A program made the translations under genes and the position numbers. Under the pieces are notes generated by a model, which did not search any database, was not told where the DNA came from, and saw nothing but the letters and a program-made list of their open reading frames with translations. Of a stretch of 64,000 nucleotides of DNA, positions 1 through 64,000 are shown piece by piece (the first letter of the stretch is position 1; every line of letters starts with the position of its first letter). Source of the stretch: Dipteris shenzhenensis (Eukaryota); the NCBI GenBank assembly GCA_047967505.1, contig CM106538.1, one strand, 5' to 3'.

Positions 1-628
1 CCTCAAACAGAGGCAACAGGCAGCGGATTAGGGTTACATATATGCAACCTCAGGCAGTAGAAGGGCTGCAGCAGGAGAAGCGCTTGGAAAGGCATGCAGG
101 ACTAACCGCTCAGAGCATGCATGAGCAGTACATGCCTCCATCTCCCTTAGTTTTGGTATAGCATCCTTGGTTGTAACTTTCCCAGCACCCATTGGAGTTT
201 GTGCTTAATCTGGAGCTACCTGTTTCCCAGTTCTGTGGATGAATATATGGAGTTCTTTTTGAGGTTCTAGTCGCTGTCATATCTTCTGCATATCATTATC
301 TTATGTGGGTCATTCGCAGTGTACTGTTGAGTGTGTTCTGGAAGAGCACTCGACATCTGACATTCTCTCCTAGGCTAAGTTGCGACTCTGAAATAGTCTA
401 TGATTGCCATATTACATGTATTATAAATGCATATCACATGTTTGATTAGTAGAGGTTACTTCTGGGTCAGTTCCCTTTACCACGTGTCTAATTGTTACTG
501 TAACGTGTTCCTGCAGTTTTACGTTTGCTGACCTGTGTGATTGTTGCAGCTTTATTGTTTTGGGGTCCTAAACATTTATATTTATTCGGTATTATAGTGA
601 ATTGATCTAAAAATTTGAATATTTCCAG

Positions 629-703
629 GCCTGCCATTTACTGTGCTTACTATCAAAGGAGCTCTTGGCTGATTTTGAACCATGTGCTGAATCATTCATA
701 CCT
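629..703 (+). CDS. CLASP: CLASP exon (ACHLLCLLSKELLADFEPCAESFIP)
   Basis: cag|GCC ... CCT|gtcagt, 75 nt. Confidence 0.92.
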
Positions 704-3700
704 GTCAGTTCCAACTCTACACTACTGAATTGTTTTTCATGTTTACCAAGCTGCTGTGAGTTCTAATGTGATCATTCTCATCAGTGACCTACAAATGCCA
801 GTCTGGTTTGATTCAAAGAGTCTAGTGAATAGTCTTTGCTGAAGGTAGCCTTCCCCCATGATATCTCTCACAGGTGTTGTTTAAGCTGGTTGTAATCACA
901 GTGTTGGTTATTGCTGAATCTGCAGATACATGCATAAAAACGGTAAGTTGTGCTTTCTTGTATTTGTTATTCTAAGCTTCCTCAGTGACAGATAGACGAT
1001 AGTCTTATTTTGTCCTGCTACCTGTGAGTAGCATTTTAGTTTTCTTATGTCCATCAGTCCTCATTGGTGTGCAGATGCTGCGGAACTGTAGGGTTGCTCG
1101 GGTTCTACCGCGTATTGTGGACAGTGCAAAGAATGATCGTAATTCGGTGCTTCGTGCAAGGTTGCTGCATGAAAAAAATTTCGGTCATTTTTTTCCACGA
1201 TTGGCAAGTTGTTGTCATATTAGCTAGCTTGTTTTACCTCTTAGTTTGAATAAAAACCAGTCTTCTGTTGCAGGTGCTGTGATTATGCACTCTTGGTGTT
1301 GGAGCAGTGGTCTGACTCTCCAGAAATACAGAAGCTGGTGGATCTGTATGAGGACCTTATCAAATGTTGTGTGGGGGATGCCATGAGTGAGGTCTGACTG
1401 AATGCCTCTGTTATACAAAAGAAGTTGTTTTTTTGGTTGATTTCTATTCATATGAGAATTCTTCTCCTTCAGCTGGCCAATATTGGGAAGTCCTAAAAAG
1501 GTGTATCCAATTCAAATTCTGCAAATTCGGTATAAAAGATCCAGGCACACCTGGTCTTATCATTTATGGCCATCGATTCTTGTCTTAATGCCTGTCACTT
1601 CACCCAAACTTGACCATCTGAAAGGATTTTCGAACTTGACCATCTGAAAGGATCCGAAAATTGAAGTTTTCCAAGTAAAAGCCATGACAAATAGAAACTC
1701 AAAGGACTGAACTACAAAGGCTGCAATGTTGCATGTTCTGAACATATTGGAGATGGCATTGAGGATGTGAAAGGGATGTGCTTCATATGGTTTTAAATTT
1801 GTCTGGATGTATCATGTATGTTTGGGGGAAGGAAAGAAGCAGCTCGCTTATTCTTATTTACTTTTATTGAAAGGTGTCCCAAAGCTCCAAGGAGACTTTA
1901 TACTGACCAGGAATTATCATTATGTTATCTGTCCTAGATCATGACCTTTGGGAGGATGCAGCTCCTGTAGTCGCCTATCAAGCGAGAGCAAGGGACAGTG
2001 TCAAAAGCCTTCCAAAAGTTCACGAAGCAAGTGTAGACCTTTTGGCGTCTCAACTGCGCCTCCTCAATGATGGCTCTCAGGGTAAAAATATGGTCCAATG
2101 TGGAATGCTGTCTCTGAAAGCGTGCCTGCCCAAGAGCCCGTTGTCCATGGTCCTCTGTATAACTACTGATCGCCCTCTCCAGTATCGATCCATAAATCTT
2201 AGCCAGAGTGTGGGCAATCATGAGAGTGCGGTAGTTCCCAGTATCGATGGGGTCCGCTGCCTTATGTATCGGTACAATGGTGGTAGTGCTCCAAGTAGGT
2301 GGGAATCCGTGACATACTGCATGGTTGAACAGCTGCGCTAGAACCGGCGCCAGGACCTCCTGATGTGCAAAGTGCTCTGTATGTACCCCCTCATGGTTTG
2401 GCGCTCTTCGGTTGTGTAGACGAAGGAGGATATTCCTCATGTTTTGCATAGTGAACAAGTGACAAGTAGTGGCTCTGGGCATAGAGATATCGTATAAGAA
2501 GCATGCATATCTGTGCCAAATCTCTGGGTCCGTGATGGGAATGGGCTGTTTCCCCTCTGATAGGAGTCCCCAGCCGATAGTCGGGTCTCCCCCTCGAAAG
2601 GATCCGACCACCTCATCAATCCTACGAGTGAGAAAAGTCCACTTCTTACGTCGTGCCATCCGATGTGAGATGCGATGCGCCTCAGATGAGGTCCCAAGGG
2701 CTGCTCGTGTGTGAGGTGAGCTCTCATCTCCTTACACTCATCATCATACCAGGGCTTTTGAGGCATCCTCCCAACCGGGGCATGAGTGGGTCGAGTCGTA
2801 GGGAAAGATTTGATGGCACTGGGCAGCCTCGTGTACCACTGAAGGTGGCTGAAACCTGAGCAAGGTCTACTTGCGCTCTGTGTATGGCCGGAAGCTCTCG
2901 AGCTAAGTGACTCGCGTGGACTGGATCGAGAGTCTGGTCAAAGTGAACATGGGTCTGAGTGGGCGCATGGAGGACTCTCTGTGGCTGGCCTAGTAGTGGA
3001 AATACAGAATGTCAGGTATGAGTGATCAGCGCCGAGTGGGGGAGGGGGTAGTCCACTGTGCTTGCCCCCCTTCCATGTGGGAAACAAGTGAGTCCATTGG
3101 ATGGTGGCCATCTTTGAAGGCCGTTGTATATGATCAGATCATGTATTGCTCTCATCACAAGTAGGTGCCGCCCATACCCTGTCACGTGTGGAGCATCTGC
3201 TAAGTGTCTCACTATCCCGAGCTGAGCTGAATCTAACTCTGGTACTATGAGGGAATCTGATGCAAAGCCAAGTAGTCCCACGTGGTTGTCCCCTGTGCAT
3301 GCATTGAAGTCACCAAGGAGGAGGGTGTCACCCTGTCTAGAGAACTCGGTGATATCATCATGTATACTCTCATACGGGCTGTTCTCTTCTGCGGCAACCT
3401 CACCTGCATAGGATGATGTATTCGGAGGAAAGTAGCACACCGCAATGAAGATCGGTCGTGCTTTTGGTATCTGAACTCTAATCCACATGTGTTGTGCATC
3501 TCTTTCTTAACCACCGAAAGGAGTGTCCTGAGAGCTGATTTGAAGAGGACAGCCAGACCCCTAGAACCTCGTACTCCACTATCCCTCCTCAATTCCCTCC
3601 TATGGGCAGACTCCCATGTGCATCCTGTCACGGTGGGCAGCCCTCTCTCTGGGCTCTTGTGTGTCTCGGTGTAGAAGACCATATCTCTGTTACTGTATGT

Positions 3701-6700
3701 CTCCAAGAACCCTCCTGGGTCGGACCAAAGGGTGCCATTACAATTCCACACTGCCAGCTTCAATTTGTTTTGCATACTCGTCCCATTGTCCAGACCCGTC
3801 ATGTGCTGTCCCCTTCTCCAACATCTCGTACTTCTCTTTCTTTCTACCCTCTTTCGAATGATCACCTTGCCATCTCTGTAAACTGCCCATTTCCCCTCGT
3901 CTTGCAGCCATCACCCGCACCATTCCTTCCATTCTATGCTCCTGCTGTAGGAGTGTGAGGTCTTCATCTAGATAGATCTTGGTCCCCTTCAGTGTTACCC
4001 GTATACTCTATTTGTGGCTGTCCGTAACTTTACAACCAAGGGCCTTGTCGGTGCATCTTCTTTACCCACTCTCCAAGCTGATTCACAAGTAAGGTTGATT
4101 CCCATCTTGTCAAAGAGGGTTTTGGCATCTGACATGGGGCTATCACCTACAGGAAGACCTGTGACCAGCACATTCAATGTCTTGCTGCCCCGTCGTTTTT
4201 CTTCTTCAAGTGTTTTAGAGATGAGCTCCCTTTTCTTTGGTGTTGTGTCTTTCTTTAGCACATCTTTCCATGCAAGCATATCTGCCTTCCCCTTCGTGAT
4301 TTGTTGTATGAACTCAGCATGTTTCCCTTGTACCGTTGTTTGCAAAGCTGCCATTTCCTTTTTCAGCTGTTTATTCTCTGATTTCAGCACATCAATGATC
4401 TTACATCCTTCCTCTGGCACTTCCTTTGCATCTTTGAGCTATTGCATTTGTTCTTTAATGGTGTTCAGCTCCTTGTTAAACGGTGGCTGAAACTCCCCTT
4501 CCTCCCAGTGTGCACTTGCCTTCAGTTTGTCATTCTCATCTTTAAGGGCAGCCACCTGGGCTTCTAATATCTCAATCTCAGAGGCCAAATGACTGGTTTT
4601 AGAATGATGATTGCCCACACAACACTAACATCCTTATGGTCAGAGCGTCTAGGGGGACGAGGTAGTGAGGGCATAAAGTCATAAATAGAGTGCTGGCGGC
4701 TGCCCACGGACGTGGTCCTATGTCATCTTGTGGTCGTAGCTCAGTGTCTAATAAGGGCAACAATGATCCTTGTCAATGGAGCCCGAACTCTGAACAGAGA
4801 AGAAATCTCCCCAAGCATAACTGTGCATCAATCCTCTGTCTGAGAGTTGTTGTGTCGTTGGCTATGTGTCGCGATCATGGCGGAGCCTCGTGGTGTGGGA
4901 GCCCGCATGGTCTGGTTGGAAGAACTCAGTGATCGAGCTCTGAGAAGAGTCTATTAAGGAGGTCTACTCTTGTCTCCGTGATCGAAGTAGATGCTTGCGG
5001 TGTTTGACTGCCTTTTCTGAATGAAGGTGGCTAAGCATCTCTGGTCTGGGAAGGAGAGAAAGCGGGACAATATCCCAGAACTGTCTTTGAAGAGTCAATA
5101 GAAGCGTCCTTGGATCTCATAGTATACTGGGCATTTGAAAATAAAATGCTCCTCCGACTCAATCTCTTGGATGCCACATAATGTGCATATGCACCTCTCC
5201 TTGGGCAAACCCTCAGCCCTGCCACTCTTGATGCGAAGTCTATGTGAAGAGATCCGAAACTGCCCAATAGAGATCTTGAATGAGTGGGGTAGGCTTGAGG
5301 AGTTGGAGTATGAGAGGATAGGGTGTAGAGGTTGGGGGAGGGATTATGTGTAAAGCGTGAGGTTTTGCGACCAGGTGGGCAAACATGGGATCTCCTCACG
5401 TGACAATATTGCGAGTGTGCCTATGGTTATTCCATGAAGCCACCATAAAATCGATTTTCTAGGTGCTCACTCTGCACAAAAAATTGCTTCCATGTAATTT
5501 TAGACCAGAATGTATCAGCACGTGAAGATTTTATGTAGGGAGATCATAGACGCTGAGTTATTTTGTTTGTGTCATGTGTTCTTCGTGAATGCATGCATTT
5601 CATTGATTATTTAAATGTTTTGGTACACTGATATATTATGAAAGGCAGTTTGGGTGAATGATTACAGAACAAAATAACCAATCACATCATGTGAAAGGGT
5701 GTGCGAGACAATCAACTTCTTGATAAGAGCTTTATTGCTTTTGAAATAAATATTGCAATATATGAAAGCAAGATTAGCAAGCACATGGATTTTAATCACA
5801 CTCATGCGGACTTACAAATGTTGTCCTAGTGTAGTGGGTGATTGTAATCCATTAATAAATATAGCTCAAGGTTTTCCGTTTGTGTTAATTTTAAAGCAAT
5901 TTCTAAATCATAATGAAGAAAAGCAGTTTCCGTAAATGTCCAGAGTTCGTAATGTTCTGGCTGGAGACGTATTGTTATGATTTTATCTAGTAAACACACA
6001 ATGCAAACTGCCTGATTATGCATTGCGTATTTATCTTCATGTGATGGTGCTGGTGGACTTGAAATTTAGGTGTGATGCAAACAATGTTTGTCGGGTTCTC
6101 TTTTCCATTATTGCAGGTAGCTCTTTGGGTTGGGTTATGATTGCATGGGAATAGTCTTTGGTTGTGTAATATGCCTAACATTTACAATATTGCTAGATAT
6201 CTGAGCGTGTCTCTATTAATCCTATTTATCAAATGCATTTTGCCCTTTAGGTTCGATCGACTGCGCGGACATGCTATCGATTGTTTGCAAAATGTTGGCC
6301 TGATCGAGCTCGTCGATTGTTTGCCAGTTTTGATCCTGTGATCCAAAGAGTAAGTTCATGCTGATGAGGGAGTGTAGCAGATGCAGCATCACGTATCATC
6401 CATGGGTTTTTCCAGCAGCATGATTCTACGTACTTTCAATGGTATAACACCACTTTGTATTTATTTTTGCAGTTAATAAATGAAGAAGAAGGAGGCCTTC
6501 ATAAACGCTATGCATCTCCATCTCTACGAGACCGGGGTGCTCATCAGTTACGACATACAAATGCAACATCTGCAGGCACACAATCTGCTTCAGCTGGAAG
6601 TCACTTGGTGTCATTTGGAGCCACACCTATCGTCGCCATGGATCGAACAGGGAGCCTGCTGACAACACAAAAGCAGCCTTCTGAAAGAAGCCTGGAGAGT

Positions 6701-9700
6701 GTACTACAGGCGAGTCAGCAGCAGGTTAATGCAATTGAAACAATGCTCAAAGGCATGGATATTTTGGAAAAGGGAGATTTATCATCATCTGCACGATCCA
6801 ATGGAAAGGACCAAGGTATGGTAGGTGATTTTGAAGAAAAGCCACCTGTCTTATGGTTGCTGCTCGTTTAAGTTTGGTGAATGCTAGGATGGATTTGGAT
6901 TTGATTGGTATTACTCGGATATATAAATCCACCAGTTTGCATGGTGATTTACAAGCTCACATGAAGTGTCTGAAGTTTTTAAAGGTTCTTATGCCTGTGC
7001 TATTCATTTCCCAAAAAAAGGGCCTGTTCCACGTCTTGGTGGAGATTAAATCGGCTTGTTTCATAAGCTTGTCAACCACAACATGAAGCTGTCCCATCCT
7101 GATCTATACAAGGCAGTTCAGTAATAAAATCCATGGCTATGCATCCTTTCGCCTCTGATGATGCATAACAGCTGCATCAAACCCGCCAGTTGCAAGCATT
7201 CAGTAATATACTTCGTCACGTCTTTCCAAAGGACCCACAATAGAAACTCACATTTCATTCTTTCACAGGTCTTTGTGATTCCAATATGTCCTGCCATATG
7301 GAAGAATACATCTCCCTGAACTCTGCCGTCCTGTGAGCTTGAAATCCAGATTAGATTCTGCTGGAACCATCAAAATCCATTATGCAATTTTAAATTCAGG
7401 ATGATCTTGATGTGATAGGTCCTGCAAATATGGCTGCTGCCTCAATTTCTGCATGTACTCTTTTTGAATGCCATGTATCCCATCTTGGTAGATAGTGGAG
7501 ACAGTAGACAATGTCCTGGACATGGCGTATTCTAAGTCATGTAACTGCATCAACCACTTCTTTTACTGACTAACAAGTTGGGCTATGTAAGTAAGTATCT
7601 GAGTGTCTTATGTTTATCTTGCTCCCATAGAGATAGTGATGCCACATTTTGAAGGCATGTGAGATTGCTAACATCTGCTAGTCATACACATGGTAAATGA
7701 GCTCCTTGTCATCGTACTCTTTGCTTTCAAAGGCTATTCTTGCCTTAAAAACATCCCCTAATCATGTACCACGAGCATTTGCCTCCACAATAAATAAGCG
7801 TGAAAAGTCTGGGCATACCACCACATGGACTGTTAGGAACAGAGACAGAAATTGCTTGCTGTAGCGATCGTGTAAAAGTGGCCCCGAAGTCACACAGTGC
7901 TAACTCAAATCTCACTCCTCTCTTCCTTGTTCACACAAGTGAATATAGTTTGACACATGACATTAGAAATATAAAGATCTATTGCTCCAAAGGTGACAAA
8001 AGGTTGTGCAAAGGTATGCTCAGTGTGCCAGTGTCTCGCAGTTAAGGTACCACCTAGATGTGGGCCCCTGGCACCACCAAACTGTTCTCCTACTTTCATG
8101 ACACCTTCAAAAACCTGTCAGCCTGCGTCCTCTCTAAGAGCTTCAGTGGGCTGAGTAGACGCTCTGTAGGACAGACCTGGGGGTCTTGTTTTCAACATGC
8201 CAGGAGCAGTCTGAACGAAAATTCAAGCGTCCTCGGATCGGATGCAGAAAGCAAATCTTTGGAGAAGAGGTCTGCAGCAGCCTGACAGTCCCAAAGTCTG
8301 GACCACCAGTAGCTTCATACCATAACAGCCAATTATTGGGTTACTAACATTAGATGGTTCTTTTTCTGTGTGAGTGCAGCACCAAGACCAATGACCTCTT
8401 CCTTTTCCGAGGTATGCTGAAGCTGAAGGTGACAGTAAGCATTTCAAGAGATTAATCAATCAGAGAGAGGTACAGAAGGGGGAGAACAGCCAATGAACCA
8501 TTCCATGTTTGGAGATTTCCTCATGAATCATAATTATGAGTGGTTTATTGACAGACCAATGAGAATAGCACTGCTAAGCTCCTGGTCCTCCTTTCTGCTT
8601 CTGTCTACTGGGAATGGTGCTGCACAAGGCTCACTGTTTCCAGGCCTCCTGGCAGCTGGAACTGCAGCCAATTTGTGAGGCAATAAGTGTTTGTCTCTGG
8701 ACCTCCTTGCTGCTGGAGCTGCAGCCAAGAACTGGGGCACCTAATACTAGGAACTGCCCCCATCCAGGGGCCCTCTTTTAGGGCTGGAATGCCCAAGTAA
8801 CAGACCAACCAGATCTGGCGGACCAGTCTGGAGACTGGCCCCACCAGCAGATCCCACGGATTGGGCGGACCCAGTCTGTGCTCCTGCAGACTGCCGACCT
8901 GCTGCCACATGGCAGCTGCCTATTGGCCTGACCTGCTGCTGCACTTTCCTACTGCTTTCTGCAGTTTGCCGACCTGCTGTGCTGATGCTCACTCCCTTCA
9001 TCTGTTGCTGCTTCTGCCAACCAGTGCCAGGGGGCCTATAAATGGCCTGTAGTTTCTGTCCTTACTGCTGCCCTGCAGCAGTCGTACATATCTGCTGCTG
9101 ACTAGGCAGCTGGCATGCTGCCTGTGTCCTGCTACTGCTATCAGATATGCTCCGTGCAGCCCAAGGGGACCCTCTTTGTCCTTATGTGCTGCTGGTACAC
9201 CTCCCTTATGTCCTCATTTGGGGGCTCACAGGTGGGGAGGTGACCTAAAATCTATTTAATCCCAACATTCATGGCGTTATCTGATCTGAGAAGCTGTCTC
9301 AAGGATAAGAGTGCAAGTGCTTCCTTATCTCTGGAATCCTACTGACCTGAGAGGTCCGTTGAAGAGAGACCCACATCACACTGTATATCATATTTTTGTT
9401 ACTACCACATGGAGTAGACCATCTAGCAAATCTTTCACCCTGAGGCTCTTTTTTGTTCTTTTGGAATACGTTACAGGCTTACAGCTTGGAATTTGAATGA
9501 AGGTGAACAACACCCTTTACAGCCAGTTGCTCAACAGCGTGGTGGTTTTTAACACAGTCAGGCTGGGAATCTAGGGTTGTCAGAGTTCGTATTGTGACTC
9601 GAATGTTTTGGAGTGCTAGAAGCCACCTGATTGGTTGGTTATGTATGCTCTTAAGACGAGCACTGCTGTCTTTTGGCAGTCCCGTTCCTGATTTTCATTA

Positions 9701-12554
9701 AAAAGAGTCAATTCTGTCTGTTGGTACACTGTAATTCAGAGAAAGAGTTTTATCGTATTTCTCATCTTCTTTGGTTATGTACACCATGATTCATGCTTTG
9801 ATGTGAAGTATCAAAATAGTGTGAATGAATTGTCATGATGTCAAAAGTTTTGTGTGTATTATGATGTTACTTCTCTTTTAGCTGGTATTTATGCAAGAGT
9901 ATGCTATTCCATGGTTGAAGTTGTCGTCTCACAATTAATGTGTCAATTGCAGCAGGTGGAAGCTACAGGAAAATACATGCATCAACACTTGCTGTACGTG
10001 TTGGAGTTGACCCTCCGTCTGCCCGTGATCCTCCTCATCCTGCATCCACTCCTGTAGTAAGCCAGCCTGGTGTTCGAAGTGTGCTGACAGGAGCTTCACC
10101 CAATTACCTTAGAGGTGTTCAAGTTGGTAGTTCTGCTGGAAGTCTAACAAACGTACACACTTCAGCCTCTGCTGATTTTGCTAAAAACACATTCTCAAGT
10201 GGCAATCCTCGGGATGTGACCTCTTCAATCCTTCCTCTGTACTCCGTAAAGAGAGTACCTGTTAATTCTGACAGGTCAAGTCAGGGTAGTTCAAATGATG
10301 AGGGTGTCGATCACAAACCTTTAAAGCGATTCCCACGCCTAGACTCTCAAGCAGAAAAAGCAATGACAGATATTACTCTCAGAGACATGGCATACAGAGA
10401 TAGCTCTCATCATTCGATACCCGGTTTCCAGAGGCCATTATTGAGGACTTGTGGGTCAACAAGGTCTTCAGTAAGCAGCAGAAGCAGTATGGAAGATACT
10501 CAGTTGCCTTTTGGTGAGCCATACAACTACATGGATGGCTTGATGTCACTCAATGATGCTTTAACAGAAGGCCTAAGTGTGAGCTCAGACTGGTCTGCAA
10601 GGGTTGCTGCCTTCAATTATTTGAGAAAGCTCCTGCAACAAGGTCCTAGAGGGGTACAAGAAGTAACCCAGAGCTTTGAGAAAGTGATGAAGCTTTTTTC
10701 TCAACATTTAGATGATCCACATCACAAAGTTGCTCAAGCGGCACTGTCAACTCTTGCAGAACTTGTTCCCACATGCCGGAAGTCCTTTGAGGCATACCTG
10801 GAAAGGATTCTCCCGCACATATTTGCTCGCTTAGTAGACCCGAAGGAGCTGATTCGACAATTGGGAACTTCTGCTTTAGAGATTGTAGGTAATCAGTACA
10901 GCATTGATTCGTTGTTACCTGCATTGTTAAGATCTCTTGATGAGCAAAGGTCACCTAAAGCAAAGATGGCGGTTATCGAATTTGCAATTGCCGCATTTGC
11001 AAAGCTTGCACTCAATGGTGAGGCGGCAGCAGGAAGTAATTTGCTAAAGATGTGGCTGGCTAAACTTGCTCCTCTTGCAAATGAAAAAAATGCAAAGTTG
11101 AAGGAGACAGCTGTGAGTGGTATCATATCTGTGTATTCGCATTTTGATTCCACCACAGTTCTCAATTTTATACTTGGCCTCTCCATTGAAGAACAAAGCA
11201 CCCTTCGCCGAGCTTTGAAGCATTACACTCCTAAAATAGAAGTAGACCTGATGAATTTTCTGCAAAATAGGAGTCAAAGGTCGAGATCCAAGTCCATCCA
11301 TGACCAGGCAGATGTTTCTCCTGCTGTAGACGACAGCTATGGAGTATCCTTCGGGAGAACTAATCCTTCTTTAATGAAAAGTCAATCCCTTGGAGGTTAT
11401 TCTTCCTCTTTGAACAATGATGTTAGTCGGAAATGGGGCAGTGGCCAAACGGACTCCACACAATATGGTAGTAAACTGGCTGGCCAGACAGCTGCTGAAG
11501 AAGTACATAGCATTTATTACCCGAACTACGAAGCTCCCAGTAGTATACATGAACCTATGGGTTTAACCAGGAGTAAGGAGGCAAGAAATGTAGTGGATGG
11601 AAGTCCGGATGGGCCTAAGAGTTGGTCTGATCGATCATCAAGCACTCTTCGTCCAAGCTTAGAGTCGAGGCATGACTATGATAATGCAGTTTCCCCACAA
11701 GTGGATGCTCACCTATATTTGAACAGTGAACATCGCACAGCAACAGTGGAAGGCAAAAATATAGGTGATGGACAATCTGACAGCGAACACAATGCTGAGA
11801 AAGTACGTCAATTAAAGTTGAGCAAAAAGACCCCTGCAGGAGATATGGGCCCTAATGTACCTTCTTTGTTGAATCAGGTGTGAATTTTGATGATTTAAGC
11901 TGCTATTTAGTATGGAAGTGGGATGGCTTGCATGTGATGTTAGGGGGATGAAATTTCAACTCACGGATAGTCATTCTGATAAATATTCCAGAAAGATACA
12001 GAAATATTCCAGCATATTAGCAGATTACTGATCTTTTTAATAAATGCAGCTCTGCAGTGGAAGTGATGAGAAGTCAACTGACCAAAAACGAGCAGCTTTG
12101 CATGAATTTATTCAAATATCAAGGGCAAACCAAAGTACTATATGGTCACAGGTGGTTATCTCATCTCTTCTCGCTTGCTTTTATTCTCATGGAATGCATT
12201 AAAGCCTGCTTTCTTTGATGGCTTTGTGAAGATTGCAAATAGGCCCAGGGAGTTCTTGTGTTGGATTATACATGTGTTTATTCCCTAGTGGCCAAATCAT
12301 GGTCAACAGATCCGTGTGTGCAGGCTATAGCAGGGCACCAGTGCCCACTTCCTTCTACAAGAACATGAATGCTATGGGCACTTAAATTGCCTACGGTATG
12401 GTGTAGGAAGCTACTGAACAGCATCACACGCAACACGAGTAGAACCAACATGGTGTTTTACCTGGATAAATCACTATTTGATACTATTGTAATGTTGTCT
12501 TTGGTCCCATAGGGGGGAATTTACTCTTTCGTTAGCACGATCACATTGTCATTT

Positions 12555-12609
<55 letters not shown>

Positions 12610-15600
12610 CAGAAAGAATTCCAGTGGGACCCAATCATGCCCACGAGGACCTTAGGTTCATCTAATAGGATGGCAATAACTGCTGACACAAGGAGTTTGT
12701 TTCCCATTTTTCCTAGATCCATTAGAAGCTTGTTAGACGTGCGATAGACACCTCTAGCTCCCCCCACGGGGGTGTACTCTTATGGTGCTCTTAATTTCCT
12801 GTCTCTTGGGTTTTTTTGGCTTCCTACTGATGTTGATAAGTCTTCCGAAGACTTTAATAAACTCTCTCTCTCTGTGCCCCCTCTCCCCCCCCCGTGTGTG
12901 TGTGTGCGCCCGCCGCCCTCCCCCCTCCCCCAGGTGCCCTGGCTGTCCCTCCCTCCTCTCTCCCTACATGCATGCTTTTGCCTTAGGTGGTGAGGAAAAT
13001 CAAACAGCATACCCTTCTAGAATGGTCAATTTTTACCAATGTTATGGGACGCCTTGCTCTACATATTGAAATGATAGAACAACGGTGCCACTTGCACTCA
13101 CAGAAGGTGAAGACAATTGCGCGATTAGCTTTCATAACAGAATTGTGTTCCAACTTCCAAGGTTGAGAAGCCTAGTCTAGTTGAAAAAGGCCACATAGCT
13201 AGTTAGGTTTGCTTTCTAGGAAGCTGTTTAAGAGCTTACCTAGTTTAGGATTTTTGATTAGGCTAATTTTATTTCATGTTTAAATTGCAGTACCTTAATC
13301 AAATATTAACTGGGTTGCTTGAGGTCCTTGATGACCCTGATTCATCAGTCAGGGAACTTGCACTCTCAACAATTCTTGAGATGTTGAGTAATCAGGTCAT
13401 CGTCTATACCTTTATGGGTGGTTTTCTGATCAAGTAGATTTATTGATGAAGTTGTTGGTGACTATGTGCTGAATTAGTTTCAATTTTCTGAGTGTGGATA
13501 TTTTAGAAAGATATTTTGGAGGATTCTGTGGAGCTGTTGCTTGAAAAATTGCTCCATAGTACACGGGACCTGGTTGCCACGGTAATTATGAAGGACGGTT
13601 GTTTTGTTGTGATGGGGGGTGGCATTGCTTTTGCACCTTGAATGCCATCTAGTTTAAAATGAAGACACAGACTTTCGTTTGTAACATTTTGCATTTCTAA
13701 ATAGGTTTCAAGTGCTGCTGATCGTTGCCTTACAACCGTGCTGACTCAGTTTGATCCATATAGATGCCTTACGGTTCGATGTCTTACTTGCCTTTGTCTC
13801 TCTCTTTTTTCCGTTGGCATTATAAAGGAATACGATAAACTGCGAACTGTGAGGGTGATATTTTCTGAGTGATGGTTTGCAGGTGGTTGTTCCTCTTCTG
13901 GTCAGTGAGGATGAAAAGACTCTTGTTACTTGCATCAGCTCTCTCACAAAGGTCAGCTAACCCATGCATGAAGTACTTCAGTCACTTAATTATAGACGCT
14001 TGTTGCAATATGCATGCATGTGTTCTGGTTTTTATAATGAAATGTGCTGTCTGGTTGATCGACGCTTGAGAAGTTTGAAGTAAGCTTTCTTCGCTCATAT
14101 TGTTTTATCATCGGGCTTTACAGATTAACATCTAGGGACCCAATCAAATGACCTAACATGTTACAGCCAAAGGGAAAGGTTTGTGGGAGGCAGCAGACGT
14201 GTGACCCTGAGCATGGGACTCTATGATGGTGTAACCACTGGTCACGATGCATTGATTTGTCATGGAGGGTCCAGGGTGAGGGTGACCTGCTTGTGACTCC
14301 CTAGGGCACAGGACAATGATGCATTTATCGAAAGTAACTTAATGGTGGGGATGGAAACCAGCCCAAACATGCAGATTGCATTGATAAAATTAGACAATGC
14401 ACTCTGCTTGTGAGCCCAGGGGGCACAGTATAGTGATGCATTCTCTGCTGTTTCTCCTGTTTTCCACCTTCATAATAACATTCCTACGGATTTTGAGTTT
14501 CCTCTTTAGTCTGTAAGCCTTTTGTTCCTCTGCATAACCGACAAAAATGCATTCAATAGATCTGGAATCCAATTTTCTTTTCTCATTTGGTGCATGCACA
14601 TATGTAGTAAGCCATACATGCTGAGTTTTACAAGTTGCCTTGATGCTTGTGTAAGCCTTCTCAGGTGGTAGGTTGCATTCCAGGGCTGTCATTTTTTCCC
14701 TCTCAGCTATCTTATTTTGCTAAGAGGTGTATGCTGCTGTGTACTGTCTCTTTATCCCACATTTCCTGCAAAAATCAATGAATGCTTGGAATTCGTACTC
14801 TGCACCTTTTTCTGACTCGAGAACTTTGATTCTTTTCCTATGCCTCAAAACATCTGAAAATAGTAGAAGGCATTTGAGTTACGTGCCATCATGTACAGCC
14901 AAGTTTTTTTGAGTAAGCATCAGTAAATGTGATGAAGTAGGCAGCTCCATCGAAAGACTTATTTAAAAGGGTTCCATAATCTCTCTCTGTGTGGCAATCC
15001 TTTTGTTGTGTTGCTCTCATAGCAACAAACCTAGCAGACTTTTTAAACTTAGTGAGACGCACCTGGTTGCCCATAAACCAGTTGTTGCTTATGCAGCTTT
15101 GCAAAGCTTTCAAAATTCATTTGTTTAATGCCATAGAAAGTCTTTTCATCCCCAACAGAAGTGCTGGTATTTGCATTAGAATATTACAGTACAGCTTACA
15201 AAGGTTTTCTTGCTTTCTCTTGTACTTCGAGATTGATGTTCGCAAGTGCCTTTTTTTGCCATATGAGAAAATCTGCTATTCTTTAGCACGTCTCTGGCTT
15301 CTTGTCAATGTCATCCACAATGTTCCATTAGTCAAGAGCTAAGAGGAAGTCTGAACCTGTTTTTTGAGATGTGATAGTTGGATGATCCCTCCCACTTGTA
15401 TGTATCCTTCAAACTCAGGAAGCTAGTGGATTTGCCTGCTGGGAAGAAAGCAACTGGTACTACATGGGTGTACAAGCTGAAACGTAAGTCAAATGGTTCC
15501 ATAGATAGGTACAAGTTTTGTAGTGCGTGGCATGGAGGACAAGGTATGCAAGTTGAAGAAAGCCTTGTGTGGCTTGAAACCGGCTCCTAGAGCTTTGTAT

Positions 15601-17615
15601 GCCAAGATTGATGCCTTTTTTACTAGCCAGGGAATGCAGAATAGTCCACACGAGAGCACCCTCTATGTCAGGAAAGACGGGAGGGATTTACACATTATTA
15701 TTCTTTATGTCGATGACATGTTGCTCACTGGCACAAATCTTGGAAAAATTGCAGACTTCAAGACTGAACTGCAGCAGACTTTTCAAATGTCCACTTGGGG
15801 CTGCTTCATTATTATTTGGGCATCCAATTTGTGCAGGATGACAGAGGCATTGTGTTATTGCAGTCCAAATATATTGGAAAACTGTTTACAGCCGCCTAAG
15901 GGCGTAGGATGTCTCATTTACTTTAATATGCAGGTGGATGCACAGCCCTAAGACTTCTCATTGGCAGGCTGTGAAGTGTGTGTTCACTTTTTTGCAATGC
16001 ACCCAATCTCTTGGTTTTCTCTTTCCCAGGGGAGGAGGGGGAGGGGGGACTTCCATTTACTTACAACAGCCTTGTACTTCATTTTGGTTGCAATTTCATT
16101 CCATCTTCCTTCGGCTGCATCCTCTTGCATTTAGTCGATTCTATTTCCGACACCAATGTAGTAGCTCCCACAGCAACTCCCTCTTTTACTCTGTCCATCT
16201 ATTGTGCTTCAACAGGAGAACACACACACTTTTTTCGGGTAAAAGAGATATTTCATTCTCCAACACAACACACACACACACACACACACATTTTTTGGGT
16301 GAAAGAGAGATTTCATTCTCCAACACACACACACATACACACACACACACATTTTTTTTGTGAAATCTTATATTTCTGTGTGGGAAACCCCAAAAGAGGT
16401 AAAAACCCACCAATAAGTACAAAGAAAAAATTTACAAGTAAAGCCTTAGAGCAAAAGTCATGAGGCAGCCAAAGTAAAAAGTTACATATCAAGCTGGAGG
16501 AGGATCAAACACAACATCCTCTAGCTTCAGATTATTGCTTTGTAAAAACTGATGCTGTGTAGAAACCACACCATCAATAAAAACAAGCTGTTTTTTGCCC
16601 TTGTGATTCTTCTTAATATAGCTCGGCACCCGAAATTTTTGAATCGCAGTGTAAAAAACCTGTTGTAACATGGGATGAAAAGAATCCAGTGAAAATGGCA
16701 CATCTGCATATCCCAAACAAAAGAAGACTTTGGCACAGGCATCAGAGGCAAAGGAGCTAGATTAACATCTATATCCTCCGACGACAGAGTTGCATCTGAT
16801 AAAGGAGGACTCAGCATTTCAGCTTCACTCCGAGGATCAACCTGAGAAAGAGCATGTGCAGCATCTTGTATGATCCCCTCTGCAAGGGGCACATCCACAT
16901 CCTGAGGAGGAGGAGGTTGATGATGCTCAAAAGGAGTCGGATCTTGAACTTCTTCAGCAAGAGAGAGATTGGCCTGTGGGCTGAGTTTGCCCTTCACCTC
17001 CCAAGTGCCAACAGAAATTCAGTACGAAGACTTCGTATAAATGGATGCTCAAGTATGTGTGGGTGTGTGGATTTGTATGTGTGAGAGCATACTTTTATAC
17101 TATGGTCTACACCAACTGTTGGGTGCTGATGACATCAGTGGGGATGTCATAATAGCTAGTCCCTGCTATGCATGATGGAGTTTATGGTTTTCAATCTTAT
17201 GAGTGACTATCGTGAGATTGAAACTGCACTATGTTGTGTTTTTAGAGGATGAGTTTGGGAATGCTCCTAGATTCATCTAGGTATATGTGATTTTTCTACC
17301 TTCCTCCAGTAATGCTTTGGAGCAATAAAAGAAGGCTTATCGAGTAAAGCCTTAGCAGAACTCGGAGAAGGAAGAGTAACCTTCACAGTTGAAGTAGGAG
17401 CAGGAGGAGCGGTCATGGAAGCAAAAGGGCGAGTACGTGCAAAATGACCAGCCTGACGACACCGATAACAAGCTGTAGGAAAAGAAGCAAAATGCAGCCT
17501 GATGCGCATTGGATGGGCAAACCCCAAATCAAGATCCAGAGTAGATGGCACGGGCTGCATCATATCCCATAAAATACAGAGCCAAACATCACGGGTAGCC
17601 TGCAAGAACTCCTGT

Positions 17616-17661
<46 letters not shown>

Positions 17662-19392
17662 TACCTTTTTGTCCTTAGAAGCCAGTATTTGGTCTTCTTT
17701 GGGCATTATACATGTTGTTTATAACATTTTCTTGAGGGTGTAGACGGGACGTGCTCAAGTTTACTACTATTCAGTTTGCAAATGGTCGCAGAATCATTTC
17801 TAAATGGAATGGTAATGCATTGTGTCCCTTTGTACAAAGAAATAGTATAAGCTCTGTCATGCCACAAAATGGACTCAGCTCCTATAATCCTCTTTCCTCC
17901 CCTTGCAAGAAAAGCATGCTTGCTTGGAGAGTGTGGATTAATGTTTTGACCCTCTGGAAAAGCTGCTAAATTCATCACCAACTCGGATTCATTTCAAATG
18001 GTCGCAGAATCATTTCTAAATGGAATGGTAAAGCATCGTGTCCCTTTGTACAAAGAAATAGTATAAGCTCTGTCATGCCACAAAATGGACTCAGCTCCTA
18101 TAATCCTCTTTCCTCCCCTTGCAAGAAAAGCATGCTTGCTTGGAGAGTGTGGATTAATCTTTTGACCCTCTGGAAAAGCTGCTAAATTCATCACCAACTC
18201 GGATTCTGTCTTGTCTGCTTCTCAGAGGTGGGGATGCTCTCAAATAGTTAATACAGATTTAGACTGAAGCTGGCACTTCAGAAGGGAAGGTGAGGTTAAG
18301 CGAAGAGATCCATGACAGCTCAGCTCCTGTAAACCTATTTTGGATGCTTATGATGCTGCCTGTGGGTCCTAAGTTCTGTATCATGAGATACTGCAACAAT
18401 TGTGATGCTATGTTGTGTATCAGAGGAGATCAAACGTGAGAAATGTCTGTTGCCCAGGTGTAGAAATGTAGTTAAAGGTTTGATGTGGGGAAAGAGTCCG
18501 GTGCGTGATGTTCATGCAGTCTTCTGGCAGGAATATTGTGCATGTGTAATATATTTGTACACATGTGATTGAGTTTGTTCGCTGGTTTGCTTGTTCGAGT
18601 ACATATGTATTGCTGTGCCCATGTATGTCTGTAAATCTGTGTGCATGGGTAGGTGGTATGGGCACGTGAAGAGAGTGGGCGCAGGGGGGTCGGGGAGCAT
18701 AAGGTGGATGTTGGTGGAGGGTGCACAGGTACACATGCATGCACATACTTGAGTGGCCAGTATATTGAGTGCAGGTGCAGGTGCAGTTGCATGTATGCTT
18801 GAATGCGTTTGATAGTGGGACTGTGTTGCTTTTGTGTACACATCTGTGCTTCTGTTTTCCTCAATCAGAAAGCAATTGGAATTGAATTTTTTATATTTTG
18901 TCTTTACTTATGTTTGTTGCAGCTTGTTGGAAGGCTTCCTCCTGAAGACCTGATGGCACAGTTGCCTTCCTTCTTACCTGCATTGTTTGATGCATTTGGC
19001 AATCAAAGTGCAGATGTGCGCAAGGTATGATATGTAGAATACATATTATTTTTATTATCGTCCTGAAGAACCAGGCCTGACTGCCCCACAGCTTGAATTG
19101 CATCTCAAATATCCTAAAAATTTATGGGTCTTCACCTCGTGTGCAGACTGTTGTCTTTTGCCTGGTAGACATATATATTGTTCTTGGAAAGGCATTTTTA
19201 CCTTATTTGGGTAGCCTAAGTAGCACCCAACTGCGGCTTGTTACTATTTATGCGAATCGTATTTCTCAGGTATGGTCTTTCTAAGCGCAAAATGTGTATG
19301 TATTCTTGCTGTTTTCATTTTCAAATTAACTTACTGAATCTTGGTGCCAGCAGGCCAGATCTGGGACGCCCTTGGACTCAGCTCAAGTATAG
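629..19392 (+). CDS. CLASP: CLIP-associated protein (CLASP), 5'-partial, 15 coding exons in window
   Basis: Exons 629-703, 874-942, 1075-1160, 1274-1391, 6251-6349, 6473-6815, 9953-11877, 12050-12151, 13291-13395, 13507-13581, 13705-13773, 13883-13951, 18923-19024, 19147-19269, 19354-19392. All have GT-AG boundaries and compatible phases, 3399 nt including stop. The translation matches plant CLASP (ACHLLCLLSKELL..., MLRNCRVARVLPRI, DPPSARDPP, SSDWSARVAAFNY, LDDPHHKVAQAALSTL, AFGNQSADVRKTVVFCLVDIY, QLRLVTIYANRISQAR). The N-terminal TOG exons lie upstream of the window. Confidence 0.96.
874..942 (+). CDS. CLASP: CLASP exon (VLFKLVVITVLVIAESADTCIKT)
   Basis: cag|GTG ... ACG|gtaagt, 69 nt. Confidence 0.93.
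1075..1160 (+). CDS. CLASP: CLASP exon (MLRNCRVARVLPRIVDSAKNDRNSVLRAR)
   Basis: gcag|ATG ... AG|gttgct, phase 2 end. Confidence 0.92.
1274..1391 (+). CDS. CLASP: CLASP exon (CCDYALLVLEQW...CCVGDAMSE)
   Basis: cag|GTGC ... GAG|gtctga. Confidence 0.92.
1926..5400 (-). mobile_element. Degenerate LINE (ORF1 + APE endonuclease + 3'-truncated RT) in CLASP intron; RTEX/L2/CR1-like rather than plant L1
   Basis: ORF1 ~4600-3860: coiled coil, LNVLVTGL, RPLVVKL, LKGTKIYLDEDLT, GKWAVYRDGK. APE: LAVWNCNG, FYTETH, LLGDFNA, STVDY (3770-3040). RT: WYDDEC, NYRTLMI, HSTLDHIFTL, CFVNFWKAFDTV (2766-1934). Many frameshifts; ends approximate. Confidence 0.88.
6251..6349 (+). CDS. CLASP: CLASP exon (VRSTARTCYRLFAKCWPDRARRLFASFDPVIQR)
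   Basis: ttag|GTT ... AGA|gtaagt. Confidence 0.94.
6473..6815 (+). CDS. CLASP: CLASP exon (LINEEEGGLHKRYASPS...SLESVLQASQQQVNAIETML)
   Basis: tgcag|TTA ... CAAG|gtatgg, phase 1 end. Confidence 0.9.
7300..9230 (-). mobile_element. Highly degenerate Ty3/gypsy-like remnant with probable 5' LTR at 8674-9230
   Basis: LTR candidate with TGTGAG...CTCACA termini, followed on - by a TGG-starting PBS-like sequence (8670 down). Zinc-knuckle remnant NCETLAH*AYLC at ~8000-8045. RNase H-like traces (KWLMQLHDLEY) near 7530-7560. Confidence 0.5.
9953..11877 (+). CDS. CLASP: CLASP large central exon (TOG/HEAT repeats and Ser-rich linkers)
   Basis: Lies inside the 647-aa ORF 9940-11883. Tandem acceptor tgcagcag; donor CAG|gtgtga. 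Confidence 0.95.
12050..12151 (+). CDS. CLASP: CLASP exon (LCSGSDEK...ANQSTIWSQ)
   Basis: tgcag|CTC ... CAG|gtggtt. Confidence 0.85.
12558..12605. repeat. (CT)n microsatellite
   Basis: Perfect dinucleotide run. Confidence 0.97.
13291..13395 (+). CDS. CLASP: CLASP exon (YLNQILTGLLEVLDDPDSSVRELAL...)
   Basis: tgcag|TAC ... CAG|gtcatc. Confidence 0.92.
13507..13581 (+). CDS. CLASP: CLASP exon (KDILEDSVELLLEKLLHSTRD)
   Basis: ttag|AAA ... ACG|gtaatt. Confidence 0.9.
13705..13773 (+). CDS. CLASP: CLASP exon (VSSAADRCLTTVLTQFDPYRCLT)
   Basis: atag|GTT ... ACG|gttcga. Confidence 0.9.
13883..13951 (+). CDS. CLASP: CLASP exon (VVVPLLVSEDEKTLVTCISSLTK)
   Basis: tgcag|GTG ... AAG|gtcagc. Confidence 0.92.
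14390..15330 (-). mobile_element. Ty1/copia integrase-region fragment
   Basis: AAYFITFTDAYSK; RKLDSRSIECIFVGYAEEQKAYRL. Confidence 0.85.
15420..16030 (+). mobile_element. Ty1/copia reverse transcriptase fragment
   Basis: LVDLPAGKKATGTTWVYKLKRKSNGSIDRYK; VCKLKKALCGLKPAPR; ILYVDDMLLTG; MHSPKTSHWQAVK. Confidence 0.9.
16470..17617 (-). mobile_element. L1-type ORF1 remnant (zinc knuckle + Pro-rich tail)
   Basis: RIRLHFASFPTACYRCRQAGHFAR (CX2CX4H knuckle), followed by a low-complexity Pro/Ser ORF at 16997-16527. Confidence 0.55.
17618..17657. repeat. (CA)n microsatellite
   Basis: Perfect run. Confidence 0.95.
17779..18206. repeat. Near-identical tandem duplication, period 216 bp
   Basis: 17779-17990 vs 17995-18206, only a few substitutions. 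Confidence 0.95.
18923..19024 (+). CDS. CLASP: CLASP exon (LVGRLPPEDLMAQLPSFLPALFDAFGNQSADVRK)
   Basis: tgcag|CTT ... AAG|gtatga. Confidence 0.94.
19147..19269 (+). CDS. CLASP: CLASP exon (TVVFCLVDIYIVLGKAFLPYL...ANRISQ)
   Basis: tgcag|ACT ... CAG|gtatgg. Confidence 0.94.
19354..19392 (+). CDS. CLASP: CLASP terminal coding exon (ARSGTPLDSAQV*)
   Basis: ccagcag|GCC AGA ... GTA TAG. Confidence 0.85.
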   Translation, partial: ARSGTPLDSAQV

Positions 19393-21613
19393 GTTGGTTT
19401 GCAGTTTGTTGACATGAGAGTGTGGGTTTAACCTTTATCATACTGAAGAATTTGTCTATATCTGTGTGGCTTGCTCCCTCTACCTTCGACCCATGTGGTT
19501 TTTAAGTTAAACAATGTAGCTAAACGATGGTTAGGGCCTTGTACCGTTTTCTGCAAGCTCTGAGTGTTCCAGAATGTCTCGAAGCTCCAGGGTCTGTAAG
19601 GGAGGCTAAAATGCCTGGATTATAGCCATAATTCATTTATCGAGGAAGAATGACCGAACTGCTCACATGTAAAAATTCTGTTGTGAAGTCGAGTGTGACT
19701 CAGCTAAAATCAGTTTTTCCCTTGTGTATCAATTATACCACTCAGATAAGAAAGGGTTTTTCACAGGATGTTTAGCTTTATAGCATCAGATTGAAGTGAT
19801 GGATATAAAGGGAGCTCAACTGAGGGGAACTGAGTGAAGATGGACCCAGTTTGTATGTTACATGCTCTGCTAGAGGAAATGGGTATTTTTAAAGCTGTTC
19901 TTGATTGCCATTGGATATGTAGAAGTTGGGACTGGAATAAAAACAGTACCATGGGAAGCGGACAGCCTGGATGATTATGTGTAATCTCAGGCTTCCACGC
20001 TTGAGCAAACTTATCAATGTAATCTATTTTGTGATCTATTATAAAGAATTGTGTCACCAGAACATTGCTATCATTTTTTAGGCATGAAATGGCTTCAGAA
20101 GGGTCTCTCTTTTTGTTTTCCTCTTCATTATGTAAGGCTTTCTATAAGGACTGGAGGCGGCAATGAAATATTTGTATTGTTCATTCAGTGTTTAACCTAG
20201 AGTTTGTTATCCCATTCCTGTTACCTTCAAGCTCTTGTGGAACTATGGAATGACATCTTATAGTTTCTTCTCCGATGGCAAGCCCTAGAAGATATCAAAA
20301 GCTATTGGGAATATAGTCCCTTCATGTATTAACAAGCAAGATAACCTTAGTTAATTAAAAAGGCTAGCAATTGTCTGAATAGACTGCTCATTTATCAGTT
20401 TTTTAATGGGTAATGCTAAGTCCGTCCTTTTTGTACACTTTCCTTATCAAAAGAGACAAAAAAAAGGGTGTTTCCGTGAAGCAAGCGTGGAGTGGTGCTT
20501 TTGGTTAGGCTTCTAAAGTATTATTCCTGGTTTTTCTTACCAATAAGAATGCCCCTCCTTACCTGGTTCCTGCTGCTACCATGTACACAGAGCTGTTTTA
20601 GGCCTCCCCTTCACATGTGACAAGACAAACTTGTGGAAAAACCCTTAGTTTAAAACCCAATTGCAATGCAGCAGCACTCGCTGGTATCTTGAGAAGTATG
20701 GTTGTCCCTTTGGAGGAGGAATGATTACACTAGAATCTGAAGGGTATGGTACCTTCCTCATTACTTCCGCTGTGCCCAATGCTTTAAGAAGGGTTACACT
20801 TCCATATAATTTCAATGGCTGCATGAAATGTGAACATTAGGACATGGTTTGAAGGGTTATTGGCTAGGTGGCAAAGGTTGCCTTTGCTTATTTGCCATGA
20901 AATGAATTTGGTTGATAGTGTAAGTGTTGCCGCTTGCTTTGCTAATTGCATTTTAGAGATGTAACTTTCAAGTGGGAGAGACTATGCAATATATTTCTAC
21001 ATGGGCCTTGATAAATTAATATATTCTTGGAAGTGGAGTAGACTTTTGAAGGAAAAAATTAAATAAACAGCTCGTGAATTTGATCACATGTAACATTGAA
21101 GATTGTGGCACCTTTTAAGTTGTTTGCTATTGTTGGGAAGGTTCATTACAATAGGTGCTTGAAGTGATGTTTCACATATAAAGGTATACGACACTTAAAT
21201 GGTGAGTTGCTTGGGATGTTGAGGTTGACACTTGGTTTGCCTAGAGGTGGCAAATAATCATTACTACATCAACCAAAGTGGCTTTGTTAAGATAGAAAGA
21301 CGGGACCAAGTAATTTCATATTTGTCATGGGTAAAGTTATTGTGCCGGCTATTCACAATTGTTAATCTTTACTAAAACTGATAGTCAAAAGAGTGTCTTA
21401 TATGTATATTTATATGCCTAGAATATGAGTTGAGCTTGCAATACAAGTGTGCCAATTATTTGAGCCACAATTCAATCTGCAACACTAAAAAGGCTGTTGT
21501 TAAGCTTGAAGCAACCCAATCAAATTAGGGGGCAAAAAAGTGCCAAAGTTAGTGGTTGTAAAGGGCACGAAACACTTAAATTTTGTGGTTGAAGGCTTTA
21601 GAGTGGAGGTCTA

Positions 21614-23300
21614 TGTTATGAGGGTGCCCCTAGGCTCACACAAATAGCATTTACAGTTAGGGTAACTTGGCCCCTGACACCCTTGGAGAGGAGTGGACCA
21701 TCCTTGGTAGGAACCATTTAGGAGCTCTCACCCCTTCCCCATTGGTTTCGAGCACAGGAGCCGTCTCTGTAGGTAGGATTTGGACCAAGAATGTAGGAAA
21801 CAAGCGACATAAAGAAGATAGAAATCATGGATTGGATCTTGATGATCTTGGTCTACCAAATTGAAGTCCATTGGATCACATGCATTCACACAAGCCTTGA
21901 AGCAACCGCAAACTTGTCTTCCTTCTATCATGGATTCGATCTTGATGATCTTGGTCTACCAAATTGAAGTCCATTAGATCACATGCATTCACACAAGCCT
22001 TGAAGCAACCGCAAACTTGTCTTTCATACACTCTAAATCATTGAAGTTCTACATTACATCAAGCATGAAACTTGTGAAATGGCACTACCAAGGTGAACTC
22101 TACTATCTACAAGATAAATCACGCAACTTCACGATCCCATATCTACAAGGTTAGTCAATGCAACTTCATGATCCCAATCTACAAGTCTTTGACTCACTCA
22201 CCCATCTGGATTGGACACCCACAAGTGAGCTTGCTCTAGATGAAGCAAACATCCCCACTCCATACAACAAGATCTTAAGATCACCCCCCTAAGAGAGAGT
22301 GTCTATAGGTGGTAAATATCAAATCTAGAAAATGTGTTCATGGAGCATTAGTGGATCCGTCGAGCTCCTAGCTAGGACATGTTGTAACTTGTGTTAAAGA
22401 AAGAGCCTTTAAGGCTATTGGCTCACCTGTGTGGCACGTTCATGGAAATAAAGCATGTTTCATCTCACGTTGGTCTAGCTAGGAAGGGACAAGGCCTTCT
22501 TAGTACTTTCTAAAAAATGCATACCTTGAGAGATGATTATGGGGATAGTACATTTTCCTATTCTAGATAGGGATGGCAAGAGGGTTCCACATGCATCCTT
22601 GCAAGGATGGCATGTCAAACCACCCCATAGTCCTTTGCTTGGAGTAGCCACGAGGGAGGTCACTGTAGTGTGGAACTCCCTCTACCAAAAGAGGTTAGAT
22701 CATCTTTGGTTGGTCCTCCTACTTTGCTCGGTCAACCTTCTTCTTAACTTCTAAAGCAAAATGTCCAAGCTTATGGCAATAGAAGCACTGCTAGGTTTCT
22801 GTCTCAAGAGTTCGTATCATGTTTTGACAAATCATCCTTCTCTTTATGGGGCTTACGTTTACTAGGCTTTCCCTTTGCTATATAAAGGCCTTTCTTTTGA
22901 GATCATTTTCATCATACTACTTTATCTGAGCCTCTTCTTAAAGTAATAGTGGGCCTAGACACTCAAACATGATTGGCTTTAATTGTTCTTTAGAGGTAAG
23001 ATTTGTCCTCAATCTTTTGTAGCTCTTGGGAAGCTTACTGATCAAAAGCATAGCCAACATATGGATGTCCACCTGTTGTCAATTGATCCTTGAGAACAAT
23101 CAGCTTCACAAGGAAACGTGAGCAAAGCCTTCCCTCCATCGTCTTGGTGAACAATTGATTATGGAGCGTGATGATTTTCCATATTCTTTGATCCTTCAAG
23201 ATCTCCCATGCCTTATGTGTTGTCTCTATCAATCATATATATGAGATATCATTGCATCTAAGTTTGAGGTGATCATGGGAGCAACTCCTTTTGGCTAATT
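21614..23300 (-). mobile_element. Copia-like remnant: candidate 3' LTR 21614-22280, PPT, gag fragments
   Basis: PPT-like AGGGGGGTGA on - at ~22281-22291; gag-like KAWEILKDQ at ~23200. Confidence 0.45.
21824..22023. repeat. Tandem duplication, period 103 bp
   Basis: 21824-21920 vs 21927-22023, near-identical. Confidence 0.95.
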
Positions 23301-23649
23301 AAAAGTGTGCTCCAAGATAAACATTTGCAGGTAGTTGTAGCCATAGATTAGAAAATAGTTTGTTTTGTTTTGTAGGGGTCTTATGATCAATGACGAGCTC
23401 CTCTATATAGTTTTTGTTCTTTGTCACACCTACCTCAAAAGTGTTGTCACCACCCATTAGATGGTTGATCCAACTGTTTAGCATCAACAAGGGACTAGCC
23501 TCAAATTCACAAGGGTCCAAGTTCTCTCCCCCCCCCCCCCAAAGAAAGAGGGTTTTATATTACTTCTAGCATATACAACTTGTTCAACTAATAAAGATTA
23601 ACAAAAGAAAACTGAGAGAGAGAAAAGCAAATCATACATCAGTTATAGA

Positions 23650-24100
23650 TTGAGGGTCTTTGATCTTGGCTTTGAAGTCTCTAATCAAAGCCTTGCCATC
23701 TCGAAAGACAACCCATTTTCCTTTTTTTTGGCGGCCTTTACCTTTGCAAGCTCTGAGGTCTTAGTCTTAAGCTGAGCTTTTGTGAGTTCCTCTACCATCC
23801 ACACGCTTAATCCTTTCAGCTTTTTCGATTGTCTAACAATCTGAGTTCTTTCATCTTTTGACTCGAAGGAAAGGATTGCATGCGCTCCTACTTTTCCAAT
23901 ATTAAACTCTAGGTCTTCCCATTCAACTCTTGGTAAAGCTTTGCTGATTTTCTCACGAGTCTCTTCACAACAAATGCCTATCTTTCTTTGTACCTCTATA
24001 CTCAACTTCTCTCTTGACTCCACTAGTGTAAGCACTCCAAGATTGTGGTAGCACACTCATTGTCATTGTTGTACCTCTCTTGTGCTTTCTGACAGCAAAG
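23650..24100 (-). mobile_element. LINE ORF1-like coding remnant, related to the ORF1 at ~3900-4400
   Basis: KKLKGLSVWMVEELTKAQL...GKWVVFRDGK parallels LKGTKIYLDEDLT...GKWAVYRDGK. Confidence 0.7.
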
Positions 24101-24549
24101 GTAAGAGTGGAAGTGTTTAGCTCTTCGACGCTACTTCAAGTAGTCTATGGCTATTGACTTTATATACAAGCCTTTCGCAATTCATGTAGCTACTCTTCAT
24201 ACGCGTAGCAAACAATCCATAATCATCCTCCATTATTCTATCTTAGATTTCTATCATGAGTTAGGTGGAGACTCTAGATGACAGGACTCCCTCTAATGCT
24301 AATTGTGGCTAGTTTAAGGACAAACTGAGTTTCATGATCAATTGTGAGTTATTACAAAACATTATAGTCACACTTGACCTGGCCCATATGAAGAAGGATG
24401 ATAAGCATAAAAAACCAAGGTCAATATCATTACAAAGGCTTCCACATTCTCTTCAAACTAGAAAGTTTTACATCCTTGTGAGGCTTTGAATCTTGAGGGT
24501 TAGGAATGAGCATGTGCAATGGCCTTCTAATAACAAATCAACCAAATAA

Positions 24550-25430
24550 TTTGGTACCTACAAAGAGGATCCGTCCAAGGACAAGATGCATAGTGGTGAA
24601 GGTCAAGGCTACTAATGGGTTTGTTCAAATAGCCTATTACAACATAGATGGTATGCTAGCAAGTGCTATAAGCATGACATTGGGGCCCATAGACAAGGGG
24701 TGGAAATAGAGGTAGGCATGTAGAAAGATCAAGGCTAGTAGTGGGTTTGTTCAAATAGCCTATATTAGAACAAAGATGGTATGCTAGCAAGTACTATAAG
24801 CATGACATTGGCGCTGATAGAGACAAGAGGCACAAAGAGAAGTAGACATGCAGAAATTCTACCCTCATCCAAGTTTTGTTGCAACTCAAGAGGAGCCAAG
24901 CTAGACCATCATGCCATTCTTTGATGACAAGACCCTTCTTCTAGTTTCCTCATGCTAACATTTGATGAAGTTCCCTTCAGGTTTTATGTGGATAATTCAT
25001 TAAGAGTAGGTATAGAGATAAGGGCAAAGCTAGAGGATGTGATCACAGGGGATATGGTATAGAACCTCTACTTCCTTTTCACCAATGGGCACCATTTGGT
25101 GCATGCTTTGCTCTCGTGTTCAGCACCCTTGCATGAGGCTCAATGGTTTCATATAGACTTACACCCTAGCAACATCTTGTTAGGTTCAAATGGTGCATAT
25201 TGAGTGTGATCATTGATTAGGGAATGGTACAAGACCTTTTTGAGGATTGCAAGGCCTTTAGAAAATTGAATTGGCAATCCTTGGAGATAGAGGGCAGAGC
25301 AAACCTTCAAGCACAAATGAGACTATGCTAAAAAAATTGGCTTGCACCAAAGTTGTGTGTTTTTGTAATGCAAGGAGGTAGATACAACCTACAACCTATT
25401 GATGTATACAAATACTTGAAAGTAGTGTCC
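24550..25430 (+). pseudogene. Degenerate atypical protein kinase (copy 1)
   Basis: WYASK (beta3 Lys, duplicated by a ~126-bp tandem repeat at 24600-24830), TIMPFF hinge, LHEAQWFHIDLHPSNILL catalytic loop (~25130-25185), VIID*G (DWG), WLAPKL, IDVY. Many stops and frameshifts. Confidence 0.75.
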
Positions 25431-25673
25431 ACATGCTTGATCAATCTCTTGTAAAGTTCATTGCACAAAATATTGGTGACAAGATGATGGCAACTAACCC
25501 TATGGAGAGAAAATCCGCCAAGTCACAATAGAGAATTGTAGGATGTATGGCTGCAAAGGGAGCTAGCCACGTGGCCCAACAAAGAGGTAGATTTTTCACT
25601 AAACCTTTTGGACCAATGTCTCTATTTGTAATCACAATTCACAATGTAATGTAATCCATTTCTTATCCTGTCA

Positions 25674-26500
25674 TGATTGGAGAAAATGTGACGTATTGCA
25701 TCGTAACATGTGATGTATTGCATTGATGATAATGTGACGTATTGTACATCATCTTGCATTGATGATAATGGAGCAAAGAAAGGTGGCAAAGGCTATGGAG
25801 GATGATAGAGGAACATAGATATAGAGTGAGAGCAACATGTAGAAAACAAAAGTGATGTAATATTTATTCATCAAGAAAGGTCTCTTATATAGGATGCGTA
25901 CACAATGGAGCTACATCATTGATGAGATCATAAAGGTATCTCATGTCCTATGATTCTCTCAATCGTCCCTTGAGACTCTCAATCATGCTACACACTATGA
26001 ACATCCAATTTTGCATTATTGTTTATGGCACTGTGAGGACACACCCGTTGTAGGGATGGCTAGGGAAATTTGGTGATCAATATCTCAGCATATCCCCACT
26101 CATGGTTAGTTACTCAGGTTCCAGCATCCACACTATATGAATAAAAGTAGTTTGTCCCCTCCTAGTCCAAAATAAACAAATTGAAGGCCCACACTATGCT
26201 GCAGCCCTTGGTGAAGGGTCATTGTACCTAGTGACCTTAGAAAGCTAGTGTTAATCTACAATAATTTTGCTTCATGAGAGACCTCTTCCTCACCTTCTTC
26301 TCCTCCTCCTCAGAGCTTGAGTCCTTTTCTTTAGGAAGCAATGTTCTTCTATGTGATTTTTCTTGCCACAAAAGCCACAAGTCTTTTGGTCCTTTCTTTT
26401 TGCCCTACTTGTTGGAATTCCTTTTGAAGAACTTTTTCTTTGAGTAGTGTACCTCTTAATTGCTATGGGAGAAGCTAGGGTCCACTTTCTTTCTCTTGAA
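25674..26500 (-). mobile_element. Heavily deleted copia remnant (short LTR candidate 25674-25964 + gag zinc knuckle)
   Basis: TCGFCGKKNHIEEHC knuckle at ~26340-26385. Imperfect terminal inverted repeats tgattggagaa / ttctctcaatcg with an adjacent purine tract on -. Confidence 0.5.
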
Positions 26501-27007
26501 CTCTTCAAGTAAATATTCTTCCACTCCTTCTAGCTTTGGATATGGTAAATTAGCAGATGGTGTTGCAACGATGGGGACAATGGTGGCGCCGGTTAATTGT
26601 GGCTGCGTTGGCCTTTTGCCCCATGTCCTAGATTTGTCAACAAATTCTATAGGCACATCCAACACAAACTTTGCATACAACATCTTTGCAAAGTAAAGTG
26701 GCACGGCCCCGCTATGGGGTTTATCAGATTTGATCATGTAGTGAATGTAGTATGCATTCTTCCTCATAGCGGGGTGGTGAAAATTCTTGATGGGCCACCA
26801 TCCATGTGCAGCATCGGTGCAATCCCATACTACTGCAATATTGTCATTGGAGACCACTGCATTCATGCAGTTGTATTTCCAACCGTTCAGATCATGAAAG
26901 ATGCTTGCATTGTCAATTACATGTGCCTCATGTCTTTGTGTCGATAGGAGGGTAGCATCAGTAGCAGCCACGTCCGTTATGCACTTCATGCCTTGCTTTC
27001 CTCTCAT
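26456..27007 (-). CDS. Hypothetical protein, probable mobile-element accessory ORF
   Basis: 183-aa ORF of globular composition (WWPIKNF...PLYFAKMLYAKFVL). Its 3' end runs into copia gag sequence. No domain recognised. Confidence 0.4.
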   Translation of the reverse strand: MRGKQGMKCITDVAATDATLLSTQRHEAHVIDNASIFHDLNGWKYNCMNAVVSNDNIAVVWDCTDAAHGWWPIKNFHHPAMRKNAYYIHYMIKSDKPHSGAVPLYFAKMLYAKFVLDVPIEFVDKSRTWGKRPTQPQLTGATIVPIVATPSANLPYPKLEGVEEYLLEEFKRKKVDPSFSHSN

Positions 27008-27368
27008 GTTTGAATCCTAAGATGTGTATGTAGCTTGTGTTGATCGTTGCAACGCGGATGCCATGGTGAGTGAGGGAGCAAGGGAAGATCTAACAAGCAT
27101 GTGAAATCGAGTGAGCGACTTGTTATTGAAACATTCAATTATAACATGCTCATGCCAATTCGTCCAACTAACAGGACTGCGGATTGACCACAATTGATTG
27201 AATTGTACAAATAAAAAGGGAAAACTCTGACAAGTTGTTACATTTTTAAACCCACATTTACATTTTTCAAAGACATTACAACTTTGGCAATCATAGTGCA
27301 ATCATATGGGTCAATCTCAAAAAAGATATAGCTTATATTCAACAACATGTCTTCATTTCCTCAATGGG

Positions 27369-29100
27369 TCACATTGCCACAACCTTGTTTACATTGAAAC
27401 TATGCATTTTTGTTAAAATTGCTCCCATAGAAGGTCGCTCCTTTGGATCAATCTTGCATAGCAAGTTCCCACAATTAACCAAGAGCTTGATTGCAAGGTT
27501 ACCCTTCACGGAGTTGTTAGTGAGAGCATCTGCAGTATCTATGAGAAAGGTGGCAATTTGCCAAAATAGCCATCCAACGACAAAGCAATCTGTCCCCGGT
27601 ACCCATGCACCCTTGGGATTTGCTCGTGTAGTTGTACAATTATATAATTCTTGTGCTAACCATGGAAATGCCCTAGGAGGAGCAAAAGCCGAGTCTTGCC
27701 GATATCGATTTTTGGTCCAGTGGAGGCTTCTTCCCCAATCAATAATCCCAACTCGGACGGACATGTCATTTGTCGTGAAGTCCAACATGTAGTTGGTAGC
27801 TTGCAGATCGATGTGCACATATTTTTGTTCGTGAACTGCTTTCAAACCATTGGCATTAGCAGCAGCAATGGACACTCCATGATGACAAAATACCCTTGCT
27901 CGCAACCTTGTGAATGGAGAGTTCCTGTCAAAGTGAGCTTCTTCTCTGGGATATGCGGTCTTAACCCATCTCACATATGTCCTGCATCACTGTCGGAGAC
28001 ACATCAACATATCGTGCATACTTCCACCATTAAAAAATGGAGTGACAATGAAGAGCTCTTGGGTGTGTGAGTATGCCAACACTCGATAGACAACTCTATG
28101 GACAACTATCGTCGCTAGCTCATTCTTTGGTGCCAGATGAGCATGGGAATTGTCTCTATTACTCCTCTTGCCAGCATACCATGACTTTGGCCTAAGACCT
28201 GGGACACACACAACCTGTATCTTGGATACCTTTCCTTCTCCTCCCTTGCCCACTGGTTTGTGCAAGGTCAACACTTGCAATGGAAAGTGTACTATGGGGG
28301 AGCACATGTCGGCAAATGCAATACATAGTTCTATTTGTGCTCTCCCTTCAGCTTGGCCTGGGTTAGCATTTGCTTCTAGACCACTAGCCATCTTGGTCTT
28401 ATGGACTAGGGCGCTAGATGTTGCCTTTCTGATGGATCCTTTCTCCTTCTGGTTTTTTCTACGATTAGATATCTGTGATGCCTTGCATTCAGTCATCCAG
28501 AGTGCAAGCTTGAGCTCTCCATTGAAAAGCAAGGCTACATTCTCACCTTCTCTTATAATTCCCATTTTCCTTCTAGATCTACAAACACTCGAGGGATAAA
28601 TTGATCAAGTTTCACTTTAACATTCGACCATGTCATTCGACCATGACCAGGCCAACTCATGTAAATAAGGTCAAGTATTCTGGATATCATTTGATCACGT
28701 AGAGATTTTGAGCTTGCATAGGCTCGAATTTCTTCGTCACTCAATCCTATCACGTCCTCGATTATTGTCTTATGGGAAAGCATCTGAATCTGAGTCTTCA
28801 ACTGCTCTTGCATTGCCATCAAAGATGGGTGTGTAGTGATCTAATGCATGCAACAAGTTCAATAGAAGGATATTTTTAATTTCTAAAATTTACAGAATTT
28901 AACTTACATAAAGGATTATTTCAAACATAAATTACACTATCCCAGTGACTTACCTATCGTATTCATCATTGGGAGGTGAAGACAAGCAAGAACCTTCGAT
29001 GATGCCCACAACCACCAGACACGATCGAGCTCTTGCCAATCAGGATGAGCCACTTGATGATGAAACAAACTAACTACCAATCTTCCTGACTATGACGTGT
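27369..29100 (-). pseudogene. Atypical protein kinase gene (copy 2), near-intact, with N-terminal helical region and one intron
   Basis: GKGGEGKV Gly loop, WYAGK, VTPFFNGGSM, HIDLQATNYML, IIDWG, PWLAQEL, TDCFVVG, DPKERPSM. One in-frame TGA at 27987 and a frameshift near 28560. Intron 28953-28841 (AG|GTAAGT...TAG). 5' end approximate. Confidence 0.85.
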
Positions 29101-30494
29101 AGGCAAAAATCTACCATCAAATAAATCTTGAGCAGCAAAAATTCTACAAAGAAAAGAGCTAACCCACAATTAAGCATATAAAAACATAGGGCCCAAAACA
29201 CTACTACCATGAACACAAACAATACGAAGGAAATGACCCAAGATCATGGTCTAGGGACTCATGGAGTATAACAAACTAGACATAAAGCCCTAACAAACAT
29301 CCCCTAATGATCCATGATTTCTAATTGACAACATGGAGAAGCACACTACTAGATAAAAATCAAGAAAGAATGCCAAGGAATAATGGCTGACTAGTAGTGA
29401 CACTCGAGAGGAAGACTCCCGCTACCAGACCCAGACTAGTCTACTCTGAGAGAACTACGATGGTAGGGATAGCTTCATGATGCAGATGAATGGGCTTTTA
29501 GATGGTTATTTCCTAGCACCCAATTATTCATAGCCTCTTGAGATCAATGGTCTTACTCTTACCATGACCAAGGAAATAAGCCACACTCGATCAAAAGCTT
29601 CTGATTAGAGGCAAGAAGCAAGTAGAGCACAAACTATGTAGCTCACCAAGCAATTCATCTTGGTTGGAACGAACTCAGTGGAGGAAGAGATTTAACCCAA
29701 GTGCTAAGCACTAACTGGCATGTAACACAATGCCATGAGAAAATCTTGAGCAAGACACCAGAACCAGCAACAGGGAGATGAACAATTTTGATTAAAAGGC
29801 ATCAGAATTGCATCATAATGTATTGATGTAGTTAGATGTATATGCCGATGAACATGTCTAACAAGTATGCTTTGATGACAATAAATGGAGCCATAGAATG
29901 CACCGATGTTTGCTGAAGTCACAGTGATTGGCCATTCTATGAATATGTGGCATCACCCTGAGACACTCTGACATGAAGTTGGGGGTAATAAACTTCAGGC
30001 ACCTCTTCACTTCCTACTGCTTTTGACCTGAGTGATAGAGATATTCATCACTAGGAAAGGGACATTAAAAAGAAGCTTTTATACCAAGAGACCACACCAT
30101 ACTATCCTCCCTTATATGAGAATGAAGATGGTAACATCCCAAGTGATGTTGTACTCAAGCATAGGGAGAAGGAAAGGATCAGTGGAGGCCATAATCTCAG
30201 TAAGTTGGTCTGCGCCAAAGAGAAGAGCAATACGTTGTTGAAAGAAGATCTTGTGTCTCAACATGACATGAATTGATATATATCAAGGAGTCTGAAGGGG
30301 CTAATTGGGTCAGATGGGTAGGTTCTGGGGAAACATTGCACCTCCTTCATAGATACCTTTACAATTAGCTCAAAACACTCTACAAACTATCATTAGACAC
30401 AAAGGCATATAACTTTTAGTAGTAGAGACATGATATCAAATATTCAAACACATATCGAGATGTGCCTTGAAATGGGCTTCGCTCTGATATAAGT

Positions 30495-31645
30495 CTCATA
30501 AGAAATAGAGAAGCGGTCAGAAAGATATGGGTAGTTTACTGGGCAGGGGTAAAAATGATCTCCATGATTAGACTTCATCAATGGTCCAAGTCCCATAGAG
30601 GTCACCTAGGAGGGAAGGAAGAGCTCCATTTGTGACTTGGGAAATAGATAAACCATGTATGCGCAATGAGCGGCCAAATAAACAACACTTTTGAGCACTT
30701 TGGAAGAGAAAACAATGGAAAAAGGGAAGAGACACTCAAGAGAGAGAACCTGAAGTGACCTTCATTACCACCAATAGAGTGAGAATCCACTCCAATGCAA
30801 CTCAAAATACTATAAACACAAGGGAGAAGAAGAGGTTTCCTATGTACAAGAGGGAGCGAAAGCTCCAAGACTACTCATAAAGAGAGAATGAACTAGAGAG
30901 AGATGGACTCAAGAGTCTACATAAGAGAATATCTACAAGAGGGAGAGAAGGCTCATGGAAGAGGCTTGAGGAGACTAGGGCTACAGCAACATGAGGCCTA
31001 ATGGCGGTGAACAACGGAGAGGAGGGCTCCTTTTATAGAGATTTTGTCACCCTCCTTCACCCATTTACAATTGTTGCCTATAGATTCCTTTCCCCATCAA
31101 TCACATAAGCCCATATGTCACCATCCATGTTCTTTTTGGCTACTCTTGCCATGTGTCCCATCAAAAGATGCTCAAGACTCTTAATATATTGAGAAAGTAA
31201 AGAGTCTCCCCACATGGAGCCCATAGGGACCCTCTCTTTTCCATATGTCCACATCCTCCTTATTCCACATAGGAATTCTAGAAGGATTCCTCTTGACTCC
31301 ACACTCCTCCACATGCCTTCCACATGCTTGGCATGTGGCCTCTCTTATATTATTGGAACACATGGACATGAGCCCACCTCTTTATATGACTCACTCTTCC
31401 TATTTTTTAAAAACTTCATAATATTCCATACACAAATAATTCTCACCCCATACCAAGGTATTTATCATTCATACATATGGTATTTACAATGATCCATTCC
31501 ACTCATCCTCTCAATCCCATACAATATCTTAGAAAATAGAAATAAGTGAGAGCTGCTAGGCTATCACTTGATACTCAAACTCTTACTAAACATAGAAGAA
31601 AACAATACCATTGCCAAATAAAAAATATCAATTTTTGGCGTCACA
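30495..31645 (-). mobile_element. LTR of the Ty3/gypsy element
   Basis: Starts TGTGACGCC at 31645 directly after PPT GGGGGGGAAAGA (31657-31646). TATA-like CTATAAAAGG at ~31030-31039 on -. Degenerate tRNA-iMet PBS (gctctgatataa on +) at 30481-30492. Left end approximate. Confidence 0.7.
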
Positions 31646-31696
31646 TCTTTCCCCCCCAGCGGATCCTCTCTAGTGATAGAGAGGGTCTGCTAGCCC

Positions 31697-34600
31697 TTAA
31701 GGTGGTTGAGCATAGAAGAATTTAAGGCGATACTCATTGGTGCATCCAAGTATCACCATGCCATCAACATCCTCAAGCTGATAGGTTCCATTTGTGAACT
31801 TTTTGACTTGATATGGTCCCTCCCATTGGCCGATAAACTTTTTGTCTAGCTGCTTGTCCAGACGGCTATTAAATCTCATGACCAAATCTCTTTCTGCAAT
31901 ATCTTTCTTCTTGCATAATTTGGTGTCAAAACGGGCCTTGCGCCTTTTTTGAGAAGCTTCCAAGTTTTGTAAGGCCTGTAATTTGCATTCATCCACGGCT
32001 TCTAGCTGTACCAAGCATTGAGCATACGCATTCTCATGTCCTTCTTTTCTTGCAATAGTAGTGTGAAGACTATGTATCTCCAATTCAATGGGCAAAATGG
32101 CTTCTATTCCATACACTAGTTGGAATGGTGTAAACCCAATAGCTAGCTTGTGTGTGCCTCTATAAGCCCATAAATCTTCTGCCAAGTGCCTATCCCAATG
32201 TCTTTTCTTGGTGTCTACAAGCTTTCCCATTGAATTGCACAACAATTCATTTGTTTTCTTTGCCAAGCCATTACATTGGGGATAGTATGGCGTGGACATG
32301 CTATGAAGCTTATGCACCCCATCTTCAATTAGTTCATTTCGAAAAGAGGTTCCTCCATCAATGAGAATTTCCAAAGGACAGCCAAAGCATGAACAAATTT
32401 GATCAAAGAGAAATTTTGCAACTGTGCTTGCCTTGCTTCTGACTGTGGCCTTGGCCTTTGCCCACCAAGTTGCATAATCTGTGGCCACCAATAAATAATG
32501 CTTGCCCTGAGATGAGTGAGAGAGTGATCCCACAAAGTCCAACCCCCACCTCTCAAATGGTCCATATGTTGGAATAGGCTTCAAGGGCCAGGAATCAATT
32601 GTTGCCTTCCAAACTTTTAGCATACTTTACAACTTTGACACCATTCATATATATCCTTATGGAGGCATGGCCAAAAGTAACCTGCATTAAGAATTCTCCT
32701 AGCTGTGCTCGCTGAAGTATAATGACCGGAGCATTCATGACACATTTCTAGGATTCTCCTAGTCTCCATGGGATGGACCACCTGACGGAGCACCTTATCT
32801 TTTCCCAATTTATAAAGAATGTCATCAACAAGGGACAAGCCTTCCTTATTAATCTCTGCTTCTGTTGTGGAGTTAACCCTCGAGGAAACATGCCTTCTTC
32901 CACATATTATTGAACATCTTGCAGTTCTGGCCATCCAGTGTCTACCAAAGAAACCACCCCCCAGTCTTGTACTATAATGGCTTGAATCATCTGCCCTTTG
33001 ATTTTATTTTATGTTTATATGAACAAACTTGCAAAAATCAAACTGACTACATAGTGCCATAGCCTTTTGATTAAGCTCCTTCAAATGAGGACTTCTTGTC
33101 TTGTAATGGCCTTGCATTTGCTTTATAATAAGCTGAGAATCTCCTCTTACGTCCAATTCTTTAACTTGACTTTGAAGACAACCCTCCAAACCAAGAATCA
33201 AGGCATTATACTCAGCTGCATTATTAGTTGTGATACTTGGAAGCTCTTATCCTCTTGCCCACACCTCTTGACCTTCAGAATTCATCAAGATTATCCCCCC
33301 AGCTCCTTGTTGGCGTGAAGGACTAAAAGCCCTATCAAAATACAAGACAAAAGCTATTGGTGGTGTCTCCCTTTCATCATTAATGTCCTCCTTATAATTC
33401 TTTGTTTCTCTTAGATCCTGCCATCCTATGAGAAAATCTGCCATAGTGGACCTAGTGGTATTTTCAGTGACAAAAGAGAAAGAGTACTCTTGAAGCTCTG
33501 ACAACCATTTTGCAAATCTCCTCCCAAGATTAGGCTTGCAAACTAGATATGCTAATATAGACAAAGAGGTAAGGAAAAAAAATGGCCGAGATAATAAGTA
33601 GGAGCAAAACTTTCTGACTGAAAACACCAAAGAGAGGGCTTCCTGCTCCATTTCTTCATACCTTGTTTCCACCTCTGTAAACTGTCTACCTACCTACCTC
33701 TCCTTTTTGTAGCAATATAGCACCAACTGAATGCAAAGATACACTTGGATTTACATAAAAGTCTTGAGACTAATCAGGGGGCTTCAATATTAGGCCCTTA
33801 CTCATGGCCTCCTTAAGTTGTTGAAAAGACTCTTGTTGCTTCACACCCCATTGAAAAGAAACTCCTTTTCTTGTCAACAAGTTCATGGGATGCACTATCT
33901 TTGAGAAATCATCACAAAAGCGTTGATAATACTTGCTTTTTCCTACAATTCTGCGAACACCAGTGACACTCTCAGGACTTGTTGGCAATGCCATGATTGC
34001 TTGAACCTTGTCAGGATCCATTTGTAGGCCTTCTTTAGACACAATATGCCCTAGCAAGACTACTTTTATTTGAGCCAAATGACCTTGCTAGGATTTAGAC
34101 ACCCTTTTGCTTCATCAATCCTAGCTAAGGCCATCTTTAACTTCTTCATGTGATCTATGCGTTGAGAATAAATGCAAAAATCATCCAAAAACACCCTTAT
34201 GAACTTTCCCAAGTAAGGCTCAAGGACTTGACTCATGAACCTTTGAAATGTAGCTGGTGCATTAGTCAACCCGAAAGGTGTGACTCTATATGAAAAAACT
34301 CCCCAAGGTGTGATAAATGATGTCTTCTTTTGATCTTCCTCCCGAATGCAAATTTGAAAGTACCCTAAATACCCATCACATATAGAATACATCTCATGCC
34401 TTGCTACTTGGTCTAGTATTTCATCTTGGAATGGCAAAGGAAAGTGATCCCTCTTAGTGCATGCATTCAAAGGATGAAAGTCCACACAAACCTGCCACTT
34501 ATTTCCTTTCTTTGGTGTGACAGCTATAGGAGATATCCATTCTGAATCATCAATAGGAAAGATGAATCCCACCTCAAGTAGTTGTGTTACCTCTTTCTTT

Positions 34601-35140
34601 AGTGCCTCAGCTTGGATCATCCACAATCGCCTCAAGCATTGCACAATTGGCTTGCTTTCTGGCTTCAACTCAATCTTGTGCTTCACAAGAGAGACTGGTC
34701 GAACCTGTGAATAGCTTGTTGCAAAGAGATATGGAAAATCATCTAACATATCCAAGGACTTGAGCTTCTCACAACCTGCTGATAGAGAATCACCAAGAAG
34801 GTCTTCATTGTGTTGGCATTCTTTAGTGTGCTCCACATCCTCCACATGAAGTGTCTCTATAGGATCTTCTTGCACCACCACCTTGTTCCTTCCTGACTCG
34901 TCCCGATCAACACCAAGACAAAGACCAAAGGCCACTCCTTCCACCTCACCCTCTGAGCTAGAATCTTCGGAGCTATGCCCTGTCTCTTCTTCTTCATCGG
35001 TTAATAAGTCAGAGCTCGAACTCTCTTGGGTAGGTTCCGAGGAAACATTGCACCTCCTTCATAGATACAAGCTGGAGGCATGTGTATCAGTATGCTTTGA
35101 TGGTGAACGTTTTTTTGTGAGATGTATTTGTGTTTCATAG
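31697..35140 (-). mobile_element. Ty3/gypsy non-chromovirus (Athila/Tat-type) pol: RT - RNase H - additional archaeal-type RNase H - integrase; decayed, gag missing
   Basis: RT: WISPIAVTPKK, DHFPLPF, PFGLTNAPATFQR, VFLDDF. RH: EQEALSLVFSVRKF. aRH: VLYFD, TNNAAEY, RGDSQLIIKQMQG. INT: CHECSGH, YFWP, WGLDFVG, YYPQCNG, FTPFQLVYG, WEGPY. Confidence 0.95.
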
Positions 35141-35199
35141 TGGAGAGACAAACCTGGTGGGCTCAAACTTTTGGATGTGCTATTTTCATGTATGCAAAA

Positions 35200-35640
35200 G
35201 TGGCAAGCCAGGATATGAGCCATTTGTGGGGCAAGTCCTAGGATTGGGCCTTGATAAATGATCTGGATGCATCAATGTATGGGGAGTTCTAGTTGGATCA
35301 AAAGTGGCCAGAGGAAGTGTACAAGAAGTGCTCGCTATTCTTGGATTACCCTGAAGGGGAGCACCCACGAGAGGAGAAAGAAATGTACATGATGTACAAC
35401 AAACTATGGGGGCCCAAAGAACCACAAAAGCTTGCAATGATGGTATGTACAAACTCAAGTGTCCCCAAAATATTTATCTTCCAGGTTATTTTATGTACTT
35501 ACAAAGGAATCTATGCTATTGGAAAGTGAAGAAATCAAGGTCAAGGCACTTGCATCTACCAGAGTGGGCAACAAAGTGGCGATTGAAAGAACGAGGGGCC
35601 AGAAAATAGATCAAGAGGCCAGATAAACCCGATAGACTTG
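35200..35640 (+). pseudogene. Frameshifted hypothetical accessory ORF
   Basis: ORFs 35293-35529 and 35406-35609 join into one protein-like reading (DQKWPEEVYKKC...IYLPGYFMYLQRNLCYWK). Confidence 0.3.
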
Positions 35641-36030
35641 GACAATCCTGCACCTAAAGGTACAAGACAATATTGTGACAAAAATCGAGATGTTGTTTTT
35701 TATTTTTAAAAGGGCCTCAAATAATTGGCAAAGTATTAGCTTCAGCAAAAATAGAGCCACTAGTTACACAACTTGGAAGCACTCGAACAGGAGCTGCAGG
35801 GGTAGAAGCTCAATGTGGAGATCAAGGTGAGGAGGATCTTCATGTGAAAGAATTCCTAGACACAACTAGGCAGTAACGAATTACTGACACAAAGTAGTCA
35901 AGTGGGACTGCTGCCAATTAGCCCTCAATCCACTAGTGTAGGTGGGTGTATACAACTGCATCCACACGTCCAACCCAAACAGGCAAGTAGCATGCTCCTT
36001 TGTTTTTTAATTATTGTCCTAAACAACATT

Positions 36031-36875
36031 CTAAAACATAATTTTCATTAGCTTCTGTAGCCATAGTTGACGTGGCCACAATTGCAAACATACAAGCATC
36101 AGGTGGACACAAAGAGAACGAGGAGGACCTACCAAGAGAGTATGAACAATCCACGTGTAAGTAGGGTCAGAAGCAACAGATCCATGGAAATCAATAATTC
36201 GTTGTTGAGGCACTTGTAATAATGAGTTTCTTGAACACGGCTAGGGCAAGGAGGTCCAAGAGAGGCATCTTGATGTTGCATGTGAGATGTCTATGTGCAT
36301 GGAGACATCCACCAAGTACATTCCACCAAAACGACAGGTTGTTCTATGCAATCCATTCCAGGTAGGAAGTTCGCTATGGAACGAGTGGAATTATGAGAAC
36401 TTCAACTAGTTATTAGAGCCTTTGGAGGAGGTGAACCATAGATAGCTTATGCAAAATCATGGTGGTTCACCTCCCTGATGCATCACTGATACTTCGACTA
36501 GGGGATGCCATTAAGTGGTGGAACAGATTTGGAGCGAATGCTTGCAATGCATTCGATCTTGCAAATCCAGTGCTTGCAGACAATGGTGTCCTTATATTCA
36601 CAAGGATAATGAAAGGATTGGAGGCCCTTCTCATAAAGATTGGGGAGGATATGCATCTGCATGAAGCAACAAGATGCCAACAGTGGATATTTTTTTTGTT
36701 CGCAGGTGGTGCACTCAAAAACCACAATATGTGTGTAGGGAAAGAGAGAAGTATGTGTTGTAATCATGAAAGGGTTTTTCAAGACATGATCACATGGTGA
36801 ATTGGGGTCTCCAAAGGGCCCCCAATTGGTGTTTTCTAATTTCAAGGGATTAGTGAGGTATTTAAGGTGTACCAA
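36031..36875 (-). pseudogene. Cys/His-rich hypothetical ORF remnant
   Basis: ECTTCEQ, CKHWICKIECI, downstream YVCNCGHVNY; interrupted by stops. Confidence 0.3.
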
Positions 36876-37229
36876 TGGGAGTGCTCCTTTTTGTGTGGCA
36901 ATGCCATGTTGAGGTGGAGGGTGGGTAGACCTGCAAATAGCCCCTATTAGCTACTCCTCTTACATCGGGGACCACTCAAACCATACCCCCCCCCTCAACC
37001 AATGCTTGACCCTTCTCCCATATGCACCTCCCAAGAGGCAGTGGGCCCTTTTGGGTGAAATTTTCCCCCCTCTCAGCTTGTTACACGCCTACGCCCTCCT
37101 CTTCTCTGGTCCAGCTCCATTCTCCCTCCATTTTTCAAATGTGGGAACTCATTTGGCATCTTCTCTGCCCCCTCTTGCTCTGGTCCATTGTGTTTCTCCC
37201 TCTCCAGCACCTCCTATAGCAGTTTCTCA

Positions 37230-37441
37230 TTCTCTCTCCATTCCTAGCTATAGCACCTCCTACAGCAGCAGCTGGTCATCCCCCTCTGCTCTTTCTTCCT
37301 CCATTCCTAGCTACAGTACCTCCTGTAGTGGCTGCTCATCCCCCTTTGCTCTTTCTCCCTCCATTCCTAGCTACAACACCTCCTAGAGCAGCTGCTCATT
37401 CCCCTCTACTCTTTCTCCCTCCATTCCTAGCTACAGCACCT
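37230..37441. repeat. ~60-63 bp tandem repeat, ~4 units
   Basis: Repeated ctccattcctagctacagcacctc core. Confidence 0.9.
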
Positions 37442-37571
37442 CTTGGAGCTTCTCTCAACCTTCAGTTGCACCCTCTATACCTTCTCCCTCTCTCTCCCTC
37501 TATTGGAGTTGCTCTCTCTCTCCAAGCTGCACTTTCTAGTCCATTATTGGTGTTGTGACCTTTGTACAAGC

Positions 37572-38836
37572 ATGGTGAGGAGACCATACATGTACTCTAT
37601 GTCCCATAGGAGCAAAAATGCACTAGGTGAATGGGTGCTTTGCACCTACAACTTGAATGATTGGATAGTCATGAGAGGATCTACCAAGGGTCCACATAAG
37701 CTTCCCAAGAGCAAAAGAGGTGATCTTTTGCATGAATGGAAGGGCCGCATCATGAAGTTCAAGCTTGGGAAGAAAGGATTGCTTGCAAAGGTGCAACACA
37801 TCTACATGGGGAAAGACATGCACCTTCCTCCGTCAAGCAATCAATTGACAATACCATCGCATTGTAAGTCTGCATTTTGTGTAAGATTTTGAGGTGTAAT
37901 GAGTCAACTTGAAATTGTATTTTGAAATAGAACCAGTGTAATGAGTCAGTGTGAAATTGTATTTTGAAATAGCACTTGTGCATGGCAGATGTATTTCCTT
38001 TAGACTTTGAGGAGTGGGAACTAGTCGAGTGCTTCTTAGGTAAGTTTACTGCCATTCATGAGGATTTAGGAAGGCAAATGCATGTTGGAGAGAAGTCCTC
38101 TGCTTTGAAAGAGAGAAATATCTATTGGTATAATGCCAAGTACATTACTCCAAGGATGGCATCAGGCTATGGCCATCTTCAATGCATTGCAACACCACAA
38201 CTTGAAGACATGGATTGCAGCATGGTGGACACAAGAACAATGCAATCATACAAGGAAGAGATTGCAAAGGATGTGGGCATGGCCATGAAGTTTACATTTG
38301 GCTCTAAATGGGTAAGGTCATCTTGGTTTATGCCTCTTCACATTTTTGTTCTTGTTTTCATAATATCTAGATGCACAGAACAAAAACCACGTGGTCATGC
38401 AAGTGCCTACATGAGAATGCCCTTGAGTAATTGGTTGGGGTGAATAGGGGAAGTAGGTCAGGTGAACAAAAGGGTGATCTATTTCAATGCCATGTATGTA
38501 AGGACAATGTGGTTGTCATGTACCACATCTCCTGCCAAATGTTATATTTTGCTTTCCAATATAGGTGCTGGAAGAAAACAGGTGGCAATTGGCTCCCTCT
38601 TGACTCTAACGATGATGGTAAGTTTATGTATTGGTTCTCATTTAGGAGATGTCAAGAATGTGACTGTCATGTCACAGTGGACTCTCAGGGACATGCAGGA
38701 ACACCTATTGGTCATGGAGGATGGCATGTCTGAGTCCTTTCACTTTACTTTAAATGGTGAAAAGGTAGGAAAGCATGCAGAGAAGCTTGTGCATAGTGCC
38801 ACTTTTATCCCTCCTGCAATATTGAAGATTGTCTAG
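37572..38836 (+). pseudogene. BAH-domain-like gene with possible C-terminal ubiquitin-like region; spliced, decayed
   Basis: ATG 37572; phase-compatible intron 37864-37988. Spliced product TYNLNDWIVMR...WKGRIMKF...KVQHIY...YVFPLDFEEWELVECFLGKFTAIH...IYWYNAKY follows the BAH beta-strand pattern. Frameshift at ~38400-38440. Confidence 0.6.
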
Positions 38837-39059
38837 AAAATGTGAAGTGGAACAATTGTGGATTTTGACATTTTTTAATTAATAGTGGTGCAATTAATTT
38901 TGATGTTTTGTTTCATATCAATGTCAAGTTTTTCCCAAAAAATTTATAATTCTTTTTATTTTTTATATTTAGAAAATTTGGGTATATATAGGTTATAAAG
39001 TTACTTTAGTTTCAAAGTTTTACAATCATAGCCATAGTTCTCCTAGCTACCAAACTACC

Positions 39060-40535
39060 ATGGATTTTGCTAGGTCTGCCTTCCACGATTTCATCTCCCA
39101 TACTCCATTAATTGATAGAGAGGAGGAGTTATTTCTAGTCTTTGATAAGAGCATAGATGTCCTAGGAACCTACTTGGGAGCCCAAGATGATTTTGAAGAA
39201 CTCATCAAGTACATGCAAGACTACATCGCGAGTTTTGCATATCAACTTGATGAGTCTACAAAAAGATGGGTGCCAATTGATTATTTGAAGTACTTGTTCA
39301 ATCAAGAACCCAGGTTCGTGAAGCATTTAGATTGCTTTCGAGCCCAGCTCACACCCCTAGGGTTTAGGGAGGTGGACACTGATGACTCCTAGCATGTGGA
39401 GTCGTCGAAAACATAGGAAATAGGTTCCTATCCTAGGAAATGACCTTTATTTTCCTTCTCCAAGAGGGACAAATGGAAGAGGAGGCCTTGACCTCAAGCC
39501 CTGACCTTGCGCCTGCCCTTTTCGATCCTCTTATTTCTATAGATGAGCCCAACATCTACAATGAAGAGCCCATAGATGAAGAAGTTGAGGAGCGGGAAGC
39601 TGCAGTGGCCCTGGAAGTGCTCCAATGACATCCTGAACCCCATTCTACTTCTCAAATTCCATCCACCTCGAGCACCACCTCTGTTGACCCTGCAATAATG
39701 ATATGGTTTCTTGCTCCCCTTCTTGTCGATGGAGAACAATACCTCTTTCTCCATGACATAGAGGTTATGTTTGGTCTCCAAGAGGATGAAGCTCTTGGTA
39801 TCCTATGTGGATACGAGGTGGACACGATTATGCAAGAACCTGGGTTTTTGGGAGCAGATGATTTAATAGAAGAGGTTCTTGCTTTAACACTGGCCCAAAT
39901 CAAAGATTCAGAGACATCAATCTACTTCAACCTACCTGATGTTCCAGAAGAAGTCTCCACATCTCACTCTAAACAGCAAGAGGCCTCTAGATCCATGCTC
40001 ATTAACAAAGAGGAAGGGATTGAGCATGATGACTCCATAGTGGTAAGAAACTATGAGCTTTGAATTTCTTCTCTCTTGGTATACTTTTGCTTTAATGGAA
40101 TTCTAATGTAATGTTGGACTGTTGCAGGAGGCATTTGAGGTTGACCTATTCTCATCTCGGTAATGCCTTGTTCGCAGTAGCTTCAGACTTGGCCAAGCAA
40201 AAGGGTGCTTTGTGGTTATCCACAAAAAGTTTTCTCCACATGGCACTAATGACCTCCTGAAGTGCAACGCCTTGTCAAGAGTGATTGGTCATGCTGACAT
40301 CAATCGCAATGCTGACAAGGTCATTTTGGTGAACTGCATGGCTGCCCTCAATGCCTTTGGAACCAATTATCAAGGTATGGCATTGATGGCAGCAGCCATG
40401 TCCCTGGCCAACAACGACAATAGCGTTGACTCTCTATCGACTAGGTTTAGAGCTAGGAGTGTATTTGGGAATTCAAAGCCTAATGTTCTCAGTGTTTTAG
40501 AGAAGAGAGAAAGGCTCGAAAGCCTTATTGTATAG
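39060..40535 (+). pseudogene. Very acidic hypothetical protein gene; spliced, decayed
   Basis: D/E-rich ORFs 39060-39392, 39440-40042 (internal stop at 39626) and exon 40128-40535 (internal stop). Phase-0 intron 40043-40127 (GTAAG...TTGCAG). Confidence 0.55.
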
Positions 40536-41019
40536 AATATGAATGCACCTATACTTTTATATAGTGCCCCATTTTGTGTTCTTTTATAAAATTTATTTTA
40601 TACTGTCATTGTATTTTGTAACTTTAATTGTTGTTGGCATTAATATTTTCATTCACTATTCTATTCAAAAGCATGCGATCAGATATTTGCACTATAATGG
40701 TCATTTCTTAGCAATCCAGTAAGAATGTCACCGTGCGACAGAAGGCAAATGTGTTCGAGATTGCACAGGGAGCGCAAAAATGGTAAAACCCGCTATGGCA
40801 CATATGGGGCCTGCTTGACCAAGCAGCACGGTGAAAAAACATCATTTGACCACTCAAATTCACACTGAACTTGGATAAACTGATGGAAAGCATCACATAA
40901 CATGTATAATAACATGGGAACAATAATAGAACATAAAGATATCTTTTATTCATTAGCCTCAAAGGGCAAAGATTTACAAAATGATTCAGGTTACGCCAAA
41001 TGAACCTAAACAACATATA

Positions 41020-42048
41020 GGGCCTAAGGGAGGGATTAGAGCGGATGCGCTTGGCGAGTGCAAGGTCCTTGTCCATCACTGTTACTCTTTTGGCATGGAT
41101 AACACATAAGTTCACGTCTTTAAAAAGACCTACTGTCATCTGCTCCGTTGCCTCCTAAATTGCTCCCATAGCACTTGAAGCGAAATGCACATCACTCTTG
41201 TAATGCTGTGCTATTTCACGTGCAACATCGGAAGGGTGCACGGGGAATGATATTGTCCATAGTGGTTTGGAACTTGCGAATCTCCTGAAGTGCCTTCACG
41301 CCTGATTTTTTGCACCTCTTAATCTTTGGGGGACCATGCACTGGCCTTGCCTCCATGGTCGCTTGTTCGCTTTGAACTTCTTTCACCTCTCCTCGCTTGT
41401 AACCATCTCTTCAAACTCCTCTTCCTGTGTCTGGTGGGTCATTCGAGGTGGCTTCTCGTGCCTAGAGGTCTGCTTTGTCCTTGGTCTCTTTTCCTTTTCA
41501 CGAGGCTGTGAGACAGCAAGCTGAGGCTCTTGCTTAGCTTGTACTAGAGGCTCTTCATATCTGATCATCTCGAGGCACAGAGGGTTGATGGTGCTCTTCC
41601 GTGTAGTCTGCTTGGTTGGAGGATTGGGGCCAAGGTTCATTATATCTGCGAGCTCGCCAAATACTTCATCTTGTTGTGGCCCTTGTAATCTCTCCATCTC
41701 CTCTCTTTGCCTTTCTTGCTTCCCTTGTTCATCTAGATGCTCCACGCTAGGACCCCACGGAGGAGGGAGGGGTAGTTGATCAGGATTGACTAGACCATTT
41801 TGCCCCTCTTAGGAGACCTCTCTACTTCCACGGTTAGTTGTGTGAAAGGATTGAGAGGACCCCTGATCGTGCTTGGATCCTTCATTGTGCTGGGATTCCT
41901 CATGGTGCTGAGATACCTCGGATCCCCCATGAGAGTCGGATGGTGGGGACTCGTGTTGCTTGGACTCCTGATGATGAGAACCGCCTTCAGATCCATGGTG
42001 ATCATTGCCCTCTTGGCCACTAGGGCTTGCCATGTGTTCGGAGGCCAT
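41020..42048 (-). pseudogene. Histone H3-like gene with long N-terminal extension; intronless, decayed
   Basis: Histone fold [78 protein letters not shown] (41303-41040), 49/88 identities to canonical H3 by manual alignment. Start ATG 42048 (acaccATGG). Stops at 41809 and ~41156; frameshifts at ~41390 and ~41228. Confidence 0.9.
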
Positions 42049-42137
42049 GGTGTTCTGAGGAGGACAATGGGTAGCGTCTAAACGGGGTCCAGTGGGTCTA
42101 GCAGTTTGTTTAACTCATGCCATAGAAATGAGGGACT

Positions 42138-42207
42138 TTAGGGTTTTTAAGTGCTTTATATAGTCTTTTTTAAAGCACTTTAGGGTTTTTCTTTTAAATT
42201 AGGGTTT
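42138..42207 (-). promoter_or_regulatory. Three telo-boxes (AAACCCTAA) around a TATA box upstream of the H3-like gene
   Basis: ttagggttt at 42138, 42180 and 42199; CTATATAAAG on - at 42163-42154. Confidence 0.5.
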
Positions 42208-42479
42208 TTTGAGTGCACCTCCTCCCCCCAGTGTTTTGTCGCCAATTCGGTAATACTTAATCTTCACCACCCTCCCTCCCAACCCACTCACCCCTCTGCC
42301 CTGCCATGTCGCACATGCAATTCTACAATTTCCAAACAAATTTGTGAATTTTGGAATCTATAATTGACTCAAAATAGTGTTAACTTTATTCATCAAACAT
42401 TTTATATTTGGGGCTCTCTTAGGACCCAATGCCTCCCCTGTCTGACTCTACATTGCAACCAAAGCACAACCCCTTGGCT

Positions 42480-42800
42480 CGGGTTACAAGAAATGAGCAT
42501 ATGCCATCATAGATCTTAGCCTAAGTGATAGTTATATCACAATCACATCCCGAATGCAAAGAATGTATCTAAAGCTTGGGATATATTAGATAGAGTCTTT
42601 GGTGCAATAGCTAACCTTCAAGATTACCTTGAAGATTCAGTTCTTTGAACTCAAGATGAATCCCACTCACAATTTTCTAGAGTACTTCAAATGAAGAACC
42701 TTATGGCTCAACTAGGAGGATAGGTGCACCCGTTTTCATGAGGAAGATTTTATAGCAATAATTTTAAAAACAATTTCAACTAAATAATATTGTCATCTTG
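42480..42800 (+). mobile_element. Copia gag fragment
   Basis: AYAIIDLSLSD...KAWDILDRVF...LKIQFFELKM, with frameshifts. Confidence 0.6.
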
Positions 42801-43509
42801 TGCCTACTTTATAAGGACCACAATGCATCCAAATGGCCTTTAAAGCAACCACTGCAACTCAATGCAAACCACAAACAAGCAGACATGGCCCAAATTGCAA
42901 CCAAAGTGATGTGCATAAGATATGCCCAAAATCATAGTCTCATAGCTTTATAAAAGTTAATGCTATAAAAATCCCCTTTTTAAATATAAGCTTATAGACT
43001 TACCCAATTAAAAGCAACCCTTCCAAAAGTATATTTTATAAAATTTAGTAAGTGTTTACTATTGAAAAAGCCCTCTTGCACTTAAGCCCGTGTGTTACAT
43101 TTACATATTTAAAAGTGTTTCCCTTGATCACATAGGACAAACACATCTATATCCATATTCAAAAAAAGCATGAAACAACACATAAACCATGGTGTCAGAT
43201 GGAGATACTGTTGCGGACACCTCTAAGTGTGTGGCCCTGATTGGAGGAGGGGCAGAGGAGGGTGTAGGGCACTAAAGCGGGACCAACACGGTGGGCAAGC
43301 TTGAGGAAGTACTGCACCTCATTCCTTGCCACCATCTTAGCCTCAGCCATTTCTACCTTCCTCCCAAAGTCCTGAAAAGTAATCAGCACCTTCTCATTGC
43401 CAGTCCGCTAACAATTGTTAGTCACACCTCATGTGGGTTAACAATTTTGTTTTTTGAGTTCATGATCATTGTCATGTGGGTCAACCTTGATGTGGTCATG
43501 GCTTTGTCT

Positions 43510-43960
43510 TCATTGTTTAGGCTATTGGTTTCTAGATTGTTTTCCTCAAAACTATGCCTGGATGTGTCACACCAATTCTTATCCCCCCTAGCTTATGTGT
43601 TCACTAGCTTCTTTGTCAAGTAGCTGTGCATTTGCTGGTTGTTTCTTCTCGTCTTCATTTTTATTCATGTTTTTTCTCTACTTGTATAGGGTAGTCATGA
43701 GTCTAGTTTCTACCTTTCAAGCTTCTATGTTTTGCCATAATAAAACATAGAAGCTTGAAACATAGTGACTACACTCATGACTACATAAGCAAAGAAAAAA
43801 GCATGAATCACAATGAGCACAAGAAAAGACAAGCAGCAAATGCATAGCTACTTAACAAAAAATCTAGTGACACTTGTAAGCTAGAGTCGATAAGAGGGAA
43901 GTAACACAACCACGAACTTGTACTTGAAAAACCAAGTAGAAACCAATAGACTCAATGACA
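43510..43960. repeat. Long imperfect inverted repeat (fold-back) with perfect 19-bp core stem
   Basis: tttcaagcttctatgtttt (43715-43733), 8-nt loop, aaaacatagaagcttgaaa (43742-43760). Arms stay alignable for ~220 bp (e.g. gtagctgtgcatttgctg vs cagcaaatgcatagctac). Confidence 0.9.
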
Positions 43961-46710
43961 ACGTGCAATTCACAAGTATTAGCTTGAGATGTGAAACCCA
44001 TAACCCATGATACTTACCAAGCAATAGGTAGTCAAAGAAGCCCATTATCCTAGAGGCACGTGACGAATATCAAAATGGCCGTATCTGATGGTCGTGAAGC
44101 TGAATGCACCAAATTAGCTCAAGTAATCTGATTCTTGAATGTTTAAAATTTATAGGATGCATCTTACTTTCTCCCTCTTTAACTATGTAATTCATAATAT
44201 ATCATTTCTCACTTAAGGAACCCATTTAAGAATCACAAATACATTCTCATGTTGCATCTTACACTCTTAATGTTTATTGAACCCATTGGAGCAACCCTAA
44301 ACCCAATGAAACAACCCTAGTCCCTAGCCAAAATCATTAAATAACATTATCAACCCCAAATCCCAAACCCATGAAGGCAACCCTATTCCCTTAAAATAAA
44401 CCATAAAAAAATAGCCCCAATTGTAACAATAAACCATTAAAAAGACTTAACAACCACATATCATTTTTTTAACTCTAATATTAATCCAGTGCACATGGGC
44501 ACTAGAGTAACCCTTATGGATTCAAAATGTCAACATTGGGTTTGCCATTTGAGTCTTGCCTATTATTTGCGAGTCATAAGAACAAAGTATGATCTTTAGA
44601 CATAAGTCATGACTTGAATTTACAAGAGCTATATGTTAACAGAACATAATAACCTAGACCAATTTAGCGATAAATAAATGAATCCCTAAAACATAGAAGA
44701 TAAGGAGATTACATATTGTGCATGCATCTCTTAAACCATATCCAAAATTCATATTTATTTTTACCTTAAACCATCTCTAAATTTACCTCAAACCATAGCC
44801 AACATTCATATATATTTTTTGGGGTACGAGGGGGGGAGTATATATCTATTGGATTTGTAAATATTCTAAAAGAATAAAGTGATCCAATACGTGGTAATAA
44901 ATTAATTTTCTTTTTTCGAATGAGCTAGGTGACATATATATGGCTTTCTTGAGTTCAACAAATTATATTAAAAAGCACAAGAAATGATTAAGGCAAGGTT
45001 AAGGTTCTCATTGGGTAATAATGCAAATGAACTGAGGAATATCTCTCCTTTTGAAAAGATCTATCTAAAGAGATCCCATATGTTTCAAGGTAACCAATTC
45101 TCATTTGATACATCCTTCAAAACCATGGAGCTTATTGGAATCAAACTCTCTAAAGACTCAACGTGTCTATAGTTGGATAAGGTGACATTGAAATTTGGCA
45201 TAGCTCTATTTTACACATTCTTTATCATGAGAATTTATGTGTGTCTTTTTGTGTGCACATGTGCGTGTGTCTGAGCATGTGCATGCATGCGTGCATGGTG
45301 GGTGGGTGGGTGTGTGAGTGTGTGTGTGTGTGAAAATTTAATAATCTCATCAAAATTGAACCATATACTTAATTCGAGCATTAGGATGATGTGTATCACA
45401 TACTAAAATTATTTTTAAGGATAAGCAAAGATGATGTTTGGAAGGATGAAATAGAAGTAGCTTATTCAAAACCATAGACTCAACTGCAATGGTACTCAAC
45501 CAGACAACATTTTAAAGTAAAATTGAACATGTGGGATAAAATACTTGTCAATCATAACCAAACTATATACAAAAATTTCAATTGCTGAATCCTTACTGAA
45601 GTCGGAGAACTAAGGTCAGGGTCAACTTACCTGTAATCATCCAAGAGAAACTAAGTGTTAGAACAAGTAGCTTCAATTGGGTAGAAAAGTAATGCTTGTT
45701 TATCCCGGCTTGTCATCAATTTTACCAAATAACCAAAACAACCTTCAGGATTCAAAAAGCTAAAGGTAAAATGTGTATGAAGTAGTTATGAATGCGTATC
45801 AATGAAAGGGTAATCCAACCCATTAGGAACTTACAAACTAGCTAAGGGTGAGTGGGATGAAGATAATTAGCAAGCCCTAAAAGATGAAAAGTAAGGTCAA
45901 TATTCTACGTGAGATGAAAGGTTACATAATCATATAAATTCTAAGGGATTATCATTGATGGGGTGTATTTCCAATTGAAATTAATTTATTTTCAGCTAAA
46001 GAAGTACTTGTACACCACCAAGTTAATATAGAAACTCTTATGCCATGCATAATTTAGCATATTACAACTAAGGGTTCAAAACCCAAACTGTGTCTTTAAA
46101 AGTGGTAGAACATCCAAAAAAAAATCCTTGTTGTTACTGGGTATAACAAAGTAGGTATAAGCCAAATTTCTAGTAAAAGATTATAAACCTAATGAGCTTG
46201 GAGGTGTTATTACATTTACCATGAAGGGTTAGAGTTAAAAACCTAAGCGATTATAAGGAAGGGAGATATATAGTTAAAGGAAGGCAAGCTAGAGGCTATT
46301 ATATCTTTATGTTTATATTGTAATAAATTATCAATTAATTATTCATAGGGGTATATCACACCTACAATGAAAAATATGAATGAAGAAATTAAGGTCCTAT
46401 TAGAAAGGAAACATGAAAATTGGGTAATGAAATGCAAAATTGAACTTAATTAATTTAAAAAAAATCTATTAGAGAATTGTAAATGTATGTCTACTTTAAA
46501 AAAAAATATAGGTCTAAGGTTACAACTAGGCAAAAACGACATGCGAGAGACAGGAAGTGGAAGAATATAAAAGAGTGAAATATATAAATATAAATATATA
46601 TATGGATGAGAGGCCATTTGAACTTGGAAAATATGTATAAGCCTATATATAAGAGCACCTTTCAACAATTATATATTAGAGAATAGAGATATAGCACAAT
46701 GTATATAACC

Positions 46711-46717
<7 letters not shown>

Positions 46718-46750
<33 letters not shown>

Positions 46751-46762
46751 GTGTGTGTGTGT
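46718..46762. repeat. (GT)n microsatellite
   Basis: Near-perfect run. Confidence 0.95.
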
Positions 46763-46771
46763 ATGTATGTA

Positions 46772-48590
46772 TGTAGAATGTATGTATGTGGGGAGCAAGC
46801 ACGGGCTTCCCAAAGTGTTTGTGGTGCTCTAAGTATATCAAAACCATGCACACAGTAAGGGCCAACCGGGTGGCGGAGGGAGACATGAACGTAACAACAA
46901 ATTGAGCCATCCAGTAAAACATAAAACAATGTGAAAACAAGCAGACGAGTGACCAATTCATTGTGAACAGGTACCAAGTTTGTGGAGTAGGAGAGCATGC
47001 CAAGAGTCATCACCAATTAGATCATCGATTAGTAGTGAATAAACTCCACTAGTGAACCTGATCAGTTCATAGATTGGAGCCACCACTGATTGTGGACAAA
47101 TGTAGCTCTATAAGAGCATTGTACTCGTTCATTATTTATGCAATACACTCCAGTCTTGCATTGCTTTCAATTTAGATTTCTATATTGTGTCCTTTGCATC
47201 AACATTGGTATTAGTGGCGGTAGCCCGCATCCTGCTCATATGCTGCTAGCATGTCGACCACCACGTCGTCTTCACCCTTATTATTGGTCCCAGTCTTTGA
47301 TGGTATGGGATTTTAAGCATGGAAGCAGATGATGACTCTCCACCTCAAAGGAGAAGGTTACTATAAAATGTTAGTGGGACTGATGAAAAGAAGCCAGACG
47401 CTGAAGCACCAAAACAATATTGTGGCAAGCAAGAGAAGACAAGGCTCCTTGCGGAAGCTCCTTGCAGAAGGAGATCATTGTGGAAGCTCCTTGCGAAACA
47501 AGCACCGAGTTATGGCAATGGCTTATTCGTAAGCATAAAAAACCTTCAAAAGTAGAGGTTTTTCATATATTCTATAAGCTTGATCACTTACAATACATCA
47601 ATGGTAAAGATCTGAGGACTCACGTTCGTTCCATGAAAGAACTATTCGATAAGCTTGCATGTGTTGGTGATGAATATAAGGTTCCTGTAGAACAACAGAA
47701 GTTGAAGCTGTACCCATCCTTCTAAGCTCATGGCACACATTTCGCAGTGCATTGATGACTACCAAAAGTCTTACCTGGGAGAAAGCAGCAGACGCTCTCT
47801 ACGAGGAGAAAATGATGTGCATTGATTTGGGTATGATCATGCCCTTGTCTCTCAGTCTACACCCAATGCGCCAAGAAGTCACACAGGTCCCAGGACTAGT
47901 CGTTGCAAAGATAAATGCAGATACTGCCATGTCGAAGGCCATTTTGAATTTGAGTATCGGCGTAAATTGGTAGATCTAGAAAGGCAGGTCAAAGAGCTTA
48001 GATCCGGTCCTATCTTGTCTGAAGTCTCTTCTGACAAGCCTTGAATGCACCATGTTCATGAAGTTTCTCCACAATGTCACAATGCACACGTGAAGATGAT
48101 TGATAATTTGATCTTAGATTCTGGTGCCAATTAGCATATGAGTTTTCATCGTGATTGGTTTGCATCATATAAACCATGTGTCTACAAGCTGACTGTGCAG
48201 ATGGGGGATGATACTGAACTTAGCATTAAAGGGGTTGATGATATTCAGTTTCAGCTTGTAAATGGAGATATTTTTAAACTCTCTGAGGTTCTTTACATTC
48301 GCAACCTACATCGTAATTTGATCTCCATTGCTAGATTAATTGACATGGGAATGGTCGTGGATAATGACTTCATTATTCGCCATGAGGAATGTCATTAGAT
48401 TATTGCAAAAGGGGTTCACAGGACAATCATTGTATGTTCTCACTGATGCTACAGACGTAAAAAATGTTGTCCTCCTCACCACTGGCAAGAGCAATGTAGA
48501 TCTTTGGCATAAGCGATTGGCTCATGCAAATTTCCAGTCCATTAAATACATGCATACTCATCGTTTGGTTCATGGCTTGGATCTCTAGTG
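46772..48590 (+). mobile_element. 3'-truncated Ty1/copia element (5' LTR ~46772-47204, PBS, gag, protease, pre-integrase)
   Basis: LTR tgtaga...tcaaca followed by ttggtattag (degenerate iMet PBS); knuckle CRYCHVEGH; protease LDSGAN*HM; LWHKRLAH. Confidence 0.8.
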
Positions 48591-51150
48591 ACCCTGATAA
48601 CAAGGGAGGAGTGTCTATGACACCTGTCTTCCCACACAAAGTTATGTTGGTTCTTACCATGTTTTCTTATAGGATGGTGGTAGGTATGCAGATTCTCCTC
48701 TTCAGTAAATAAGATACTTATGCCCTGGTGAACTGCGCCTGATCCCTTACCCTCATCAGCTATGCCTGATCCTTGGCCCTCGTCACTTGGGACGCTCGAG
48801 CTTTGATTCTAAGAGTGAAACCATATTAATTGAAAATTAGACTGGAACTTAAAGAATAAAACAGTTTAAAAAGTGAGATTACAAGTAGAAGTAGACTTAT
48901 ACCGTGCGAGCAACCACCTCAGCCCAATCGACCATCGCTCCCATTGCCTCTTGCTCAATAAACCACGACTTTGTTCCTATGCGAAACGTGCATCTCATCT
49001 CTGCGTCTATAGGAAGGCGACCATCGCAACTTGTTGTGGACCCAATTTACAAGAGTTAGATAAAGTGCATGCAATATGTAGTAAAACAAATAGAACAATA
49101 TATTAAATGAGAAGAAGTAGACTTACCACGGTTGCCTCGAACACCAACCGTCCGCCTGCACTAAAGTGCGAAGTACTTACGGCGTCCAGCTGTCTCCTCG
49201 CAGCTCTCCTCTAACCCTCGAACATTTTGGGATGGTCCCTATTCTACTTCTTGAAAAACTTCCAATTAGCTTTATCTGCCTTGGGGACTAGAGCAAGAAG
49301 TCCATTGGAGAAAGGATGTTGCCATGTTGTCGAATGCTAGTGGGAGTCAATCTCCTCTCCAAATAGGATGGAGTGTCAATAAATTGGAGGGATGACCTCA
49401 AAAAAGACTCCACAATCATTTAGATGACTAAAACCATTGCTTTGCATGAGATGAGAGTGCTCTAATCCTAAAACCTTGGCATCCAAAGAAGAAAATGAGG
49501 CCTCCACTATAGCAACACTATCTAAGGATTTGAGTATATGAGCACCATCCAAACTAGGTCCTCCATCAAGTGGAAGAATCAGCTAAGGTGAAGGGGAGAG
49601 AGGCTTATTAGGAGTCTAAGAAGACATAAGAAATAGAATCTTTATTTGAGGAAGATGGAGAGAGACGCTTACTAGGAGTCTAAAAAGGCATGATAAAGGG
49701 ACTCTTGATTTGATGAAGCAAGGATAGCAAACCTACCATCTTTGACTACCCCTGCAACTTTGATGGGGAGGAGCAGGGGCCATAGAAGGATCCTGTCAAG
49801 CAGCACGAGCATTCTTCTATTTTCTAAGGCTTCTTTTTCTTCTTTTGAAAATCCATAGAAAAATTTCAAAAGAGTCTACACATGCTCATTGATCCTATTG
49901 AAAAATAGAGACATCTAGTCTTTGAAGCATGATATAAGCATCAGAGATGTTAGGGTCAGAAACAATGACCCTAACATGAAAAGACTTGACTGCCTTTGTT
50001 GTTGAACAAGGAAAGGGAGAGGATGAGCCTTCGATGACCACCTCAAAAGAAGCTATGGAAGGCCCAAAGGCCTAATCACCAAAGAGGTGATCCACCTCTC
50101 CTCCTCTACTGAGTCAAAACCCAAGGTATGAGGAGAAGGAACACCGCCTTGGAGGAGGTTAAATAATCATAATACATGTGTCAAAACTGCCTCCAATGTA
50201 ATAGTCACAATAAGTTTTTGCTCTACCAAGATTTACAAACTTTCATGCATTCTAAAGAGACCATTATAAAGTTCTTAAAGAAGCATCCAAACTTTGGCTA
50301 ATGCTAACAATTAAAGTTGTCCTTGAGGTAGAAGCCTTTGATTTTGTGACTTTGTTGCTCATTATTTGCAAGGATAGCCCTCTAATTTTGTAGACATCAC
50401 TCTCTAATATGTCGCTTGCACATACTTTCCACGTGGATGCTTCTAATCTCCCCCTGACTTTCTTTTCCTCCCCCTCCTCACTTGAGTCTCTTCATCTCTC
50501 CATTTGCTTGGAAGCTTTACACTCCTCATTTCAATTGGAGCCCTTGACCTCTCCTTCCACCTTATCTTTGTAGCTCTTTCTACCTTGACTTTTTGCTTAT
50601 GGCAAATTAATGGGAGGAATTGAGAAGGAAGTAACCCTAGAGAAGGAAAAGTGATTATGTGTCTTATTTGATCTCTCCATGAATCATCAACAAGCCAAAA
50701 GTGTAATATGAGAGAAGACAATGAAAAGTACAAGCAGTGTGGAAGAAGATAATGAAAAAAGGAAGCAGTATCAAAGATATTAGCATAGAGAGTAGTTCGT
50801 ATCATTGTGTCAATTATCATGTTGAATCTTGTTCTTTATGATAAATACATACAAAAAGGATTCCATGAAATAGACCCAAGATATAGTGACATATTCTACA
50901 ATTTGTATGAGAACAATTTGCTTAAGTCACCATGATTCCCTTAGCTTTGCCGTTACAATTGGTAAATGCTTTCTTGCTACCCATCTCAACATAAATAGTT
51001 GATTTTTGAGCGTTATAATTTGACTCATATTTTATGTCTCAAAAAGGTCATGCAAAGTTGTTCAAGCCTTAGATACCAATCCTGCCATTTCAATGTGTTG
51101 AAAGCACTGAATTTGTAGTGGTCCCTATGATCATTGAGAGCTCCTCGAAA

Positions 51151-51372
51151 TCTCTGAGCACCCACTTTCTTATCTCGTTTGGATCTACAACTTTAATCTT
51201 TTTTCCTATTGCATCCACACCATTGTACTGTGAATCATTACAATCATAAATGCATAATAATCTTGTCCTCATCATCTCTAAGCACCCACCTTCTCATCTC
51301 ATTCAAATCTACAAATGTAATCATTTTGTTTGCTGCATTGACACCATTGCATTGTGAATTGTCACAATCTAC
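51151..51372. repeat. Diverged tandem duplication, period ~125 bp
   Basis: Two copies of tctct(g/a)agcacccac...acaccattg(t/c)a(c/t)tgtgaat. Confidence 0.75.
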
Positions 51373-52440
51373 TACATAGAAATGCACCCAAGGTATCTCA
51401 TATGAGTCTAATATTAGAGCGGAAGAGGGTCCTTAATGGTGTGTGAATTGAGGTTCAAAATTTAATACAAAGAGAGCTCAAAGATTTGACACAAAACTGA
51501 CCCAAAACCCCATAATTATGCTGAAGTGGAAGGGATATTTTCATGCTTGATTCCAAAAGGGATACTTCTTTTTGTGATATTCATACTTTTGTTATTAATT
51601 CTAATGCTTGCGCAAATCACCTATTTGATTTATAAGAATTTTTTAATAAGGAAATGTAGAGAGAAATTAAAATAGAATATCCCCCAATGGCATTCAAGTT
51701 CTTTAAAGGAGGAGGTGACACATGTACCCATAGGGGCAATATCCTATTGCCTTGTTCACAAGAAAATGTACATTTTCATGGCTTACTCATAAGGAGTAAA
51801 GTTTTAATATGACCAAAGCATTATCCTATTGCCTTGGTCACAAGAAAATATAGATTATTCATGGCATATTTATGAGGAGTAAAGGTACAACTTTTTGGTT
51901 TAATAGTTTCTCAATGTTGTGTTTTCATAAAGCGTTGAAGTTCGGCAAAATATGTTGAAAACTTGTCAATAACTTTGGTGGTTTTCCTTCATCAAAATTA
52001 AGAAAAAACTCCTTTTTTCAATATAATATGAAATCCATAACTAGAAAACTTTACTCCTATCTATTGGATTTGGTTCCCAAAATTATGCCACCATCTGCCC
52101 ATAATGAAAGTACCATAGAAGAATAACTTTTATGTTTTTTTATACACTTACACTCATACCCGCATGGCTTAGCATGCGATATAGTTTGTGCACTTACATC
52201 ATATGACATGGTTTGCCATGGGCATGGTTTGAGCAAGGTTCTTTTTCCTTAGACATAACGTGATCCTTATGCTAAGGTCGCACAAAGCATGTGATCTCTA
52301 CAATAAATAGATGCTCCATTGGAGTAAGTGAATGTATTACACTCAAAAGAAGGAAAAACAAGATCCACACAAACAAAGCACATGCCTTGGCTTTCATGTT
52401 CAAATGGATGCAAGTATCTTTCCAAAATAGAAAGATAAAG

Positions 52441-52695
52441 AAATTCATTATTATTGCATAAAGTGTGGTTAGCATTCTATGGATTTAGGATAGTTGCAAT
52501 ATTAAAAAACATGGGGCTTCCATTCTCTATAGGGTCTTTAGAGTAGACTTGCCTTGCTCTAAGAGCAGAAATTCATTATTGTTGCTTCAAGAGTGGGGTT
52601 AGCATTCTATGGATTTAGGATAGTTGCAATAGTAAAAAACATGGGGTTTCCATTCTCTATACGGTCTTTAGAGTAGACTTACCTTGCTCTAAGAG
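52441..52695. repeat. Tandem duplication, period ~129 bp
   Basis: ggttagcattctatggatttagg...ccttgctctaagag occurs twice. Confidence 0.93.
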
Positions 52696-55600
52696 TCGCC
52701 TCTTGCTTGACCTAAAATTTAAATGTAGGGGTGGACATGCAATGCAGTTTGGCCTTGTGTGATGCCAAAAAAGAAGCCACCTAAAAACCGAAGCTAGGGG
52801 TGAAGATGATATGAGGGAGAGGCCTTAACAAGGCCCTTCCAAGAAAGGCAAGTAGGAGGAAAATGCCATGTGTCAAGCAAAAAGGTTGATTGGACACTTT
52901 TCAAAGCGTCAAGTTCAAAGGGAGGGACTAGGAAACTTTTGAGTGACAAGCATTGGTTTGTAGGTAGTTTTTGATTCATAGCAGAGATTTTTGCAACGTA
53001 GGCAAAATTTTCGAAATAAAACGAATTATTTGTTTTGTATGCATGTCTAATTTTGATTGATTAAAGTATTGCTATCAAATTTTCAAATGTTGATGCATCA
53101 AATGGAGATGCTTAGCTGAATAATTTAATACTTTGAATTGTTGGGTGATTGACTACCTTTGTGGTGGTGTGCTTAAGGTCTTATGACATTGTGGTAGTTT
53201 TGTGGGAAATGGGAAAGGTGGCATGTTTGCATAAGTTATATGTGTAGCAATGGTTCTGACCCTTCTATGGGTCTAGGTTGAAAATTGGGTGATCAGGATG
53301 ATGTCCTATGTTTTCTTCTTCTTGGTCAAGTTGACTTCATTAGTGGATGTGAATTGAAGTTAAGAGTTCTAAGTAAGTTTAGTGAGTTCTTTAGTTTGTT
53401 TTTATTATTAGTGTCAGTTTAGGTTTTATATGCTTTGTATGTTAGTAGTTGTTTTTGACTCCTTTCTCTTCATCTTCTCTAGGTTGTCTTGGCTTAATGG
53501 TCTTCACATTCTATTGTTCCCTAGTCTTGCCACATATTGTAAATGGTATGTGAAGGGCCCATTAAGATTCTTGCATTTAGGGGCAATTCAGACAATGCAG
53601 ATGTCATCCTCACAAAAGGGGTGTTTCATGAGTGGAACCTTTCTATTTGATTACATAAATGTTCGACGGAAGGCTCCTTTGTCCAGCAAAATCTCCCCAC
53701 CCAAGCACTAGCCAAGAGGATGCTAACCAATTAAAAAGTGTACCGTGGAAGTAAGCTATGAGTAGAGAAGTCATTTGCCTTGTTTGAACACCCACACACA
53801 CGTGGTGATAGTCCTACCAAAGGAGGGTTTGGTTGTTGCCCTATTTGAATTTGTGATCTTGTCCTTGGTAGTGGGAGTGTTTCTCTATCCCGTTTCCATT
53901 CTCTGTTCATGACAATAACCTACCTTAACAAAGAAAGGCCTTAGTAGATTTTGCGCCTTGTCTAGAATGGAAACTCGTTTTGTGGAGAAATCCGAAATAT
54001 TTTTAAAACATATTTACTTTCCCCACACTCACCCACCCACTCACACACTCATGGTCCACTATGAGGGATGTGTCCGCTTGAGGCCAAGCAATAGGATTTG
54101 AATGTACTATGATGTTGGATTTCACACTTGAGTAGATGCCTATTTGTGAAAGTCGGTCGTGCCAATGAGAATGTGCACCCCCTTTCTCCTTGCTTTCACA
54201 AGCATTAGAATGGGTTGTAGCAAAAGAATATGTGGTTGTTGAGTTACAGATGAGCAAAAAGGCAAACCTAAGTGAGATGTCCGAATGGAATCTACCAATT
54301 GTAGGGTGTTATGGGGGAACTGCACCTGGCCCTCACAAATATGATCTAGCCCATCAACCACCTGACCAATTATTATCGACAATATTTATTATGATTGCCC
54401 CGCTAGGGGGAGGCCATACCAATGATTCACGTTCATGTCTAAAGCGAAAACAAGCTAGAGCCCCCCCTCCCTGCAAGCCCTTGCCCCCCTGCAACAACAA
54501 TTGATTTCTCCATCCCCTGTGGCTACTTTAGCAGCTTTTTTGGTCTCTCGGCAGCAACTTGTGCTGCTTGTTATATGTGCAAAATTCGGGCGCGCCCATG
54601 TTCTACGAGGACACAAGTTTCCAAGAAAAACAAGTGAAAGAAATGAATGACTTTTGTCATTCATAAGGCCTGCTCAAAATGTAACCGATCAAAGCATCAC
54701 ACCTATTTTAGAAGCAAATTAATCCTAAAAATTCTGAATTTCTGCTTTACAAATGGTAAGAGTGCGTTCCCACGTAGTGCTTTTCAACGCTGAGGGAGCA
54801 TCGCTCAAGTGTAGGTGGGCATTTTTGAGCAAGTGTTCCTACTCATTGCTTGCCCTCTATGCGTCTAGCATGCCTGCTCATGTCAGTTGAAAATGATGCT
54901 TATGTCAGCCCAAAAACCTGGAATGGACATAAACGTGCATTGCCACAATTTGGCATTGTAAATGTCGAGTTAGTTGTGGGAACGTTGCGAACTTTTGAAG
55001 ATACTACTACTACGACCTAGTATTTTAGCCACTCTGGGAATGGGCTCTATGGCTACCGCGAGGGTAGGCCAAAACCGTTTTGGCCTGCCCTCTGTGGGTA
55101 GGGTATATATAGGAATGGTTCAAATCTTGAAAGGTAAAATAAGGTTTTATTTATTAGAATGACGTGTAAAATAGGGATTGGTTGTTTGTTGCATGGGGAA
55201 TGGAGATCTTTCGTGATACCATGTGCTATAGAACGATTGGGGGTTGCTTGCATTCCCCTTAAAAGCAAAATTGCTCAATATGCGAACTTCGTTATGGAGC
55301 GCCGTCTCTACAGCCTGGCCTCCAGTTCCTGCAAAGTGCGGAGTGGCTATGGGGCGCTTTGCGTGCTGTTTTTACGGCCCTCCTCCTTCTGTTGCTGCTC
55401 GTTGACGGCTAGTATTATGGAATGTTCTCTCTTGGAATTGAATGGGCTGTGGCGTTTGAGTGCCAGAGCTGTAAAGGCGCCGTTCAACGTTGGTGCGCTC
55501 TCTTCTATCAAATATGGCGACGATTTAGTAATCATGCTTATTGCAGGTTCCCGCTTCTATATAACGGAGGTAGTCATGTGTTGCGCTCACTCGTCGTTCG

Positions 55601-55794
55601 GGATTGTGAGCAATTTTCCTCTTCCTCCAAACTTTGTCATGGCTGAATTCAATGTCCTTCCCGAGGCGATTAACTGAGATGGCTCAACAAGACGAAAGTG
55701 GAGGATATCTTTCTGGTTCACGCTTTGCAAATCTGCCGTCCTTTCAATACAAATGCTTTCGCCTGTTTGAAGCAATCGTCAAACACGTAATTCT

Positions 55795-55974
55795 ATTCTT
55801 TGTTTGGTCTTGCAGATTCGGCAACTTCAGCAAAGGTGAATGCTATACATGTCTCCTGCGCGGTTTCTCCTGCTACCCCTGTGCATTCTTTGTTTGGTCT
55901 TGCAGATTCGGCAACTTCAGCGAAGGTGAATGCTATACATGCCTCCTGCGCGGTTTCTCCTGCTACCCCTGTGC
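55795..55974. repeat. Tandem duplication, period 90 bp
   Basis: 55795-55884 vs 55885-55974, two substitutions seen. Confidence 0.95.
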
Positions 55975-56912
55975 TCTTGAGCAGTGTCGGCAAACCACCC
56001 AAAGATAATCTGTTCGTCAAACAGTCAGCGATCCACAAATCATCAAAGAAGTCTTTGAAGAAAGCACTTTTGGCGACACGTGAAATGTCCACCTAGCACA
56101 CACGAAAACGAACACTTGTAAAAGTTTTTCTTTTATAAAATTTTGTTTCACTTTACTTTGCAATCACTTTACCTTTGTCGTGAACAGTCTGTTGTTCAAT
56201 GCAGGTATATACTATATGAATCGCCGCCTTTCAACATACTGCTGCACTTACAGCATCTGCAGTAAAGAAGTGACGTTAAAATAGCAGGATGATGAATCTG
56301 AGAGCTCCATAGATTAACCTTCTAGTTTTTAAGTTGCGACAATGGAACGCAATATATTTATTAGATATTATGCCCATACATCAACATACTACATTGTTGT
56401 TTAAGTTTATACTGTTTGTAGTTTTTAGTTTTAAGTAATGCTTCTATGGACTTTAAGTTTGACTAACATCTATAACATATAATTTTTATTTACTTTGTAC
56501 ATCTTTCGACCATTTCATGAAAAGTAATAATTTGGCATGTTCTTTACATTTTGTAGTAACACTCTTGAAATCATAAATGAAAGTAATTTATTATTTATGG
56601 TAAAAAATAATCAATAATAAGAGATTATACTTTATTGAAATTGTGAGGAGTTCTTACACAAATTCAACATTATTTACAGCAAGCAAAATTTCTTCATCAC
56701 CGAAGATGAATGTTGCAAAGCATGGAAACTCACAAGTGTTTGAAAATGAAGGTCATGAACACATTTTTGTGCCTAGCCATGGTAACCCACAAGCCATAGT
56801 TGTTGCACAAAACCATGCTTTAGTCCCCCCCAGTTATATATATTTGGCAACTTGCTAATTATTCTCTTCCAGTTATATATATTTGGCAACTTGCTAATTG
56901 TCTAACACATAG

Positions 56913-58035
56913 GTTTGCATTTGAAGGAAAACTTCTAGTTAAGTATGGCACATTTAAGGCCAAAGATGATAGGCACAACTGTGATACTCTCACTTTAGTT
57001 GTGTCACATGCATATGTTGATGAGTTCAAAGATAAGCTAGAAGTTGATTCCTTCTATAGGATAGAGGGTCCTACTATGTTGAAGAAAGGTCAAGGGGAGG
57101 GTGGCACATGCCGATATTCTATACACCTTGATGCCACAACCACAATAGTAAAAGGTGAGCCATTTGAAGGTACTATTACCTTGTTAAATGACCACAAAAT
57201 AGCAACGTATGTACCCCATGTTATGAGATATTGTAGGTCTATAAAGAACATAACTATGGCTATGGGCACAATATCATTTGTTATCATCAAAGTTGACATA
57301 GACGGAGGTGTTACTGATCAACTAGTCATTGCTAATGGACTAAGACACGAAGATCGTGCAGCTGTAAGTTTCTAGCACATAATAGTAGATTTTTTAAAGA
57401 ACGTTTTTTTTACAACATCCTCTCTAAATGTTCACTGGATTGCAGTTGACATTCGTGAATGAGCGAAAGAGCCTCTTTACGTGGCTATTGTGTGTGTTTG
57501 ACTTTACTATCCTTGCAAATGTTCTTGAAGGCCCAAACAAAGAACTCACCCAAGCATTTATCACACAAGTTGTAAACCTTGGCTACGGTCGTATGAGAAA
57601 GTCTTGCACTTTCTTTCAAATAAGCAAATAAAACGTTTAATAAAGTTTGCTAAGGATATTTTTTTGCAGGTTACCGGATTGCTTGTGTTCACGAACCTCA
57701 ACTCCCAGCTTGTCGAATTTTGCAGTGGAGTTTGTACTGACACACATGTTAGTAGAGATCAGAATAAGCCAATTTGCTATAGTTGTGATTGTGCGCATCC
57801 CATTTGCTAGACTCCGAGCTTGACCTGGAAGATAGTTCAACGTGGAGGCGACGAGACCATTGTTCAGCTACGTGGGTCGCACGTCAATACCATAATTTCA
57901 CTTGAGGCTCCTTTCATGGAACTTCACAATGAAAGTGTTCTTCGTGCATGCTCTATTTTGCATTGCACTAAGCGTAGTGGAACTTTCACTGTGAATAGCT
58001 TGGGCCATATTATTGCCTTTGATGCACAAACTTGA
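56913..58035 (+). pseudogene. RPA70-like OB-fold gene with Zn-ribbon-like motif, Helitron-associated, spliced
   Basis: FEGKLLVKY...LTLVVSHAYVDEFKDKLEVDSFYRI matches the RPA1 OB-fold pattern. Phase-0 intron 57364-57445; acceptor at 57669. FCSGVC...ICYSCDC; one internal stop. Confidence 0.55.
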
Positions 58036-58989
58036 AAGTATTCACTTGTGGTGATATTATGTTGATCTCATGATATTCTCCTTGATGCTAAACTGCTTCT
58101 TGTTGCAGTTCATTGTATTTAGCACTTTGTGCTATTGCTTCTATCTTGTGCAATAGAATTGGATGTTTCATTCAATTAGCAAAGCCTTGATAGTCTTGAT
58201 AAATTAGATGTACACAAGAACTTAAACTTCACAACCAAAAACCATCACAACACTGATATCTTGAAATGGTTGGTTGAATTGATGCCCTCGCACACATATT
58301 CATAATTGTTATGTCTTCTTGCAAATAGTATTCAAACTAATGCAACTTCAACTAATAATCCTTAGGTTAATCTTTGCATTGTTGGATCGAGTACAAACAA
58401 TCAAACCAACTATCTCAACCATATATTTACCAACATGGTTTCGAACATATCAACATCAAGAGCTTTGCTATTTAGTTGCTTAACATACTTATGCAAGGAA
58501 TTGAAAAGTTCATTCATAGTAGTATGCCAAAACTCCAGTGAAATATACAAAGTTTTTGAGGTTACATTTGAAAGTACATCAAACTCGTATACACTTTTAC
58601 TTAATGAAACTACTATTCCAATTCAAATTTCTCCCTTGCAAGGAAAGTGTATTAAGCATGGATACATTTCATGGGATGCTAACAATGAAAATAACTTAGC
58701 ACTTAAGGCTTCAAAGAAATCCAAACCTAAGTGCTAGGGAGGTTGCTAGCATATGTAAGGCAACTCACATTTATGCTATGTTTCCAATACAATCTATTAT
58801 TTAAAAGATATATAGGATGAATGAAGCAAATATTAAAACATCTAGAGCATGCGAGGTGAAACTTACAATGGACAAAATACACAATGTACCAAAAATGAAT
58901 GTTGCTAAGTGAAACAACAAAGTCACATACAATAAAAGATAATGCTACAAGGAAAAGAAAAAGACAAGATAACAATCATCAACCTAAGT

Positions 58990-59852
58990 ACTTGAAAACA
59001 TTAGAAGACACACCTAAGCATGCTTGTAGAAGTTGTAACACATTAACTTTTTGTTCAAAGTTTTAAAAAAAACCCAACTATGTCTACGTTCTTGTTAGAG
59101 AATAAGTTATTGGTGGCCCACTTTCCTCAAAGGAAAAACACATATGTTCAATTTGTTTCAAAAGTATTAAAAACAACATCTTGCCTACTTTTTGCAAAAC
59201 AAATATGCCTCTTTCAATGAAAACAATGCACACAAGCTCCTTAAAGGAAATTGAAGCAAGACTTGTTTCAATTAGAATCCCTTTTGCCCAGATACGTGAG
59301 CTCACTTTTGACGGGCAATATGGCTTGAAGGGAGTGTAGTGAACGTATTCGCTGACACAGAGAGAGCTCAAAAAGTTCTCCTTAGGTTTTTAATAGATGG
59401 AGCAACATCTATGGTTGCCATAAAAAGAAAGCTTGAGTATACTCATTATTATATGAGTGGCTTAGTTAGACCTACTCTTACTATGCATGCTCTAAATGAG
59501 CTTCTATCAAGTCCACTGTACAAACAATACAACATCAAATTGAATGACATTAAATGGACAACTCACATAGAACCACTGCAAAAAGAAAGCTCAATACAAA
59601 CTATATCAAATAGTACTATAGGAGCTGACAATGAGGACATTTCAACTAACACATTGGTACATGGAATTTACACAAGTCAACAAGTAGTGGATTTTGATAA
59701 CAAAAGCATATGTATAGCTCCTTCATAAGGTTTTTCACCATTGAGTCTTTTTAAAGACATACATTATGAAGAACTTGCATTTCCAAACTTATTCTATGGC
59801 CATTCGCAATCATACAATTTGCCTAAATGTACATCCTACCAAGAAATTGCAC
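58990..59852 (+). mobile_element. Helentron/Helitron2-type RepHel N-terminal region
   Basis: ACRSC...ICSICF; LKEIEARLVSIRIPFAQIREL..GQYGLKG.VVNV; AIKRKLEY; IAPS*GFSPLSLFKD..YEELAFPNLFYG. Confidence 0.8.
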
Positions 59853-61848
59853 GTTGCATTGATAACATTGTTGGCTTGTTTGAGAAAATCCATGCATCCT
59901 TCGTTGGGCTTGCTTGGCAAAGATCTCCACACAATATGACATCTACACTGCCAAAAGGCTTAGAGTGATTGTGCTTTATCTCGTGCATATGCATGTCAGT
60001 TGCAATATATGTGTTTTGACCAACCAATGATATTTCATCAATAACTAGTAGGTCGACGTCTTTGTAAAGGGTAGAGAGTGTTTGCAATGATTTTGCACAT
60101 AAAGATTTGTATGTACATGTCATTAGTGGGAGGTGTAGCGCAAAGTGTATTGTGTTCCCACTTACATTAATGAATGCAGCTTTTCCAGCGTAAGCTAAAA
60201 CCAATATTTTCAGAAGCGTAGCATCTCTTGTGTCTCGATGGCAATAGTGTCTTAGCAAACCTTGGATCAATATAAGCAGAGTGAATGTCTTGCTAGTTCC
60301 TGCATTTCCAAACAAAAGAATATGAAGAGCTACAGATGGACATAGGCGTTTCTTCAATAGAATGTCTTCAACTATTGTGTGCTGCTCTATATTCAAAGAG
60401 TGTATTGAAGAATGGTATTCATTGTTGGGTTATGCTTTGTATGTGAAATGTATGCTTTCAATGAATTGTTTTCGTTTTTGAGTCTTTGGAATTTCTACTT
60501 GGAGGTCAAACTCTTGTCTACTTTGAGCACGATCAATGTTTACAGTAGATGATGAGTTTGTATTGGTTGAAAATGATGGTAAAGGTTTTTATTCCATTAT
60601 TTTGTTAAAAGTGGCTTTGTTTGTCTCTATTATGATTTTGTTTTCCTTGTAGAAATCATGCCACGTTGGTATTTCATCACTTAATATATGCTCTGATTCT
60701 ATGAAAGGCAAGTATAGAAGACATAACTCCCTAAAATGTTTCTCTGGATCCTTATTCTTATTATAGTTGTTGAAATGAATAATTCGGTGTCGCTTCCTCT
60801 TCTTTGTTATGCTTGTGCTGCCACCATAGTCACTAACAAACGATGCCAAACAAACTTCTTGCATGGTAGTTCGGTGTTCCAGGTATTTTGTGATTACATC
60901 AGCAAAGAAGATGTCGTTGCTTTCAGGGCTTAACTTCTCTAGCTCGTCCTTCATTTAAGCAAAAAAGTTCGTTCTTCTAGGGGGCTGGTGTTTATGTAAG
61001 AGAATTCTCTAGTACTTGATGTGAGTGGCAATGATAGGCACAAGTACACTGCTTGTTGGGCACTTATGTGTTGTGTGTTTAGTAATGCATTCCCTACCTT
61101 TTGTAGGTGATCATTTGCAAGTGAGTTCGATTGAATACACTTCGTGAAAGCTTTGCGAATGGCTTCATTGGTATCCTTGTCTATTTTCGTCATATAAGAA
61201 GTGCAGTATGCTACCGCTCCATGTGGATTCAAAATAAATTGTAGGTTAGTATTAGCTCCCCATAACTTAGATATTATTGGGTTAAAGTTATTAGAGAATA
61301 TATCTTTGGGATCACGCTTTAAGAAAATTGTTGGTTGAGTTATACTAGAACGTAGTGTAAGAATGTATTCTTAGTGTGTAATCTCAAGTTCTTCTAGATA
61401 TTCATCAAATGTTAACTGAAGTGTGATTGGGTTGTCTAAAAGTGTAGTGATATCTTTCATTATTTGTTTCCATGTACTGAGCAAGTTATTCTCATTTAAA
61501 GGCAAGAGGAGTTTGGTTGCTTGCATTGGAGGATGCGGGAATCCGAAGCGGCATTTTTTATTTCTCCTTTTTATGTTTATGACCTTGGATTTCTAGAGTT
61601 CCTAGGTCAAGCTTTGACATATCGCAACATATTTATTTATCAACATATGTTTCTATCTCTTCATTTGTTGACACACAGTGATTGCTCAATCCAAAGCAGT
61701 CCATGGTCATGCTGGCTTCTGTAGTTTTGAAATTTTGTAACGAAGAAAAAGTCCGTGACTTTGCCTAGGATGGAAGAATCTTGTTTTAGAAGTCTTTTCA
61801 TTGCTTGGAACCTATGGACATAATATTGAGCTGTTGTGACAGGGTCGT
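59853..61848 (-). mobile_element. Inverted central RepHel segment: HUH Rep motifs and N-half of PIF1 helicase
   Basis: DPVTTAQYY..RF; VTKFQNYRSQHDHGLLW (EFQxRGxxHxH); CRFGFPHPP; AYCTSYMTK (YxxxY); ISAQQAVY; FRELCLLYLPF; helicase GNAGTSKT, GKAA, TIH, LVIDEISLV, PFG..VILCGDLCQ. Confidence 0.92.
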
Positions 61849-61896
61849 GTAGATTGTGACAATTCACAATGCAATGGTGTCAATGCAGCAAACAAA

Positions 61897-62425
61897 TTTT
61901 TCCCAGGTCGGATGCCACCTACTGCAGAGGTAGGCAACTGGTTGACCCGAACACTGGCTAGCTCGTTTGTTCGTAAGGTACACTATGCAGCCAAAGGCTT
62001 TTTTGAGGTCATTATGGTAGATGAGGTTCACAGGCAAATGCTTTTGGAACATTCGCCACTCTTTTTCGGGCCTGCACGTTTTGCCATGGCCCCCCACAAG
62101 GGATTATCAGGCTCTGATTCGACATCGATGTCCGGTCTAGGTTGAAGTTGTAGACTTCCCACAATGCATGGCTTCACTCTTGCCTAAAATTGCAGCAACT
62201 TTATGCAAAGTGGTTTGCCCACCGCAGCCTAACAGTAACTCTAATCGATTTTGCATTCTCTGGGATATTGATAATCCCACACCGGAGTCTTATTCAATCA
62301 TGGTGAACAATGTTGACATGGGAAGTGTATTTTATGAATTGAAATGGGGATTGTTTGTAGGGGCTTGTTTTCAATGTAAAAGATTTGGGCACATGGCTTC
62401 GCAGTGCCCCAATGAGTCAGCATAA
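61897..62425 (+). mobile_element. L1-type ORF1 fragment (DUF4283-like + zinc knuckle) inserted in the Helitron
   Basis: VHYAAKGFFEV..; ACFQCKRFGHMASQCP. Confidence 0.65.
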
Positions 62426-62429
62426 AATG

Positions 62430-63658
62430 CCTCCTACTACTTTGCTTGCTCAGATGCCCAATAAGGATGCTCGCGGACTCTCACTGAAGGACACATGCAC
62501 AATTTAAGCTCAACCAAGCCTGGGATAATAGTCGAACTATGTTCCGAAAATCTTGACATTTCAGATGGGCTAGTTAATGGAGCTGATGCTATTTTTATGA
62601 GCTTGGATATTGAAAAAAAACCTCCCAGAGCATGGTTGCAATTCACAGATACGAGGATAGGTTCAAAGCCATGAAATGCGAACTTAGCATTGTACACAAA
62701 CAAAGAGAAGCTTTCATGGACACCTATTTTGCAAGTTACTCGAGAATTTCAAGTGGGCAAGAACTTCCTCAATAGTGTATGTCGCCATCAATTCCCAATA
62801 CAACCAGCTGTTGCTAGAATAATCCAAGGACTCTCGATGAGTACATTAGGTTTTGATCTAACATGAATAAAATCACACGGCCTAACATATACAATGTTGT
62901 TACGTATACGAGATCCAATAAACCTTTACATGGTATAGCCAATTCTAATGAAGCATATCAAAGTTCACATGTCTGTTCTGGAAGAGATCGAAATATTGAG
63001 GAAGAAAAGAGCTTAGAAATTGGACTTTGTGAATTTCACTATGCTTAACAGTACATACGAAATATTGCAATCACTTAACACCCGCACTTTTCACAAAAAT
63101 AAGCAAGACATACTTGAAATTTTCAACATTCTTGCATCCCAAATATTTTGCTTGCAAGAAATACACAACAATTCCTTTACAGACATGCACATTGAAGGTT
63201 TCAAATATATCTCACAATCAATGGGAGTTGGAATTTGTACTTACTGCAAAGACAACATTAAACTTATAAAACATCAACACTTCTTGGAAAATAACTTTCA
63301 ATGTTTACTTACTATCTTTGAAACTGAATCATTGAACAAACTAGTCATACTTAATGTATACAAGCACCCAATAGCTACAACAAATAATGTTATAAAACTG
63401 CTCAATAGCATCCTCAAAGATTTGGATTCCAACATACCTACTTACATTTTAGGGGATTTCAACATGGATTTTACTTTGAAGAATGCGAACATGGAGAAAC
63501 TTAGCATTTTCATGGGACATTTCAATATGAAACAGCTCATTCATCAACCAACTACAATACATAACTCAACATTAGATCATATTTGGACAAACATTTGCGA
63601 CAAAAATACAATTATAGGTACCCACTATGCATATTGGTTAGATCATTCCTTAATATAA
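62430..63658 (+). mobile_element. RepHel C-terminus: PIF1 motifs followed by APE-type endonuclease
   Basis: NLDISDGLVNGAD; RHQFPIQPAVAR..QGLS; HGLTYTMLLRIR (motif VI). APE: SLNTR, IFCLQE, NVYKHP, ILGDFN, PTT..STLDHIWTN, DH. Confidence 0.9.
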
Positions 63659-64000
63659 ACAACTCTTTCTAGTCAAATCATTCCTTAACATACCACTTCG
63701 TTGGCAGGCCTTTTGAATGTAATTCATCTTGTTTCATTAGGGCTGCCGTACAGTGTGAATTGCTCAAGAGAACGTACCCTTAGGGAGGGAAGGTGTGTGT
63801 GGGGATTTCAAGGTCCCAAGAAGGAAGCTTGGGGCCTAAGGAAGGGAAAGGGGCCATTAGATGGAGGATCGAACGGCGGGGGTGAGGACAAGTGGAAGGG
63901 GTGAAATTATCGGACGTGGAGCAAGATAGAACTTGCAAAGTCAATTCAAGGGGCAGCAACGAAGAGGAAAACGGATGCACAAGAAAGAAGCTCAAGCTCT

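Follow-up and report, generated by a model that had tools for sequence, protein, structure and literature searches.

A candidate multi-copy cassette encoding a BAH-fold protein, an acidic protein and a histone H3 variant in Dipteris shenzhenensis

Introduction

Can a stretch of plant DNA in which an H3-like gene lies close to a putative histone reader and to protein kinases be a single chromatin-manipulating module, carried by a large transposon or an endogenous DNA virus? The question is raised by a locus in Dipteris shenzhenensis (assembly GCA_047967505.1, contig CM106538.1), of which we analysed 64,000 nucleotides, referred to here as the window. In the original prediction, the 18 kb between 24550 and 42210 formed one such module, made up of two kinases, two unknown open reading frames (ORFs), a Cys-rich ORF, a BAH-like gene, a gene for an acidic protein and an H3-like gene. 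We find that the proposed 18-kb module does not stand as a whole; the coherent part is confined to the right third, at about 36.8–42.25 kb, and carries three genes, for a BAH-fold, an acidic and an H3-like protein.

Three genes form the coherent part of the region

The core block that joins the three genes (37572-42210) is, as originally described, compact and without interruption; the acidic gene (plus strand) and the H3-like gene (minus strand) are convergent, and the introns are short, with two GT..AG joints of 125 nt and 85 nt.

The first gene, which we call BAH-UBL, is a broken copy on the plus strand (37572..38836), composed of exon 1 (37572-37863), an intron (37864-37988) and exon 2 (37989-38836); the joint 37863>37989 is GT..AG, based on contigs of another sequencing run. 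In the window copy the reading frame shifts twice, near 38348 and near 38615, and a TAA stands at 38428. That the gene is real is borne out by HMMER, which finds a family of 83 representative clusters (defined at 50% identity) at E ≤1e-3, of which 19 reach E ≤1e-10, and tblastn covers 37605-38830. The assignment to BAH holds at the level of the fold and fails by Pfam profile: none of 25 relatives has a Pfam match at E ≤0.001, and the Pfam BAH profile (PF01426) matches none of three relatives and none of four window pieces at E ≤5. Fold comparisons were made on a structure model of the relative P0039 (pLDDT 87.1, pTM 0.80) rather than on the broken window copy. With this model, Foldseek returned 88 matches at E ≤0.001, and all matches listed are BAH-containing chains, with E values from 2.2e-5. 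An independent aligner placed residues 7-189 on the BAH domain of ORC1b (Z 13.8, rmsd 2.7 Å, 130 aligned), EBS (Z 12.3), TNRC18 (Z 11.9) and AIPP3 (Z 11.6), and residues 336-418 on the ubiquitin-like folds of UBX, SUMO and TBCE (Z about 9-10.6). The BAH-UBL family is thus predicted from the model to combine an N-terminal BAH fold with a C-terminal ubiquitin-like domain. The Atlas search with P0039 gave a weak lead only (0.84 to DUF569/Ubiq_DUF_assoc). Independently of any mobile-element reading, BAH-UBL is a sizeable protein family of clear fold that has no Pfam entry.

The best PDB match of the family sequence profile is the BAH domain of BAHCC1 (E 0.042). In the profile alignment, VKVKWFYHPEE of BAHCC1 lies opposite vkVqhvYmrrd of the family, such that a Trp is replaced by His and a Tyr is kept, a reading of the methyl-lysine cage that comes from sequence only. 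The plant BAH readers EBS/SHL and AIPP3 (PDB 5z8n, 5znp, 7cce) resemble P0039 in their BAH fold (Foldseek E about 2e-5) and their plant origin. BAH-UBL differs from them in lacking a Pfam BAH match, in aligning a His with the Trp of the WFY strand, in its extra middle domain and C-terminal ubiquitin-like domain, in being multi-copy and in having no PHD finger. A PHD finger was considered at 38371-38730 but dropped, since the arrangement of Cys residues seen in the window copy is not shared across the family and Pfam finds no match there. Similarly, an intron considered at 38312-38370 was dropped because the family motif WFxPxHVF is encoded in that stretch.

The second gene is likewise a broken copy on the plus strand (39060..40586), with exon 1 at 39060-40042, an intron at 40043-40127 and exon 2 from 40128; its joint (40041>40127) is GT..AG, again from contigs of another run. 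Stops occur at 39390, 39626 and 40161, and there is one frame change between 39389 and 39437. The predicted acidity of the product is evident in two central ORF pieces, which have a pI of 4.05 and ratios of D+E to K+R of 18:1 and 27:4. A relative, P0002, is 42% identical (E 2.8e-25), and a conserved motif, YLFLHDIE...EDEALG, is common to the acidic protein and to P0077, a distant relative in which, uniquely among the 83 members of the BAH-UBL family, a single frame encodes both a BAH-like and an acidic part. The linkage of the BAH and acidic parts is old. The N-terminal piece has no sequence relatives in PDB, and the C-terminal ORF (40164-40532) brought up two PDB entries only (E 0.24 and 1.6); Atlas gave no usable lead for the acidic part of P0077, and scans of JGI metagenomes with P0077 and with alignment A5 yielded no confirmed locus.

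The third gene, an intronless pseudogene on the minus strand (about 41020..42120), encodes a tail of ~245 residues followed by an H3 fold (Pfam Histone, E 1.4e-9; best solved relative H3.3, E 1.5e-21). The gene is real but dead: about 366 codons contain four in-frame stops and two compensating frame changes. It was proposed to be a histone mimic and, in keeping with this, the tail holds three ARTKQTARKS-like motifs (TKQTxR), one in the N-terminus MA*VKQTARPTG, which reads from 42120 downward, and two in the inner copies TKQTTRKST and TKQTSRHEK. The 60 PDB matches listed, of 173, are H3.1, H3.2, H3.3 and related variants, with no CENP-A among them, and the protein aligns to H3.3 without a loop insertion, in a comparison confined to PDB entries. 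P0103, a 280-aa protein from an ENA contig, has the same order of an ARTKQTARK start, a long acidic insert and then the H3 fold, and is homologous also in the basic stretch before the fold (E 1e-19); it has one tail motif as opposed to three. The promoter region of the H3-like gene (42138..42223, minus strand) contains a TATA-like string and three AAACCCTAA boxes, compared to 0.69 expected, which are all of the copies in the window.

Copies of the block and its ends

Pieces that are 95-98% identical to 36824-40586, 41572-41914 and 40970-41114 are present in all three public runs that we compared (X1, which is RNA by guess only; X2, a tiny DNA assembly; and X3), and one run contains two GT..AG spliced forms of block genes. 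Of the 17,770 short records in X2 (1.95 Mb in total), 210 map to this 20 kb, with up to six different contigs over one block position (36949) and up to five over one position in the repeat just left of a gypsy LTR (30229, 30273), a contig depth that does not equal copy number. The contigs have no cover on 24000-28668 and 35339-36672, and thus no bearing on those parts. None of the contigs listed spans the acidic and H3-like genes; the H3-like gene is thus assigned to the block by its position next to the other two genes and by being covered in the same runs.

The left end of the shared block (36799..37571, plus strand) lies upstream of the BAH-UBL gene and includes 3.7 copies of a 60-nt tandem repeat (37226-37449). 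X1 pieces begin at 36799/36824 and extend to the exon end at 37863; position 36799 is an edge of homology, where the matching part in X1 is preceded by 132 other letters that are absent from the window. The block is bracketed by an 18-nt inverted repeat, with one arm at 36704-36721 and the other within the H3-like promoter region (36704/42223). Its 15-nt core has three occurrences at ≤2 mismatches, compared to 0.33 expected; the repeat lies outside the homology edge, has no flanking duplication and is judged from one copy. No terminal repeats or target duplications of the block were identified, the 64-kb window holds no second copy of it (self-comparison, tblastn), and 24-43.5 kb contains no Rfam families. 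A Helitron-end reading of a hairpin at 36800-36827 was dismissed by eye.

A cassette probably carried or amplified by a mobile element

We consider the segment at about 36.8–42.25 kb to be, with a probability of roughly 55%, one truncated and mutated copy of a plant cassette of three genes that exists in multiple copies and is most likely borne or amplified by a mobile element; its high copy number, its mobility and its function are what we infer. An intact cassette would encode a protein of ~400 aa with an N-terminal BAH fold, a middle domain and a C-terminal ubiquitin-like fold, an acidic protein of ~460 aa with the YLFLHDIE...EDEALG motif, and, from an intronless gene, an H3 variant with three repeats of the ARTKQTARKS motif in its long tail. 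The mobility genes and the ends of the carrier would lie outside this copy, and intact copies elsewhere would yield the spliced forms. The H3 variant might enter nucleosomes, or its tail might titrate the proteins that read and write H3K4/K9; the BAH-UBL protein may read a histone tail, and the acidic protein may handle a basic partner. An anti-silencing function is purely conjectural. We advance only tentatively the fuller proposal, which we regard as doubtful, of an undescribed plant mobile element whose chromatin kit (BAH-ubiquitin-like reader, acidic partner and three-motif H3 variant) would mark, shield or de-silence its own chromatin, or titrate the silencing readers of the host. If true, a repeated cassette of a plant BAH reader and a three-motif H3 would be a direct handle on how repeats contend with histone-based silencing.

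Transposons with their own chromatin proteins are rare, and the nearest cases are VANC of Arabidopsis and captured H3 in fungi. In Dothideomycete fungi, a hAT transposon is reported to have captured and amplified histone H3 (PMC6710886), and there, as here, H3 multiplied with a repeat and then underwent decay of the C-to-T type. Our block differs in coming from a plant, in the ~245-aa tail with three motifs and in the two further genes that travel along. VANC of the VANDAL transposons is described as a transposon-borne anti-silencing protein whose target is the chromatin of the element itself, and these elements have non-coding tandem repeats (PMC5735166). The cassette reading shares these features, but no transposase adjoins our block, its function is putative, and the likeness is one of description rather than of sequence or fold.

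Alternatively, the three genes could be an ordinary host cluster of lineage-specific chromatin proteins, with the block a duplicated, silenced pseudogene copy and the other copies explained by family expansion. In its favor, the genes possess promoters of their own, in which plant telo-boxes occur, and spliceosomal introns, with spliced forms in a relative; the BAH-UBL family with its 83 clusters is large and diverse, and no mobility gene was found. Indeed, among 164 of the 185 ORFs of at least 45 aa in 22.9-43.6 kb (the other 21 being other frames inside a gypsy pol), Pfam detects no transposase, integrase, capsid or polymerase besides that pol, in agreement with the original remark that no transposase or capsid is visible in the block. 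We nevertheless regard a host cluster as unlikely. Variant contigs stack at the same places in the 1.95-Mb assembly, alongside a gypsy element, and beyond the homology edge at 36799 other copies carry sequence that is missing from the window. Moreover, the window copy resembles a repeat copy in its excess of C-to-T type changes: among transition differences, T/A in the window with C/G in the reads outnumbers the reverse by 181 to 54 in X2 (p 1e-9) and by 111 to 57 in X1 (p 0.02), but X3 has no such excess (56 against 73). A fold-bearing plant protein family that lacks a Pfam family also speaks against ordinary host genes.

The gypsy fragment and the remainder of the region

In the middle of the 18 kb lies a 5'-deleted Ty3/gypsy fragment of 4.75 kb on the minus strand (30315..35068), which is absent from the original list of components. 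It consists of an LTR (30315-31645), a purine tract near 31650 and pol (31700-35058), in which Pfam recognizes RVT_1 (2.8e-19), RT_RNaseH (2.6e-11), RVT_3 (2.7e-14), Integrase_H2C2 (3.5e-9) and rve (1.9e-5); gag and protease were not found in the Pfam scans. The second RNase H (RVT_3) is one that we take to mark the Tat group. A self-match shows that 35027-35068 is a 42-nt copy of the LTR end (95% identical to 30315-30356), such that the fragment has one LTR and only a 42-nt second end.

This neighbor suggests another origin for the block: it could be the part of a large LTR retrotransposon on the minus strand that holds extra genes, the sense H3-like gene having no introns and the two antisense genes keeping theirs. 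The strands agree with this idea, since the H3-like gene and the pol are both on the minus strand and the two plus-strand genes have introns, but a lack of introns is common among H3 genes in any case. We found no LTR pair, and 35069-36798 has no LTR homology to 30357-31645. The single X2 record extending to the break near 35027 continues for 255 letters unlike the window. Tat and Retand elements are reported to have extra ORFs antisense to pol and tandem repeats (PMC11963269; PMC7264820). However, those ORFs are placed after pol and before the 3' LTR, and here pol meets the purine tract and LTR, with the block on the 5' side; the TRP28 domain is also absent, none of the 164 ORFs scanned matching Transposase_28 (PF04195). 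The main text of PMC11963269 nowhere uses the words histone, BAH or intron. We judge this origin quite improbable.

As part of the preferred reading of a mobile or amplified cassette, what remains of the 18 kb is debris unconnected with it: the gypsy fragment, two kinase pseudogenes and open frames without relatives. Of the two predicted kinases, one stands. Kinase 2 is a diverged, single-exon pseudogene on the minus strand (27372..28604) with one in-frame stop in 411 codons; read through the stop, it matches PK_Tyr_Ser-Thr (E 1.2e-9, 38.3 bits versus a cutoff of 23.1) and has a GKGGEG loop, HID and DWG. It matches PDB kinases at E about 0.004, and a word-based search (226-720 aa) found no relatives. 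Kinase 1 is a faint, heavily broken remnant on the plus strand (about 24930..25530), with HIDLHPSNILL and IID*G read directly from the letters and a Pkinase match (E 0.019) on a 46-aa ORF (25063-25200). Contrary to the statement that all the genes are similarly decayed, kinase 2 has a single stop and the H3-like gene has four stops and two frameshifts in ~366 codons. We found nothing that links either kinase, either of the unknown ORFs or the Cys-rich ORF with the block, from which they are set apart by the gypsy fragment and a further 1.7 kb that is unrelated to it.

We consider very improbable the original reading in full, in which the whole of 24.5-42.2 kb, with the kinases, is a single set of cargo genes in a large transposon or endogenous DNA virus. 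Every piece is pseudogenised, and kinases and a histone are reported to co-occur in some giant-virus insertions of plants (PMC4083422), but the gypsy fragment and the 1.7 kb divide the region, the two kinases are barely alike (tblastn E 0.61), spliceosomal introns and promoter boxes of plant type are present in the genes, the Pfam scans found no transposase and no viral hallmark (the sole capsid-named match, to a nodavirus capsid at E 0.0026, has 17.3 bits, under the cutoff of 25), and IMG/VR, in searches that reach close relatives only, has no confirmed locus for any of five queries (kinase 2, P0039, the BAH-like ORF, the acidic ORF and P0103).

The remaining predicted ORFs exist as open frames, and neither they nor the Cys-rich candidates have a family or a solved relative in Pfam or PDB. 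The Cys-rich ORF could correspond to a minus-strand frame at 36501-36950, with 10 Cys in 150 aa, or to a plus-strand open frame at 36435-36797. One of the two unknown ORFs lies at about 35189-35606. The other, a frame of 186 aa (26459-27016) for which no relatives were found, is on the minus strand (26293..27016 with an overlapping 79-aa frame), and the 79-aa frame contains a CCHC-like string (CGFCGKKNHIEEHC), as judged by eye.

The block as a probable copy of a three-gene cassette

The block at ∼36.8–42.25 kb carries a BAH-like (BAH-UBL) gene and an acidic gene on the plus strand and an H3-like gene on the minus strand. In our reading, to which we give a probability of about 0.55, it is one member of a three-gene cassette that exists in multiple copies and is probably borne by a mobile element, and it has been truncated and mutated. 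The mobility genes and ends of such a carrier element would be absent from the copy in the window.

The BAH-like gene starts at 37572. Its GT..AG joint at 37863>37989, taken from X1, one of three public sequencing runs with assembled contigs matching the window, links ...TIPSH to YVFPLDFEEW, a junction that is read as continuous sequence in the protein family. In the window copy the frame shifts twice, near 38348 and near 38615, and is interrupted at 38428 by a TAA. The acidic gene, which runs from 39060 and includes the second GT..AG joint (40041>40127), carries in-frame stops at three sites and changes frame once, and its central pieces have a pI of 4.05. The H3-like gene, on the minus strand, has no intron and is convergent with the acidic gene, as originally predicted. 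Its product consists, in order, of MA*VKQTARPTG, a tail of about 245 residues in which the motif recurs as TKQTTRKST and as TKQTSRHEK, and the H3 fold. The gene has four in-frame stops, and ALQEIRKFQ..IIPRAPFR is encoded by a 64-codon stretch in another frame; thus, the gene contains two compensating frame changes. All three of the window's copies of the plant telo-box AAACCCTAA are in the promoter of this gene, compared to 0.69 expected. Within the tail, at 41857–41919, 3.5 copies of an 18-nt tandem repeat encode His/Ser/Glu-rich hexapeptides.

The block is flanked by an 18-nt inverted repeat (36704–36721 with 42206–42223), the core of which has only one other match in the window, with 2 mismatches; this repeat may be either a shared promoter element or a terminal repeat. 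A palindrome with a perfect 8-nt stem, AATTGGGG...CCCCAATT, is located at 36800–36827, precisely at the left edge of homology of the block, and CTAA is found 8 nt beyond it.

The BAH-UBL protein family

With the frame of exon 2 of the BAH-like gene as a query, we found 83 representative clusters among 1.84 billion proteins at E ≤ 1e-3, including 19 at E ≤ 1e-10 (best E 1.2e-20); the full-length relatives are 370–420 aa. No Pfam family was found in the 25 relatives scanned, apart from the N-terminal zinc ribbon of one chimeric model, and Pfam BAH was found in none of three scanned at E ≤ 5. The chimeric model, P0052 (594 aa), consists of a family member preceded by a zinc-ribbon segment at the N-terminus (Zn_ribbon_LapB, E 2.6e-5) and may represent an insertion into a host gene or a model mis-joined with one.

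The BAH call of the original prediction is borne out at the level of fold, on the relative P0039 and not on the broken window copy. The AlphaFold2 model of P0039, built from a 52-sequence alignment, has a pLDDT of 87.1 and a pTM of 0.80. A Foldseek comparison of this model with the PDB returned 88 matches with E ≤ 0.001; those listed are all BAH-containing chains (EBS, BAHCC1, AIPP3, ASH1L, SHL, ORC1, TNRC18, Sir3, DNMT1, MET1 and ZMET2). In an aligner independent of Foldseek, residues 7–189 matched the ORC1b BAH with Z 13.8 (rmsd 2.7 Å, 130 aligned), EBS with Z 12.3 and TNRC18 with Z 11.9, while residues 336–418 matched ubiquitin-like folds with Z 9–10.6; the stretch between them, residues 190–335, lies outside both assigned folds. 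When the N-terminal part was included in a sequence profile, the top PDB match was also a BAH domain, that of BAHCC1 (E 0.042), in an alignment that places a His of the family opposite the Trp of the WFY strand.

Relatives of the acidic and H3-like proteins

The acidic protein has only two relatives, P0002 (42% identity, E 2.8e-25) and the second half of P0077, a distant BAH-UBL family member, with which it has a motif in common (E 2e-6). The fold of the H3-like protein is closest, among the matches listed from solved chains, to H3.3 (E 1.5e-21), without a loop insertion. We found 51 long H3-like proteins, one of which, P0103, has the same layout as the window's protein, with homology that extends into the basic stretch N-terminal of the fold. 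Two tail motifs occur in 3 of the 51, which are proteins of 237–472 aa with the second motif far downstream; three motifs are found only in the window's protein.

From this gene content we infer that the cassette may act on nucleosomes, or else on proteins that read the H3 tail: it combines a putative BAH reader with an acidic partner and with an H3 variant that bears three motifs of the H3K4/K9 type.

Recurrence of the block

A search of sequencing runs yielded three that match by small shares (0.15, 0.10 and 0.05), all of which were compared with the window over 24000–43999. In X1, which is RNA by our guess, pieces with 95–98% identity to 36824–40586 contain both GT..AG joints, and no X1 piece falls on the H3-like gene. 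X2, a DNA-like assembly, totals only 1.95 Mb and comprises 17,770 records, of which 210 fall on these 20 kb and cover a Ty3/gypsy fragment and all three genes. As many as 6 different X2 contigs are found at 36949 in the block, and as many as 5 at one place immediately to the left of the gypsy LTR (30229, 30273), contig depth in these runs not being equivalent to copy number. X3 partially covers each of the three genes.

At transition differences from X2, the window has an excess of T or A (181 versus 54; P 1e-9, with the AT share as the reference); the excess is modest for X1 (111 versus 57, P 0.02) and absent for X3 (56 versus 73). At the left edge, 36799, two X1 records extend leftward by 132 letters that differ from the window, and 30 of these letters, searched across the window, were absent; the copy in the window has therefore been cut or rearranged here. 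An old linkage is seen in P0077 (about 29% identity), in which BAH-like and acidic parts lie in one frame, and thus the order and strand of these two genes are the same in another genome. P0077 is 1 of the 83 family members with this fusion. No contig bridging the acidic and H3-like genes was found among the pieces listed from X1–X3. The cover in the three runs, the transition excess, the left edge and the P0077 linkage all fit a repeat copy compared with the consensus of its family. A duplicated cluster of host genes is a possible, if rather unlikely, identity for the block.

The block might also belong to a minus-strand LTR retrotransposon, as the region that carries its extra genes, which we consider doubtful: the intron pattern agrees with such an origin, but the position of the block relative to pol disagrees, and neither an LTR pair nor TRP28 was found. 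The words histone, BAH and intron are absent from the main text of the Retand paper (PMC11963269). Related literature includes reports on fungal hAT/H3 capture (PMC6710886), VANC (PMC5735166) and the giant-virus footprint in plants (PMC4083422), and reviews of extra ORFs (PMC7264820) and viral histones (PMC9145170). Full-text word matching returned no plant repeat with the BAH, acidic and H3 trio, a weak negative.

A Ty3/gypsy fragment divides the region

The original prediction joined the block, two kinases, two further ORFs and a Cys-rich ORF in a single 18-kb module (24550–42210), perhaps of a large transposon or an endogenous DNA virus, but overlooked a Ty3/gypsy fragment that lies between the block and the kinases and other ORFs, and the 18 kb are therefore not one contiguous module. 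The minus-strand pol of this fragment runs from 35058 to 31700 (RVT_1, RT_RNaseH, RVT_3, Integrase_H2C2 and rve), and in our reading of the sequence it leads directly into a purine tract, after which comes a single LTR (31645 to 30315, minus strand); a 42-nt copy of the end of this LTR (35027–35068) abuts pol. In the fragment no second LTR is present, and neither gag nor protease was found. With no viral hallmark found and no relative in IMG/VR for five queries, a search sensitive to close relatives only, we regard the full module, or a virus, as very improbable.

Kinase 2 (27372–28604, minus strand) has 411 codons in a single exon and is interrupted by one in-frame stop; with the stop read through, it matches PK_Tyr_Ser-Thr (E 1.2e-9) and solved kinases (E about 0.004), and a word-based search found no relatives. 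Kinase 1 is a faint remnant around 24930–25530, in which a 46-aa frame holding HIDLHPSNILL matches Pkinase at E 0.019; compared with kinase 2, the remnant gives E 0.61. The 186-aa frame at 26459–27016 has no Pfam or solved relative, and a frame overlapping it has, as read by eye, a CCHC-like string. Pfam scans gave no matches for the frames around 35189–35606 or for either Cys-rich candidate (36501–36950, minus strand, with 10 Cys in 150 aa; 36435–36797, plus strand).

Setting of the block in the window

The window consists of repeat-rich nuclear DNA of plant-like character and is depleted of CpG throughout (observed/expected 0.35). In 22.9–43.6 kb, 185 open frames are at least 45 aa long; Pfam scans covered 164 of them, the other 21 being other frames within the gypsy pol span (31.7–35.0 kb). 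Outside 22.9–43.6 kb, the scans covered 117 of 198 frames of at least 62 aa (86/86 to the right, 31/112 to the left). These scans identified a CLASP exon (9919–11880), LINE pieces (about 1.9–3.9 kb and 63 kb), copia pieces (14.4–16 kb and 47.4–48.6 kb) and a single C-terminal exon of lipoxygenase (43198–43407, minus strand). A Helitron Rep/helicase remnant (59839–61879, minus strand; PIF1-like helicase E 3.6e-18, Helitron_like_N E 1.1e-4) is 17 kb away from the block.

The lipoxygenase sequence (43119–43407, minus strand) is an isolated last exon and 3′ end (Pfam positions 625–673 of 673, E 7.8e-5), heavily covered by X1, in which a loose end coincides with the edge of the exon; no further lipoxygenase exons were found among 43 frames of at least 25 aa in 43.4–47.2 kb. 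The 440 nt at 43516–43955 are self-complementary (76% identity to their own reverse complement) and may be an insert of the foldback or MITE-like type. A 128-nt unit occurs twice in tandem at 24599–24856, where the predicted module has its left edge, with the two copies 84% identical.
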